Positions 1-52,561 of a DNA stretch of 52,561 bases are shown piece after piece. This stretch comes from a virus (lineage: Duplodnaviria > Caudoviricetes): IMG/VR virus record IMGVR_UViG_3300047560_001441, positions 1-52,561 of that record; one strand, given 5' to 3'. The notes beneath the pieces were generated by a model, which had not been told where the DNA came from, made no database searches, and worked only from the letters and a program-made list of their open reading frames with translations. A program made the position numbers and the translations under genes. Each line of letters begins with the position of its first letter. The stretch's first letter is position 1.

Positions 1-525
1 ACCTATATAACCAGCTGCACCACCACCCCCACTACCGTTATAAGTATCAACGTTAGGATATGTTAAAGCACCGCCACCCCCTCCTGTGCCTCCACTACCA
101 ATGTAACCATTAATTAAAAAAGAACCTCCAGGAGACGGTTGGGTTGTTTGAGTGACAGTAGCCCCATCAAAGTTACCACCTTGGCCACCGTAAGCAACAA
201 TACTAGTATCTGATATAAACCAACTATTTGAACCATTTGCCCCAACACCGGCCTGGTTTTCTAGACCCCCGGCACCAACAAAAAGTGAATATTGTTGTCC
301 AGGTAAGACGCTTACATAATTAGCCCATGCAAGTCCACCACCACCACCACCTTGACCACGACGATCACGACCACCACCACCACCCCCCCCTATACATAAC
401 ACGCTTACTTGATATACATTATTTGGGCATGTCCATGTAAATGATCCAGGAGTAGTGTATATATTTTGTCCAGGATTAATATTTCTTGCTGCGTGAACAC
501 CAACCAGAGCATTAACTATAGACAT
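1..525 (-). CDS. Glycine-rich-domain virion/tail-fibre-associated protein, truncated by the window edge
   Basis: Not in the ORF track. The ATG at 525-523 overlaps the upstream stop (TAATG). It reads MSIVNALVGVHAARNINPGQNIYTTPGSFTWTCPNNVYQVSVLCIGGGGGG..., typical of phage Gly-rich domains, and stays open to position 1. Confidence 0.75.
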   Translation of the reverse strand, partial: MSIVNALVGVHAARNINPGQNIYTTPGSFTWTCPNNVYQVSVLCIGGGGGGGRDRRGQGGGGGGLAWANYVSVLPGQQYSLFVGAGGLENQAGVGANGSNSWFISDTSIVAYGGQGGNFDGATVTQTTQPSPGGSFLINGYIGSGGTGGGGGALTYPNVDTYNGSGGGGAAGYIG

Positions 526-2093
526 TAGAACAAGCTTCCACTAATTACGTAGGAGTCAGCGGCATCTACACAAATTATAGTTGCTAACCCTCTTTGGGTC
601 AGTATTCTATTACCTGTAGAACTAGTTCCAGCCCAGTATAGTGTTGTTCCGGTGTTAGAAATAATTGTAACGTTAGAACTACTATTGTTGAATATTGTAC
701 AATTAAAACCTGATGTTAAAACGCCAGAATTTATCACAACATTGGCAGTAGTAGAAATAAGACCACCATTATAATTGTTTGATAAGGCAATAACTGTGCT
801 TTGAGGTGTGACGGGTAATACTGTTGAACCTGCTGAACCTGTATAACCTGCATAACTCCAGTAAGTACTAGTACCATTAGATGTAAGTATTTGTCCCGAT
901 AAGCCTAGTGAGCCATTTGAACTAATTGAATTTGCAGTTAATGTTACAGCTACTACAGTATTTGTTGTAATATTATTTGAGTAGATATTATTTGAGGTTG
1001 TAGTATTAATACTAATTGTATTTGTTGTAATATTATTTGAGTAAATATTATTTGAGGTTGTAGCATTAATACTAATTGTGTTTGTTGTAATATTGTTAGA
1101 AAAAATATTATTAGAATTAATAGTATCAGATAAAAGAGATGTAGTATAAACTATAGAAGCAACATTAATAACCCCCACTTCAAAATTACCAAGTGAAAAT
1201 GTTCCTGCTACTGATAAATTACCTGTTGTGATTCCATTTGTAATTGTCAATGTGTCGGCTGCAGCTGAACCTGTTACCGATAATGATGCACCAGTTAAAG
1301 AATGTGTAACTGCTACGGAATTAGCTGATATTGGACCAGGAATTGAAATGGCACTAAATGATGGTGTTGGGTTAGAGGCATCTACCCATTGACCAGTATC
1401 AACATCATCATAGTATACTTTAAGAGTACCTTCCTGTGTATTCCACCACAAATCACCAGAAGCAGGAGTGCCAGGCGCAGTATTTGATACTGTTACAGAG
1501 GCTCCACCACCACCACCTCCTGTACCGGATGAACCAGTATAACCTCTTACACCTTGATCACCTTGAGAACCAGTATAACCTAGACCACCTGATCCAACAT
1601 ATCCTGTAGAACCTACATATCCTACACCTATTGATCCAGTGTAACCATAAGATCCTGTGTAACCAAAATCACCCTGAGAGCCACTATAACCTAAATTACC
1701 CTGAGAGCCACTATAACCTATATCACCTTTAGATCCTGTGTAACCAATCGATCCAGTAAACCCATATGAACCAGTGTACCCTAGATTTCCTTGTGATCCA
1801 ACGAAGCCAGTAGAACCTGTATAACCTATTGAACCAGTATAACCCAGATTTCCTTGAGAACCTACAAAACCTGTTGAACCCGTGTAACCTAAATCACCTT
1901 TAGAACCGGTGTATCCTGTTGAACCTGTATATCCTAGGTTTCCTTGTGATCCAACGAAACCTGTTGATCCAGTATAACCTATTGCTAGTGTGTTAGCCAA
2001 CCAAACACCATAGTTATTTGCCCAACTCCAAGACTGGGCATTATAAGTATATGTTTGGTTATTTGCAGGGTTACTAGGAAAATTAATTGCCAT
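525..2093 (-). CDS. Collagen-like (GYTGS-repeat) tail fibre/appendage protein
   Basis: MAINFP N-terminal module, about 150 aa of Gly-X-Y repeats, a GDLWW..QWV module, Asn/Thr-rich repeats and a fibre-tip-like C-terminus. Confidence 0.75.
   Translation of the reverse strand: MAINFPSNPANNQTYTYNAQSWSWANNYGVWLANTLAIGYTGSTGFVGSQGNLGYTGSTGYTGSKGDLGYTGSTGFVGSQGNLGYTGSIGYTGSTGFVGSQGNLGYTGSYGFTGSIGYTGSKGDIGYSGSQGNLGYSGSQGDFGYTGSYGYTGSIGVGYVGSTGYVGSGGLGYTGSQGDQGVRGYTGSSGTGGGGGGASVTVSNTAPGTPASGDLWWNTQEGTLKVYYDDVDTGQWVDASNPTPSFSAISIPGPISANSVAVTHSLTGASLSVTGSAAADTLTITNGITTGNLSVAGTFSLGNFEVGVINVASIVYTTSLLSDTINSNNIFSNNITTNTISINATTSNNIYSNNITTNTISINTTTSNNIYSNNITTNTVVAVTLTANSISSNGSLGLSGQILTSNGTSTYWSYAGYTGSAGSTVLPVTPQSTVIALSNNYNGGLISTTANVVINSGVLTSGFNCTIFNNSSSNVTIISNTGTTLYWAGTSSTGNRILTQRGLATIICVDAADSYVISGSLF
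961..1120. repeat. 60-bp tandem coding repeat (two near-identical copies plus one degenerate)
   Basis: 961-1020 and 1021-1080 differ at about 3 positions and encode TISINxTTSNNIYSNNITTN. A third copy begins at 1081. Confidence 0.9.
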
Positions 2094-2117
2094 ATGTGTT
2101 CTTTTTACATTTATTTA

Positions 2118-2876
2118 TTAGACGTATCTTGATTTAAAATTGCCGTAATTAGCAGCCAGTTGTGTAGTTGATAGTTCAGAAGTGTAAAACATTGCTACAG
2201 CACAATCAAAATTAGCATAATAACTGGCTTGTCCATATACCATACCTAATCTCCAATTATTAGTATTATCTGTAGCAGCATTGACATTTAATGCAGAACC
2301 AATTTGTACCTGATCAACAAAAAGTTTAGTACCACTTGCTGTACTTGATGTAACTGCTACTTCATGCCACTTACCATCAGATACTATATTATTATAGACA
2401 GTTGGTTGATTTTGTTGATCCCCCGCTCCTAATCCTGACCATATTCCAACATTACCACCGCCTATAGTTAACCCAAAATCCTGTGATGATGTACCAGAAG
2501 ATACATACCCCATAATACCAGGTTTCTGATAATAAGTAGCATTATCAGAAAAAGATGTTGATTTTATCCAACAATAAAATGTAAATGTGGATAAGTTGGT
2601 AGTAACGAGTCCTATACCATATTGCGATGAACCGTTAAATGTTACATAGTTGTTTTTCTTTGTTAGGCTAGTGGTTATAGTGGGTGATCCAGTAAATGTC
2701 ATGTTACCATAACCCATCTGATCAGTCCAGGAACTAGTAGATATTGTGTTATTAATACTACTTAAATATGCATCAAAATACTGTCTCAATCCAGTAGTGG
2801 TATATGTACTACTCCCACTGGTATTATAGTTACTTGACGTATATTTTCTACTGGATGTTAATGTTTTAGTAGACAT
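2118..2876 (-). CDS. LamG/concanavalin-A-like lectin-domain virion protein
   Basis: Motifs YVTFNGSSQY, FTFYCWIK, SDGKWHEVAVT, KLFVD and FYTSELS match the LamG_3 pattern. Confidence 0.8.
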   Translation of the reverse strand: MSTKTLTSSRKYTSSNYNTSGSSTYTTTGLRQYFDAYLSSINNTISTSSWTDQMGYGNMTFTGSPTITTSLTKKNNYVTFNGSSQYGIGLVTTNLSTFTFYCWIKSTSFSDNATYYQKPGIMGYVSSGTSSQDFGLTIGGGNVGIWSGLGAGDQQNQPTVYNNIVSDGKWHEVAVTSSTASGTKLFVDQVQIGSALNVNAATDNTNNWRLGMVYGQASYYANFDCAVAMFYTSELSTTQLAANYGNFKSRYV

Positions 2877-3217
2877 TACGTAATTTCTGCTCCAAACACC
2901 GTGAATGCAATGTTAGCAGTGCTGTTTGCAAACACTACTATAGAATCATTAGCTGCAAGTGTAATGCCAATAGTTAGTGCAATACTATCTGAAGCAGGAA
3001 TAGTTGTTTCGTAAGCTAAAAAGGTATTAGATGTGGGTGTTGAAATAGAATATCCACTCTTAACAGATGCTAACCTGAAATTTCTTGGTGTTGCATCTAA
3101 GTTACAAATATTTACTGTTGATACAGTAGCAGAAGTGGCTGCTGGAACTGTATATAAAGTGGTATATGTACTGGCAACAGGTGCGGACTGTCCTAATATT
3201 TTATACGCGTATGTCAT
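2876..3217 (-). CDS. Small beta-rich virion protein of tail-fibre clusters
   Basis: YKILGQSAP..TTLYTVPA..VSTVNICN..FGAEIT. It is translationally coupled to the downstream gene. Confidence 0.65.
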   Translation of the reverse strand: MTYAYKILGQSAPVASTYTTLYTVPAATSATVSTVNICNLDATPRNFRLASVKSGYSISTPTSNTFLAYETTIPASDSIALTIGITLAANDSIVVFANSTANIAFTVFGAEIT

Positions 3218-3220
3218 TAA

Positions 3221-3526
3221 TTAAGCTCCCATGAAAAGAAACGGACTTAAAGATTCAGTGGCTGATCCACTACCACCTCCAGCTGATGGGATTGCCGAAA
3301 CCCATTGAGATGTATCACCATCATTATAATATATAAAAAGTAACCCTAAATCATTATTCCACCAAAGATCACCATTTTTAGGACTTGATGGTGCTGCGGA
3401 AGAAATAGAAAAAGAAGCACCAGTACTTCCTTGCCATACACCATAGTTGTTTGCCCAGTACCACGTTTGTGTACCATAGGTATATGTTTCGTTATTTGCA
3501 GGACTAGTAGGAAAATTAATTGCCAT
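3221..3526 (-). CDS. Minimal fibre-module protein (MAINFP module plus GDLWW module)
   Basis: Both modules are shared with 525..2093, but there is no collagen run between them. Confidence 0.7.
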   Translation of the reverse strand: MAINFPTSPANNETYTYGTQTWYWANNYGVWQGSTGASFSISSAAPSSPKNGDLWWNNDLGLLFIYYNDGDTSQWVSAIPSAGGGSGSATESLSPFLFMGA

Positions 3527-3560
3527 ATCAGATCTTCTTGTTTATATCCTATTTATTTCA

Positions 3561-6500
3561 TTAAGCCCAAGTACCAACTGAAACATTAGAACCAGCAGTG
3601 CCAATCGGATAAATTGATATAAATGAACCCGCTCTGATTGTATATGCACCTCCAGGTGCAGCTGACGGTTGATATTGAGGTATAAATGTACCACCACTAC
3701 CTATTGATACAGTACCACTCCATTTCCAGTAACGGGCAATACCAGCCGAAGATGAACTTGAAGAAATTACTGTGGATGTTTCTCTAGTAACTGCAATACC
3801 AGCAACACCAGTATCAATAAAGTTGAATGTATTGGAAGCTTGTGATGTAGAGTGCACTATATATTCTATATTATTGATTGTAGCATTACCTCCAAATAAC
3901 ACACTAACAGTATGTGAGGTAGTACCAGCTGATTTATACCATAATGTCTCTGCTTCAAATCTATAGATAGTATTAGAACTTAGTGTTACACCTACACCGT
4001 ATATATTTTGTACCGCAGTAGAATTTAACCCTACAAGATCTTGCTCTAACCTAAAGAATTGCATTCCAGGTACAATACCTCTTTGTGTACCTGCTGGTGT
4101 GTATAATAGTGTTTTACCATCGAACTCCATTGCACCAGCAGTGGCAGTAGTAAGGTTAGTACCTGTTTGGAACGTAAGAGGTGCTGTAGAAGTAGTACCT
4201 GCTGGTAATGTAATAAATGAACTGGAAGGTGAGCCAGTACCTGCATTAGGAGATGTTGTAACCCATTGTGAACTATCACCATCATTGTAGTAAACATAAA
4301 GACTACCTGTCTCTGAACTCCACCACAGATCACCAGTATTAGCAGAACCTGGTGGTGTTGCTGATAATGTTACAGAAGTACCACCTCCACCACCAGAACC
4401 AGCAGATCCTGTATAACCAACAGAACCAGATGAACCTGTATAACCAGCAGCAGAAGATCCAGTATACCCTGTAGAACCTGCATAACCGACACCTATTGAA
4501 CCAGTATAACCTGTACCACCTTGTGATCCAATTGACCCAGTATATCCTGTATCGCCTATGGAACCTGTAAATCCTACCGAACCACTATAACCAGTAGAAC
4601 CTATTGACCCTGTATAGCCTGTATCACCAATATCACCAGTTCTTGCAAAAGTAATAATAATATCAAGTGCATTACTAAATGTGTTTGAACCTGACAGGAA
4701 TGATGAAGGGACCGCAAAGTAATTTGTATAGTGGGTATGATTACCAGTAATAGCAAACAAAGCAAAATGATCAGTGTTTGCTTTTTCAGTTACTGTAAAG
4801 TGACCTTTTATTGATGATGTTGAATCATCAATTGTTTGTAAGTAGTTATAGACTGATACAAAATTATCTGCATTTTCATTTATATAAAGAGTGGTTGCTT
4901 GTGAGGCATTGGTATTACTTAACTTTAAACCACCATTACCTGGATCACTATTGTCAGTATTTGCATTAAACGTATAATCAAATGCTGCACCACCAAATGT
5001 ACCTTGTGGACCTTGTGATCCTACAAAACCAGTGGAACCTGTGTAACCAGTTGATCCTGAACTTCCAGTATCACCTTTAGAACCAGTATAACCAACAGAA
5101 CCAGTAAATCCTGTACTACCTATAGAGCCTGTATATCCAACAGAACCGATTGAACCTGTGTAACCAACAGAGCCTGTAAACCCAGTAGCACCTTGTGATC
5201 CTGTATAGCCCAGTGATCCTACCGAACCTGTATAACCTGTACCACCAATTGAGCCTGTATAACCAACACCATTAGTAATTAATGCAGCTGCAAACCACGA
5301 ACCTGATCCGGATAATACCTTTTGTGTTGATCCGCCAGTATATGCAGTACAATCAATATTATCAGTTGTACCGTTCATATAAACAATGCGTGTTATTTCT
5401 TGACTTACTCCTGACCAAGTAAGTTTGGGATTCTGTGCAATAGCAAATCCAGAACCATTTTTACGCAATTGTGAATTATATTGATTTGTATTAGCAGATG
5501 GTGTATCCCACCATACATGCAATGTTACTTCGTAATAACCTGCAATTGTTGGTGTGAACTTATATGTTGATGCATTCCACCAATTTTGTGGATCAAAATC
5601 ATCAATAAACTGAATTACTGTATCACCATCTGCGGATATAGTTTGATCAGCATTAAGTTTAGCTTGTACTACATAATCACTTACTGATAAAGCAGCTGAT
5701 GATCCTGTATAACCTGTAGAACCGGTATAACCTACACCTTGAGAGCCGGTATAACCTAGGTTACCTTGTGATCCAACATAACCCACTGAACCTGTATAAC
5801 CTGTAGTACCTTGTGACCCCTGTGAGCCAGTATAACCAGTACCACCTTGAGATCCAGTAAACCCTGTTGTACCCTGTGAACCAATTGACCCAGTATAGCC
5901 AGTATTACCAATAGAACCTGTGAAACCTATCGAACCTGTGTAACCTGTTGTACCCTGTGATCCTATTGAACCGGTGTAACCTGTACCGCCCTGAGAACCA
6001 GTGAACCCTGTAATACCTTGATCACCTGTTGATCCAGTATAACCAGTATCACCCTTAGAGCCGCTAAATCCAATAGAACCAGTAAATCCGAGTGAACCAG
6101 TATAACCAGTGCCACCTTGTGAACCAGTAAATCCTGTATCACCTATATTACCTGTTCTGGCAAATGTAATAACTACATTTGAACCATTTGTAAATGATGT
6201 AACACCACTCAGATAAGACACCGGAATATCAAAATGATCAACATCTTCAGTGTGTGTTCCAGTGATAGCAAACATTGCATAGTTTTGTGCGTTTGCCAGA
6301 TCTCTAAGAGAGAAATGACCCTTGATAGCACTTGTACTATCATCAACAGTCTGTAAGAAAGAATAACTGTTAGCACCCAATGCATCAATATAGTCTACAT
6401 AAAGACTAGTTGCATATACTAAGTTTGTGTTACTAAAGTTTAGATATCCATTAGCTGTAGATGTATGAGCTGTGTTAGTTGAGAAGCTATATTCAAAAGC

Positions 6501-7868
6501 TGCACCACCAAACTCACCTGCAGGACCCTGTGATCCTACAAAGCCTGTTGAACCTGTATACCCGTCATTACCTTGAATACCCTGATCACCTTTAGATCCT
6601 GTATATCCTGTTGAACCTTGGGAGCCAGTGAATCCAATATCACCCTTTGACCCTGTATAACCTGTACCACCTTGTGATCCTGTAAAGCCTGTTGTACCTT
6701 GATCACCAGTTGAACCAGTATACCCTGTAGTACCTTGAATACCTTGTGATCCAGTAAAACCAACTGATCCAGTAAATCCTATTTCGCCTTGTGATCCTAC
6801 ATAACCTGTACCACCTTGTGATCCAGTAAACCCTTCTACACCTCTACTACCAGTATAACCTGTTGTTCCTTGTATACCCTGTGAACCAGCAAAGCCTACT
6901 GATGTAGACCAATAAGCAGTTGTACCATTGGAAGTAAGAACCTGTCCAGCTGTACCAATAGAACCGTTTGCATTTAATCCTTTAATAAAGGACGTAGCAG
7001 TTCCATCAACTTTAAACAGTTCATTATTATTACTTGAATCAGTAACTACAAAGTAACGAGTAGGATCACCAGCACCACCCCACAACTTAACTTGCATAAA
7101 GACATTGGAACCTGATACATCTGAACCAAATGCCCAGTAGGGATCAGCATAGTTAGGTAGTAATAAATTAGGATTAGCATAACCTGAGCTAGTGAAGGAT
7201 GCTGCGTTTACTGAACCTTTAAAGTAAGCATCATTCCAACTTGCACCTGGTTGACCTAAATTAGCAACACCATCACTATTAGGTTGAATAGATGCATCAC
7301 TACCACTAATTTGAATGAATTGAGAACTTGTACCAAGATATAATGAATAATAAGTAGGAGCAAATATTTGACCTGAGCTGTAATAGCTAATAGGAACGTT
7401 TACAACGCCTTGGCTATCAAGTGTAAGCTGATAAGAACCGTTTATAAGTTTATCAGTAGTTGCAACACTTCCTGTTGAACCTGTATAACCAATACTACCA
7501 GTTGATCCAGTATATCCAGCATCACCTTTTGAACCTACAAATCCTGTTCCTTGTGATCCAGTAAAACCAATTGAACCGGTGTAACCAGCTGCCCCTGGAC
7601 CCCAATAAACATCTGAACCGTTTGTATAAAGAACTTGACCACCCGAACCCAAACTATTATTTGCTATAATAGATTTTACTGTTAAATTTCCTGAAACATT
7701 TACGTTTGTATTATTAGCACCAATTTCAAATACAACAGAACCATTGCCGGAATATAAAATTCCGTCAGTCATGTTAAGGGCTAATTCACCAGGGTTTGTG
7801 AGGGTTGTGTTATTAGCAGCACGTCCAGAAACAGACGTACGCTTAATTTGGATCAGGTTATTTGCCAT
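3561..7868 (-). CDS. Large collagen-like tail fibre with Mtd_N-like N-terminus and internal C1q-like domain
   Basis: N-terminal IQIKR...GELALN...LY motif, multiple Gly-X-Y runs, two copies of a DDSTSxIKGHF domain, and a C1q/TNF-like segment (KFTPTIAGYYEV). Confidence 0.8.
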   Translation of the reverse strand: MANNLIQIKRTSVSGRAANNTTLTNPGELALNMTDGILYSGNGSVVFEIGANNTNVNVSGNLTVKSIIANNSLGSGGQVLYTNGSDVYWGPGAAGYTGSIGFTGSQGTGFVGSKGDAGYTGSTGSIGYTGSTGSVATTDKLINGSYQLTLDSQGVVNVPISYYSSGQIFAPTYYSLYLGTSSQFIQISGSDASIQPNSDGVANLGQPGASWNDAYFKGSVNAASFTSSGYANPNLLLPNYADPYWAFGSDVSGSNVFMQVKLWGGAGDPTRYFVVTDSSNNNELFKVDGTATSFIKGLNANGSIGTAGQVLTSNGTTAYWSTSVGFAGSQGIQGTTGYTGSRGVEGFTGSQGGTGYVGSQGEIGFTGSVGFTGSQGIQGTTGYTGSTGDQGTTGFTGSQGGTGYTGSKGDIGFTGSQGSTGYTGSKGDQGIQGNDGYTGSTGFVGSQGPAGEFGGAAFEYSFSTNTAHTSTANGYLNFSNTNLVYATSLYVDYIDALGANSYSFLQTVDDSTSAIKGHFSLRDLANAQNYAMFAITGTHTEDVDHFDIPVSYLSGVTSFTNGSNVVITFARTGNIGDTGFTGSQGGTGYTGSLGFTGSIGFSGSKGDTGYTGSTGDQGITGFTGSQGGTGYTGSIGSQGTTGYTGSIGFTGSIGNTGYTGSIGSQGTTGFTGSQGGTGYTGSQGSQGTTGYTGSVGYVGSQGNLGYTGSQGVGYTGSTGYTGSSAALSVSDYVVQAKLNADQTISADGDTVIQFIDDFDPQNWWNASTYKFTPTIAGYYEVTLHVWWDTPSANTNQYNSQLRKNGSGFAIAQNPKLTWSGVSQEITRIVYMNGTTDNIDCTAYTGGSTQKVLSGSGSWFAAALITNGVGYTGSIGGTGYTGSVGSLGYTGSQGATGFTGSVGYTGSIGSVGYTGSIGSTGFTGSVGYTGSKGDTGSSGSTGYTGSTGFVGSQGPQGTFGGAAFDYTFNANTDNSDPGNGGLKLSNTNASQATTLYINENADNFVSVYNYLQTIDDSTSSIKGHFTVTEKANTDHFALFAITGNHTHYTNYFAVPSSFLSGSNTFSNALDIIITFARTGDIGDTGYTGSIGSTGYSGSVGFTGSIGDTGYTGSIGSQGGTGYTGSIGVGYAGSTGYTGSSAAGYTGSSGSVGYTGSAGSGGGGGTSVTLSATPPGSANTGDLWWSSETGSLYVYYNDGDSSQWVTTSPNAGTGSPSSSFITLPAGTTSTAPLTFQTGTNLTTATAGAMEFDGKTLLYTPAGTQRGIVPGMQFFRLEQDLVGLNSTAVQNIYGVGVTLSSNTIYRFEAETLWYKSAGTTSHTVSVLFGGNATINNIEYIVHSTSQASNTFNFIDTGVAGIAVTRETSTVISSSSSSAGIARYWKWSGTVSIGSGGTFIPQYQPSAAPGGAYTIRAGSFISIYPIGTAGSNVSVGTWA

Positions 7869-7896
7869 ATGGCCCTCTTACAAACAGTATATACTG

Positions 7897-8097
7897 TCAG
7901 GATTCCAGTTCATTCTTTTTAGTCTTGGAGCTGGCCTTATCTAAGGCTTTTTGTTGCTCTTCAACTTTACTATTTAGGCTTGCAATTTGCTTCTCATAAA
8001 AAGCAATCTGAGCTGATTGCAAGATATTACTCTTGGTCAGCTCAGATACAGCGTTTAATAATTTTTCCACATACAAATTAAATAATTCAGGTCCCAT
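7897..8097 (-). CDS. Small coiled-coil protein
   Basis: 66-aa ORF filling the gap, co-oriented with its neighbours, heptad-like sequence. Confidence 0.65.
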   Translation of the reverse strand: MGPELFNLYVEKLLNAVSELTKSNILQSAQIAFYEKQIASLNSKVEEQQKALDKASSKTKKNELES

Positions 8098-8116
8098 AAT
8101 ATATTATCTTTCAGTA

Positions 8117-9691
8117 TTAGAAAGTACCACCATCAAGAGAACCGTAATACAAGATTGATCCATCTGATTGAAGAACTTGACCTGCAGCACCCGCTGATAA
8201 CTTTTGTAATCCTGATGCTGTGTTACCAACTAACAAATCACCATTAGTGTATGTTTTGAAACCAGTACCACCTGATGCATATCCTAAGGCAGTTGAAAGA
8301 GATAGTGTATTGGCTTGAATATCAACCGTAAGTGAGTTAGTACCAATAATGTTAATATTAGTTGAGTTAGAAACTAATCCACCAGCAATCAACCAAGCCT
8401 GCAATGTGCCTTGATTATAAGATGTATCACCAGTATCAACAACAGTTGTTGGAGTTACTGTTAGACTGTCAAATATTTTGTAGACACCGTCAGATGCATC
8501 ACGGAAGAAGCCAGTGTGCTCGTGTCCTCCGCCATCTTTATTATAATTACCAAAGAAACCTATATCTAGTAAATCAGTTAAATCATTGTTTGAGGCTAAC
8601 TGGATTAATGGGTCAGTGACAATATATGATTCAACGTTTGAAAATACTGCATTACCAGTGATATGAAGGTCACCACCAATATAGAAGTCATGATAGACGG
8701 TTCCAGTATTAGCAACAAAATTACTATTGACTGTTAAACCATATACTTGAATTGTGTTAGATGTTGCTGTAACAAATGAATCACTAGATGAACCAAGTCT
8801 TAATTGATTAAACCAACCAGTGTTGTAAATTGCACCCGGACTACCTACATCATAAGTATTATCTGAAGTGGGTATAAGAGTTCCAGCTAAACTTCCGTTG
8901 ATAGTAATCTGATCTTGAATAGCATCACCAAGAACAACGTTACCATTAAGAGTTGTTTGTCCGTCAACTGTTAATGAACCGAGTGTTTGATCGGAGGCAA
9001 CATGTAAACCAGTTGAATTGGATACTAAACTACTACCAACAACAGCTGCAATAACAGGCTGAGCACTTTCACCTGAAGTTACTGATACACTTATACCATT
9101 TCCAGCTGCAATACTTTGAACATAGTCACCTGTTGTATCCGTACCAAGAGCAACTGTATTGTTATCAATAGTAACGCTAAGGGTTGCATCACCTAAATTG
9201 GTAAATGTAACGTTACCTGAAACATCACCAGTAAGTGTAAGTTTTGGTGAGCGGTTGATTGTTGTTACATTTAGATTCTCAATGGTTGTATTTGCACCAG
9301 TGAGATATAAGTTACCAGAAAGTGTTCTTGAATCAGTATTTTGTACAAATGATGGACCAGCTGCAGCTGTTGTTGACCAGTAAAGTTTACCAGAACTATC
9401 AACAGAAAGAACTGAATCAGTAGGACCATAGGTACCATTAGCAGACAAACTATTGATTGTAGCATTAGCTGTTCTGATTTCATTAAGAAACCCAGTGCTA
9501 TTTGCAACAAGAGCTTGATTAGCTGTTAAGATACCAGGGTTTCTTTCACCGGCAATTGGGAGGACTGAACCATAATTGCCAATAAAAACAACATTACCCG
9601 CAGCAGTAAACGCAAGCTCACCATTAGCTAACGAGGCGGGTGTAGCTGTTGTTTGTGAGCGTTTAATTTGAATTAAATTTGGCGATGCCAT
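8117..9691 (-). CDS. Tail fibre/virion appendage protein
   Basis: IQIKRS..LANGELAF N-terminus, DPLIQLA..DIGF..GFFRDASD module, C-terminal LDGGTF motif common in phage fibres. Confidence 0.75.
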   Translation of the reverse strand: MASPNLIQIKRSQTTATPASLANGELAFTAAGNVVFIGNYGSVLPIAGERNPGILTANQALVANSTGFLNEIRTANATINSLSANGTYGPTDSVLSVDSSGKLYWSTTAAAGPSFVQNTDSRTLSGNLYLTGANTTIENLNVTTINRSPKLTLTGDVSGNVTFTNLGDATLSVTIDNNTVALGTDTTGDYVQSIAAGNGISVSVTSGESAQPVIAAVVGSSLVSNSTGLHVASDQTLGSLTVDGQTTLNGNVVLGDAIQDQITINGSLAGTLIPTSDNTYDVGSPGAIYNTGWFNQLRLGSSSDSFVTATSNTIQVYGLTVNSNFVANTGTVYHDFYIGGDLHITGNAVFSNVESYIVTDPLIQLASNNDLTDLLDIGFFGNYNKDGGGHEHTGFFRDASDGVYKIFDSLTVTPTTVVDTGDTSYNQGTLQAWLIAGGLVSNSTNINIIGTNSLTVDIQANTLSLSTALGYASGGTGFKTYTNGDLLVGNTASGLQKLSAGAAGQVLQSDGSILYYGSLDGGTF

Positions 9692-10054
9692 TTAGAAGTC
9701 TCCTCCGTCCAAAGTCTGATTTGAAATTTGTAAAGGTAATACATAGTATTTATCTTCTGAAGCGACGTAAGTTAAAAGATTTCCATCTGCGGGCGGATTG
9801 GCAGATAAATCAGCTGCAACCACATCGGATAGATTATCAAGATTGTTATTTGCCCAATATACTGCGGTTCCATTTGAACTTAATACCTCACCTGGATTTC
9901 CATTTGAGCTATTAGCAGTTAGAGAACCTGTAAGAATTATATTATTAGCAGTAATGGTTTGTGGAACCCAACGAGATCCATCCCAGAGCCAGGTTTTACC
10001 ACCTGTAACTGTAGTATCATTTAATGACGGGTTATTAGGGAAATTCAAAGCCAT
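9692..10054 (-). CDS. Small fibre-module protein
   Basis: MALNFPNNP N-terminal module, GEVLSSNGTAVYW, LDNLSDV, C-terminal LDGGDF. Confidence 0.7.
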   Translation of the reverse strand: MALNFPNNPSLNDTTVTGGKTWLWDGSRWVPQTITANNIILTGSLTANSSNGNPGEVLSSNGTAVYWANNNLDNLSDVVAADLSANPPADGNLLTYVASEDKYYVLPLQISNQTLDGGDF

Positions 10055-10097
10055 CTGTTAAAAAACCATTTTTTAATATTTATCCGACCGTTTTTCA

Positions 10098-13000
10098 TCA
10101 AATAACCAAGGCAACCCAAACAGTGTTACTAGAATCACCCGCATTAATACTTAATATGTTTGTGTTAGTATCGTACCAGAAAGTTCCAGACTGTGCACCT
10201 ATTGGTGCAATATCAGTATAATAGGAACCTGCTGTATCACCTTTTGAACCAGTATAACCAGCACCCTGAGAACCAGTATAACCTAATGTACCTTGTGAGC
10301 CAGCAAATCCTGTTGTACCCTGTGAGCCGGTAAATCCTGCACCACGAGAACCAGTGTAGCCCAAATCACCACGTGAACCAACAAAGCCTACTGAGCCAGT
10401 AAAGCCAGCACCTCTTGAACCAGTATAACCTAAATCACCTTGAGAACCAACGTAACCAGCTCCAGTTGATCCTGTATAACCAATAGACCCAGTATATCCA
10501 AGATCACCATAAGATCCAGTATAACCTGTATCACCTAATGAACCGGTATAACCTTCAGATCCTGTATAACCCAAATCACCAATAGATCCAGTATATCCAA
10601 TATCACCAACAGATCCTGTGTAACCTATAGATCCTGTGTAACCTATTGATCCTGTATAACCTAGATCCCCTATAGAGCCAGAGAAACCAACTGAACCTGT
10701 ATAACCTGCAGAACCAGTATATCCATATCCACCAGTAGAACCTATTGATCCAGCATAACCAGTATCACCGCGGTCTCCTAATCTTGCAAGAGTGAGAGCA
10801 GTAATAGAAGTATCAGGTATTGATTGATCACCAGATAAGAATGAAACTGGAACTGTAGCATATGTTAAATCATCTTCTATTTCTCCAACAATTGCAAACA
10901 ATGCATAATTGATTGTGTTGGTGGTTGATTGTATTTTAAAATGACCTTTGATTCCCGATGTAGAAGATTGAACGATCAACAAGGCATTATAAAAATACTG
11001 CAAGTCAAGTGCTTGTTTACTTACGTAAACAGATGTTGCGTTACCAAAAGCAGAATTAGAAAATCTTATTACACCTGTACCAGGATCAGCTGATGTAGTA
11101 TTTGCACTGTAATAAAATAAGAATGTTGAGCCAGCAAAGTTACCAGCAATACCTTCTGAACCTCGTGAACCTACATAGCCTATATCACCTTTTGATCCTG
11201 TGTAACCAATAGAACCAGTATAACCTAGCGGACCTATATCACCTTGTGAACCAACATAACCTGCACCAATAGAACCAGTGTAACCTATTGATCCTGTATA
11301 ACCTAGATCACCATAAGAACCAGTATAACCCTCAGAACCTGTATATCCAATATCACCTTGTGAACCTGCATATCCAGTATCCCCTAATGATCCTGAATAA
11401 CCTAATGGTCCTTCAGAACCAGTATATCCGAGATCACCAATAGACCCAACGTAGCCTTCTGAACCAGTATAACCTACACCTTGAGATCCAACAAATCCTG
11501 TAGAACCAGTGTAACCTGTAGATCCTGTAAATCCAAATGAACCAGTAAAACCTTGTGATCCGGCATATCCTAAGGGTCCAATATTACCTTGGATACCTTG
11601 CACACCTTGTGATCCTACAAAACCAGTTGAACCGGTAAAGCCAGTAGAACCAGTGAAACCTAACGAACCCGAGTATCCAAATGAACCAACAAAGCCTGTT
11701 GAGCCAACAAAGCCTGTTGAACCAGTGTATCCGGTTGATCCTACATAACCGGTATCACCTTTAGATCCTGTGAATCCAATTGAACCAGTAAATCCTTGTG
11801 ATCCCGTATATCCAAATGAACCTGTATAACCAAAAGAACCTGTAAATCCAACTGAACCAGTAAACCCTTGTGATCCTGTATAACCAAAGGATCCTGTAAA
11901 TCCAGCATCACCCTTAGATCCGACATATCCAGTTGATCCTGTAAAACCAAAAGATCCGGTATATCCCAATGAACCTGTATAACCTATATCACCTCTAGAT
12001 CCTGCAAACCCAACACCTTGCGATCCAGTATAACCAATAGAACCAGTATAACCAAAAGATCCTGAATAACCTGTATCACCAATATCACCTGTTCTTGCAA
12101 ATGTTAGAGCAACAGTTGTATTATTTGAATAATTTGTTGTACCAGAAACATAACTTACAGGAATAATGAAATAATTACTTACATATTCGTGATAACCAAC
12201 AATATTAAAAATTGATGATTTACCAGCTTCATCAATACCATTGATAGAAAACTGACCTTTAATTGCTGATGTGGAATCATCAATTGTTTGAAGGAATGTA
12301 TATGTTGAATCATAATAAACGTCATTTTCACTAATATACATTCTTGTAATAGAAGAATATACATTACTATCAAATTTATAATATCCAGCACCAGGATCAG
12401 TATTTGAGGTGTTGGCTACAAATTTATAATTGAACGAAGCGCCACCAAAGTTACCGGCAACACCTTGCGGGCCCTGTGATCCTCTTGAGCCTGAATAACC
12501 GGAATCACCTTGTGATCCTACAAAACCAGAGGAACCTGTGAAACCAGAAGAACCACCGTATCCTGTTTCACCTCTTGATCCTTGATAACCCTCAGATCCT
12601 CTGTAACCAGTAATACCTTGTGTAGTTCCAAAGTATCTTACTTCTATTTCTGCACCAATTTGAGGTGCATAATTTAGTTGCAATATTGTACCAGATACTG
12701 TATAATCTATTATAGGAGTTTCAAGAATACCATTAACATAAACAAAAATATGACTTGGATCAGATGTTTGATCTAGTAAAGTAAATTGAGTGTTACTTCC
12801 ATTAGCAATGTAACGAGATGATTTAGAAGGTCTACCAACCTCACCCATAGATCCAGAATAACCAATAGAACCTGTGTAACCTATAGATCCAGTATAACCA
12901 TCTTCACCACCTGCAGGACCCTGTGGACCAGTAGCACCAACAGATCCTTGATAACCTGTATCACCAAGTGATCCTCTATAACCAGTATTACCTGTAGAAC

Positions 13001-13685
13001 CAATATAACCTGTTGATCCTGAATAACCAGTAGAACCTATAGTGATGTCAAAATAACGAACATCTATTTCTGCACCAATTTGAGGAGCATAAGAAAATGA
13101 AAGTGTGGTTCCTGAAACATTATAATCTACAAGAGGTGTTTCTAATATACCATTCGTAAAGACCATAATGTGGTTAGCATTAGCAGTATCTTCAATTAAA
13201 GTAAATTGAGTGTTACTTCCATTACCAACATATTTTGATGATTTAGAAGGTTTACCAACAAGGCCTAATGAACCTGAAAACCCAATAGAGCCAGTGAAAC
13301 CTATTGAACCAGTATAACCTTGTGAACCACCAGGATCACCTGCTACACCCTTATCACCAGCAGATCCTTTATATCCAGTATCCCCAAGTGATCCACTATA
13401 TCCTAAACTACCTGAATATCCGGTAGAACCTGAATAACCTTGTGAACCGGTATAACCAACACCATCATTTTCAATATATCTGATTTCAATATCAGCTAGA
13501 TAAGGAGGAGTAGAAGCCAGATTTACAGTGTTACTATTTGTGATTGTGTAGTCAACATCTGGAATTTGTACAAGACCATTTACTATGACAAGTATGCTAT
13601 TAGCTAAATTTACCGTGTCAATTAATGGGTACGAATTGGCTGTGCCACTTGCAGATATTTGTTGACTTTTAAAAATCAGCGCCAT
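10098..13685 (-). CDS. Long collagen-like (GYTGS-repeat) fibre protein
   Basis: Mostly Gly-X-Y. It has three small beta domains (VxxNGxxxxPxxDY..IxxRY) and two DDSTSAIKG-type domains. Confidence 0.8.
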   Translation of the reverse strand: MALIFKSQQISASGTANSYPLIDTVNLANSILVIVNGLVQIPDVDYTITNSNTVNLASTPPYLADIEIRYIENDGVGYTGSQGYSGSTGYSGSLGYSGSLGDTGYKGSAGDKGVAGDPGGSQGYTGSIGFTGSIGFSGSLGLVGKPSKSSKYVGNGSNTQFTLIEDTANANHIMVFTNGILETPLVDYNVSGTTLSFSYAPQIGAEIDVRYFDITIGSTGYSGSTGYIGSTGNTGYRGSLGDTGYQGSVGATGPQGPAGGEDGYTGSIGYTGSIGYSGSMGEVGRPSKSSRYIANGSNTQFTLLDQTSDPSHIFVYVNGILETPIIDYTVSGTILQLNYAPQIGAEIEVRYFGTTQGITGYRGSEGYQGSRGETGYGGSSGFTGSSGFVGSQGDSGYSGSRGSQGPQGVAGNFGGASFNYKFVANTSNTDPGAGYYKFDSNVYSSITRMYISENDVYYDSTYTFLQTIDDSTSAIKGQFSINGIDEAGKSSIFNIVGYHEYVSNYFIIPVSYVSGTTNYSNNTTVALTFARTGDIGDTGYSGSFGYTGSIGYTGSQGVGFAGSRGDIGYTGSLGYTGSFGFTGSTGYVGSKGDAGFTGSFGYTGSQGFTGSVGFTGSFGYTGSFGYTGSQGFTGSIGFTGSKGDTGYVGSTGYTGSTGFVGSTGFVGSFGYSGSLGFTGSTGFTGSTGFVGSQGVQGIQGNIGPLGYAGSQGFTGSFGFTGSTGYTGSTGFVGSQGVGYTGSEGYVGSIGDLGYTGSEGPLGYSGSLGDTGYAGSQGDIGYTGSEGYTGSYGDLGYTGSIGYTGSIGAGYVGSQGDIGPLGYTGSIGYTGSKGDIGYVGSRGSEGIAGNFAGSTFLFYYSANTTSADPGTGVIRFSNSAFGNATSVYVSKQALDLQYFYNALLIVQSSTSGIKGHFKIQSTTNTINYALFAIVGEIEDDLTYATVPVSFLSGDQSIPDTSITALTLARLGDRGDTGYAGSIGSTGGYGYTGSAGYTGSVGFSGSIGDLGYTGSIGYTGSIGYTGSVGDIGYTGSIGDLGYTGSEGYTGSLGDTGYTGSYGDLGYTGSIGYTGSTGAGYVGSQGDLGYTGSRGAGFTGSVGFVGSRGDLGYTGSRGAGFTGSQGTTGFAGSQGTLGYTGSQGAGYTGSKGDTAGSYYTDIAPIGAQSGTFWYDTNTNILSINAGDSSNTVWVALVI

Positions 13686-13688
13686 TTA

Positions 13689-13717
13689 TTGCCTTATTTA
13701 AATGCTGGATATATAAT
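13689..13717 (+). promoter_or_regulatory. Candidate sigma70-type promoter for the glycosyltransferase
   Basis: TTGCCT (13689-13694), 17 nt, TATAAT (13712-13717), with a GAGG SD before the ATG at 13761. The region is AT-rich, so a chance match is possible. Confidence 0.45.
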
Positions 13718-13760
13718 AACAGAATACTGAGATATTTATGATTTGTTGTGAGGATATATT

Positions 13761-16496
13761 ATGAACCTTCCCTCTATTGCTATTCTTGATTTAATTGGAC
13801 TTGTTTATGATGGAACCACTCTTTCTAAGAAGGGTTTAGGTGGTTCAGAATCAGCAGTTATCCTTATTTCTAAAGAATTAGCTAAATTAGGATTTCCTGT
13901 TACCGTTTTTAATGCCTGCGCAGAAGACGACGCAAAACCTGGCATCTATGCAGGCGTTAGTTACAGGCCTATTAATAGTATAAAATCTACTGATCAGTTT
14001 GATATAGTCATCTCCTCTAGAACTGTTATACCCTTTATTCCTGATCATTATTTTGAAGCCTATAAAAATGCTACTCGCCATTCTCCGGAGATATTCAAAC
14101 CTTTGCGAGATAAAGCTAAACTTAAGATCATGTGGATGCATGATACTTTTGCTAATGGTGATATCAATCTAGAAGATCTTCTTGTAAATGGTTATATTGA
14201 TAAAATCTTTACACTATCAGATTTTCATACTGCCTATGTTACAAATTGTCATCATGGCAAGAGACGTAATTTTGAAGTGCTTAAAAATAAGGTATTTCAA
14301 ACACGAAATGCTGTAGTGAAATATATTGATGAGGTGGATATTAGAGCCAAAGATAGAAATCTTTTTGTTTATAATGCTTCAGTAACAAAAGGGCTTTTAC
14401 CACTCATTGATAGAATCTGGCCCAGACTTAAACAATATATTCCTGATGCCAAGTTAAAAGTTATTGGTGGATTCTATAAATTTAGATCCGAAGCACCACT
14501 TGATGCACAGGGTGAGACTCTTATGAAACTCATGAGAGATCCTAAGTACTCTCAAATGGGTATTGAGTTCACTGGAATCATTTCACAAAGTGAAATAGCC
14601 AAAATTCTTTCTCAAGCTTATATGTTCTTGTTTCCCGGAGCTTTTCCAGAAACATTTGGCATATCAACTTTAGAATCTTTAACATATAATACTCCTCTTG
14701 TAACAACCCGTTTTGGTGCTCTAGAGGAAACAGCTATTGAGCAGGCTTCATACTTTATTGATTATGCAATTGAACCAAATAGTTTATTTACTGAGATCAA
14801 TATTGACGATCAAGTAAATAAATTTGTTGAAAAAGTTATCAGAGCATATAATGATCCCTACCTTCACCAACAAAAACAATATTACTGCAATGTAATTCAG
14901 GATATTAATACCTGGGATACTGTTGCAATTCAGTGGAAGCAATTTTTCTTTAAACAATTTGATCTACCCCTTTCAGTAGATGAATATCGTAAAGTATCAT
15001 ATATCAATGATAAGGTGCATAGAGTTTTTGGTAGAAGGTTTAGTAATAATGTTGAGTGGAATAATTATAAATCAGGTTTTGAAAAAAGAATTAATATAAT
15101 TACTCCATTTTTTAATGCTCAAAATTATATTGAAAAATGTCTTCAATCGGTTGCCTCTCAAGACTATGATAATTATATGATGTTCTTGATCAATGATTGT
15201 AGTACAGATGATAGCCTTAATGTAATTAAAAAGTTTATTGGTAATCTACCTGTTAAACAACAAGATAAATTTATTATCATTAATAATAAAGAAAATCGTG
15301 GGGCTGTTTATAATCAGATCAAAACAATTAAAAATTATCCTTTGGGGGATGATAGTCTTGTAATGTTACTTGATGGTGATGATTGGTTAAAAGCAGATAA
15401 TAATATCTTTAATTTTTATAATAATCTTTTTGCTGATAATAAAACAGATTACGCCTATGGAAGTTGTTGGTCATTAGCTGATAATATTCCTTTGATTGCT
15501 CAACCTTATCCAAAAGAAATCAGAGAATCTAAATCCTATCGTAATCACAAATTTAATTGGGGAATGCCTTATCCCCACCTCAGAGTTTTTAAGAAACACC
15601 TTGTTGATAATGTTGATGAAAAGGTATTCATTGATGATAATGGAAATTGGTATAAGGCAGGTGGAGATAATGCTACCTTCTATAATATAATTGAACAAGC
15701 TGATCCTAATAAGATAGTAGCCGTTCAAGAAATTTTCTATAACTATAATGATTTAAATCCACTAAATGATTATAAGGTTCATTCAGAACTTCAAAATCAA
15801 AATGCTAGTAAGATTGTTTCAAAAGAAAAACATGATGTACAAGAGATTGTTACAGAATCACAACCTGAAGAAATTAAAATTCAAATTGAAAGAAAACCAG
15901 TGAAAAATATTCTTATTGCTATTCCTACTGCTAGAAACATTGAAGCTCAAACGTTTAAATCAATTTATGACCAAGTTGTTTCTGATGATTATAATCTTAA
16001 TTTTCAATACTTCTACGGTTATCAGGTTGATCAGGTTCGCAATCTAATTGCTGATTGGGTTGTTAAAGGATATGATTATTTGTTTGCAGTTGATTCTGAT
16101 ATTGCATTTCCTGCTGATACTCTTTCAAGATTATTAGCTCATGATAAAGATATTGTAACAGGAGTCTACAGACAGAGAGTCCCTGATAGACAAACATTAG
16201 AAATTTTTGAGGCTAATGATAGAGGTGGATATACACACATTGATTGGGAAAAGATCAAAGGCAAGGGTCTAGTTGAAATTGGCGCCTGTGGTTTTGGATG
16301 TGTACTTGTTAAAAAGCAAGTTATGGAAGATATTGGTTATCCTCAATTTGCCTATAAATCAGCCTTAGATCACAATCACACATTCTCAGAAGATCTTTTC
16401 TTTGCAAAGAAAGCTTCTGAAAAGGGTTATAAATTTTATGCTGATACATCAATACTCTGTGATCACATAGGATCGTATACGTTTAGAGTATCTTAA
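13761..16496 (+). CDS. Three-domain glycosyltransferase (GT-B/GT4-like + GT2 + second GT-A-like domain)
   Basis: GLGGSESA and FPETFGISTLES (GT4-like); IITPFFNAQNYIEKCLQSV, NDCSTD, LDGDD (GT2); YLFAVDSDI, GACGFGCVLVKK, SEDLFF (GT-A). Confidence 0.9.
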   Translation: MNLPSIAILDLIGLVYDGTTLSKKGLGGSESAVILISKELAKLGFPVTVFNACAEDDAKPGIYAGVSYRPINSIKSTDQFDIVISSRTVIPFIPDHYFEAYKNATRHSPEIFKPLRDKAKLKIMWMHDTFANGDINLEDLLVNGYIDKIFTLSDFHTAYVTNCHHGKRRNFEVLKNKVFQTRNAVVKYIDEVDIRAKDRNLFVYNASVTKGLLPLIDRIWPRLKQYIPDAKLKVIGGFYKFRSEAPLDAQGETLMKLMRDPKYSQMGIEFTGIISQSEIAKILSQAYMFLFPGAFPETFGISTLESLTYNTPLVTTRFGALEETAIEQASYFIDYAIEPNSLFTEINIDDQVNKFVEKVIRAYNDPYLHQQKQYYCNVIQDINTWDTVAIQWKQFFFKQFDLPLSVDEYRKVSYINDKVHRVFGRRFSNNVEWNNYKSGFEKRINIITPFFNAQNYIEKCLQSVASQDYDNYMMFLINDCSTDDSLNVIKKFIGNLPVKQQDKFIIINNKENRGAVYNQIKTIKNYPLGDDSLVMLLDGDDWLKADNNIFNFYNNLFADNKTDYAYGSCWSLADNIPLIAQPYPKEIRESKSYRNHKFNWGMPYPHLRVFKKHLVDNVDEKVFIDDNGNWYKAGGDNATFYNIIEQADPNKIVAVQEIFYNYNDLNPLNDYKVHSELQNQNASKIVSKEKHDVQEIVTESQPEEIKIQIERKPVKNILIAIPTARNIEAQTFKSIYDQVVSDDYNLNFQYFYGYQVDQVRNLIADWVVKGYDYLFAVDSDIAFPADTLSRLLAHDKDIVTGVYRQRVPDRQTLEIFEANDRGGYTHIDWEKIKGKGLVEIGACGFGCVLVKKQVMEDIGYPQFAYKSALDHNHTFSEDLFFAKKASEKGYKFYADTSILCDHIGSYTFRVS

Positions 16497-16696
16497 AAGT
16501 AATTAACGTTAGGGGCTACATTAGGAACTGTTGGTGTAGTTCCCAAAACATCAGAAGCTTTCATTTTTAAAATAGAAAGTGGTTCTATAGTCTCACCAAT
16601 TTGTTTAACAATTAATTTTGTTTCCATTGGTGCAGAACGAGCTATTGTTATCAAAACATCACCATGTCTTTGTACAACAATTTTAGCATCACGCAT
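16493..16696 (-). CDS. Hypothetical protein
   Basis: Coupled to the upstream gene by TAATG. Its stop overlaps the convergent GT stop (TTAA). Confidence 0.55.
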   Translation of the reverse strand: MRDAKIVVQRHGDVLITIARSAPMETKLIVKQIGETIEPLSILKMKASDVLGTTPTVPNVAPNVNYF

Positions 16697-17022
16697 TAGC
16701 GTGTCACCTCTGGATTTACAGTTACAATACCCTCAAGTATTCTAGATGTGACATTATTCGCATGGAGTTGCAAATCATAAACATATCTTGAATTGGTTAG
16801 ATTTGCTGTTACAGCTGCATTCATTGATAAAGTAACGAGGCCGGTATTACCACCTAAAGTTACATTAATAGTATTGTATGTTGTTGATGTGTATGTTTTT
16901 CTAATTTGTGCATTGGCAGTAAAATCAGTAATATCAAATGCATCACCATTTGAATCAATTAAATAAACATTATGAATAAAGTTTGCACCCTGATCAACTA
17001 CTAAATTTGATTTAATTGCCAT
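16696..17022 (-). CDS. Conserved phage virion protein (tail-fibre connector-like)
   Basis: NLVVDQGA..FDITDFTANAQIRK..RYVYDL..RILEGIVTVNPEVT is a common T4-like structural family pattern. Confidence 0.75.
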   Translation of the reverse strand: MAIKSNLVVDQGANFIHNVYLIDSNGDAFDITDFTANAQIRKTYTSTTYNTINVTLGGNTGLVTLSMNAAVTANLTNSRYVYDLQLHANNVTSRILEGIVTVNPEVTR

Positions 17023-18583
17023 TTTTTAATCTATCAACTTCTGCTTTGAGTTCTTTGATGGCTTCAATTAGTAGAGGTACTAATTTTTCATATTGAACAG
17101 TTAGGTAATTTTCATCAATAGGTGCGGGATGAACTATCTGAGGTAATACTTGTTGAACTTTTTGAGCAGATACCCCTACCTGAATATCTTCCTCAGTATA
17201 ACCCAACTCCTTAGCCTTTTCATTTCCCTTATAATAAAATCCTTCAAGAGAAGTAACTTTATCAAGAGCATTTTCAATTGGACCTAATACTTCTTTAAGT
17301 CTTTCATCAGAGTACTTGGCAATTACGTTACCCTTAGCTCTGAGTTCACCTTTGTAATCTTCACCTGGTGCATTTACTCCAACACCAACACTTCTAAATA
17401 CACCGTCAATATCATCTTTATCGGTACCATGATTATCATCAAAACCTAGAATACCGTTGATTTCATCAACAATCACCAGGACTTGTTTAAGTTTACCTTT
17501 TTTCTCAGGAAGAATTAAATCAAATCCAATGTTTGTATTAGGAGAAACTAATCTAACATAACCAGTATTACCTGTTGCATCAATTCTAATTGCACCATTA
17601 ACATGTAATACATCAGAAGCAGATGTTCTTCCTGTTCCTACGAACACATTACCAGAATTTCCATCTACACGGAGACGTACGGTCTCATTGGTTGCAAGAA
17701 GTAAATCCCTAATTGAAGAATTGTGTCCCACCCACATTCCATTTGAATCAAGTGAGATACCACCATTATATCCATTACCAACAATTTTTAATTGACTGGT
17801 CCAATTATCATCTGGTGTAATATTATATGTTGAATAAATTATAAGATTACCGGTCTGTGTATTTGCAACTGAAAGCAATCCATTTTCAAAATAATTATTG
17901 GTACCAAGAAATTCTGTATTACCAAAAAACTTAGCAGTACCTGTACCAGTAAGATTTAAATTAGAAGTTGTTACTTTACCAACATTTAATTCAAATGCAG
18001 TTAGATAAGAGTTTGTATCACCGGCAGGAAGATTGTCATTGAAAACAATGTAAATACCATCTCTGGTTACATAAGTATTTCCATCTTCTGCACCAACATT
18101 TAATTGGCTGCCAACAGTTGCATTTAATATATTGGCTGTGTTTATTACAATACTATTATCATAGATATATGTGTTACCAATAATAACTCTGTCAGAAAAA
18201 TAAGCGGCGTTTGAATTTACGTTAGCAGTTGTGATTACAGTGTTATTTAATGATATAAGTGTTTTAGTATAAGCTGTTGTACCATCAATCAACATACCTG
18301 AGGGTGAAATGATGTTGTTTGCTGTTGATGTTGCTTGTATGATAATTGCGGATGCATTAATAGTGGCATTAGCCGTATCTGTACCAATAAACAAGGAACC
18401 AGCATTAGCTGTTACATAAGAATCTGCTGTAAAGGTGCCCGTGATAGCAGCGTTGCCTACAGAAGTATTAGAGTTTACAGTAACTACTGAATTATTAATA
18501 GTAGCAATAACTTGATTAGTTTTTGACAACCATTGTCCAAATGAATCAGTAGCTTCTACAACCGGTGCTATGTAAATAGTCAT
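17012..18583 (-). CDS. Tail fibre with C-terminal intramolecular chaperone (peptidase S74-like)
   Basis: YSDERLK..IENAL.KV..GVSAQ.VQ.VLP..YLTVQYEKLVPLLIEAIKEL; N-terminal DSFGQWLSKTN. Confidence 0.9.
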   Translation of the reverse strand: MTIYIAPVVEATDSFGQWLSKTNQVIATINNSVVTVNSNTSVGNAAITGTFTADSYVTANAGSLFIGTDTANATINASAIIIQATSTANNIISPSGMLIDGTTAYTKTLISLNNTVITTANVNSNAAYFSDRVIIGNTYIYDNSIVINTANILNATVGSQLNVGAEDGNTYVTRDGIYIVFNDNLPAGDTNSYLTAFELNVGKVTTSNLNLTGTGTAKFFGNTEFLGTNNYFENGLLSVANTQTGNLIIYSTYNITPDDNWTSQLKIVGNGYNGGISLDSNGMWVGHNSSIRDLLLATNETVRLRVDGNSGNVFVGTGRTSASDVLHVNGAIRIDATGNTGYVRLVSPNTNIGFDLILPEKKGKLKQVLVIVDEINGILGFDDNHGTDKDDIDGVFRSVGVGVNAPGEDYKGELRAKGNVIAKYSDERLKEVLGPIENALDKVTSLEGFYYKGNEKAKELGYTEEDIQVGVSAQKVQQVLPQIVHPAPIDENYLTVQYEKLVPLLIEAIKELKAEVDRLKNGN

Positions 18584-18819
18584 TTATTTTCTATTGCCTT
18601 TAACAGTAGTTCTTTAATTTGTGTTATATCATTTTTTAGTGATATAACATCTTCCTTAAGATTATTTATTTCAATATTAGATGATTCCAATACTCTTTTT
18701 CTTCTTATTTCTTTATAAGCAGATAAACCTTCCATATTATTATTTACAAATGATCCGGGATTTCCTCTTTGTAGGACAAAATCTCCTTCAAATGGTTTTA
18801 GCCTATTATCTGTCATCAC
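18580..18819 (-). CDS. Small conserved coiled-coil protein
   Basis: EINNLKEDVISLKNDITQIKELL. Similar genes follow the large baseplate gene in T4-like phages. Confidence 0.65.
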   Translation of the reverse strand: MMTDNRLKPFEGDFVLQRGNPGSFVNNNMEGLSAYKEIRRKRVLESSNIEINNLKEDVISLKNDITQIKELLLKAIENK

Positions 18820-18822
18820 TTA

Positions 18823-20535
18823 TCACATCTGTAAGGCAACTGCTCTTACATCTCTCATTGTTGGGAAATTAGCTGTTGTATCTGATACTAATACAATTTT
18901 AATTGAGAAAGTATCAAATCCTCTGAAAAGAGCACCACTACTATTATAATATGTTAATGTTCCTGCTGGTATATCCTTTGTAACATCTCCAACTGAATCA
19001 GCATATGCTATTGTATCTACTGGTGATGTAGGTCTTGTACTAGCTGCGGGTACACCCAATTGATATTCTTTATAATCTTCAAAGTTTTTAGGTGAACTAA
19101 AGATAGTCCCAAGATTATTTAAATACTCAAGTTGTGTCCATGGTTTTGTATCAAATAAATCACTATCAACCTGGGAATTTAAAAATTTAGCATAAACATA
19201 AATGTTTGTACCAGCAGGACGATACCCAGTTACCCAAACCTTTAAATCTTCTGCAACCGTATCCAATACAACTGTTCTAGAAATATATTTACTTCTTGAA
19301 CTACCATATCTTGTATGTTCATTAGTTGTATCATTGTTAATTTGATTTGTGATATAATTGATTGTTTTAGTAGAAAGATCAATTACAGGTGAAAGCCATT
19401 GGCTATTTGTATACAAATCAATTTCATAGGTTGAGTTGCCTTTAGTACCATATGATCCTGTTGCAACTTCGTTAGAATAACTTCTTAAAACACGTTCATA
19501 ATCACGGAGCTCTGCTAGGTCTTGATTGTATACTTTTACAAAGTTAGAATCTTTTGCAAAAGCACCACCTGAATAAGATGAGTTAGCAGTTCCCTTATAT
19601 GAGTAATCTGCTGCAGTTCCTATTGGTTCATTCATTCTAAATCTTGGAACAACAGCATTATAAACAATATCATCAAGTACAGAAATTGCAGCGTTTGCAA
19701 TTCTATAGGTTTCTGTAAGTAATGTTGGATCACCTTCACTAGGGGGTCTAAAAATTCTTAAATTACCAAAATTTGCAGATGCTGGTGTTACAGATGCATT
19801 GGTAAATTTACCATTTGATCTAATATACAAGTCCCCTGCAACTTCGTCAACATAAGTTACTCGACCAAAAGGAAATTTTGTTGTGTCTGTTAAAACTGTA
19901 AAATCTGTAGCATTGGCAGCATATACTAAGTCACCGATATTGATAGGAGTTGAAGAATTTTTTCTAAAAATACCAGTAGTCATATTTAAACGACAAAAAT
20001 CTATATTATCATTTCTAAATACAACCTTACCGGTACTTACTGGAAAGTTTGCAGCATATAGATTAAATTTAATATCTTGAGATTGAACAGCAGTCCAAGA
20101 ATCACCGTTAGAAGAAATATAGAGTACACCTGAATAAGGTTGTTGTGTAACATTCTGTCCAGTAAGTGTATCTTTACCACCTATTTCTGAAACCCATATA
20201 TCAAAGTCAGTTGTATTATTGTCAGGATATACATAGAATGCGTACATTGAATCTGAGGCAAGCATTAAAGGTTCTTGAAAATAAAATATCGTCTCAGCAC
20301 TAGCATCGTCACTAGTTAAAATTTGTGATGGGTATAAATGCCCAGATCCCATTCTCTTTGAGGTATCAGGAACACCATTTGTACATTGTACAACTACACA
20401 AAATGCACCAAGAGTAGAAGATTTATTTTTAAAAAAGATACCAATTCCGGTTAAAAACACACCAGGCAATCCTCCTAATGATTTTGAATCAATAGAGAAG
20501 GTCTGTGCTATCGGATTTGTAGTTTCTAATGCCAT
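18823..20535 (-). CDS. Baseplate/virion structural protein, C-terminal part of DUF4815/VrlC-like family
   Basis: NPIAQTF, QQPYSGVLYISSNGDSWT..QSQDIKF, SPVIDL, KYISR.V.L, C-terminal FSIKIVL..P..RDVRAVAL. Confidence 0.75.
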   Translation of the reverse strand: MALETTNPIAQTFSIDSKSLGGLPGVFLTGIGIFFKNKSSTLGAFCVVVQCTNGVPDTSKRMGSGHLYPSQILTSDDASAETIFYFQEPLMLASDSMYAFYVYPDNNTTDFDIWVSEIGGKDTLTGQNVTQQPYSGVLYISSNGDSWTAVQSQDIKFNLYAANFPVSTGKVVFRNDNIDFCRLNMTTGIFRKNSSTPINIGDLVYAANATDFTVLTDTTKFPFGRVTYVDEVAGDLYIRSNGKFTNASVTPASANFGNLRIFRPPSEGDPTLLTETYRIANAAISVLDDIVYNAVVPRFRMNEPIGTAADYSYKGTANSSYSGGAFAKDSNFVKVYNQDLAELRDYERVLRSYSNEVATGSYGTKGNSTYEIDLYTNSQWLSPVIDLSTKTINYITNQINNDTTNEHTRYGSSRSKYISRTVVLDTVAEDLKVWVTGYRPAGTNIYVYAKFLNSQVDSDLFDTKPWTQLEYLNNLGTIFSSPKNFEDYKEYQLGVPAASTRPTSPVDTIAYADSVGDVTKDIPAGTLTYYNSSGALFRGFDTFSIKIVLVSDTTANFPTMRDVRAVALQM

Positions 20536-20612
20536 TAATATAACTTTCTTTAAATATTTTAATTATAGTAAACTATTGGTTAATGATCCTGAATAGATTA
20601 ATCTGCATATTA

Positions 20613-22436
20613 TTATCCGAACAATCCATTCTGAGCATGATCATTTGCGGTATCACGAGCCGGATCTCCAAGATAACCACCGCACGGATCAGGAGTATAA
20701 CCATCTTTGTTATGCACAACATAATTTTCTACAATATATGTATTATCACCATCTAACATTAGATTATAAATTACATAATCTTCGGGTTTGGTAATTGAAT
20801 CAATAGTATCTACAGATTCAAAAATACCATCATCTCCTGCAATGTATCTTTGAACCTTAGATCCTATTTCAATTTTTGTTAATTTATCCTTGAAATTATC
20901 TTCTACAGCCCAGCTATTTGGATCAAAAGCGCCCCATCCATTATCAGTCATAATTGGATGCTCTTCTGATACGAAAGCCCAATTATTATTAAATGAATAC
21001 ATCTTTCTATCACCAATGACAGGAGACTCAATTCCTATTACGTTGTTGTATGCGTTATTATCAAGACCACTTTTTACCTTATCACCAACTTCAATTTCAC
21101 ATATTTTCTTTTTATTTCCGTCATACATCACAACCAATGCTTCTGGATCAAAGCAACAATATGATGGTGGAGGAGGTGCAGGTGGTGGAGGTGGATCTTG
21201 TGTAGTCCAAGTTAAAGGTGGTGGACTATAAGTATTTGATTTTGGTGTAAAGATTGGTTCAATAATTTTAAAATTGACGTCTTGTGAAGTTACTGACAAT
21301 CCTTGTGATGTGTATACACCTTCAGCTGATGTAATAGCCTCTCCACCAGTTTCCAAACTATCTAAATTAGATAGCATAAATGATCTTTCTCCTGATCTAA
21401 ATGTATTATCAGGAAGATTAAAAATCATTGCAATTTCACCATACTTATTAGCAACAAATGGACCGCCAGTATTACTTGTTGCAACAAATGCAGCCGCTGG
21501 ATCACCAGCAAAAGATGCATTAAATTTATCAATATCGGTAGTACCATCAACCTTCAAAAAGCTGTTAGCAATTTTTGCTGTTGTACAATATGTACCAACT
21601 GGTTTTCTATCAAAATAAGCATATAGTTTAGAACCAGGTCTTAAAAATCTACCTATAATTCCAACTTTTCTACCTTTCATATAAGGTAACATTGCAACAT
21701 CTCTTACAACATTTCCTAAATCTTGTTTTGTTGTTTGAGTTGTTACTTTAATATCAGTGATAGTTGTTTTAGCATCCATTGACCAGTAGTTAGTTCTACC
21801 TTCTTCTTTATCTAATTTTGGTGCACTATATGTAGTATCAATATCTTTAAAAGCACCATTGGCTGCTGCATCTTGGAAAGCCTTAGCCTGGTCAATAGTG
21901 ATGGTTTGAGGAGCCATTTCTTTGTTAGTATTAGTACCATCATAATTTGGATAAAGATGTAAAGCACCTCTAAAATTGTAAAATGTTTCAGCTGGGTTTC
22001 TATATTCAGTAGCTTTATCATTTCCACCAATTTTTACGCTGGTATAATCAAGCATTAATAGACGACCATAAATTTTTACAGCTGTACTTGTTGATGTATC
22101 AACAATCATGTCATTATAGGTTTCTGTAAAATTAGGTCTTGCTATAGATTTTGAAGAACTAATAGCCATGCTAAATTCAGGGTCATTAGTTCTGGCAATG
22201 GTTCCATCATTGAATGGATCAGCAAATATACCATTTTTAAATCTTTCTACGCCACCTGCACCTGGAACAGTACTTGGCAATGAAAGAGTTTTAGTATCAA
22301 GGGCTAGAGCATTTAATACTGAATAATATTCAAGAGCTTTGATTCTTTGTTCTAAACCAAAGATTTCTTTCATAGTGTAGCCTTTGGCTACTTCAATATC
22401 AACACGAACTGCTAAATCTTTTCTTTTAAAACCCAT
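20613..22436 (-). CDS. Middle part of DUF4815/VrlC-like structural protein with C-terminal Hint domain
   Basis: YTMKEI..LEQRIKALEYYS.L, RFKNGIFADPF, F.LP..TFRSGER.F, then poly-Pro and a Hint domain. Confidence 0.8.
   Translation of the reverse strand: MGFKRKDLAVRVDIEVAKGYTMKEIFGLEQRIKALEYYSVLNALALDTKTLSLPSTVPGAGGVERFKNGIFADPFNDGTIARTNDPEFSMAISSSKSIARPNFTETYNDMIVDTSTSTAVKIYGRLLMLDYTSVKIGGNDKATEYRNPAETFYNFRGALHLYPNYDGTNTNKEMAPQTITIDQAKAFQDAAANGAFKDIDTTYSAPKLDKEEGRTNYWSMDAKTTITDIKVTTQTTKQDLGNVVRDVAMLPYMKGRKVGIIGRFLRPGSKLYAYFDRKPVGTYCTTAKIANSFLKVDGTTDIDKFNASFAGDPAAAFVATSNTGGPFVANKYGEIAMIFNLPDNTFRSGERSFMLSNLDSLETGGEAITSAEGVYTSQGLSVTSQDVNFKIIEPIFTPKSNTYSPPPLTWTTQDPPPPPAPPPPSYCCFDPEALVVMYDGNKKKICEIEVGDKVKSGLDNNAYNNVIGIESPVIGDRKMYSFNNNWAFVSEEHPIMTDNGWGAFDPNSWAVEDNFKDKLTKIEIGSKVQRYIAGDDGIFESVDTIDSITKPEDYVIYNLMLDGDNTYIVENYVVHNKDGYTPDPCGGYLGDPARDTANDHAQNGLFG
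20709..21155 (-). other. Hint (intein-like/BIL) autoprocessing domain, 149 aa
   Basis: Block A CFDPEALVVMYDG..KICEIEVGDKV, block B SEEHPI, block F/G VIYNLMLDGDNTYIVENYVVHN. The +1 residue is Lys and there is no endonuclease. Confidence 0.85.
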
Positions 22437-22438
22437 AA

Positions 22439-25400
22439 TTATTCTGCTTCTGGAAATGTAAGTGACGGATAAGGTGTGACATACACATCTGCAATTTTTA
22501 ATCCTGTATCACTAATGATTGGAGGTTTAGCTTTAAATGAAGGAACACTTGATTTTACATTTAAATGTCCATCTTTATTTATTATCAATGTATCAACTCT
22601 AGGTAGATAGTATTCTATGTTATATGTAAAATTACTATCAGGTTCAATAGCTGCTTTGATAGTTGGATGGGTATAAAAATTTGGATTTGTATTTGCAGGA
22701 TTAACAGTAAAGTTCGGCCATACGCCAGTTTGATCACTAATAGCTGTATTAACCATCACAGGTCTAAAATCTATATGGTTTCTTAAATCATATACTTGAC
22801 CTGCAATATCTTTGTATATTGGTATTTCAGCTGTTTGTAATGCTGACATATCAGTTAGATCACTGTCATTTGTTTTATATGAATCAACTGAGAAAAATCC
22901 AGCCTTAGCTCCTGTTGTATTAGGAGTTAAATGTTTTAATCTTACAAATAATCTAGTTGAGGATGTAATTGCTGATTTATATTGAGGTAACACTGTAATA
23001 TATGATAACCCATATAAATTATCTCTTTGACCATTATCAAATGCAAACCAGTCTTTTCTATCAGGATTGGTATTTGAGAAATTAGATCCAAGATGAATTG
23101 CATCAATTTTATACACATCAGGGAATCCTAATGACCATGGCCCATTAGTACCTGTTGCGTGTGTGGCACAATTAACAGCTACCCATATACTCTTACGAGT
23201 GACTTTTTCAATTGGCGTAGCTTGATTTTTAATTTGAGGAATTTGTGCTCGCATTGTGTATGAAGTTGACTCAGCATCCCTCAAGCACACATTTGCTACC
23301 ATTTCAGTTATTTTTCCGGCAATTGAACTGAATGAGATGATATTACTACCACCATTAAAATCAACAGTAGATCCGGCTTTATGGAATCTATTAAAATAAA
23401 TGTTAGTAGGAATCGCGGTTGAAGAAAGATTTGGTGTCAATCCAATCAAGCTTGCACTGTATACACCTGTGACTGTATGATAAGTCACTCCTCCACTATG
23501 GGTAGCTCTCAAGGTATCACCAACTCTAGGTGTAACTCCAGCATCAACAGTAGCTTGGGTTGTTGTTAATCCTCCTGCAGGGAATGTATATCCAGCAGGT
23601 GAGTTTACAAAGCTTCCGGCTCCACCAGTGACTGCAGAACAGCTGACATTAGTGTGAGTATTATTTGCTGTACCTGAAACGGATCCAACAGAACGTGATC
23701 CTGCGGCACCACTATATAAATTTGCAACAACATCCGTGTTGAAGTACACATCAATTCCTAGTGATGCAGTATCACTTAGTCCTGTAGTTGCTCCAAAATT
23801 GTACTCATCAGTTGTTGAAAAAGTTGCATACACGTAGTTAGTAGTTTTAGTAGCTGTTACAGGGTCAGATGTTGTTCTAAAAATGTAACTAGTTGCATTT
23901 ACACCTGCTGAGGAAAGTAGTCTTTTTGTACCATCAAGACCTGTATAGAACAATAATGACTTATTAGTAGAATCAGTTTGGTATAATGTTGATTGGCCTG
24001 AACCAGCATCTCTAACTATATCACCAAATATTTTACCATATGTACCATTAAGATATATACTTCTTGCATCAGCACCAAAACTATAACCTGCTGCCATCTG
24101 CACATCATTAACATAAAGATGATATATTGCTTGTGCAGTACCCTTAGTACCCGAATACCATTTAACTGCTCTAACTGCAGCATTTCCAATTAATGTACCA
24201 ACAGGGGCTGATATACTTACAGATTTTGATAATGCATATTGATTTGCATTATAAATGTTTACTCTTGCCACACTTCCCGTATCTACAATACCTGCAAAAT
24301 CAGCAACTTTCATATAGTTACCAAAGTTTGCGGTTGTTCTTTCATTGAGAATAGAATTAGATGTGATACCTCTATCAGCTTCAATTTGCTTAGGTGATCT
24401 ATATTCCACACGATAACCATCTACATAGGCAATACCAGGTGAAATAGTATAATACATTGTCTGTGAATTAGATGAAGGCTCTACGTTAACCTGGAATGGT
24501 TTTACAACATAGTCTCCAGACTCTTCTTTTGTTCTTTTTGCAAGAATATCACCAATTGTACTTAACATAGGATCTTGTTGAATAGTAACTGCAGTTCCTG
24601 TACCTTTGCTATAATCTACAACAGGAACAAAATCTTTTGGAACAGTTACAGTTGCATCATTGGTATCATATGCAATAAGTTCAGGTACCAATTTTAATCT
24701 GTAGGCGCCAGGAGCATTGTAGTTTGGTGATCCTATTGAATTATCATAAAGTGATGGATCTTCTGTGGGCTCAACAATATATTCTTTTGTTGTAAACCCT
24801 ACCTGTATACCTACAGCATTTGAATCATGTTCTTTAATTATAAAATTCTTGGCAGAAGATTTTAAGAAAAATCCTTTTTGGAAAATTATACCTTGACCGA
24901 CATGTAATCCAAAACCAGTTCCTAATGCATTTACAGTATTATTGCTTGGTAGAACATAAAGATCACCAAGATAATAATTTGAATTTAATGATCCGTTTTT
25001 ATCCTGAGTAGGTGAATAGACATTAATTTTTTCACCATCAGAATTAAATTCATAAACTGCAGATCCATTACCTAAAAGTGAACCACCAGTAGAAGCATCA
25101 GAACGACCAGTATTTAAATAAATTAAATAAGCACGATTGGTATTATTACTACCTCTATCAACCGCTGCTTCAGCACCAGAGAAAGCTTCAAAAACTGCAG
25201 CTCTCAATCCGGTTGTATTTGAAACTAATAAATGTGCTTCTGAAAGATGAGAATAAGGTGTTAAAGGATTTATTAATTCTCTAGTGATGGTTTTAAAATC
25301 TAAAGTTGAAGTGTTGCTATCTTTAAATTTAACCTGCTTAAGACTTTTATATTCAGTAAAATTACAACCTTCAACAACTGAACCATCTTTATAAATGCTA

Positions 25401-25564
25401 GAACCAAATCTTGAAATTTGTTTCTGCATCATTGTTTGAAGCTGAGTTAATTCACGAGCCTGAACCGCAGTAGAAGGGCGGAACAAGATGCGATAATACA
25501 TCTTATCTTCATCATAATCATCATAAAAAGGAGCAACATTAAAATTAGTTTGCAACTCAGCCAT
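22439..25564 (-). CDS. N-terminal part of DUF4815/VrlC-like large baseplate protein
   Basis: NFNVAPFYDDYD..YYRILFRP..AVQARELTQLQ, APGAYRLK, LAKRTKEESGDY, DNGQRDN, IDFRP, YYLPRVD. Confidence 0.85.
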   Translation of the reverse strand: MAELQTNFNVAPFYDDYDEDKMYYRILFRPSTAVQARELTQLQTMMQKQISRFGSSIYKDGSVVEGCNFTEYKSLKQVKFKDSNTSTLDFKTITRELINPLTPYSHLSEAHLLVSNTTGLRAAVFEAFSGAEAAVDRGSNNTNRAYLIYLNTGRSDASTGGSLLGNGSAVYEFNSDGEKINVYSPTQDKNGSLNSNYYLGDLYVLPSNNTVNALGTGFGLHVGQGIIFQKGFFLKSSAKNFIIKEHDSNAVGIQVGFTTKEYIVEPTEDPSLYDNSIGSPNYNAPGAYRLKLVPELIAYDTNDATVTVPKDFVPVVDYSKGTGTAVTIQQDPMLSTIGDILAKRTKEESGDYVVKPFQVNVEPSSNSQTMYYTISPGIAYVDGYRVEYRSPKQIEADRGITSNSILNERTTANFGNYMKVADFAGIVDTGSVARVNIYNANQYALSKSVSISAPVGTLIGNAAVRAVKWYSGTKGTAQAIYHLYVNDVQMAAGYSFGADARSIYLNGTYGKIFGDIVRDAGSGQSTLYQTDSTNKSLLFYTGLDGTKRLLSSAGVNATSYIFRTTSDPVTATKTTNYVYATFSTTDEYNFGATTGLSDTASLGIDVYFNTDVVANLYSGAAGSRSVGSVSGTANNTHTNVSCSAVTGGAGSFVNSPAGYTFPAGGLTTTQATVDAGVTPRVGDTLRATHSGGVTYHTVTGVYSASLIGLTPNLSSTAIPTNIYFNRFHKAGSTVDFNGGSNIISFSSIAGKITEMVANVCLRDAESTSYTMRAQIPQIKNQATPIEKVTRKSIWVAVNCATHATGTNGPWSLGFPDVYKIDAIHLGSNFSNTNPDRKDWFAFDNGQRDNLYGLSYITVLPQYKSAITSSTRLFVRLKHLTPNTTGAKAGFFSVDSYKTNDSDLTDMSALQTAEIPIYKDIAGQVYDLRNHIDFRPVMVNTAISDQTGVWPNFTVNPANTNPNFYTHPTIKAAIEPDSNFTYNIEYYLPRVDTLIINKDGHLNVKSSVPSFKAKPPIISDTGLKIADVYVTPYPSLTFPEAE

Positions 25565-25573
25565 TTCTATTCC

Positions 25574-27070
25574 TTAAAAATTAAAATATAATTTAACGTC
25601 TTCTGATCTAATACCGGTTCTATTAATCGGTTCAATATTCTTAAAATATAAAACTTCGGATGAATAAGGAATTAGATCTTTGTTATTTATCGTGGATATT
25701 ACAACAGTTTTACCTGATGAAAGTGAAGTGATGGTTTCATAGGGTTGGAAAGAACCCGTATCACCAATTACATATATGCTTGATGTATTCATGTAAGCAA
25801 CAGTTGCAGTGGCTCTACTATTAAACCCTTGGATGACTTCACCCTCTTCTAAAAGACTGGGGGCAACTAGAACACCAAAATTTACCATTTGATTAAAAGT
25901 TGACTCTTCATAGTTAGTTAAATTAGCTGATGCTTTAGGATTATAAATTAAGGCAACTTGTCTATACTTAGCCCAGCTAGGGAAATTATCTAATGAATTA
26001 GTTGTTACAGTCATACCTAAAATTTCACAACCTAACTCAGCCGCAGGATCGGATCCATGACCACCTTTTGGTGATATGATGACATGAGCACTTGCACCGG
26101 AACCAAAATATGCATTAGCACCAATAGAAACATTGGCATAAGTATAATTTCTACCCTTACCAATTACCCTGATTGATTCTATATTACCATTGGCATTTAA
26201 ATTAGTAATAGCTGAAGCTGATGCACCATCACCACTTATATTAACACTTGGCCCCATAATATATGTTGACGTGGTGTCTGTTTCTGTAATTGGTGTTTCC
26301 GTGAATACATATTTACCAGATGTGTTTACAACATAATCTGATACTTTAGAAAGAGCTCCTGAACCCGAACCCGTTGAAATATAAAAATATGAATTAGTAT
26401 AAGCACCACTTATAGCTAGAGCACCTGAATTAGAAATTTTAAATGTATACAAATCTAGAGTAATATCAATTGAACCATTTGCTGAGATATAATTGTTACC
26501 ACTATTATCTACTTTAATAACATGTATAGCGCCCGGAATTGCTGATGAAACTACCGTATCACTAGGTGTAATTGGAAAATAAGTATCAGTTCCAAATTTA
26601 TTATTATCAGCTGCACTAATTGTAAAAAGATATTTCCACTTATAACCATCTGCAGTATTAAAATCACCCTGTGCAACAGTTAAAAGTGGTTCTACTGTTG
26701 AGGGAGAATCATTATTATTAAATAGACATTTATAAACACGTCCTAAATTATTAATTACATAAAAATTTTTATCAAAGAGCTGTGAATCAGTATGATCATA
26801 AGCGGTATAAACTGTTCCAGATGTCCAGGTAATTCTTTTTCCAATATAAGTTATATCAGAAGCAGATACCTTTTTACCAAAAATAATATTATCGTTTATA
26901 TCCAAATATGAGGTTTGAACAGAAGAATTTGGTGTGGGAGGAATTGCATCATCATCCCAGTTAAAAAATTTACCAAATGAAACATAATAATTTGATGATG
27001 TATTTCCAAGACTTTCTTTGAAAACCTCAACAAATTTATTTTTAATATTTTTTGTAAACAAACCTGACAT
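25574..27070 (-). CDS. gp8: Baseplate wedge subunit gp8-like
   Basis: W.SGTVY..YD, FYV.N..RVYKCL.NN, DGYKWKYLFTI, ISPKGGHGSD...ELG. Confidence 0.85.
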   Translation of the reverse strand: MSGLFTKNIKNKFVEVFKESLGNTSSNYYVSFGKFFNWDDDAIPPTPNSSVQTSYLDINDNIIFGKKVSASDITYIGKRITWTSGTVYTAYDHTDSQLFDKNFYVINNLGRVYKCLFNNNDSPSTVEPLLTVAQGDFNTADGYKWKYLFTISAADNNKFGTDTYFPITPSDTVVSSAIPGAIHVIKVDNSGNNYISANGSIDITLDLYTFKISNSGALAISGAYTNSYFYISTGSGSGALSKVSDYVVNTSGKYVFTETPITETDTTSTYIMGPSVNISGDGASASAITNLNANGNIESIRVIGKGRNYTYANVSIGANAYFGSGASAHVIISPKGGHGSDPAAELGCEILGMTVTTNSLDNFPSWAKYRQVALIYNPKASANLTNYEESTFNQMVNFGVLVAPSLLEEGEVIQGFNSRATATVAYMNTSSIYVIGDTGSFQPYETITSLSSGKTVVISTINNKDLIPYSSEVLYFKNIEPINRTGIRSEDVKLYFNF

Positions 27071-28707
27071 TACTTTTCCAATTTACTAAAATCATCATTT
27101 GTAATTATTATAGCATTGTTGACAATTTTTTGATCTAATTTATAGGTATCAATAATTATTGGTCTACCAAAAACTCTGTTACCTACCGGATGATATACTT
27201 GTTTTAAAACTCCAATATATTTATCTAGAGATTTTTCAAGTTGTATTTCATAAGAATATTCTTGATAGTAATCACTATCTTGAATGTATTTGTCAGAATT
27301 TAATAGACCACTTGTGTCTAACCATTCACCTTCTGATTTTCCAATAGCACCTACTTGTAGGTATACTTCACCATAATTTGTAGGATCATCAGGGTTGTAA
27401 ACATACATAAATTCTTGATTTGTATTGTAACCAAAACCTGAATCAACTAGAACAACAGTACTCATAACACCATTACCAGAAGCTGGATTGCCTGTTATCC
27501 AAGCATTGTTACCCCACAATTTACCATTTTCGTCTGTTATACCATAGCCTGTTATTTTATGATCTGTAACTTTAATAGCCACATAACCATCATAATGATG
27601 ATCACCAGAAGAAACGCCTGTTAAAGATTTAATATTTCCAATTGTTACATTTGCATCTGTAAGAGCATTTCCAATCACTGAGTCAACTGATGCAGAGTTT
27701 AAATTTGCACCATAACTTGCATCACTTATTAATTTACTTGTCTCTGACCAAAGTTGATTGGTATTATAAGTGAAAGTGATGGTGTTACTTAGTTCTTTAA
27801 TTTTAAAAGTTGCACCTGATCCAGAAGTATTTTGGCCTGCTGAGATTGTAATATTTGCGGAATTTGAATAACCATATCCACCATTTCTTATAAGAAAAGT
27901 CAAATATCCTTTTGATTTTTCACTATCTAGTAATGTACTTACACCAAATTTGATTCCTTCACCTGAATAACTGTTACTAACCAATATATGACCAGCTTCA
28001 TGGTTTTCTGATGATGTAAATACCGTTGCCCCTGTTGCAGATCCTTTTATTTTAGTAGATTTTAATATATCTAAACCATCAATAATAAGATATTCACCAA
28101 TTAAAAATCTAGTACCTGAAGGACCCGGAACAATATCATTTATGTACATTACATTTGTTACAGTCTCATTGTTATCAAAAGCACTACCTGTATTAATTTG
28201 ACCAACTGTTGTTACAAAAGCAGTTGCACCACTCGTAGAGCCTGTGATAGTTTTTTTATTGTAGAGACTGTTGTAAATATTTTCATCTACCTCTAGATAC
28301 TCATTAGTACGCCAATTACCGGCAGATGTTCTTAACATATCTACTTGAGGAACAAATAATTTTACCTCAAGATCGTAAAGAATTCTGAAAAGTAATTTCA
28401 AACCTTCAACAGAACCTTTTGATCTATAGACATCTAATATATTTTTTTCTAGAAGAGCCTTATTGGTCAATACGGTTCTAGGAATACCGTACATAAATTT
28501 TGAAAGGAAATTATCAATAAATTCATTACTTACTTCATCAATATCAGCATATTCTAGAAGACGTCTGGTATCATAGATGGGACCTTGTTCTTCCATCCAT
28601 TCATAATATGCTTTAGTAAATTGAATAAAACTATCACCATCTTCCTGATAGAAAGCAGGGAACTGTTCACGTATAAAGGAAGATAATTTTTTTAATCCGA
28701 CTGACAT
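27070..28707 (-). CDS. gp7: Baseplate wedge subunit gp7-like
   Basis: IREQFPAF..F.KAYYEWME, YRSKGS..LFRILY, IQDSDYYQEYSY, HPVG; lies between gp6 and gp8. Confidence 0.75.
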   Translation of the reverse strand: MSVGLKKLSSFIREQFPAFYQEDGDSFIQFTKAYYEWMEEQGPIYDTRRLLEYADIDEVSNEFIDNFLSKFMYGIPRTVLTNKALLEKNILDVYRSKGSVEGLKLLFRILYDLEVKLFVPQVDMLRTSAGNWRTNEYLEVDENIYNSLYNKKTITGSTSGATAFVTTVGQINTGSAFDNNETVTNVMYINDIVPGPSGTRFLIGEYLIIDGLDILKSTKIKGSATGATVFTSSENHEAGHILVSNSYSGEGIKFGVSTLLDSEKSKGYLTFLIRNGGYGYSNSANITISAGQNTSGSGATFKIKELSNTITFTYNTNQLWSETSKLISDASYGANLNSASVDSVIGNALTDANVTIGNIKSLTGVSSGDHHYDGYVAIKVTDHKITGYGITDENGKLWGNNAWITGNPASGNGVMSTVVLVDSGFGYNTNQEFMYVYNPDDPTNYGEVYLQVGAIGKSEGEWLDTSGLLNSDKYIQDSDYYQEYSYEIQLEKSLDKYIGVLKQVYHPVGNRVFGRPIIIDTYKLDQKIVNNAIIITNDDFSKLEK

Positions 28708-30497
28708 TATTGTCTAACAACATTTATTGAAATAAGTACTTTTGAAAAATCAATTTTAAGATATTTACTTTCTTGAACTACCACATCATCATTTAATGTA
28801 ATAGCATACATGTCAATATAATTAGTATAATCCTGAGGATTAAGGTCCATAACAATAGCACCTGTATTATAGTTTACAGTGCCAATATTATCTTCTAGAA
28901 CAATCTGAACTGAATCAGGTGTTAGATAATAAATTCTAAGATTTCCCAATCCATCATCAGAAATTCTAGCGGTATAGTAAACATCATTTTTAAGATATGT
29001 AAAATAGTCTGAACGAACTGTTTCCTCTTCACCTGCTGAATATGCTCTCAAGAAAGGTCTATACAATGCATTTGAAAATGAAAATTTAATTCTTTGAGAA
29101 ATGCCACGAATAGGAGTTAGTCTATATATTGGTCTAAAGTATGTTTGATTACTTTTAATTGCAGGATCTGCCTCATCAATCATGGAAGATAACTTAGATT
29201 TTCTTAAATCATTTCCAAAATCATTTAAATAAAGATTACTGTATTCTTGTATTTTTGCAATAACCTCTGTTTTAATTTGCTGTGTGCTCTTGGAGGTCAA
29301 AGTTGGATCATATCTAACATCTGATACAATTTCAACGTAAAGATATTCAGGATCAATTATTACAGGTTCTGTTGTTATACTTTTCGTCTTTAAAAACGTT
29401 ATGATGTTTGATTTAAGTTCTGTTGATACAACTGGATTAGATCCATATGGTATCATAGAAACAATTACTTTACCAAACTGAGGAGGATCAGCATCTTCTC
29501 CTCCATAAACATTTACAGTTTTAATTTGAGGGTAATTTTGTACTATTAAATTTGTATAGTCTTCTTTTGTTACAGCTCTATTTTGAGAAGCAAAATATCT
29601 AGGAGCATTGTATTTAATTGAATCATCTGTTTCACGTTCTGACCCATCAGCAGCAACTGTATTTGTTGCAACAGTAACAGAGTATATACTATCTATCTTA
29701 GAGGTTGGTGAGAAAGTATATGCTTTATTACCAAGTTCTCCATTAGTAGAACGATATTTAATTTTTACAATATTACCATTTGATAATTTTTTACCAGCAA
29801 TTCCGTCACCAAATATTACTTCATATTGATTTGAACCATATCCCTGAACAAAGTATATCTCAGAATTTGAATTTAATCCATATAAATTTTCTGATTCAAA
29901 ATAAACAGTGTTTGCTGAATCAGTAGCTGATTTGATCACTGTAACTTTAATACTGTTAGTATCAATATTTTCTGAATTTAAAATGTAACGTGTGCTATCA
30001 GTAACATCAAAATATTCTGTAACTATCTTACCTTCATAAACATAAATTGGGTCACTAGTGTAGGCTGTACCATTATAGGTAATAACTACAGCTTCGTTGG
30101 TTGAGAAATCTAAATTAGTATTATCAACTACTGTTCTAAGAGTATAATTTTCTGGAATAACAACTGAAGAAGGAAGATCATCACCTGTATTAACAGTGAA
30201 AGTAACTAAGGCTCTGGCAGATGTCCTTGATCTTGGTAAATAGTTTAATTCCTTAGCGTGTGAAACAATAGAACTTCTAAGCTTTGAAGAGTCTAAGAAC
30301 ATTTCACTTCCTATCATGTTTAGATAGAAAGAATTCATATATGTATTATAAGATAGTATATCTAACAAAGCATTAAGATTAGATCCGTCAAAATCATAAT
30401 CTTTAAATTCTGTTTTACTTTTTAAAAAAGTCTTGAGGTTACCTTTAATGCCATCAAAACTTAAATCAGATACACTTAAAAATCCTGTGTTTGCCAT
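28707..30497 (-). CDS. gp6: Baseplate wedge subunit gp6
   Basis: LSFDGIK.NLK.FL..EFKDYDFDGSNL..LLDILSYNTY, FGDGIAGK, QNRAVTKEDY, YGGED..PPQFGKV. Confidence 0.93.
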   Translation of the reverse strand: MANTGFLSVSDLSFDGIKGNLKTFLKSKTEFKDYDFDGSNLNALLDILSYNTYMNSFYLNMIGSEMFLDSSKLRSSIVSHAKELNYLPRSRTSARALVTFTVNTGDDLPSSVVIPENYTLRTVVDNTNLDFSTNEAVVITYNGTAYTSDPIYVYEGKIVTEYFDVTDSTRYILNSENIDTNSIKVTVIKSATDSANTVYFESENLYGLNSNSEIYFVQGYGSNQYEVIFGDGIAGKKLSNGNIVKIKYRSTNGELGNKAYTFSPTSKIDSIYSVTVATNTVAADGSERETDDSIKYNAPRYFASQNRAVTKEDYTNLIVQNYPQIKTVNVYGGEDADPPQFGKVIVSMIPYGSNPVVSTELKSNIITFLKTKSITTEPVIIDPEYLYVEIVSDVRYDPTLTSKSTQQIKTEVIAKIQEYSNLYLNDFGNDLRKSKLSSMIDEADPAIKSNQTYFRPIYRLTPIRGISQRIKFSFSNALYRPFLRAYSAGEEETVRSDYFTYLKNDVYYTARISDDGLGNLRIYYLTPDSVQIVLEDNIGTVNYNTGAIVMDLNPQDYTNYIDMYAITLNDDVVVQESKYLKIDFSKVLISINVVRQ

Positions 30498-30886
30498 TAC
30501 CTTACTCGTCTTAGGATTAAATCCAAGGTTATTGGTGTTGAATTATTAGTCACATAAAAAATTATAGTTGCTGAATATGAATTATCATCAGGAAGAGCTT
30601 TTACATTTACTGAATATAAACTGGCTCTGGGTTCATAATTTTTTATTGTTTCTACTATCTTTTCTTTAATTAAAAATTCCGTATCTCTGCTTATATTTTC
30701 AAAAAGTGTTGCTCTAATACCACCGCCTAAATTTGGTCTAAAAAATCTTTCACCTGGATCAGTTAGAAGTAAATTTCTAATAGATCTTTTTACGGCCTGC
30801 TCATTAGTTAGCAACACCAAATCTTCCTTGATTGGGTGTATATCAAAATTAGTAGTTATATCCGAATAGTATGTTGCTGTTGTCAT
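30497..30886 (-). CDS. gp25: Baseplate wedge subunit gp25
   Basis: AVKRSIRNLLLT..GERFF.P..G..LFE..I.NYEPR. Confidence 0.93.
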   Translation of the reverse strand: MTTATYYSDITTNFDIHPIKEDLVLLTNEQAVKRSIRNLLLTDPGERFFRPNLGGGIRATLFENISRDTEFLIKEKIVETIKNYEPRASLYSVNVKALPDDNSYSATIIFYVTNNSTPITLDLILRRVR

Positions 30887-30891
30887 TTAAA

Positions 30892-30899
30892 TATTTATA
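30892..30899 (-). promoter_or_regulatory. T4-type late promoter TATAAATA
   Basis: Exact consensus ending 5 nt upstream of the gp25 ATG. Confidence 0.7.
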
Positions 30900-32589
30900 A
30901 GGAAGATTGACATGTTTTTAAGTATTGGGGATTGTATCTTTGAATATCATTAGCAGCCGAGGCAGCTAAAATCCAACCTGATGATATAGGTTTAGATCCA
31001 AAAGGTGAGAAATTTTCACCGACCATGGCCGCACTAAATCCTAACATAAAGGGAATAGCATTGTCAGATCTTCTCATTTCAATACTAGATGAAATGGGAA
31101 CGTTGAGATTACTACAGACATTAGAAACCATCGTTCCTACCGAAGCTCCAAAAGCAGTTGTAGATGGAGGTAGTACAGGGGATCCGGTTATCATCCTTGA
31201 AACAACGGATGAAATAGGAATTGAACCACCCATTGAAGCGAAATTTTGCATTGTGAAACTTACAACACCTGATCCATTTGAAGGCGAGCCAAAAGCACCA
31301 ACTCTTCTGCAGAACATCTGATCAACTGCTGGTAAAGATACTGGTGCTTCACCAAAGAAACTTTTACCTGCAAAAGAAGGAGCTGTCAGCATAGGGTTAT
31401 TAGCATATTGTGATGTAGCTAATCTTTTTCCTGTTATCACTTCAGACATCATTGCACCAATTGCCAAGCCTCCACTTTGCCCTAACAGAAGACCTGCAGC
31501 TATACCACCTAGAGCACCAAAAGATCCTAATGAACCTCCAAGAGGAGATTGATCAAGTAATCCCGCAATTGTAGAAGCAGCTGCAATAGAAGCCAGACCT
31601 TGTGTTGCAACAGCAGGATTTGTAATTGAGGCTAGTTGAGTAGCACCTAGAGTGCCTGCTGCTAACCCTGCAAAAGTGTTTACAGATGATGATACTGAAC
31701 TTTCTGAAAGTGCAGGAAAACTACTAAGAACACCTACACCACCTGAAGGTCTATTGTTTGTATAAGCATTATCTAAAATATAAGAACCTATGACACCCAA
31801 TGAGGCACCTAAAGCTGCTGCAGAAAGTATATCACCATTATTACTTTTTTCAGGGTAATCGATTTGTTGTGCACTGCTATATTCACTTGAAAATTTATTA
31901 TTAATAGAATAAACTGCCTGACTCAAATAACCAATTTTATAAATGTCTGGTATCTGAGTGATACCAATTATGTTTCTAATATATCTTGAATTGTTTAATT
32001 CAGGAATACCAACTGCATCTGAAATAGTTTTTAAATTTGTTATACTGTTTATAAAAGCTAGAGTATAAAAAAATTGTTTTAATACGTCTTCTGGTATCAC
32101 ACCACTTGCAGCCAGTTCTCTTGACTTACTAGAGATAGCATCTTTTTCTGCTTGTGTTAAAATATAATTTTCTGGTGTTCTTACGTAATTTGGAGGAGCT
32201 GGAGGAGCTAATATTTGCAAAGCTGCTATACCTGCCACAGCTCCACCAATAGCTGCAGCTGCCGTAAACGTATTATGTGATGCTTTAAGTTCTTGGCTTC
32301 CGTAGAACCCAGGTTGTTGATAAACACCTCTTTGAACTAAAGCAGCTGTATCTTTATTTGCGGGTGTACCTGAAGAAGAAGATGGTGCCGGAGGAGGGGA
32401 AGGAGGTGTAGACTGACTTGAGGGATTTTTTGAAACAGTATAATAAGTACCATCAGGTAGTTTATAATTACCAGTAACTGGTTCACCTTTTGCATCAGCT
32501 ATTGCCTGAGCATCTTGTTCAAATAAAGCTTTTCTTTCGGCTATTGATTGTGTACCACCAGTATAACTATTCTCTGTATACGTATACAT
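30895..32589 (-). CDS. Hypothetical protein with Gly/Ala-rich hydrophobic segments
   Basis: 564-aa ORF coupled to the upstream gene; no family recognised. Confidence 0.7.
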   Translation of the reverse strand: MYTYTENSYTGGTQSIAERKALFEQDAQAIADAKGEPVTGNYKLPDGTYYTVSKNPSSQSTPPSPPPAPSSSSGTPANKDTAALVQRGVYQQPGFYGSQELKASHNTFTAAAAIGGAVAGIAALQILAPPAPPNYVRTPENYILTQAEKDAISSKSRELAASGVIPEDVLKQFFYTLAFINSITNLKTISDAVGIPELNNSRYIRNIIGITQIPDIYKIGYLSQAVYSINNKFSSEYSSAQQIDYPEKSNNGDILSAAALGASLGVIGSYILDNAYTNNRPSGGVGVLSSFPALSESSVSSSVNTFAGLAAGTLGATQLASITNPAVATQGLASIAAASTIAGLLDQSPLGGSLGSFGALGGIAAGLLLGQSGGLAIGAMMSEVITGKRLATSQYANNPMLTAPSFAGKSFFGEAPVSLPAVDQMFCRRVGAFGSPSNGSGVVSFTMQNFASMGGSIPISSVVSRMITGSPVLPPSTTAFGASVGTMVSNVCSNLNVPISSSIEMRRSDNAIPFMLGFSAAMVGENFSPFGSKPISSGWILAASAANDIQRYNPQYLKTCQSSL

Positions 32590-34376
32590 TATGCTACTCC
32601 TGCTCTACCTTGCAACGCAGCAACTGCATAAGATAATTTTAATCCAGGAATAGATGAATAACAATGCGGATCAGCACAAGTCAATACTGTACCTCCTCCT
32701 TGTTGACCAGGCTGTACTGATTCTACATGGCAGTGTATACCACCTTCATCATTTTTCTCTAAAAGAACTTTACTGTATGGTAAATAATCTCTTACATAAG
32801 CTGCCATTTCAGCAGTAAATCCATAATCGGGTTTATTACTACATCTTATGTCAACTGCACCGCCAGTTCCATGATTTGCTGATTTTTGTCTATACCAAGA
32901 TGATATATACATTCTTGAACCAAATTTTTCATACAATGGATCTAAGATATTCCAAGCAACATTCATAGCAGCTTTCAGTGCTTGTGGTTGTTCACTGGCT
33001 GGAATACTTCTAGCATTTTTAATATCACCAACAGTAACATATCTTGAAATTTTTTGACTTGCATTATAAATTGAGGTCGGAACTGGAAGAGGATTTTGTT
33101 CAGCTTTTCCATTGTTACTAGATACACCAGTTGGTCTATCATATATGCCTGTTGCAACTGCCTCGGCTGTGATACCTGCATCCTTAGACTCATAAGTAAC
33201 TCCAGATCCCTTATTTCCTGCAGCATATGCTTCGGCTTGAGGATTTGGATTTCCACCTTCATTTTTATAATATGAAAATTCTTCAGCTGATAGACCAGCA
33301 GCATTGTGTGGAAAATCTGGAGCCAATCTTATGGAAGTAATAGAATCAATTACAGTATTTGCATCTGGATATTGTGCAAGTTGTGCTGCATTAATATCAG
33401 CAGAATCAACAGAAGGTGAACCACTTGTTTGAATATCAGTAGCTGAACCCTTGATGTTAATTTTAGCAGAAGCCAATAAATCAATTGTAGAAGAAGAGTG
33501 AATTGAAGCTGCACTAGTTGAGGATTGTTTAATACTTCCATCAGCTTTAATAGCAATATCATCTTCTGTTGCAATGGTCATTGCATCTTTTGACATCAAA
33601 TAACTTTTTTCTTTAGCATAGATACCAATATTTTTCTGTGCATTAACCTCAACGGTTTGATCTGATCTTATTGTAATATCTTGTGCTGCATCTATTTCCA
33701 ATGATCGAGGTGTTTGTATTCTCATTTTACCAGCTGAAGTAATTCTAGCATCACCAGCAATCATTGTACTTGTATCTTTAGCTACTTCAAGTATTTTACT
33801 ACCATTTTGAATTATTTCTTCAACAGATCCATTATGAACAGTTGTGATCATATCCCCACCTACTGAGATATTAAGGCTACCACCAACGTTAATATCTAAA
33901 TCACCAACTGTTTCTAATGTGATTTTACCATCACCCTTAAGTATCATATGACCTTTTCCAAACAAAGTCATATCACCTTTTGGAGAAACAATACCAACAC
34001 CCTTGGTACTAGAAGATATCATATGGATCGATCCATCAGCATCTATCATGATAGTTGCACCGGAATGATGTTGGAGTGTAATTGTATCTGCACCAAATGT
34101 ATTATCAATAACAACTTTATTACCAGTGGCAGAAACAAACCCTTGAACATCAGTAGCCTCACCTACACCCCCCATAAGACCTGCACCAGGTCCTGTATGA
34201 GTGATTGTGTTATCTGAAGCACCACCGGGTTTATCTTTTACCGATACTTCATAGTAGGGAGCAGGATTACCAGAACCTATATTTTGAGGTCCAGTACTTC
34301 TTGCAACACCATCACTTTCAATGTTGGTTGTTGCTTTTACATTTAAGGGGTCATTTGTAAATCTATCTACAGACAT
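32589..34376 (-). CDS. gp5-like C-terminal beta-helix spike fused to an M15-family Zn peptidase
   Basis: ITLQHHSGATIMIDADGS plus beta-helix repeats; C-terminal SSWYR..NHGTGGAVD (HxxxxxxD) and HCH. Start placed at ATG 34376 (TGATG coupling). Confidence 0.8.
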   Translation of the reverse strand: MSVDRFTNDPLNVKATTNIESDGVARSTGPQNIGSGNPAPYYEVSVKDKPGGASDNTITHTGPGAGLMGGVGEATDVQGFVSATGNKVVIDNTFGADTITLQHHSGATIMIDADGSIHMISSSTKGVGIVSPKGDMTLFGKGHMILKGDGKITLETVGDLDINVGGSLNISVGGDMITTVHNGSVEEIIQNGSKILEVAKDTSTMIAGDARITSAGKMRIQTPRSLEIDAAQDITIRSDQTVEVNAQKNIGIYAKEKSYLMSKDAMTIATEDDIAIKADGSIKQSSTSAASIHSSSTIDLLASAKINIKGSATDIQTSGSPSVDSADINAAQLAQYPDANTVIDSITSIRLAPDFPHNAAGLSAEEFSYYKNEGGNPNPQAEAYAAGNKGSGVTYESKDAGITAEAVATGIYDRPTGVSSNNGKAEQNPLPVPTSIYNASQKISRYVTVGDIKNARSIPASEQPQALKAAMNVAWNILDPLYEKFGSRMYISSWYRQKSANHGTGGAVDIRCSNKPDYGFTAEMAAYVRDYLPYSKVLLEKNDEGGIHCHVESVQPGQQGGGTVLTCADPHCYSSIPGLKLSYAVAALQGRAGVA

Positions 34377-34756
34377 CAGGCACAATAATTTGAGTAAAGG
34401 GTTGTCAGGGCTTGTTCTAGTTTATCATTATTAGAAGATATAGTTGCACTATCCGTAAATGAAGCTAGATCTTTCATAATTTTATATAGAGTAACTTTTT
34501 GTTGTTCTGTCAAATAAAAATTTGAATGTATAGTATTCAATCTACTGTGTACAAATTTATTTAACCCGCCTATAATACACACTGTTGCATTTGTTTCACT
34601 AGCAGGTGATCCTTGATAAACAGTTCCGTTCACATCTATTATGAAACTATATGTACTATAATTATTTAAATTTACATTTTCTCCTCTTGCTGTGTTAGAG
34701 AAAATGAAATTTAGATTTGTACAATAAGAAACTGCTGTAGCATCTACTTTGTTCAT
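34376..34756 (-). CDS. Degenerate T7-lysozyme/Amidase_2-like protein
   Basis: YSFIIDVNGTVYQG..VCIIGG..LTEQQKVTLYKIM resembles the amidase core. The Zn-binding His residues are not evident. Confidence 0.55.
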   Translation of the reverse strand: MNKVDATAVSYCTNLNFIFSNTARGENVNLNNYSTYSFIIDVNGTVYQGSPASETNATVCIIGGLNKFVHSRLNTIHSNFYLTEQQKVTLYKIMKDLASFTDSATISSNNDKLEQALTTLYSNYCA

Positions 34757-35712
34757 ACTGTATTACCTGTATAAGAAAGAGAAGAAAGTGCTGTTCTAGC
34801 CTTAGCCAATTTTTTCAAATAAAAAGGTGAACTTCTATCAACCTGCCATGAGTTACCAATCTTTTTATATGAAGCATCTCTTTCATAATAAATCATAGCC
34901 GCAACAGCATCTTGAATTGTAGTAGCAACTAACAATTTACCATAAGCTGTCTTTTCAGTTGTATGCAACTCATGCCAAACATAATCCAACTGCTGTTCAA
35001 GAGAAGGTAAATTAGGAGGACGCACTTGTCCGTTTACACCACAAAATTTTAAAAATGGTGTAACTCTATCATATTTACCACCTCTCCATTGAGCAATACC
35101 CATTGAAGCTTCACCTCTATCATTAGGATTATACGCTTGAGGATTAATACTATCTCCGGATTCAATTTGGAAGTTACCCACAATAGCAGCCACCATCACT
35201 TTAATGTCACCTGATGCAGAACCTTCTTTTGATATTCTTTCCCAAAAATAATTATACACTTTTTTAGGATTATCTCCACCAGTTAATTGTGTTGTTGATG
35301 GTTGACCTGTGTTGTCACTATTATAAGCTTCATTTGGATTAGAGGGAACAACACCAGATCCACTTGTTTGTGAACCTGTAGGAGAACCCGAATTGTTTAC
35401 TGAACCAGGTCCACCATTAATGACACCAATCACAATAGGTTGTTGACTATCTTCACCGTCAACAAAAAAACCAACTACCCAGGTTCCAACTTTTAATCCG
35501 TGACTAACATTACCTCCTGAAGTCTGGCCACCAGTTGTTGGATAAAGAACCATAGCCCAAGGCAACATATCATTTGGTATTCTTTCAAAGTCTTCTGTTC
35601 TATGAATACCAAATACTCTTACTCGTACACGTGATCTATCATCACCAATATCTTGTACAGTTCCAACAAACCATCTAAATCTATCACCATAGAAGTCATC
35701 ATTTAATATCAT
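34753..35712 (-). CDS. gp5: gp5 N-terminal OB-fold fused to phage tail lysozyme (Phage_lysozyme2-like)
   Basis: WFVGTV..RVRVRVFGIH..LPWA..GTWVVGFF.DGE..QQPIVIG, then AAIVGNFQIESG..NP..GIAQW..QLDYVWHEL. Confidence 0.88.
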   Translation of the reverse strand: MILNDDFYGDRFRWFVGTVQDIGDDRSRVRVRVFGIHRTEDFERIPNDMLPWAMVLYPTTGGQTSGGNVSHGLKVGTWVVGFFVDGEDSQQPIVIGVINGGPGSVNNSGSPTGSQTSGSGVVPSNPNEAYNSDNTGQPSTTQLTGGDNPKKVYNYFWERISKEGSASGDIKVMVAAIVGNFQIESGDSINPQAYNPNDRGEASMGIAQWRGGKYDRVTPFLKFCGVNGQVRPPNLPSLEQQLDYVWHELHTTEKTAYGKLLVATTIQDAVAAMIYYERDASYKKIGNSWQVDRSSPFYLKKLAKARTALSSLSYTGNTV

Positions 35713-37142
35713 GCATGACCTCCCGTCACTCTAGGTGAAGTAACTGATGTATCATATTCTGAAGTTTCAAGAAGTAGATTGAGATAACCATCTTTTTGAA
35801 TTCTCAGGGAAGTAGCCGCCTTATTTCCTAGCATCAACACTTGTTTGATTTCCGTTATTACAAAAAATCCTGAAAGATAAATGTCTTCAATAACATTAGT
35901 AAATCCATGCATTTCAGGAATAGCACAGTAAATAACTTGTCCGGGTTTCAAATCCATATTTGCGGGCACGGTAATTGATAAATCAATTTGATTTAATGCA
36001 TTTAAATATTTAACAGTATTACCAAATTTATATCTATCACCGGGTTGTGTTAACCCTTGATCATCATTGAAATCATCATAGTTGTTTATTACATATCTGA
36101 TTCTATTTGAATACTCGGTGTTTATTTTTTCATTTTTTACATAATTAATATACCCTTGTGTATTTAAAGGATATTTTTCTAGGGTATAAGGTTTATCTTT
36201 TGAACCGATATGTTCAGTCGGTGTACTATTATAAGCTTTTTGTAATAGACTTATTTCAAACAATTCATTTTGATAATAACCACCTGCAATTTTTTCAATT
36301 GAGGAAAACCTTTTATTATTTACAATATTAGTAATCAATCTTTTATCAGCATCTTTATCAGTTGTAAGATTGTAATTAGTTTCAGCGTCTGAAAAATATA
36401 CGTATCTTTTTTCTCTAATAAGATCTTTTTTCAGTTGTGCTTCTTGAATTTTTTGTTGAAGTGTAATAAAATTAAATTGATCTAAATCTTCATAAAATAG
36501 ATAAAGGAAATGATTTTCAGAATCTTTTGCAATTGCATGTTTAGCTAACCATGTTATTCCCTGAACAGGTCTAATATTTGGTATCACTAATGATCTTACT
36601 TTTAAAGATTCTTCTTTTACAAAAGGTTTGCTGATATTATAAAGTGCCTGAGTGTCAGTTGCCAAATACTCTAAAAATAATTGTTCAGCCGCATTTTCCA
36701 CTTTATCACTATAGGCATGTGATACATATTTTCTTGTATTTTGTAAATAATAAGGACTTACTAAATCTAAAATATACATCAGTGATCTAGCACGATCACT
36801 AAGAGAAATATTTCTAACACCTCTAATAATAAATTTCAGATCTGTATGAGGAACATCTAAGCTTTCAGCTGTAAACGTTCCTGTTTGATTATATGATATT
36901 GTAATTAATTCTTCACCCGTGAAAGGATAATTAACAAACATACCAATTTGATCATTTATTAAAATTTCAGCTTTAATAAATGGTTCAAATATAGATTGAA
37001 AAATGTTAACCTCAACAAACTGAGGTTTAATAGACATTCTATCTGTCTTATTAAATTTTTCAATTGTGATGTCTACAATTTCAACATGTAAAGGATTAAT
37101 GTCAAATTGTCGTCTGGGTAACCTATCAACGGTATCAGGCAT
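35709..37142 (-). CDS. Baseplate hub protein (gp27-like)
   Basis: NIFQSIF.P..I.DQIG..P..GEE, VIPNIRP, FLYLFYE, VPANM.L..GQ.I, SGFFVITEI; lies between gp53 and gp5. Confidence 0.7.
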   Translation of the reverse strand: MPDTVDRLPRRQFDINPLHVEIVDITIEKFNKTDRMSIKPQFVEVNIFQSIFEPFIKAEILINDQIGMFVNYPFTGEELITISYNQTGTFTAESLDVPHTDLKFIIRGVRNISLSDRARSLMYILDLVSPYYLQNTRKYVSHAYSDKVENAAEQLFLEYLATDTQALYNISKPFVKEESLKVRSLVIPNIRPVQGITWLAKHAIAKDSENHFLYLFYEDLDQFNFITLQQKIQEAQLKKDLIREKRYVYFSDAETNYNLTTDKDADKRLITNIVNNKRFSSIEKIAGGYYQNELFEISLLQKAYNSTPTEHIGSKDKPYTLEKYPLNTQGYINYVKNEKINTEYSNRIRYVINNYDDFNDDQGLTQPGDRYKFGNTVKYLNALNQIDLSITVPANMDLKPGQVIYCAIPEMHGFTNVIEDIYLSGFFVITEIKQVLMLGNKAATSLRIQKDGYLNLLLETSEYDTSVTSPRVTGGHA

Positions 37143-37695
37143 TAAACAAATCTTTTACTTGTTGTTTTATAAATGGGATATAAGCAGATTTTATTACCTT
37201 AATCTCTCTCTTAGATTCATTAATTTCATTTTCATAATCATAAATTGATTTTGCAACCCAACCCGCTGGACTACCATTTTTTACATATGTGGTTGGCGTC
37301 ATAGTATAATTATATGAATTAATCGTAGCTTTGTCATCAGAAACCAAACCTGCATAATAATAATATGCAATAGAATCTGGGTTTATGGTATTGGTTAATT
37401 TATCTGCAGAAACACCGTATTTGCTTTCTAGATAATTTTTAAAGTGGGTAGAATCCATCACCCAATCTTTATAAGGATCTGTAATATCATTAATCAAATA
37501 TAAGACCCAATCTAATCTAGAATCATTATAAAATCTATATGCTAATGTATCTGGTCTTTCACCGTCTTTAACAACATAAGTGTAAAACTTTGTGTAGTCA
37601 TCCAAATACTTTTTTATAACTTCTACTTCCAAAAGTAAGTTTAATGAATTAATATTGTTATAGTTTATTCTTGGAATGTAATTAAAAAGAGACAT
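37135..37695 (-). CDS. gp53: Baseplate wedge protein gp53
   Basis: DGERPDTLAY.FY.D..LDWVL.LIN.I.DP..DW, YDYE..NESKREIK. Confidence 0.9.
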   Translation of the reverse strand: MSLFNYIPRINYNNINSLNLLLEVEVIKKYLDDYTKFYTYVVKDGERPDTLAYRFYNDSRLDWVLYLINDITDPYKDWVMDSTHFKNYLESKYGVSADKLTNTINPDSIAYYYYAGLVSDDKATINSYNYTMTPTTYVKNGSPAGWVAKSIYDYENEINESKREIKVIKSAYIPFIKQQVKDLFNA

Positions 37696-38534
37696 CAGTG
37701 ATCTCCCACGCCGCCAGGATTAGTATCCAAATCATTAGGAGTATTGATAAAGTTTTCTCTTGTTTGAATTGTGATTTCACTCAAATCTATTCTCATTTCA
37801 ATTACAACAGGTTGACCATCTTTGTAGAAAGCTGGTGATCCGGATACCGAAAGATGGGTAATAAAAGAATCTCTTACTTTAGGGACAACAGTGTCTGGTA
37901 ATCCTTCAAAATTTAAATTAGCAACATAAGGATATTCTAATGCAAATCCAGAATATATAATTTTTGGATGCATATATCCTTTAATTAATTGAATTATACT
38001 ATTTAAAGTTTTTGCTTCTTCTGCAGACTTAGGTGCCATTTTCCAATTGAAGGAATATGATTTTAATCTTACACCTTCAAATATTGTTGTCAAATGAGGG
38101 TTTCTAACCTGACCTGAAATTGACTGAGTATATCCTCTAATATCTTGTGCTGTAATACCAGGAACAGGAGCAGCTGCTAATTCTGCTGCGCCAGGTGCTA
38201 AAGCCAAAGCTGAAACTGCATCCCTAACCATTTTTTGAGTAGAAAAATTTCTACTGACAAAATCATTATAATAACTCTCAATTTTTGATGTACCAGAATT
38301 TAACATCTCACCCATGTTACCCATATTGTTTCCTAAGAATCCAAGAACACCAAAAGATGGATTACTGGTTTCCATACCATAATCATCTTGAAGGGAAGAA
38401 GGTATAGGTAGTCTTATTACATACTTTGTAGTAACACTAGATGTTGATTCACCAGGAAATCTATCATATTTTTTTAATGACAGTCTAGTATAATACTGTG
38501 GTTCTTGTGCAGGAAATGAAAGTATCTGAGCCAT
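37695..38534 (-). CDS. gp48: Baseplate tail-tube cap gp48-like
   Basis: IRLPIP..LQD.Y, NPH...FEGV.L..YSF.WKMAPKS..EA, LEYP, DGQPV...L.E...TRE. Confidence 0.8.
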   Translation of the reverse strand: MAQILSFPAQEPQYYTRLSLKKYDRFPGESTSSVTTKYVIRLPIPSSLQDDYGMETSNPSFGVLGFLGNNMGNMGEMLNSGTSKIESYYNDFVSRNFSTQKMVRDAVSALALAPGAAELAAAPVPGITAQDIRGYTQSISGQVRNPHLTTIFEGVRLKSYSFNWKMAPKSAEEAKTLNSIIQLIKGYMHPKIIYSGFALEYPYVANLNFEGLPDTVVPKVRDSFITHLSVSGSPAFYKDGQPVVIEMRIDLSEITIQTRENFINTPNDLDTNPGGVGDH

Positions 38535-38543
38535 TTTTACCCC

Positions 38544-38551
38544 TATAAATA
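38544..38551 (+). promoter_or_regulatory. T4-type late promoter TATAAATA for gp4/gp2
   Basis: Exact consensus in the 44-nt divergent gap. Confidence 0.8.
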
Positions 38552-38558
38552 TTCTTAT

Positions 38559-38566
38559 TATTTATA
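38559..38566 (-). promoter_or_regulatory. T4-type late promoter TATAAATA for the baseplate operon
   Basis: Exact consensus on the minus strand upstream of gp48. Confidence 0.8.
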
Positions 38567-38578
38567 CGGTGTTTCAAA

Positions 38579-39022
38579 ATGGCCTATAAGGGTAGATTCA
38601 AACCTAAGTATATTGAGAAATATAAAGGTGACCCTACTAAAATTACATATAGAAGTATGTGGGAATTGAGATTCATGAGATATCTTGATTCACACCCTTC
38701 TGTTGTCAATTGGGCTTCTGAAGAAGTTATCATTCCCTATGTTAGCCCAGTGGATAAAAGAGTACATAGATATTTTCCCGATTTCTGGGTTAGAATGAAG
38801 TCTGAAGATGGGTCAATAAATACTGTAATAATAGAAATAAAACCTTACAGAGAAACTAAGATTCCTCAAAGACCTGAAAAGTTGACACGTAAATTTATCA
38901 ATGAGGCCAGAACTTATAGTGTCAATGCAGCCAAATGGAAAGCAGCACAAGAGTTTTGTAGTGATAGAAACTGGCAATTTAAAGTGTTAACTGAAAAAGA
39001 ATTAGGACTAGATAAACTATAA
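38579..39022 (+). CDS. gp4: Head completion nuclease gp4 (TnsA-like fold)
   Basis: YKGRFKP..KYKGDP..I.YRSMWE, WASEE..IPY.SP.D..HRYFPDF, EIKP, N.AKWKAA. Confidence 0.93.
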   Translation: MAYKGRFKPKYIEKYKGDPTKITYRSMWELRFMRYLDSHPSVVNWASEEVIIPYVSPVDKRVHRYFPDFWVRMKSEDGSINTVIIEIKPYRETKIPQRPEKLTRKFINEARTYSVNAAKWKAAQEFCSDRNWQFKVLTEKELGLDKL

Positions 39023-39627
39023 TGGGTATCTTTACCAACATACTACAACAAGGTAGAACAGATAGAAAGACCACTGGTATTATAAGACCGGGTACTGATG
39101 AGGCAAGGGATTGGTATAGAGACCTTGCTTTAACTATTAGAAGTGTACAGGTTGATACCATTATAAGAAAAAATCAACAATATAATAGATCTTTTGTTAG
39201 ACCAGGATTTATGTATCTGTTTAATTATGATCCCAAGATGAAAGATGAATTACCATATTATGATAGATTCCCTTTGGTGTTTCCGTTTGAGGCAGATGGG
39301 GATGGATTCTTAGGTATGAATCTTCATTACATACCACCATTATACAGAGCTAGATTAATGGATAATCTTTATGATTTAACTAACAACTCAAGGTTTGATG
39401 AGACCACTAAATTGAGAGCTAGTTATAGTATGTTAAAATCAGCTGCCCGCTATAAATATTTTAAACCTTGTGTAAAAAGATACTTAAATTCCCATGTTAG
39501 AAGCAAATTCTTATTGATACCTTCAAATGAATGGGACTTAGCATTATTTTTACCACTTGAAAGATTTACTAAATCAACAAAACAAAATGTTTACAAAGAA
39601 TCAAGGAAGTTTATAAATGGCGTTTAA
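39022..39627 (+). CDS. gp2: DNA end protector protein gp2
   Basis: MYLF.YDPK.KDELPYYDRFPL, GMNLHY, PCVKRYL..HV.S, W..A.FLP.E.F. Confidence 0.93.
   Translation: MGIFTNILQQGRTDRKTTGIIRPGTDEARDWYRDLALTIRSVQVDTIIRKNQQYNRSFVRPGFMYLFNYDPKMKDELPYYDRFPLVFPFEADGDGFLGMNLHYIPPLYRARLMDNLYDLTNNSRFDETTKLRASYSMLKSAARYKYFKPCVKRYLNSHVRSKFLLIPSNEWDLALFLPLERFTKSTKQNVYKESRKFINGV
39451..39458 (+). promoter_or_regulatory. Possible internal late promoter TATAAATA
   Basis: Exact consensus inside gp2, about 160 nt upstream of the tail-tube-like gene. Confidence 0.4.
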
Positions 39628-40354
39628 TATAAGAGACATGATAGGGGCAATGAATGCTTCAGGAGGATTTACAAAATCCTCTAAGTTTTTTGTTGAAGTC
39701 TATCCTCCTAGAAGTCTTGCCGTAAATCCAAATTTATTTTTTCTTTGTGAGGCTGCCTCATTACCTGGTGTTGGTTTAGCCACAGATGAAATAAGAATGG
39801 CAGGTTATGGTAACGTAGAAAAAAGACCGTATGCACCTGTATTCACTGATATAAATTTAATGTTCTTTAATGATGCTAATAGTAAAGTAATTACTTTCTT
39901 TCATAAATGGGTTCAAAGTGTCTACAATTTTAATGCATCAATGAATCCAAGCAGTACTACACGTTCTGGTCAACCTCAAATGACTCTTAATTATCCTAAT
40001 GAATATAGAGGTATTGTTGAGATTACACATTTTGACGATACAGGTGAACAAGTAGTAAGGTATACTTTACAGGATGCATATCCATTAGCTATTAGTGATA
40101 TTAATGTTGATTGGAATAGTTCAGATCAATTGGTGAGAGTGCCAGTTACTTTTGGTTACACTTATTGGTCTTCAGAAACATTAGATCCTGGATATGTGTC
40201 AGCAAAATCACAGGCCATTTATAATGCAACACAATCTACTGCTTCCCGTGTTGACATGGAAAATAAAGTTATTTGGGAACTATTAAATTTCACTTCACCT
40301 GCTATTGTTCAAAACAGAGTAAACATCTTAGCAGGCGTTTTATCATTTTTATAA
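39617..40354 (+). CDS. Tail tube-fold protein (gp19/gp54-like tail tube initiator)
   Basis: LCEAASLPG, KRPY...F.D..L.F..D, FF..W, Y.L.DAYP..I, VTF.Y.YW. Confidence 0.8.
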   Translation: MAFNIRDMIGAMNASGGFTKSSKFFVEVYPPRSLAVNPNLFFLCEAASLPGVGLATDEIRMAGYGNVEKRPYAPVFTDINLMFFNDANSKVITFFHKWVQSVYNFNASMNPSSTTRSGQPQMTLNYPNEYRGIVEITHFDDTGEQVVRYTLQDAYPLAISDINVDWNSSDQLVRVPVTFGYTYWSSETLDPGYVSAKSQAIYNATQSTASRVDMENKVIWELLNFTSPAIVQNRVNILAGVLSFL

Positions 40355-40371
40355 TATAAGGACTACTTGAC

Positions 40372-41070
40372 ATGGCACTACCAAAAATCAAACACCCAAC
40401 ATATGCTGTTGTTATACCTTCTACTAAGCAAAAAGTAAATATCAGACCCTTTACTGTTCAAGAAGAAAAGCTTCTTCTTATGGCAAGGCAATCTGAAAAT
40501 GCTGATGATTCAATCAACACAATTAAACAAATTATTACAAATTGTATCGTAGAACCAATTGATGTTGATAAGCTTGCCACATTTGACATTGAATATCTTT
40601 TTGTCAAACTAAGAGCTAAATCAGTGGGAGAAATTGTTGAGTTAGATTATAAAGCTCCTGACTCCAATGAAAATATTAAATTTAAAATTAACTTAGATGA
40701 AATTGAAGTAAAATATAAACCCAACCACAGTACTAAATTTTTAATTACTGATGAGGTTGGCGTGGTCATGAGATATCCAACTCTTGGTGAACTTAAACAA
40801 ATAGAAAATGATGCTTTTGCTGATAATAGTGTTACCAATATTCTTTCAAAATGTATAGATAAAATTTATGATAATGAAACCGTATATAGCGATTATACTG
40901 ATTCAGATTTGAAAGAATTTATTAATAGTTTACCTATTGAATCTATGACAAAAATAAGAGAGTTTTTTGAAACAATGCCTTCTCTTGAACATCATACAGT
41001 TATTAAAAACAAGAATGGTAAAGATATTGATATTGAATTAAAGGGAATTAACAATTTTTTTACGTATTGA
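40372..41070 (+). CDS. gp26: Baseplate hub assembly protein gp26
   Basis: MALPKI..PTY...IPST...RPF.V.EEK.LL.A, FDIEYLF.KLRAKSVGE, MRYP, FFETMP, L.GI.NFF. Confidence 0.92.
   Translation: MALPKIKHPTYAVVIPSTKQKVNIRPFTVQEEKLLLMARQSENADDSINTIKQIITNCIVEPIDVDKLATFDIEYLFVKLRAKSVGEIVELDYKAPDSNENIKFKINLDEIEVKYKPNHSTKFLITDEVGVVMRYPTLGELKQIENDAFADNSVTNILSKCIDKIYDNETVYSDYTDSDLKEFINSLPIESMTKIREFFETMPSLEHHTVIKNKNGKDIDIELKGINNFFTY
41054..41062 (+). promoter_or_regulatory. Candidate -1 ribosomal frameshift site (T TTT TTT)
   Basis: AAT TTT TTT ACG TAT TGA ends gp26. The -1 frame reads TTT TTT TAC GTA TTG ACC GGA... directly into gp51. Confidence 0.65.
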
Positions 41071-41243
41071 CCGGATATTCTAGTATCTCGGTCTATTACA
41101 ACACGTTATTTTCATTGGTTCAACACCATAAATATTCATTGACAGAGGTTTATGATATGTATCCATATGAAAGAGATCTATTTTTAGAACTACTAATGAT
41201 GCATATCAAAGAAGTACAAGAAAGAAAAGCACGTGGCGGCTAG
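41067..41243 (+). CDS. gp51: Baseplate hub assembly catalyst gp51-like (not in ORF track)
   Basis: Hand translation LTGYSSISVYYNTLFSLVQHHKYSLTEVYDMYPYERDLFLELLMMHIKEVQERKARGG* matches the YY...F.L.QHHKYSL.E...M.P.ERD pattern. Only a TTG start is available. Confidence 0.85.
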   Translation: MTGYSSISVYYNTLFSLVQHHKYSLTEVYDMYPYERDLFLELLMMHIKEVQERKARGG

Positions 41244-43632
41244 TAAATTTACCGATAAAGAATTTAAAGATTTTCTTAGAAAACAACAAGAAACTAAAGC
41301 TAGTTGGGAAGCTGCAGATGCGGCTGCTAAAAATCTTAATGATGCCGCAGAAAATATGAAACAGAATTCTAAAGAACAATCTAAAATAAGTGATGCTTTA
41401 GGTTCAATGTTCAATAATTTTAAAAATTCTTTTTCATTTGGTGGTGGAAGTTCAGGTGGTGGTAGAGGTGGTGATACTGGCGGTGTTTCTGATGGAGGTG
41501 GCGCTGGCGGCAGAAGAAACAGTGTACCCAATATTTTAAATAATATTTTAAATGTAGATAGAAGTATTTTAAGATTTACCCGAGCTAATAATGATGTATT
41601 ATTTGATATACTTGATGCTATAAGAGGTGATCAAAGACAAAAGATTGAAGAAAGAAGAGAAAGTGCTAGTAGAGCAAAAGTTACTGACAGTACAGGTGCA
41701 TCTGTTGGAAAGGCTCTTACGGGTACAGGTGATCTTTTAAGTGGCGCTGGTAATCTATTAGGTGGTCTTGGTGGTGGCCTGGGAAAACTTTTGGGTGGTG
41801 CAGGTATTGCTGCTTTTTTACTTGGTGCTGGTGATGCTGAGAAAATTAAAAAGAATATAGAAACACTTCTTTCTATTGGTGATGGATATGAAAATAGATT
41901 AGAGTTTCTAAAAGATGGTGGTACTTTAACTGCCATGTTAATTGGCATTGGCCAAGGATTGAAGTATTTTGCTATTGGTGAAGGTGCCACCGTAATAGCT
42001 GATTGGCTTTCTGGTAAACTAGGTCAAGAAAACTGGGCCGAGGGTGTTAAAAATAATATTGCAACTCTTTTATCTATTGCAGATTTACCACACACAACAG
42101 GTGATGTTGCTTGGCTTGCAACATCACTCATGGGTATTGGTGCGGGCCTAGCAGTATTTGGAATTGGTGAAGGTATAAAAGGTGGTGTAGACGGAATAGT
42201 CAAAGGCATTGATTTTCTTACTGGTGAAAACGCTGGTTGGGCTCAAAGGGTATATGATGAATTAGAAACTTTACTATCTATTGCAGAACTTCCTCATAGT
42301 AGTGATGCTGGTTGGTTAGCTGGTGCTTTAACTAAAATAGGATTGGGTCTAGCTATATTTGGTGGTGGTAAAGCTATTGAAGGGTTAAGTCAGGGATTCC
42401 AAGGTATCATTAGTTTCTTTAGTGGTGATAAGGCTGGCTGGGCTAAAAGAATATATGATGAAATGAGTGTGTTACTCTCAATAGCCGAACTTCCACATTC
42501 AGAAGATGGGGCTGTATGGTTACTCAATACTTTAGGTAACATTGGATTAGGCCTTTCTATTTTCAGTATTGGTAAAACTATAGAAGGTGTTGCAGTATCA
42601 TTTCAAAGTATAATTGGTTTCTTCAATGAAGAAAAAAGAGGATTTGCTCAAAGAATATATGATGAAGTAAAGACATTATTATCAATCAATGATCTTCCTC
42701 ACGGACAAGATGAAGGCATTGGATTTTTAAATACAATGGGCAATATTGCCCTTGGCCTTTCTATCTTTGCTGTTGGTAATACACTTGCTGGTGGTTTAAA
42801 TACAGTAAACAAAATACTTGATTTCTTCACAGGTGGAAAAGCTTTTGCTGATCAAATTTATACTCAGGTAGATAAATTATTATCTATTACTCAAATACCA
42901 GCTGCGCAAGATGGTGGTGAAAAATTTTATGCCACCATGAAAAACATTGCTGAAGGATTATTGTTATTCACTGGTTCTAATTTTGCTGCTTCTTTGGTAA
43001 ATGTAGGAACAAGCATTTTAGAATTTTTATCAGGCAAATCAAGTCCCTTTGATAAAATTAGACAACTTGCTAATGATGCAGATAAGCTAGAGAAGGGGGC
43101 CAACGCTCTACAAAAGGTTGCAAATGCACTGTCAACTTTCTCCAATATACAAACTGGTAATCTTGGAGAGATTGACTTTAAAGGTATGGCAGAAAATTTA
43201 GGTACCGCCATACCTTTGTTAAATCTTTTAGCTAAGGGTGGAGTTTTAAAAGCAAATGGTCCATTAAGTTACATTGGATTAGGTAGTGATATTGATTTTG
43301 GAAAAGGAATATTAGATCCTAGTTTGAAATTAGATCAAATGACTGCTGCCATCAGCAAAATAAATTATGTATTGGGTAGAACAACAACACTAGAACCTGT
43401 GCAAGGTAACCAATTATCTAATGCTCAACAGATCAATGGTGCAGCCACTGAAGATAAATCAGCAACACCAACAGTAATAATGCAAGGTGGTGGTCAGGGT
43501 TATCAATCACCAGTAATGACACCACCACCATTACCACCTAGAACAACAGGGGCTGTAAAGACAGCCCCTGATATTTCATTGCAAGAACGCACTATGTATG
43601 ATAAGGCGTATTTTGGTGCCGGCCACCGTTAA
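41233..43632 (+). CDS. Tape-measure-like protein (gp29 positional analogue)
   Basis: Gly/Ala/Leu-rich helical protein after gp26/gp51, with 67-68-aa repeats (W/F)AxRIYDExxTLLSIxxLPH. Confidence 0.65.
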   Translation: MAASKFTDKEFKDFLRKQQETKASWEAADAAAKNLNDAAENMKQNSKEQSKISDALGSMFNNFKNSFSFGGGSSGGGRGGDTGGVSDGGGAGGRRNSVPNILNNILNVDRSILRFTRANNDVLFDILDAIRGDQRQKIEERRESASRAKVTDSTGASVGKALTGTGDLLSGAGNLLGGLGGGLGKLLGGAGIAAFLLGAGDAEKIKKNIETLLSIGDGYENRLEFLKDGGTLTAMLIGIGQGLKYFAIGEGATVIADWLSGKLGQENWAEGVKNNIATLLSIADLPHTTGDVAWLATSLMGIGAGLAVFGIGEGIKGGVDGIVKGIDFLTGENAGWAQRVYDELETLLSIAELPHSSDAGWLAGALTKIGLGLAIFGGGKAIEGLSQGFQGIISFFSGDKAGWAKRIYDEMSVLLSIAELPHSEDGAVWLLNTLGNIGLGLSIFSIGKTIEGVAVSFQSIIGFFNEEKRGFAQRIYDEVKTLLSINDLPHGQDEGIGFLNTMGNIALGLSIFAVGNTLAGGLNTVNKILDFFTGGKAFADQIYTQVDKLLSITQIPAAQDGGEKFYATMKNIAEGLLLFTGSNFAASLVNVGTSILEFLSGKSSPFDKIRQLANDADKLEKGANALQKVANALSTFSNIQTGNLGEIDFKGMAENLGTAIPLLNLLAKGGVLKANGPLSYIGLGSDIDFGKGILDPSLKLDQMTAAISKINYVLGRTTTLEPVQGNQLSNAQQINGAATEDKSATPTVIMQGGGQGYQSPVMTPPPLPPRTTGAVKTAPDISLQERTMYDKAYFGAGHR
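43547..43577 (-). terminator. Intrinsic terminator candidate for gp32 transcript
   Basis: Perfect 10-bp stem CAGGGGCTGT/ACAGCCCCTG with a 4-nt loop (43547-43570), followed by TTGTTCT on the minus strand, about 60 nt past the gp32 stop. Confidence 0.65.
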
Positions 43633-44540
43633 TCGGAAGCCAACTTCTTAAAGAAGCTCAAGTCTTCGTCATCATCATCCCAATTACTCTCTTGCTTTGG
43701 AATAGAAGGAGCAGCTGCTGCCTTTTGAGGAACAGGGAATGCTTCATCTTCATCTACTGAAGATGATTGGCGAGATGAAGAAACATCAACATTACCCAAA
43801 GCCTTCTCAAGACGCATCTTCAATTCATCATAGGACTTGAAGTGTTTGAGATCAAGAAGCTCTTGAAGTGAATGTTGTGATTCCCAGATCTTCTTAATCT
43901 GATCATCATCTTGGGCTACAGGTGAGGGTGAATCAAACTCTGACTTATCATAGTTACGATAACCTTCAACTTGACGAATCTTCAACTTGAAATTAGCACC
44001 ATCCCAGAAGTCAAATGGATTGACTGCCTTCTCATCAGCAAATTGTGGATGCATTGCTTCATTGATCTTATCAAAGATCTTCTTACCATACTTGAACAAG
44101 AATACCTTACCTTCGTTTTCTGGACGGGTAGGATCCTTAACAACAAGAATGTTAGAATAGAAAGAAAGACGGCGCTTCTGCTTGCGTACAATTTCTTTGT
44201 TAGATTCAATTCCAGAGTTCCAGAGCTTTGTGTTCATTTCTGAAACAGGATCTGGCTTCTGAAAAGTGGTCAAACTCTTTTCGATATACCAACCACCAGG
44301 ACCTTGGAACCCATGGTCCCAAATGCGTACGAACGGCACGTCTTCACCAGCTGGGGCGGGAAGAAAACGAATGATCGCATAACCGTTTCCGGCTTTGTCA
44401 ACATCGGGTTTCCAGTAACGGTCGTCGTTGTTTGAGTTGTCCTGGGAAACTTGATTACTGTTGAGCTTGCTGAGCTCGGATGTGAGTTTGTCAAAGTTAG
44501 ACTTACGATTTTGTTTGAGTGCTTCAAAATTAATAGTCAT
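43629..44540 (-). CDS. gp32: Single-stranded DNA-binding protein gp32
   Basis: DDRYWKP.VDKAGNGYAIIRFLPA, HGFQGPGGWYIE, NEGKVFL.KYGKKIFDKI, NPFDFWDGANFKLK, NYDKSEF, acidic tail. Confidence 0.97.
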   Translation of the reverse strand: MTINFEALKQNRKSNFDKLTSELSKLNSNQVSQDNSNNDDRYWKPDVDKAGNGYAIIRFLPAPAGEDVPFVRIWDHGFQGPGGWYIEKSLTTFQKPDPVSEMNTKLWNSGIESNKEIVRKQKRRLSFYSNILVVKDPTRPENEGKVFLFKYGKKIFDKINEAMHPQFADEKAVNPFDFWDGANFKLKIRQVEGYRNYDKSEFDSPSPVAQDDDQIKKIWESQHSLQELLDLKHFKSYDELKMRLEKALGNVDVSSSRQSSSVDEDEAFPVPQKAAAAPSIPKQESNWDDDDEDLSFFKKLASD

Positions 44541-44596
44541 AGTATTCTCCGTTGTGTGTTACGATATATTAATTGTATGATATTTTGTATATAATA

Positions 44597-45169
44597 TCAA
44601 GAGAATTTATTTCTCAAGATACTACAATATTTATCCTTGTCATACTCAAGGAATGGATGTAGCTTCTTACAATTTAAAGCTATTTGTGGCCAAAGAACTG
44701 TGTCAGTAATTTCTTTATTCCATTTAGAAAAGAAACGGACACAATCTTGAATAATGATGAATGACTCTTTGCAGATTTTTTTGCGTGTGAGTAGAGTGAG
44801 AAGATAGGGATAGTCACCAGATTTTACTTCAAAGTTGGCATCAAAGTTTTCTAATAAATTGTCAATATCATTTTCAAATGTATATTGCATTGTTTGCTTA
44901 CGTCTAAGAAAATCATTATATTTAAATTGATGATCAACTGAAAACATATCACCAATCCACATCTTAGAATTTTCAGAAAAATTAGCTACTAAAAATGTCT
45001 TAGGATCTTCATGTTTTGAGAGCTTGTAAAACATATATTTGTCTTTACGAATCTCAAAAGAATGCTCTGATACATTTGTCTTACCATTATACTTTATATA
45101 ATCATAAGAGGAGGATGTAAAGTGATTCTTAAGAGCAACAAATAATTTATAGGCTTCAAAAGGACTCAT
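44597..45169 (-). CDS. gp59: Helicase loader gp59
   Basis: FEAYK...ALKNHFT..YDY.KY.GK...F..RKDKY.F.KL; adjacent to gp32. Confidence 0.92.
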   Translation of the reverse strand: MSPFEAYKLFVALKNHFTSSSYDYIKYNGKTNVSEHSFEIRKDKYMFYKLSKHEDPKTFLVANFSENSKMWIGDMFSVDHQFKYNDFLRRKQTMQYTFENDIDNLLENFDANFEVKSGDYPYLLTLLTRKKICKESFIIIQDCVRFFSKWNKEITDTVLWPQIALNCKKLHPFLEYDKDKYCSILRNKFS

Positions 45170-45405
45170 ATAGGCAATCTACCAGAACGTCTCACAAGGT
45201 TTAAATTTTCTGCTTCAATTTGAATTCTTGCTTTTAATACTGTGCTCTGTTTGATGAGGGAGGCAGCAGTCTCCACTTCAATATTATTAGATTCACAATA
45301 ATGCATAACCGCATCAAAGTATGTTAAATTTTTTACTGATGCTAGCTTGTCTATTTCTTTAACAAAGTCAGCAGAAGATTTTACATTAGCAATTTTCATG
45401 AACAT
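45166..45405 (-). CDS. gp33: Late-promoter transcription co-activator gp33
   Basis: F..EI......Y.DAV.HYCE.NNIEVE....LI...LK..I..EA..LNL...LPI. The start may be 45399. Confidence 0.9.
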   Translation of the reverse strand: MFMKIANVKSSADFVKEIDKLASVKNLTYFDAVMHYCESNNIEVETAASLIKQSTVLKARIQIEAENLNLVRRSGRLPI

Positions 45406-45432
45406 TCTTTTATAATATATGTTGGTAGGATG

Positions 45433-45440
45433 TATAAATA
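45433..45440 (+). promoter_or_regulatory. T4-type late promoter TATAAATA for the endonuclease gene
   Basis: Exact consensus 66 nt upstream of the ATG at 45507. Confidence 0.75.
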
Positions 45441-45506
45441 TATTTGTATTGTGTTAGTCGCGGATGGCCGTCCCACTAACTCTAAATCTGTAAAGGAGAT
45501 TCAGCT

Positions 45507-46001
45507 ATGAACAAACATCATTATACCGGCTATATTTATATTTGGCAAGATACAATTGCAAAATTGTATTATGTAGGTGGCCATTTTGGTAAAGTAGAAG
45601 ATTCATATATTTGTTCTAATAAACCAATGAAGAGAGCATATAAGTTAAGACCTCATACTTTTAAATTTAGAGTGTTAGAATATGTGTTTGGTGATACTAA
45701 AGATTTAAGAATTAAAGAACAAAGATGGCTTAATATGATAAAAGATAGCGAACTGCTTTTATCTGAGAATGTTTTAAATAGAACAGCACGTTATTATAAT
45801 GTTAAGAAAAACGCTGCTGGTGGAAATGGTTTAGGTACAAATAAAGGTAAGTCTACTATAGGTGGTTGGAATAGAGGTCTTAAAGGTGTTCAACTTTACT
45901 CTGATCAAACTAGAAAAAAAATGTCTGATAAAAAGAAAGAATACTGGGCTAGGAAAAAAGGTGAGCCCGTTCTGTTTCTAGGTGGAGCTCATACCCAATG
46001 A
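45507..46001 (+). CDS. Free-standing GIY-YIG (Seg-like) homing endonuclease
   Basis: GYIYIW..YYVG..Y.CS..F.FRVLE..E..W..YYN plus a NUMOD3-like WNRG..SDQTRKKMS tail. It is inverted relative to its neighbours and has SD AAGGAG. Confidence 0.82.
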   Translation: MNKHHYTGYIYIWQDTIAKLYYVGGHFGKVEDSYICSNKPMKRAYKLRPHTFKFRVLEYVFGDTKDLRIKEQRWLNMIKDSELLLSENVLNRTARYYNVKKNAAGGNGLGTNKGKSTIGGWNRGLKGVQLYSDQTRKKMSDKKKEYWARKKGEPVLFLGGAHTQ

Positions 46002-46238
46002 GATCAAGCCGCTAGGCGAGATTCAAATGGAGCGTTATCATTCGCTGCATTTACGAGTTTGCTTCAGTCTCGATCTTGTCTTTACTACACCTGTCGATCC
46101 TATTTCACCCCCATCAAAGATACACCAGCCTGGCCAGCTTTCGTATTAAATACTATAATGGTGTATCTATGGTGGAGGCGGAGGGTATCGCACCCTCGTC
46201 CAGTATGTCTATTCCACTAGATGTCAACAACATCAGCA
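45955..46238 (-). ncRNA. ssrA: Circularly permuted two-piece tmRNA
   Basis: The acceptor piece ends GGACGAGGGTGCGATACCCTCCGCCTCCACCA (CCA end 46170). The intervening segment is 46169-46113. The coding piece starts GGGGGTGAAATAGGATCGAC at 46112. The acceptor stem has G3:U70. The tag frame 46048-46004 encodes AANDNAPFESRLAA*. Outer ends are approximate. Confidence 0.93.
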
Positions 46239-46242
46239 ATTA

Positions 46243-46273
46243 TATTTATAGTATGAAATTAAATAAAAATCAA
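46243..46273 (-). promoter_or_regulatory. Composite promoter for tmRNA: TATAAATA late element with upstream TTGATT
   Basis: The minus strand reads TTGATT, 17 nt, TATAAATA (46250-46243). Confidence 0.65.
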
Positions 46274-46422
46274 CGTTTCTTTTTAACAGAAGAACCTTTC
46301 CACTTAGACCCTCCTGATTTTTTCCATTTAGTTTTACCGTTAGATTTTACTTTACTAAATGTAGAAGATCCTTTTTTATTTTTTACAACTTTAGTATTTT
46401 TTGATTTAAATAAATTAAACAT
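46270..46422 (-). CDS. 50-aa extremely basic peptide (not in ORF track)
   Basis: MFNLFKSKNTKVVKNKKGSSTFSKVKSNGKTKWKKSGGSKWKGSSVKKKR*. It overlaps the upstream gene end by 8 nt and fills the gap before the tmRNA promoter. Confidence 0.6.
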   Translation of the reverse strand: MFNLFKSKNTKVVKNKKGSSTFSKVKSNGKTKWKKSGGSKWKGSSVKKKR

Positions 46423-47140
46423 TATACCTGTCTCTGTATTGTTGTCTTACATCCATCAATTGTTTAATGTAGAGATCTCGACGTTCTTCAAAGTATTGAG
46501 GTTCTTCATTATCAACTGAAATAAGAATTACAATTCTATTAATGGGTATATTATATCTTTCTTCAAACATAACAGCATAGGCAGAAGCTTGACAAAAGTA
46601 ATTTGTAATGTATTCTCTGTTCTTATGTTTTCTGGAGGTCTTAAAGTCAATGATTGACAACTTACCCTTCCACTCAGCCACACAATCCACTGTACCCGCC
46701 ATTTGTAGATAATCAGAATATAGTCTGGTTTCTTGAACATACACATTATCAATGTTAGTATCAATTAGAGGTTTGATAGCTTGAAAATTGAGAGTATCAT
46801 TAAAACTATATTTGTCAGTATCAATCTCAGCATTATCAATATAGTTTTCTAGTAGCTGATGTATTCGTGTTCCACGAGTTGCAGCTGTTGAACTAATTCT
46901 ATTAGCCTCTTCTTCACCAACCCGTCTGCGCCATTGTTGAATAGCCTTCTCACTCATTAATCCAGTAACAGTAGTTACTGAAGGATAGGTAGCACCGGTA
47001 GGTGTCTTATAGTACCTACCGGTTTCAGTGTTTACTTGTTCTAGTATTACTTCATTCTCAGGGATCTTTTTGAGATGTGTGAAGTGCTTGCGTTGGGCTA
47101 AAATGTCCTTGAGATGCATTGTGTAATATTCCGGTTTCAA
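46415..47140 (-). CDS. PD-(D/E)xK (Cas4/RecB-like) exonuclease
   Basis: YPSVTTV, W..RVG.EEA..S..A..RGT.IH, E..LYS, AGTVD.V, IIDFKTS, YF.Q..AY. Exact start is uncertain. Confidence 0.88.
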   Translation of the reverse strand: MKPEYYTMHLKDILAQRKHFTHLKKIPENEVILEQVNTETGRYYKTPTGATYPSVTTVTGLMSEKAIQQWRRRVGEEEANRISSTAATRGTRIHQLLENYIDNAEIDTDKYSFNDTLNFQAIKPLIDTNIDNVYVQETRLYSDYLQMAGTVDCVAEWKGKLSIIDFKTSRKHKNREYITNYFCQASAYAVMFEERYNIPINRIVILISVDNEEPQYFEERRDLYIKQLMDVRQQYRDRYNV

Positions 47141-47858
47141 TCATATTCTTTTTAATTATAAAGTCTTTAACAAGCCCGGATCTTACAATATCATTTTCTA
47201 CAAATTCAATGCAAGAGAAATACTTAGGCATCTTAGAAAGGATCTTCATGAACTTATGAATACCTTCTCTTTCATCATCCCATTTTAGATCAGTCTGTCT
47301 ATAATCTCCACAGAAAATAATCTTACTGTTGTGACCAACTCTTGTGATGATTGTATTTAATTCTTGATATGTCATATTTTGACATTCGTCGACAATTATA
47401 ATTGTATTGTCAAGAGTGAGACCTCTTAGGAATGATGATGTCTCAAAATTAATAATGCCTTTTTGTTTTAGTATTTCGTAGGCATCGCCTCTGTTATAAA
47501 GTTCATTACAGATGGCTTGGTAAGGGGCTTCATATACTTTGGATTTTTCTTTTATTGAACCTGGTAGGAAACCCATATCTCGGGAAGGGACTACGGAGCG
47601 AATTATTGTGACACTATTATAATCTCTATACTCTTCTAGTTCTGATAAAGAGAGGTAGAGGGAAATAAAAGATTTACCTGTACCTGGAAGACCATGAATG
47701 AGGAGATTTTTACCGTTGATAAATTCTTTGAATACTTTTTCCTGGTTTAGTGTCTTTGGTGTTATTGTTTTTAGTTCGAGGTTATTCTTTGTTTGTTTTT
47801 GCTCCTGACGCTTTTGTTGTTTAATTAGTCTCTTTTCAGCGCGAGATAGTCTTTCCAT
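47058..47858 (-). CDS. phoH: PhoH-family ATPase
   Basis: GLPGTGKS, RS.VP.RD.GFLPG, F.RG.T, IVDE.QN, TRVG, GD..Q.D, DIVRSGLV. Start placed at ATG 47858 after SD AAGAGG. Confidence 0.95.
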   Translation of the reverse strand: MERLSRAEKRLIKQQKRQEQKQTKNNLELKTITPKTLNQEKVFKEFINGKNLLIHGLPGTGKSFISLYLSLSELEEYRDYNSVTIIRSVVPSRDMGFLPGSIKEKSKVYEAPYQAICNELYNRGDAYEILKQKGIINFETSSFLRGLTLDNTIIIVDECQNMTYQELNTIITRVGHNSKIIFCGDYRQTDLKWDDEREGIHKFMKILSKMPKYFSCIEFVENDIVRSGLVKDFIIKKNMIETGILHNASQGHFSPTQALHTSQKDP

Positions 47859-47868
47859 GCGGTACCTC

Positions 47869-48105
47869 TTACCATGTGTTAATAGTATTTCTCCTCCCAC
47901 TACCTTTCTTAATCTTTTTCAAAACATCACGAAAACCAGAGTCAGGCTTTCTAAGGCCTAACCTGGTTGGGTCAACTATATTAGGGGCAGATAATACTTG
48001 TTGAAGATGTGGATTGTTTTCTACGTAGGCATCGTATTCAGAGATTGGCATAGAGATGTCAAACTCTTTATTTGTCTTTGTATCATAAAAAGTATAGTTA
48101 GCCAT
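47869..48105 (-). CDS. FmdB-like small conserved T4-like protein
   Basis: MANYTF...T..EF...M.ISE...Y...NPHL.Q...KPDSGF.DVLK.IK. Start placed at 48105. Confidence 0.7.
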   Translation of the reverse strand: MANYTFYDTKTNKEFDISMPISEYDAYVENNPHLQQVLSAPNIVDPTRLGLRKPDSGFRDVLKKIKKGSGRRNTINTW

Positions 48106-48295
48106 TCGCCTCGATACCTTTGGACTTCCAGTATGCCTGAACGTCATTTTTATTTAGCGGATCTAATCCCTTAGAAAGCATTTCTTCTTCAACTAAATCT
48201 TCCAAATATGCTTTTTCGTTTAGATTTCTTGGATTATAATGTTCATCAATCATATTAGAAATTATCTGTTTATTACTATCAAGAATCTGCGGCAT
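48098..48295 (-). CDS. Hypothetical protein
   Basis: Co-oriented ORF overlapping its neighbours. Confidence 0.6.
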   Translation of the reverse strand: MPQILDSNKQIISNMIDEHYNPRNLNEKAYLEDLVEEEMLSKGLDPLNKNDVQAYWKSKGIEANG

Positions 48296-48464
48296 TTAAT
48301 TCGTTCCTAACTTTCTGTTGAACTCGTTTAACTGCTTCTGGTTCATGCTCATTAAAAACTACAAGTGTTTCTGTAACACCTTTTTTATGACCAGCCAACC
48401 AATAATAAAATGCTACACCTGCCATAAGCAAGGTGTAAAGTCCTGCGGTAATAAAATTATCCAT
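48279..48464 (-). CDS. Small membrane-anchored hypothetical protein
   Basis: N-terminal hydrophobic helix FITAGLYTLLMAGVAFYYWL. Confidence 0.6.
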   Translation of the reverse strand: MDNFITAGLYTLLMAGVAFYYWLAGHKKGVTETLVVFNEHEPEAVKRVQQKVRNELNAADS

Positions 48465-48658
48465 TAGTCGTCTTCATATGAGAGGAGTCGGTCTAAATTT
48501 TTAGAGCGAAGAGCATTATCATAATTGCGATAATGCTTTTGCATTTTTTCTCGTCTTACTTCTTTAAAACTTACATTTTCTTCTTCAATATAATTATTAT
48601 TAAATGATTTCTTTTTATTTTTGAAATCAGATTTATTAAATTTATTGGAGTTGTTCAT
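48464..48658 (-). CDS. Hypothetical protein
   Basis: Coupled overlaps at both ends. Confidence 0.6.
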   Translation of the reverse strand: MNNSNKFNKSDFKNKKKSFNNNYIEEENVSFKEVRREKMQKHYRNYDNALRSKNLDRLLSYEDD

Positions 48659-49083
48659 CCTGAGAGAAGTCCTGGAAAAGCAGCCATTACTATTTCTTTA
48701 GTTATGCCTTTATAAGGGCACTTTTTATCCTTCATAGCAACAAGAAGTTGTGCGTCATCTGCACTTACTGTTTCTAACATTTGGATAAAAATTTGCTCAC
48801 GTTTAGTTTTTGTAAGGTTGGGATTACCATTTTCCGCCAACAAATAAAATCGTGATACTTCAGAATGAATGGCTTTGGGTTCATCAAACTGATTTGGTTT
48901 ATAAGGTGGTGCTCCCTCTGGGAGAGGAAATTTGACATTGTCGTCAAACATACCTTGTAGAATAGATCTCACAGTATAATTACCGTTTTGTTTTAGAGCT
49001 TCTATTCTTTCTTCTTTCTTTTTAAGTTCATTAATTTTAGCTAATACTTTAGCCACAGAGTTCATTTTAAATTCAAATGACAT
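48655..49083 (-). CDS. Conserved T4-like hypothetical protein (rnh-adjacent)
   Basis: F.LPEG.PPY, KRE..FIQMLE....DA.LL..MKDK...Y.G.T...V..AFP.L. Confidence 0.8.
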   Translation of the reverse strand: MSFEFKMNSVAKVLAKINELKKKEERIEALKQNGNYTVRSILQGMFDDNVKFPLPEGAPPYKPNQFDEPKAIHSEVSRFYLLAENGNPNLTKTKREQIFIQMLETVSADDAQLLVAMKDKKCPYKGITKEIVMAAFPGLLSG

Positions 49084-49928
49084 TAGAAATCACCTACATT
49101 TTCCATCATATGTTTTAGTTTATGTGTTATAAAATAGTTGAACAGTTTACTCTTATCCTTGTTTTGTTCACTGATGTATTTATTAAGAACCTCATCTTTA
49201 ATACTATCCGGAACCATTGATAGATCAACCATATGTTTATTACGCATAAAGTTTCTATCTGTTGCACTGTCTAACAATACAGCTCCATCATTATAGATTT
49301 TGTTTATTTTTTTCTGGGTCAGAGGTTTCTGTCTTTTATCAGTTACAAACGTATCATCATCTGATAAAACATTAGGTACACCATCACCGGCATCACCTTT
49401 AAGAATATGTTCTACAAGGTAACGCTCTGGATTATCATGATTGATCCATTTCTTACGAACCGGATCATATTGTTTTACGTTGGGATAGGTGTGTAATTGA
49501 ACAAAGTCTTTATCTCCAGAAAGGATAAGAATCTTTTCTGGTATATTAGATGTTCTTACTAAAGATGCAATAATATCATCTGCCTCGGCCGAGTCAACTT
49601 GAATGACTGGATAGGGAAAATAATCTTTAATTTCTTGCTTCACCTTATTAAAGATTTCAAAGACATTTGTCCAATCAATCTCAGAAGATTCTCTGTTCTT
49701 TTTACGATTAGCTTTGTAATAAGGAAATACTTGCTTACGCCAATAGTTCTTATCATCACAGGCAATAACCATCTCACCATATTCTTCACCAAACTTTTGT
49801 TTGTAAGAACGTAGTGAATTAATTACCATATGACGAAACAGCCCTTCTTCAATAGGGATATTCGTATGGTTCCCAATCTGCATCATAAGATTGGATATCA
49901 TGACCTGGTTAAAATCAATAAGTATCAT
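49083..49928 (-). CDS. rnh: T4-type RNase H (5'-3' exonuclease)
   Basis: ILIDFNQ, YWRK..FPYYKANRKK, EADDII, ILSGDKDF.QL, GD.GDGVPN.LSDD. Confidence 0.95.
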   Translation of the reverse strand: MILIDFNQVMISNLMMQIGNHTNIPIEEGLFRHMVINSLRSYKQKFGEEYGEMVIACDDKNYWRKQVFPYYKANRKKNRESSEIDWTNVFEIFNKVKQEIKDYFPYPVIQVDSAEADDIIASLVRTSNIPEKILILSGDKDFVQLHTYPNVKQYDPVRKKWINHDNPERYLVEHILKGDAGDGVPNVLSDDDTFVTDKRQKPLTQKKINKIYNDGAVLLDSATDRNFMRNKHMVDLSMVPDSIKDEVLNKYISEQNKDKSKLFNYFITHKLKHMMENVGDF

Positions 49929-49976
49929 TTTATAATTTCCACATTAATCTACATTAATAATTATATAGTATATAGA

Positions 49977-50330
49977 TTATGTGATCAACTGGTTTTCATC
50001 AATAATTCTAGATAATTCTTCTTTGGCACCGGATGTCAATGTGATGGCTGTGTCAGCTAATTCTTGAAACGGATGACTAAGTTTCTTTGTTCTATAAACA
50101 ATAGCTTTAAGAGTTTCCTCTACCATGACGACACATTTAATTGATTCTTCGTCTGGTGGAACCTGCAATCCGTAGGAAGAAAGAACTGAAAAGGCAGCTT
50201 CTAATGCGTCTGCTGCTACCTCGTCACAATAATTACGTCTCACATCTTCAATATGCTCAAAAGATTCCTCAAGATTATTTGGAAAACCTTTTATTGCCTT
50301 ACTGGGGAATTGTATAATATTATCTTCCAT
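49977..50330 (-). CDS. Hypothetical protein
   Basis: NIIQFP N-terminus; coupled to the upstream gene. Confidence 0.7.
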   Translation of the reverse strand: MEDNIIQFPSKAIKGFPNNLEESFEHIEDVRRNYCDEVAADALEAAFSVLSSYGLQVPPDEESIKCVVMVEETLKAIVYRTKKLSHPFQELADTAITLTSGAKEELSRIIDENQLIT

Positions 50331-51439
50331 TACCTTACCACTTTGAGGAGGATGGTATCTTTATTTATCCTCTCCGAAAGCTTGGTAGGTCCAGATGAGA
50401 CATTATCCATCAATTTTCTAAGAACAATTTTACCACCGTTCAAGACCTGTTTGATTGTATCTTCGGTTTTACGACCAATCTTTTTACTTACGGAAGAATC
50501 GCTATCAAACCCATCAATAGCAGTGCGCCGTATATTAAGACCAGCAGGCCCACGAGCCCGAAACACGCTAAGTACTTTAGACTTAGTATTAAAGGTCCAT
50601 AGTTCTTGAGAGCCGATAACCGTTGCGGGGTCACACGATTGTAATTTATACTCATTGCTTTCTTTCTGATATTGAAAATGTTTCAACAATTTCTCTGCAG
50701 TAGGAGCTTTCTTCTTACGAGGAGCACGAGCCTTCTTCACATTACCTGCAAAGCGTTCGCAGTCCTCAATAAGCTTAAGAATATAACCAAGTTTAGTCTT
50801 AAGTTGACCTTTAGTATAATGTTGGTAACCTTCGTTATCAACCTCTAACACATAGACATATTCATCACGAAGTGGCTTATAGAACTCTGCAATCTTATTA
50901 GCATGCATTGCAGGTATCTCATTCTTCTGAAGCCACTCATAGATATTAACTAACTCACCAGAATCAATAATAGCTTCCACATCACCTATGATATCAGATA
51001 CACGTTCACGGACACGATCTTGAATAGAAGGTTTAATCTTAGGTTCAGTAGGCTTTGCTTCTACTTCTTCATTGTGTTTAAGAGCTTCCTGAATATGAAA
51101 ATCAACTCGCTTACGATCAATCTCATCTAATTCCTGCTTACGATTTGAGGCAATGCGACATAACCAAGCAGCTGTTGTAGGCATACGTTTTTCAGGGATA
51201 CGATCAATTGATTTGATCATATCCTTATCAGACTTGAAATAGTCTTTTAGATATTGACGTGCTTCATCTGGTTCTGCCATAACATTATACCAATGCAAAG
51301 CTTTAATCAAATCTACTTTAGTCTCAATGTTCTTTGGTTCATCACCTAAGTACTTCCAATTGACCAAATAATTTTCACTCTTGGTCTTTCGGGCAGCCTT
51401 AGGTTTCTTAGACTTTACATTAAGAAGAGACTTTGCCAT
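50330..51439 (-). CDS. Conserved T4-like hypothetical protein
   Basis: L.WYN, IQDR, E.Y.H, S..P..VIG..ELW.FNTK, K..RK.E, RIN.D.ILL. Confidence 0.8.
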   Translation of the reverse strand: MAKSLLNVKSKKPKAARKTKSENYLVNWKYLGDEPKNIETKVDLIKALHWYNVMAEPDEARQYLKDYFKSDKDMIKSIDRIPEKRMPTTAAWLCRIASNRKQELDEIDRKRVDFHIQEALKHNEEVEAKPTEPKIKPSIQDRVRERVSDIIGDVEAIIDSGELVNIYEWLQKNEIPAMHANKIAEFYKPLRDEYVYVLEVDNEGYQHYTKGQLKTKLGYILKLIEDCERFAGNVKKARAPRKKKAPTAEKLLKHFQYQKESNEYKLQSCDPATVIGSQELWTFNTKSKVLSVFRARGPAGLNIRRTAIDGFDSDSSVSKKIGRKTEDTIKQVLNGGKIVLRKLMDNVSSGPTKLSERINKDTILLKVVR

Positions 51440-51635
51440 TTAATTTTTCCAACATATCTTTAATAGTTGATAGATTGACAGCATTTATATTAGATGAACT
51501 TTTTCTACCAACAAAGTAACCCGATGCGTAATCGTGTTGATTAACCCAATCAGGTGTAGGTTCATTTCTAACAGAATTAATAATATTTAACATATTATCA
51601 ATCTTTTCTATTATAAAAGCAACGTCTTTATTCAT
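51420..51635 (-). CDS. Hypothetical protein
   Basis: AAGGA SD upstream; co-oriented. Confidence 0.6.
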   Translation of the reverse strand: MNKDVAFIIEKIDNMLNIINSVRNEPTPDWVNQHDYASGYFVGRKSSSNINAVNLSTIKDMLEKLNGKVSS

Positions 51636-51646
51636 GACAAATTCCT

Positions 51647-51889
51647 TTAATCACAAGATGTCCATCTGGAACAAGCTGCATAATGCTTATTATCAATGTA
51701 AGTTAAACTAGCTCGTCCATTATAACCCATACGCCAAATATCAGTATATTCATCACACCATTGTTTACATTCCTCAATAGTATCAAATGGACCTACATAG
51801 TAGTCCATGATACCACCAGAAACTTTTTCATTGTATACACCAAAGACCTTACCAGTCTTGGTATCTGTCATATTATATGATAGCTGCAT
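51647..51889 (-). CDS. Hypothetical protein
   Basis: TAATG coupling to the upstream gene. Confidence 0.6.
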   Translation of the reverse strand: MQLSYNMTDTKTGKVFGVYNEKVSGGIMDYYVGPFDTIEECKQWCDEYTDIWRMGYNGRASLTYIDNKHYAACSRWTSCD

Positions 51890-52077
51890 TACTTCACCAT
51901 TACAGTTCGAATAAAACCATCTTTATCCACTGACTGAGACTTTACCTTCCAACCTTCTTCAACAAGAAGGTCGATACGCTTCCTAGAATATGTTCTGCTC
52001 TTACTTGTAACTACATACTGATCAATATAGTTCTGTTGCATTCTGAAATAGTCTTCTGACAGAGCTAACGTAGACAT
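51889..52077 (-). CDS. Hypothetical protein
   Basis: AGGAG SD upstream. Confidence 0.6.
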   Translation of the reverse strand: MSTLALSEDYFRMQQNYIDQYVVTSKSRTYSRKRIDLLVEEGWKVKSQSVDKDGFIRTVMVK

Positions 52078-52078
52078 A

Positions 52079-52366
52079 TCATACTCCTATAATCTTATGA
52101 ATTTCCCAAGTATATGACCAATAAGAACCACCCCAACCGACATGCTCGCCGCGAGCACTATACTGAGGACCAATCTTATTGCCATACTTATAGACCGGCT
52201 GACCAGTCAGGTGCTCTGACCTTTTCACTATATAAAACTTATCAGAGTTCTTGCGAACCCATGAACGATGAAAACGTGAGAGCTTTTCGTCGTACCATTT
52301 ATCATGAGTAGCAAAATGTTCATCTAGATTATTATGAACATCTTTTTCTGTAGGCTTACCAAACAT
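52079..52366 (-). CDS. Hypothetical protein
   Basis: Start placed at ATG 52366 (MFGKPTEK), just after the upstream stop. Confidence 0.55.
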   Translation of the reverse strand: MFGKPTEKDVHNNLDEHFATHDKWYDEKLSRFHRSWVRKNSDKFYIVKRSEHLTGQPVYKYGNKIGPQYSARGEHVGWGGSYWSYTWEIHKIIGV

Positions 52367-52367
52367 A

Positions 52368-52561
52368 TTAGCGGCTCCGCTTCTCATCCATCATTTCTGA
52401 AAGAATAAACTTAGCAATGTTCATATACTTACGGGCACGTTCTTGATCACCATGCTCCATCACATGCTGAGCATCTGAAAGAATTGACATCACTGTCATC
52501 TCAATTCCAGAAAGCTGAGTTGTAATTGAATTAATATATTGGTCATAGATGCTTTGTTGAT
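52368..52561 (-). CDS. Hypothetical protein, start lies beyond the window
   Basis: Open frame ...QSIYDQYINSITTQLSGIEMTVMSILSDAQHVMEHGDQERARKYMNIAKFILSEMMDEKRSR*. Confidence 0.6.
   Translation of the reverse strand, partial: QQSIYDQYINSITTQLSGIEMTVMSILSDAQHVMEHGDQERARKYMNIAKFILSEMMDEKRSR

Follow-up and report, generated by a model that had tools for sequence, protein, structure and literature searches.

A Hint domain followed by lysine in a three-gene VrlC-type phage baseplate protein: a candidate self-removing cassette

An uncultured myovirus carries a giant VrlC-type baseplate protein in three genes, and the middle gene, ORF B, ends in a Hint domain which we judge, with a probability of about 0.55, to be an optional, self-removing cassette of the A-type BIL kind. 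Self-cleavage would be the most likely activity of this domain. The window, that is the whole stretch of DNA analysed, comprises 52,561 nucleotides (IMG/VR record IMGVR_UViG_3300047560_001441). The relevant features are the following:

22439..25564, minus strand: ORF A, 1041 aa, N-terminal piece of the VrlC/DUF4815 protein (Pfam DUF4815, E 2e-41; phrog_358 4-943)
20613..22436, minus strand: ORF B, 607 aa, middle piece with linker, Hint domain, Lys and tail (stop codon at 20613-20615)
21231..22436, minus strand: core of ORF B, residues 1-402, homologous by tblastn to VrlC-type tail proteins of cultured phages
21156..21230, minus strand: Pro-rich linker, residues 403-427, the last being Cys427 (position -1; 21156-21158); pLDDT 49-59 in the longer model
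20709..21155, minus strand: Hint domain, Cys428 to Asn576, 149 aa, the sole copy in the record
21153-21155, 20958-20960 and 20709-20714, minus strand: the Hint catalytic residues Cys1, block-B His493 and His575-Asn576, respectively
20706..20708, minus strand: Lys577, the +1 residue, Lys or Arg across the family
20616..20705, minus strand: low-complexity tail of 30 aa with one Cys (PDPCGG), predicted to be disordered (pLDDT 25-34)
20536..20612, minus strand: spacer of 77 nt between the ORF B stop and ORF C, with the purine-rich AAAGAAAG at 20544-20551
18823..20535, minus strand: ORF C, 570 aa, C-terminal piece of the VrlC-type protein by its match to phrog_358, beginning MALETTNPIAQTF (ATG at 20533-20535)

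The three ORFs match the profile of the VrlC/DUF4815 baseplate protein, phrog_358, in a colinear manner; residues 10-402 of ORF B align to profile positions 949-1403, and ORF C aligns from its residue 5 to position 1420 onward. The genes around them match PHROGs of the baseplate wedge, hub and tube cap, and both the colinear match and the baseplate gene cluster were thus found for ORFs A, B and C. The sequence-only reading had described ORF B as a fragment of a baseplate protein whose remainder is a separate gene; it is a fragment, although the middle one of three and not one of two. Using tblastn, the core of ORF B matched 690 phage records, including entries annotated as VrlC, tail protein or virion-associated, and among these 690 records no match extended past residue 402. 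In most relatives the B and C pieces form a single polypeptide. It was also observed that a tail-fibre cluster adjoins the end of ORF B.

The 3' end of ORF B reads ...TWTTQDPPPPPAPPPPSY-C-CFDPEAL...YVVHN-K-DGYTPDPCGG...GLFG-stop. The anatomy proposed from the letters, with a poly-Pro linker, a 149-aa Hint domain, Lys, a tail (31 aa when Lys577 is counted) and a separate gene 77 nt further on, was borne out. For the window, joining of B and C by read-through or frameshift was considered and rejected: ORF B stops at TAA, its frame is not that of ORF C, and more stops lie in between. An extra Cys just before Cys1 had also been pointed out. This residue is real and is present in all nine Hint-plus-tail forms, but only 32 of 278 family copies have it, so it is a feature of the clade and not a part of the Hint domain. 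It was asked whether the Cys of the tail could be a +1 nucleophile that has moved; it is found anywhere from 8 to about 34 residues past the Lys and two of nine tails lack it, which makes a precise catalytic role unlikely. A PDPCG-like motif also occurs in the tail of one Hint-less relative (L001) and in P0039.

The C-terminal domain of ORF B has the Hint fold, and chance can be dismissed as the source of this assignment. The AF2 model of the domain had a pLDDT of 92.3 and a pTM of 0.86, and when it was compared with the PDB using Foldseek, 56 matches were obtained at E<=0.001; every one of the matches listed was a Hint, intein, BIL, Hedgehog or Vint fold. The best was Tetrahymena BUBL1 BIL2 (E 5e-9, TM 0.77), followed in the ranking by mini-inteins, Hedgehog and the C. 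thermocellum BIL. A second AF2 model, which took in the linker and the tail as well as the Hint, reached a pLDDT of 62.9; with this low confidence, it was used solely for the disorder of the tail. BIL2 was also the top match, over nearly its full length, when a profile of 11 relatives was run against PDB sequences (E 3e-6), whereas phmmer with the 205-aa region against the same sequences gave nothing at E<=1. The Pfam Hint models remained below their cut-offs (PF01079, 23.8 bits vs 29.7; PF14623, 15.8 vs 27; PF14890, 14.3 vs 35.8) and an NCBIfam search with the Hint copy yielded no usable family; curated Hint models were passed by multi-copy relatives.

Block B of the domain is Ser490-Glu-Glu-His493, and its first residue is Ser or Thr among the 11 relatives. 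Their Hint domains are 28-94% identical among themselves, and Cys1, His66, His148 and Asn149 are unchanged in all 11. In the wider family, represented by the best 150 of 8,398 representatives, Cys1 was found in 278 of 278 copies and the final His-Asn in 206 of 209. At +1 the phage relatives have Lys (10) or Arg (1), and the 209 complete copies from the best 150 have Lys (195) or Arg (14); Cys, Ser or Thr at this position was seen in none of the 209 copies and none of the 11 relatives. It is clear that the domain is, as the sequence-only reading had claimed, a non-canonical Hint without a +1 nucleophile. The 14 Arg residues stand before another Hint in seven cases, at the last copy in six and before a long gap in one. 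Arg as a marker of a special context, for example of the last copy before a folded domain, was rejected, since it is found in every context. The Hint domain evolves under purifying selection, with dN/dS values of 0.06-0.16 in eight pairs, the ninth being saturated; selection of this kind fits an insert that is selfish but must splice as well as one that is useful, and cannot distinguish the two.

A survey of homologues found a Hint at the linker in 12 of 24 related phage loci. Where it is missing, eight loci are split and two are fused, and the tail of one locus (L010) is interrupted by the contig end. The Hint-less loci L001, L018, L017 and L004/9/11 nest among Hint-bearing ones. Fused relatives carry one to three Hints, at the same B|C junction: in P0014, P0021, P0094 and P0043, which have the full A-B-C arrangement, and in P0050, with B-C, they lie before piece C, and in four of these five proteins the Hint directly precedes the motif DPxAQ(T/S)F. 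At L020 the sequence ...HN-R-DPIAQTF runs inside a single ORF of 1141 aa. DPxAQ(T/S)F is the most conserved motif of piece C. In two loci (L014 and L023) the ORF ends HNK-TAA and the start of ORF C follows in frame four to five codons on; in these two and in P0084 and P0093, His-Asn-Lys is the very end of the protein, with nothing after it.

Pairs of related loci differ in this block independently of the surrounding DNA. The Hints of L006 and L013 are 93% identical in amino acids and 88% in nucleotides, the core being 50% identical in amino acids and the flanks 67-74% in nucleotides, and the dS of the Hint is 0.56 vs 1.57 and 1.63. L014 and L016 share 91-92% identity in their flanks (5.2 and 3.9 kb), and no DNA similarity was found between the two across the linker-Hint block. 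The site itself is a Pro/Gly-rich linker of variable length, tolerant of large insertions and deletions, and five states of the junction were seen: fused, fused with Hint, split with Hint, split without Hint, and Hint replaced. Judged by these comparisons, the Hint behaves as a discrete, optional and recombining cassette which has been swapped or substituted independently of the flanks. Because of this behaviour, and with Hint-less forms nested among the others and half of the loci lacking it, the earlier proposal of a domesticated Hint is unsupported.

The junction also bears on the idea that the domain is what remains of a canonical intein, decaying after a gene break cost it the C-extein, or that trans-splicing links the Hint-bearing ORF B product to that of ORF C. 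The Hint does occupy the same junction as the in-frame Hints ahead of DPxAQ(T/S)F in fused relatives, and the in-frame HNK-TAA forms suggest a fused ancestor. The sequence-only reading had allowed that homologues might turn out to be ordinary inteins with Cys, Ser or Thr at +1, simply decayed here; instead, the +1 residue is Lys or Arg in the 11 relatives and the 209 family copies, also in the fused forms, and the low dN/dS, the invariant residues and the intact blocks speak against any decay. As the Hint extends all the way to His-Asn, it is no N-fragment, and ORF C, which matches the profile from residue 5, leaves no room for an intein C-fragment; it also begins 77 nt away, in another frame and behind a TAA stop. 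A split intein was rejected on these grounds, and an intein remnant of either form is extremely improbable.

In the self-removing insert that we favour, the Hint sits in the flexible linker where the VrlC-type protein divides into B and C. Cys428 would attack the Cys427-Cys428 peptide bond in an N-S acyl shift to give a thioester, Asn576 would cyclise and break the Asn576-Lys577 bond, and the two cuts would excise the Hint post-translationally. The end product would be either piece B terminating at Cys427, as a result of cleavage, or piece B to which the Lys-tail has been attached again via its freed amino group, in a BIL-type ligation that requires no nucleophilic side chain. We infer each of these chemical steps, and we set them on an anatomy, a fold, a conservation, a distribution and a cassette behaviour that were observed. 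According to two papers, A-type BILs have His-Asn and no nucleophile at +1; cleavage is their main activity, although splicing via the freed amino group also occurs (PMC4031507, PMC5874633). One of the papers places them in variable, non-conserved regions of host proteins (PMC5874633). Between related phages the cassette is inherited, lost, replaced and exchanged as a discrete unit, and because it is passed on, lost and swapped in this way, it behaves like an endonuclease-free intein-like insert rather than as a dedicated maturation device. It would have to stay catalytically competent, because the baseplate protein would otherwise be crippled.

Two observations do not sit easily with simple self-removal. 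His-Asn-Lys is kept at the protein end in the four lineages named above, and there C-terminal cleavage would release one lysine only. In addition, a purely selfish insert would explain neither why the +1 residue is almost invariably basic nor why tandem arrays are frequent.

The arrays are a property of the wider family. The Hint subfamily is very large (8,398 cluster representatives were matched at E<=0.001, and 328 at E<=1e-30) and has a signature of its own: the terminal His-Asn precedes a Lys or Arg, and the copies mostly stand in tandem. Tandem copies were found in 104 of the best 150 proteins (of 8,398); the spacers between Hints are 0-5 residues long, and at 16 junctions Lys is directly followed by the next Cys1. 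VrlC-type relatives make up 14 of the best 150 family matches, and the best-matching Atlas clusters are viral. Domains characteristic of surface proteins (lectin-like, fn3 and Gly-rich) adjoin the Hints in family members. PF07591 was found on 74-89% of members in two nearby Atlas clusters and on some members of the family itself. The curated libraries searched contain no dedicated model for the His-Asn-Lys/Arg subfamily, and in our literature searches neither a Hint in VrlC/DUF4815 nor the His-Asn-Lys subfamily was the subject of any paper found. When the Hint was compared by tblastn with 50,697 phage records, nine weak records were obtained; the C-terminal Hint of the best, from Providencia phage PSTNGR1, represents a different subtype, because it lacks the His-Asn ending.

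Such flanks and arrays raise the question of whether the Hint is a permanent structural or binding domain, which would stay on the virion at the distal tip of piece B and undergo no self-processing, for example as an adhesion or decoration module on a proline stalk. A position on a Pro-rich stalk, where a baseplate protein ends next to the tail-fibre cluster, would suit such a module, as would the surface-type flanks, the resemblance of the arrays to structural repeats and the low dN/dS of the whole domain. However, the residues that serve catalysis only, needless for a binding module, are kept throughout the relatives and almost without exception in the family, and in the fused relatives an unexcised Hint would sit inside the polypeptide, right before the most conserved motif of piece C. 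We therefore regard a permanent domain as quite unlikely.

The Lys at +1 allows another use of the thioester; covalent attachment of the baseplate protein C-terminus to a partner or small molecule had been one proposal of the sequence-only reading. If the acyl group at Cys427-Cys428 were passed to an amine, an isopeptide bond would be formed; candidate acceptors are the +1 Lys, through its epsilon-amino group, and lysines in piece C or in an adjacent baseplate subunit, and piece B would be stapled into the baseplate or its tail isopeptide-linked. BUBL1 BIL2, the closest solved relative in both fold and sequence, splices with formation of an isopeptide bond between a Lys epsilon-amino group and the C-terminus, as stated by its depositors (PMC8616854, section 2.4). 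Lys is the +1 residue in 195 of 209 copies (best 150 of 8,398), His-Asn-Lys is kept even with nothing after it, and pieces B and C belong to one assembly, in most relatives to one chain. On the other hand, Arg, a poor acyl acceptor, takes the place of Lys in 14 of the 209 copies and in every context, the Hint-less forms evidently assemble a baseplate without such a link, the loss and replacement of the cassette speak against an essential staple, and no candidate partner was found. Covalent tailoring of this kind thus seems unlikely. More specifically, the Hint and its Lys could constitute an "isopeptide-splicing" cassette, in which the side chain of the +1 Lys would be the acceptor amine, in the role of the +1 Cys of an intein; every unit could cut itself out of whatever linker holds it, and B would be joined to Lys and the part that follows, or the acyl group would be passed to a Lys of a neighbouring subunit. 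Three features would then be accounted for, namely that the domain keeps its basic +1 residue as it moves, that Hint units are stacked head to tail and that His-Asn-Lys is kept at the very C-terminus, but we consider such a cassette rather improbable.

BIL-type Hint domains are known, and to our knowledge biochemistry is available for only a handful of them. The five-state junction described here is a natural experiment in which the splitting of a structural protein at the protein level and at the gene level can be viewed as substitutes. Should the Hint ligate or splice without a nucleophilic +1 side chain, it would also serve as a small ligation tag that does not depend on cysteine; if cleavage is all it does, it would be an ordinary selfish insert of modest biological interest. 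Isopeptide splicing, if true, would mean that phages carry a large family of protein ligases which need no ATP and are related to Tetrahymena BUBL.

Several known systems can be compared with the ORF B Hint. Two genes downstream (17012-18583) lies a Peptidase_S74 domain, the intramolecular chaperone of tail fibres, a self-cleaving C-terminal module which is discarded post-assembly; this likeness is a functional analogy only, fold and chemistry being unrelated. PT-HINT of polymorphic toxins (PF07591) also places a Hint ahead of a variable C-terminal module, but PF07591 gave no match to the ORF B Hint at E<=0.1 and no toxin domain was found downstream. The Hedgehog C-terminal autoprocessing domain (PDB 1at0, 6tyy) is a C-terminal Hint as well, with a fold match of E about 1e-6, and its thioester releases the N-terminal part. 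It differs in having no terminal His-Asn and in needing a sterol-recognition region after the Hint, where ORF B has only the 30-aa tail (pLDDT 25-34) and the four lineages that end in His-Asn-Lys have nothing.

Class 1 mini-inteins (gp41-1, DnaB mini-inteins) self-excise as single-turnover enzymes. They share with the ORF B Hint the fold and blocks A, B, F and G, including a Cys or Ser at position 1, Thr/Ser-x-x-His in block B and the terminal His-Asn. The presence/absence polymorphism and horizontal spread are also similar, and in fused relatives the Hint abuts a conserved host motif. However, the +1 residue is Lys577, and two re-joined exteins were not found in the window, where the Hint is followed only by the 30-aa disordered tail, whereas fused relatives have both flanks. 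The canonical branched intermediate is impossible, because +1 is never Cys, Ser or Thr.

BUBL1 BIL2 of Tetrahymena thermophila (PDB 6y75, 6tmm) works with none of the residues Cys, Ser and Thr at +1, as the ORF B Hint would, and this BIL lies between other domains in a repetitive locus. It shares 16-17% identity with the ORF B Hint, and it is reported to make Lys isopeptide conjugates (PMC8616854). In contrast to the phage domain, it is eukaryotic and has ubiquitin-like flanks, belonging to a polyubiquitin locus, and nothing ubiquitin-like is present here.

The A-type BIL domains are those of Amitai 2003 and Dassa 2004, both cited in PMC4031507. Their representative from C. thermocellum (PDB 2lwy) ranked 28th among the fold matches (E 6e-6; profile E 3.3e-4), its sequence similarity to the ORF B Hint being limited to the C-terminal third. 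The phage subfamily is distinguished from them by the near-invariant basic +1 residue and the frequent head-to-tail arrays. The likeness lies in the size of about 140-150 aa without an endonuclease, in the N-terminal Cys and C-terminal His-Asn with no +1 nucleophile, and in the location in a variable linker rather than at a conserved catalytic site, all of which were found for the ORF B Hint.

The Hint at the end of ORF B is a real feature, a genuine Hint of the bacterial intein-like (BIL) kind, carried by a VrlC/DUF4815 baseplate protein whose pieces are listed below.

Genes and features of the host protein in the window.
22439-25564, minus: ORF A, 1041 aa; phrog_358 positions 4-943; Pfam DUF4815 match
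20613-22436, minus: ORF B, 607 aa; residues 10-402 correspond to phrog_358 positions 949-1403
End of the ORF B core, minus: Pro-rich linker reading ...TWTTQDPPPPPAPPPPSY, then Cys427
Cys428 (CFDPEALVV...) to His575-Asn576 (...YVVHN) of ORF B, minus: Hint domain, 149 aa
C-terminal end of ORF B, minus: Lys577, then 30 aa of low-complexity tail that include one Cys
18823-20535, minus: ORF C, starting MALETTNPIAQTF...; from residue 5 it corresponds to phrog_358 position 1420 onward

Since ORFs A, B and C match successive parts of the single phrog_358 profile (2056 positions), the locus is one giant protein in three genes. The sequence-only reading was right that ORF C is a separate gene, but its two fragments proved to be three; the linker, the Cys-Cys pair, the Hint, the lysine, the tail and the 77-nt gap it described are all present at the coordinates it gave. 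ORF C starts 77 nt past the TAA stop of ORF B in a different frame, with a purine-rich AAAGAAAG 8-16 nt ahead of its ATG. The A|B junction (window 22434-22441) is tight, with only 2 nt between the ORF A stop and the ORF B ATG, which are in differing frames; this break (...PYPSLTF.EAE stop, then M.Y.R.DLAV) is common to all of the related IMG/VR loci L001-L023 that hold the region, and neither there nor in the window does the junction carry an insert.

ORF B matched 690 phage records by tblastn, among them VrlC entries and others labelled virion-associated or tail protein, and no match reached beyond residue 402. The upstream genes belong to baseplate wedge, hub and tube-cap families, and the downstream genes are tail fibres; the window, an entire IMG/VR virus record, is 32% complete by the CheckV estimate. 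In excerpts of PMC7029224, VrlC stands in place of T4 gp7 in both pelagimyophages and cyanomyophages and is regarded as part of a two-layered baseplate, and an excerpt of PMC4621102 reports a baseplate location for the Listeria phage A511 homologue by immunolocalisation.

Two genes downstream of ORF C, a 523-aa tail-fibre-like protein (17012-18583, minus) has a C-terminal intramolecular chaperone domain of the Peptidase_S74 family (residues 425-484, E 1.6e-11), which is a second, unrelated self-cleaving module of the gene cluster. Within the tail-fibre cluster, a 911-aa ORF on the opposite strand (13761-16496, plus) combines a glycosyltransferase-like region (phrog_2170, E 4e-12) with a C-terminal phrog_1574 domain; it fits the variable 'host recognition cluster' that adjoins VrlC in pelagimyophages according to the same excerpts of PMC7029224. 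Two very large ORFs of 1435 and 1195 aa (3561-7868 and 10098-13685, both minus) have many collagen-like and tail-fibre repeat matches.

The window holds a single Hint copy. A structure model of it built on 11 relatives reached a pLDDT of 92.3, and the best PDB fold match was BIL2 of the Tetrahymena BUBL1 locus (E 5e-9, TM 0.77), followed by mini-inteins, Hedgehog and the C. thermocellum BIL; the sequence profile also ranked BIL2 first (E 3e-6). The window copy scores below the cut-offs of the curated Pfam and NCBIfam models, and several Hint-clan models are passed by its multi-copy relatives.

For the B|C junction, 24 related IMG/VR loci were fetched. The survey of homologues suggested by the sequence-only reading found the Hint at the same linker in 12 of them, each time as a single copy ending piece B.

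Arrangement of the B|C junction (L008 and L021 are uninformative, their sequence ending before it).
Window, L002, L003, L005, L006/L007, L012, L013, L016: Hint, Lys and an 18-36-aa tail; C a separate gene
L014, L023: Hint ending HNK, then TAA; C ATG 4-5 codons on, same frame
L015: grouped with L014 and L023; cut by the contig end
L020: B-Hint-C in a single 1141-aa ORF, ...HN-R-DPIAQTF
L001/L022, L004, L009/L010, L011, L018, L019: no Hint; Gly/Thr-rich tail; C separate
L017: B and C fused, no Hint
L024: one 1739-aa ORF joining A, B and C, no Hint

A profile search, exhaustive over 1.84 billion representatives, returned 8,398 proteins at E<=0.001, of which 2,426 reach E<=1e-10 and 328 reach E<=1e-30. 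VrlC-type relatives make up 14 of the best 150 of the 8,398, and in five of these 14 one to three Hints are fused directly ahead of piece C (P0014, HNR|DPLAQSF; P0021, HNR|DPVSQTF; P0094, HNK|GGDPVAQTF; P0050, HNK|GSDPIAQSF; and P0043); four of the five contain all three pieces and P0050 only B and C. The Hint has the B linker on one side and the best-conserved motif of C on the other, and its position directly ahead of piece C in fused relatives shows that the site is old and conserved. Plausibly, the split-gene form with a terminal Hint descends from a fused one; the trees are unrooted.

When the window Hint was aligned with 10 relatives (mutual identity 28-94%), no copy departed from Cys1, the block-B His or the terminal His-Asn, and +1, the residue after that His-Asn, was Lys in 10 copies and Arg in one. 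Pairwise dN/dS over the Hint was 0.06-0.16 in eight pairs, the ninth being saturated. Among the best 150 of the 8,398 proteins, Cys1 was present in 278/278 copies, His-Asn in 206 of the 209 complete ones, and +1 was Lys in 195/209 and Arg in 14/209, never Cys, Ser or Thr, tallies somewhat biased because the search profile included the +1 column and the list favours multi-copy proteins, whose scores add up across copies. A decaying intein is ruled out by the dN/dS values and the invariant residues, and a former canonical intein by Lys or Arg at +1 in 11/11 aligned and 209/209 family copies. The earlier claim of a missing +1 nucleophile therefore holds, and the homologues are not ordinary inteins of which the window copy is a decayed form.

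Three single-copy relatives, P0080, P0100 and P0146, lack the His of His-Asn (GN, NN and VN). Each goes on with R-GC...ICEY..., a module common to the three that has Cys at +3, and they may represent a different processing variant. In the cultured Providencia phage PSTNGR1 (Autographiviridae; locus L025, 3563-4516), a 317-aa hypothetical protein (QPB11246.1), whose gene lies upstream of that for the terminase, has as its C-terminal half a Hint that begins SCFTEDC...; as this Hint has no terminal His-Asn, it looks like an N-cleavage-only type.

Two to seven head-to-tail copies, mostly spaced by 0-5 residues, occur in 104 of the best 150 proteins, and at 16 junctions the next Cys1 comes immediately after the Lys. 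Arrays of up to seven are found in P0002-P0010 and P0046, with seven in P0007. P0004 (842 aa) consists almost entirely of five Hints, and in P0002 (4119 aa) five copies separate a large N-terminal part from fn3-like repeats and a ConA-like lectin domain. A conserved domain of ~75-90 aa starting CWVARKVYGEDNP... follows the last Hint both in P0004 (~768-842) and, at the C-terminus, in P0056, proteins that otherwise differ; a Pfam scan of the related proteins gave no family for it.

The Hint behaves as a discrete, exchangeable module. On a tree of the B core (ORF B before the linker), forms without the Hint fall among those that carry it: L001 clusters with P0039 and the window, the sister of L018 is L023 and that of L017 is L020, while L004/L009/L011 form their own clade; several deep nodes of this tree are weakly supported and its three fully fused outgroups lie on very long branches. 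B-core and Hint histories disagree, with amino-acid identities of 88% (core) and 43% (Hint) for L014 and L013, 40% and 57% for L014 and L023, and 50% and 93% for L006 and L013. In the last pair, DNA identity is 88.3% over 460 nt coinciding with the Hint and 67-74% in the flanks, and dS is 0.56 for the Hint, 1.57 for B and 1.63 for C; L005 and L012 show a similar, weaker pattern (0.29 versus 0.71 and 0.64). L014 and L016 are 91-92% identical over flanks of 5.2 kb and 3.9 kb, with undetectable DNA similarity across the ~550-nt linker-Hint block. No such discordance was seen for L013 and L016 or for L005 and L013. Similarity between the window and L001 breaks off at 21181, within the Pro linker, and returns at 20555, a short way upstream of ORF C. 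A 'domesticated' Hint, as first proposed, would be a fixed part of the protein, which does not fit nested Hint-less forms and a cassette exchanged independently of the core.

According to excerpts of PMC4031507 and PMC5874633, A-type BILs are defined by His-Asn at their end and the lack of a +1 nucleophile; they yield mostly cleavage products but can also splice via the amino group freed by Asn cyclisation. By analogy, the Hint most likely excises itself, through an N-S acyl shift that would occur at Cys427-Cys428 and cyclisation of Asn576. The tail may then be re-ligated to B: its PDPCG motif is also seen in P0039 and in the tail of L001, which has no Hint, and Cys is found in 7/9 tails that follow a Hint, in 5/6 tails of forms without one and, for forms ending at HNK, in the linker ahead of the Hint in 3/4, which suggests a flexible tail with a Cys as the usual end of mature B. 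However, a Cys at -1, before Cys1, is present in 9/9 Hint-plus-tail forms and would give the same outcome after simple cleavage, and the tails are otherwise unconserved and predicted to be disordered. This extra Cys, singled out in the sequence-only reading, is real and conserved in the clade, but occurs in 6/14 VrlC-type representatives and only 32/278 copies family-wide (best 150 of 8,398), and is thus a clade feature outside the Hint signature.

A purely selfish, self-removing insert does not account for why +1 is almost always basic, why copies stand in tandem arrays, or why His-Asn-Lys persists as the very end of L014, L023, P0084 and P0093, where C-terminal cleavage would free one lysine. 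A ligase-like Hint is conceivable by analogy with BIL2, the nearest solved relative, reported in an excerpt of PMC8616854 to make Lys isopeptide bonds, although Arg at +1 in 14/209 copies, in all contexts, speaks against Lys as a universal acceptor. The system is of moderate interest, which ligation or isopeptide chemistry, if true, would raise sharply.

Our literature search gave no paper that describes a Hint in VrlC/DUF4815 or the His-Asn-Lys subfamily, the word 'intein' does not appear in the paper on pelagimyophages with VrlC as marker (PMC7029224), and those relatives whose database names were looked up are all called 'hypothetical protein' or 'Hint domain containing protein'. Compared with known systems, the window Hint lacks the +1 residue of class 1 inteins and the defining features of the Hedgehog-type, split-intein and PT-HINT arrangements, whereas it has the testable ones that define an A-type BIL and would be expected to work alike.
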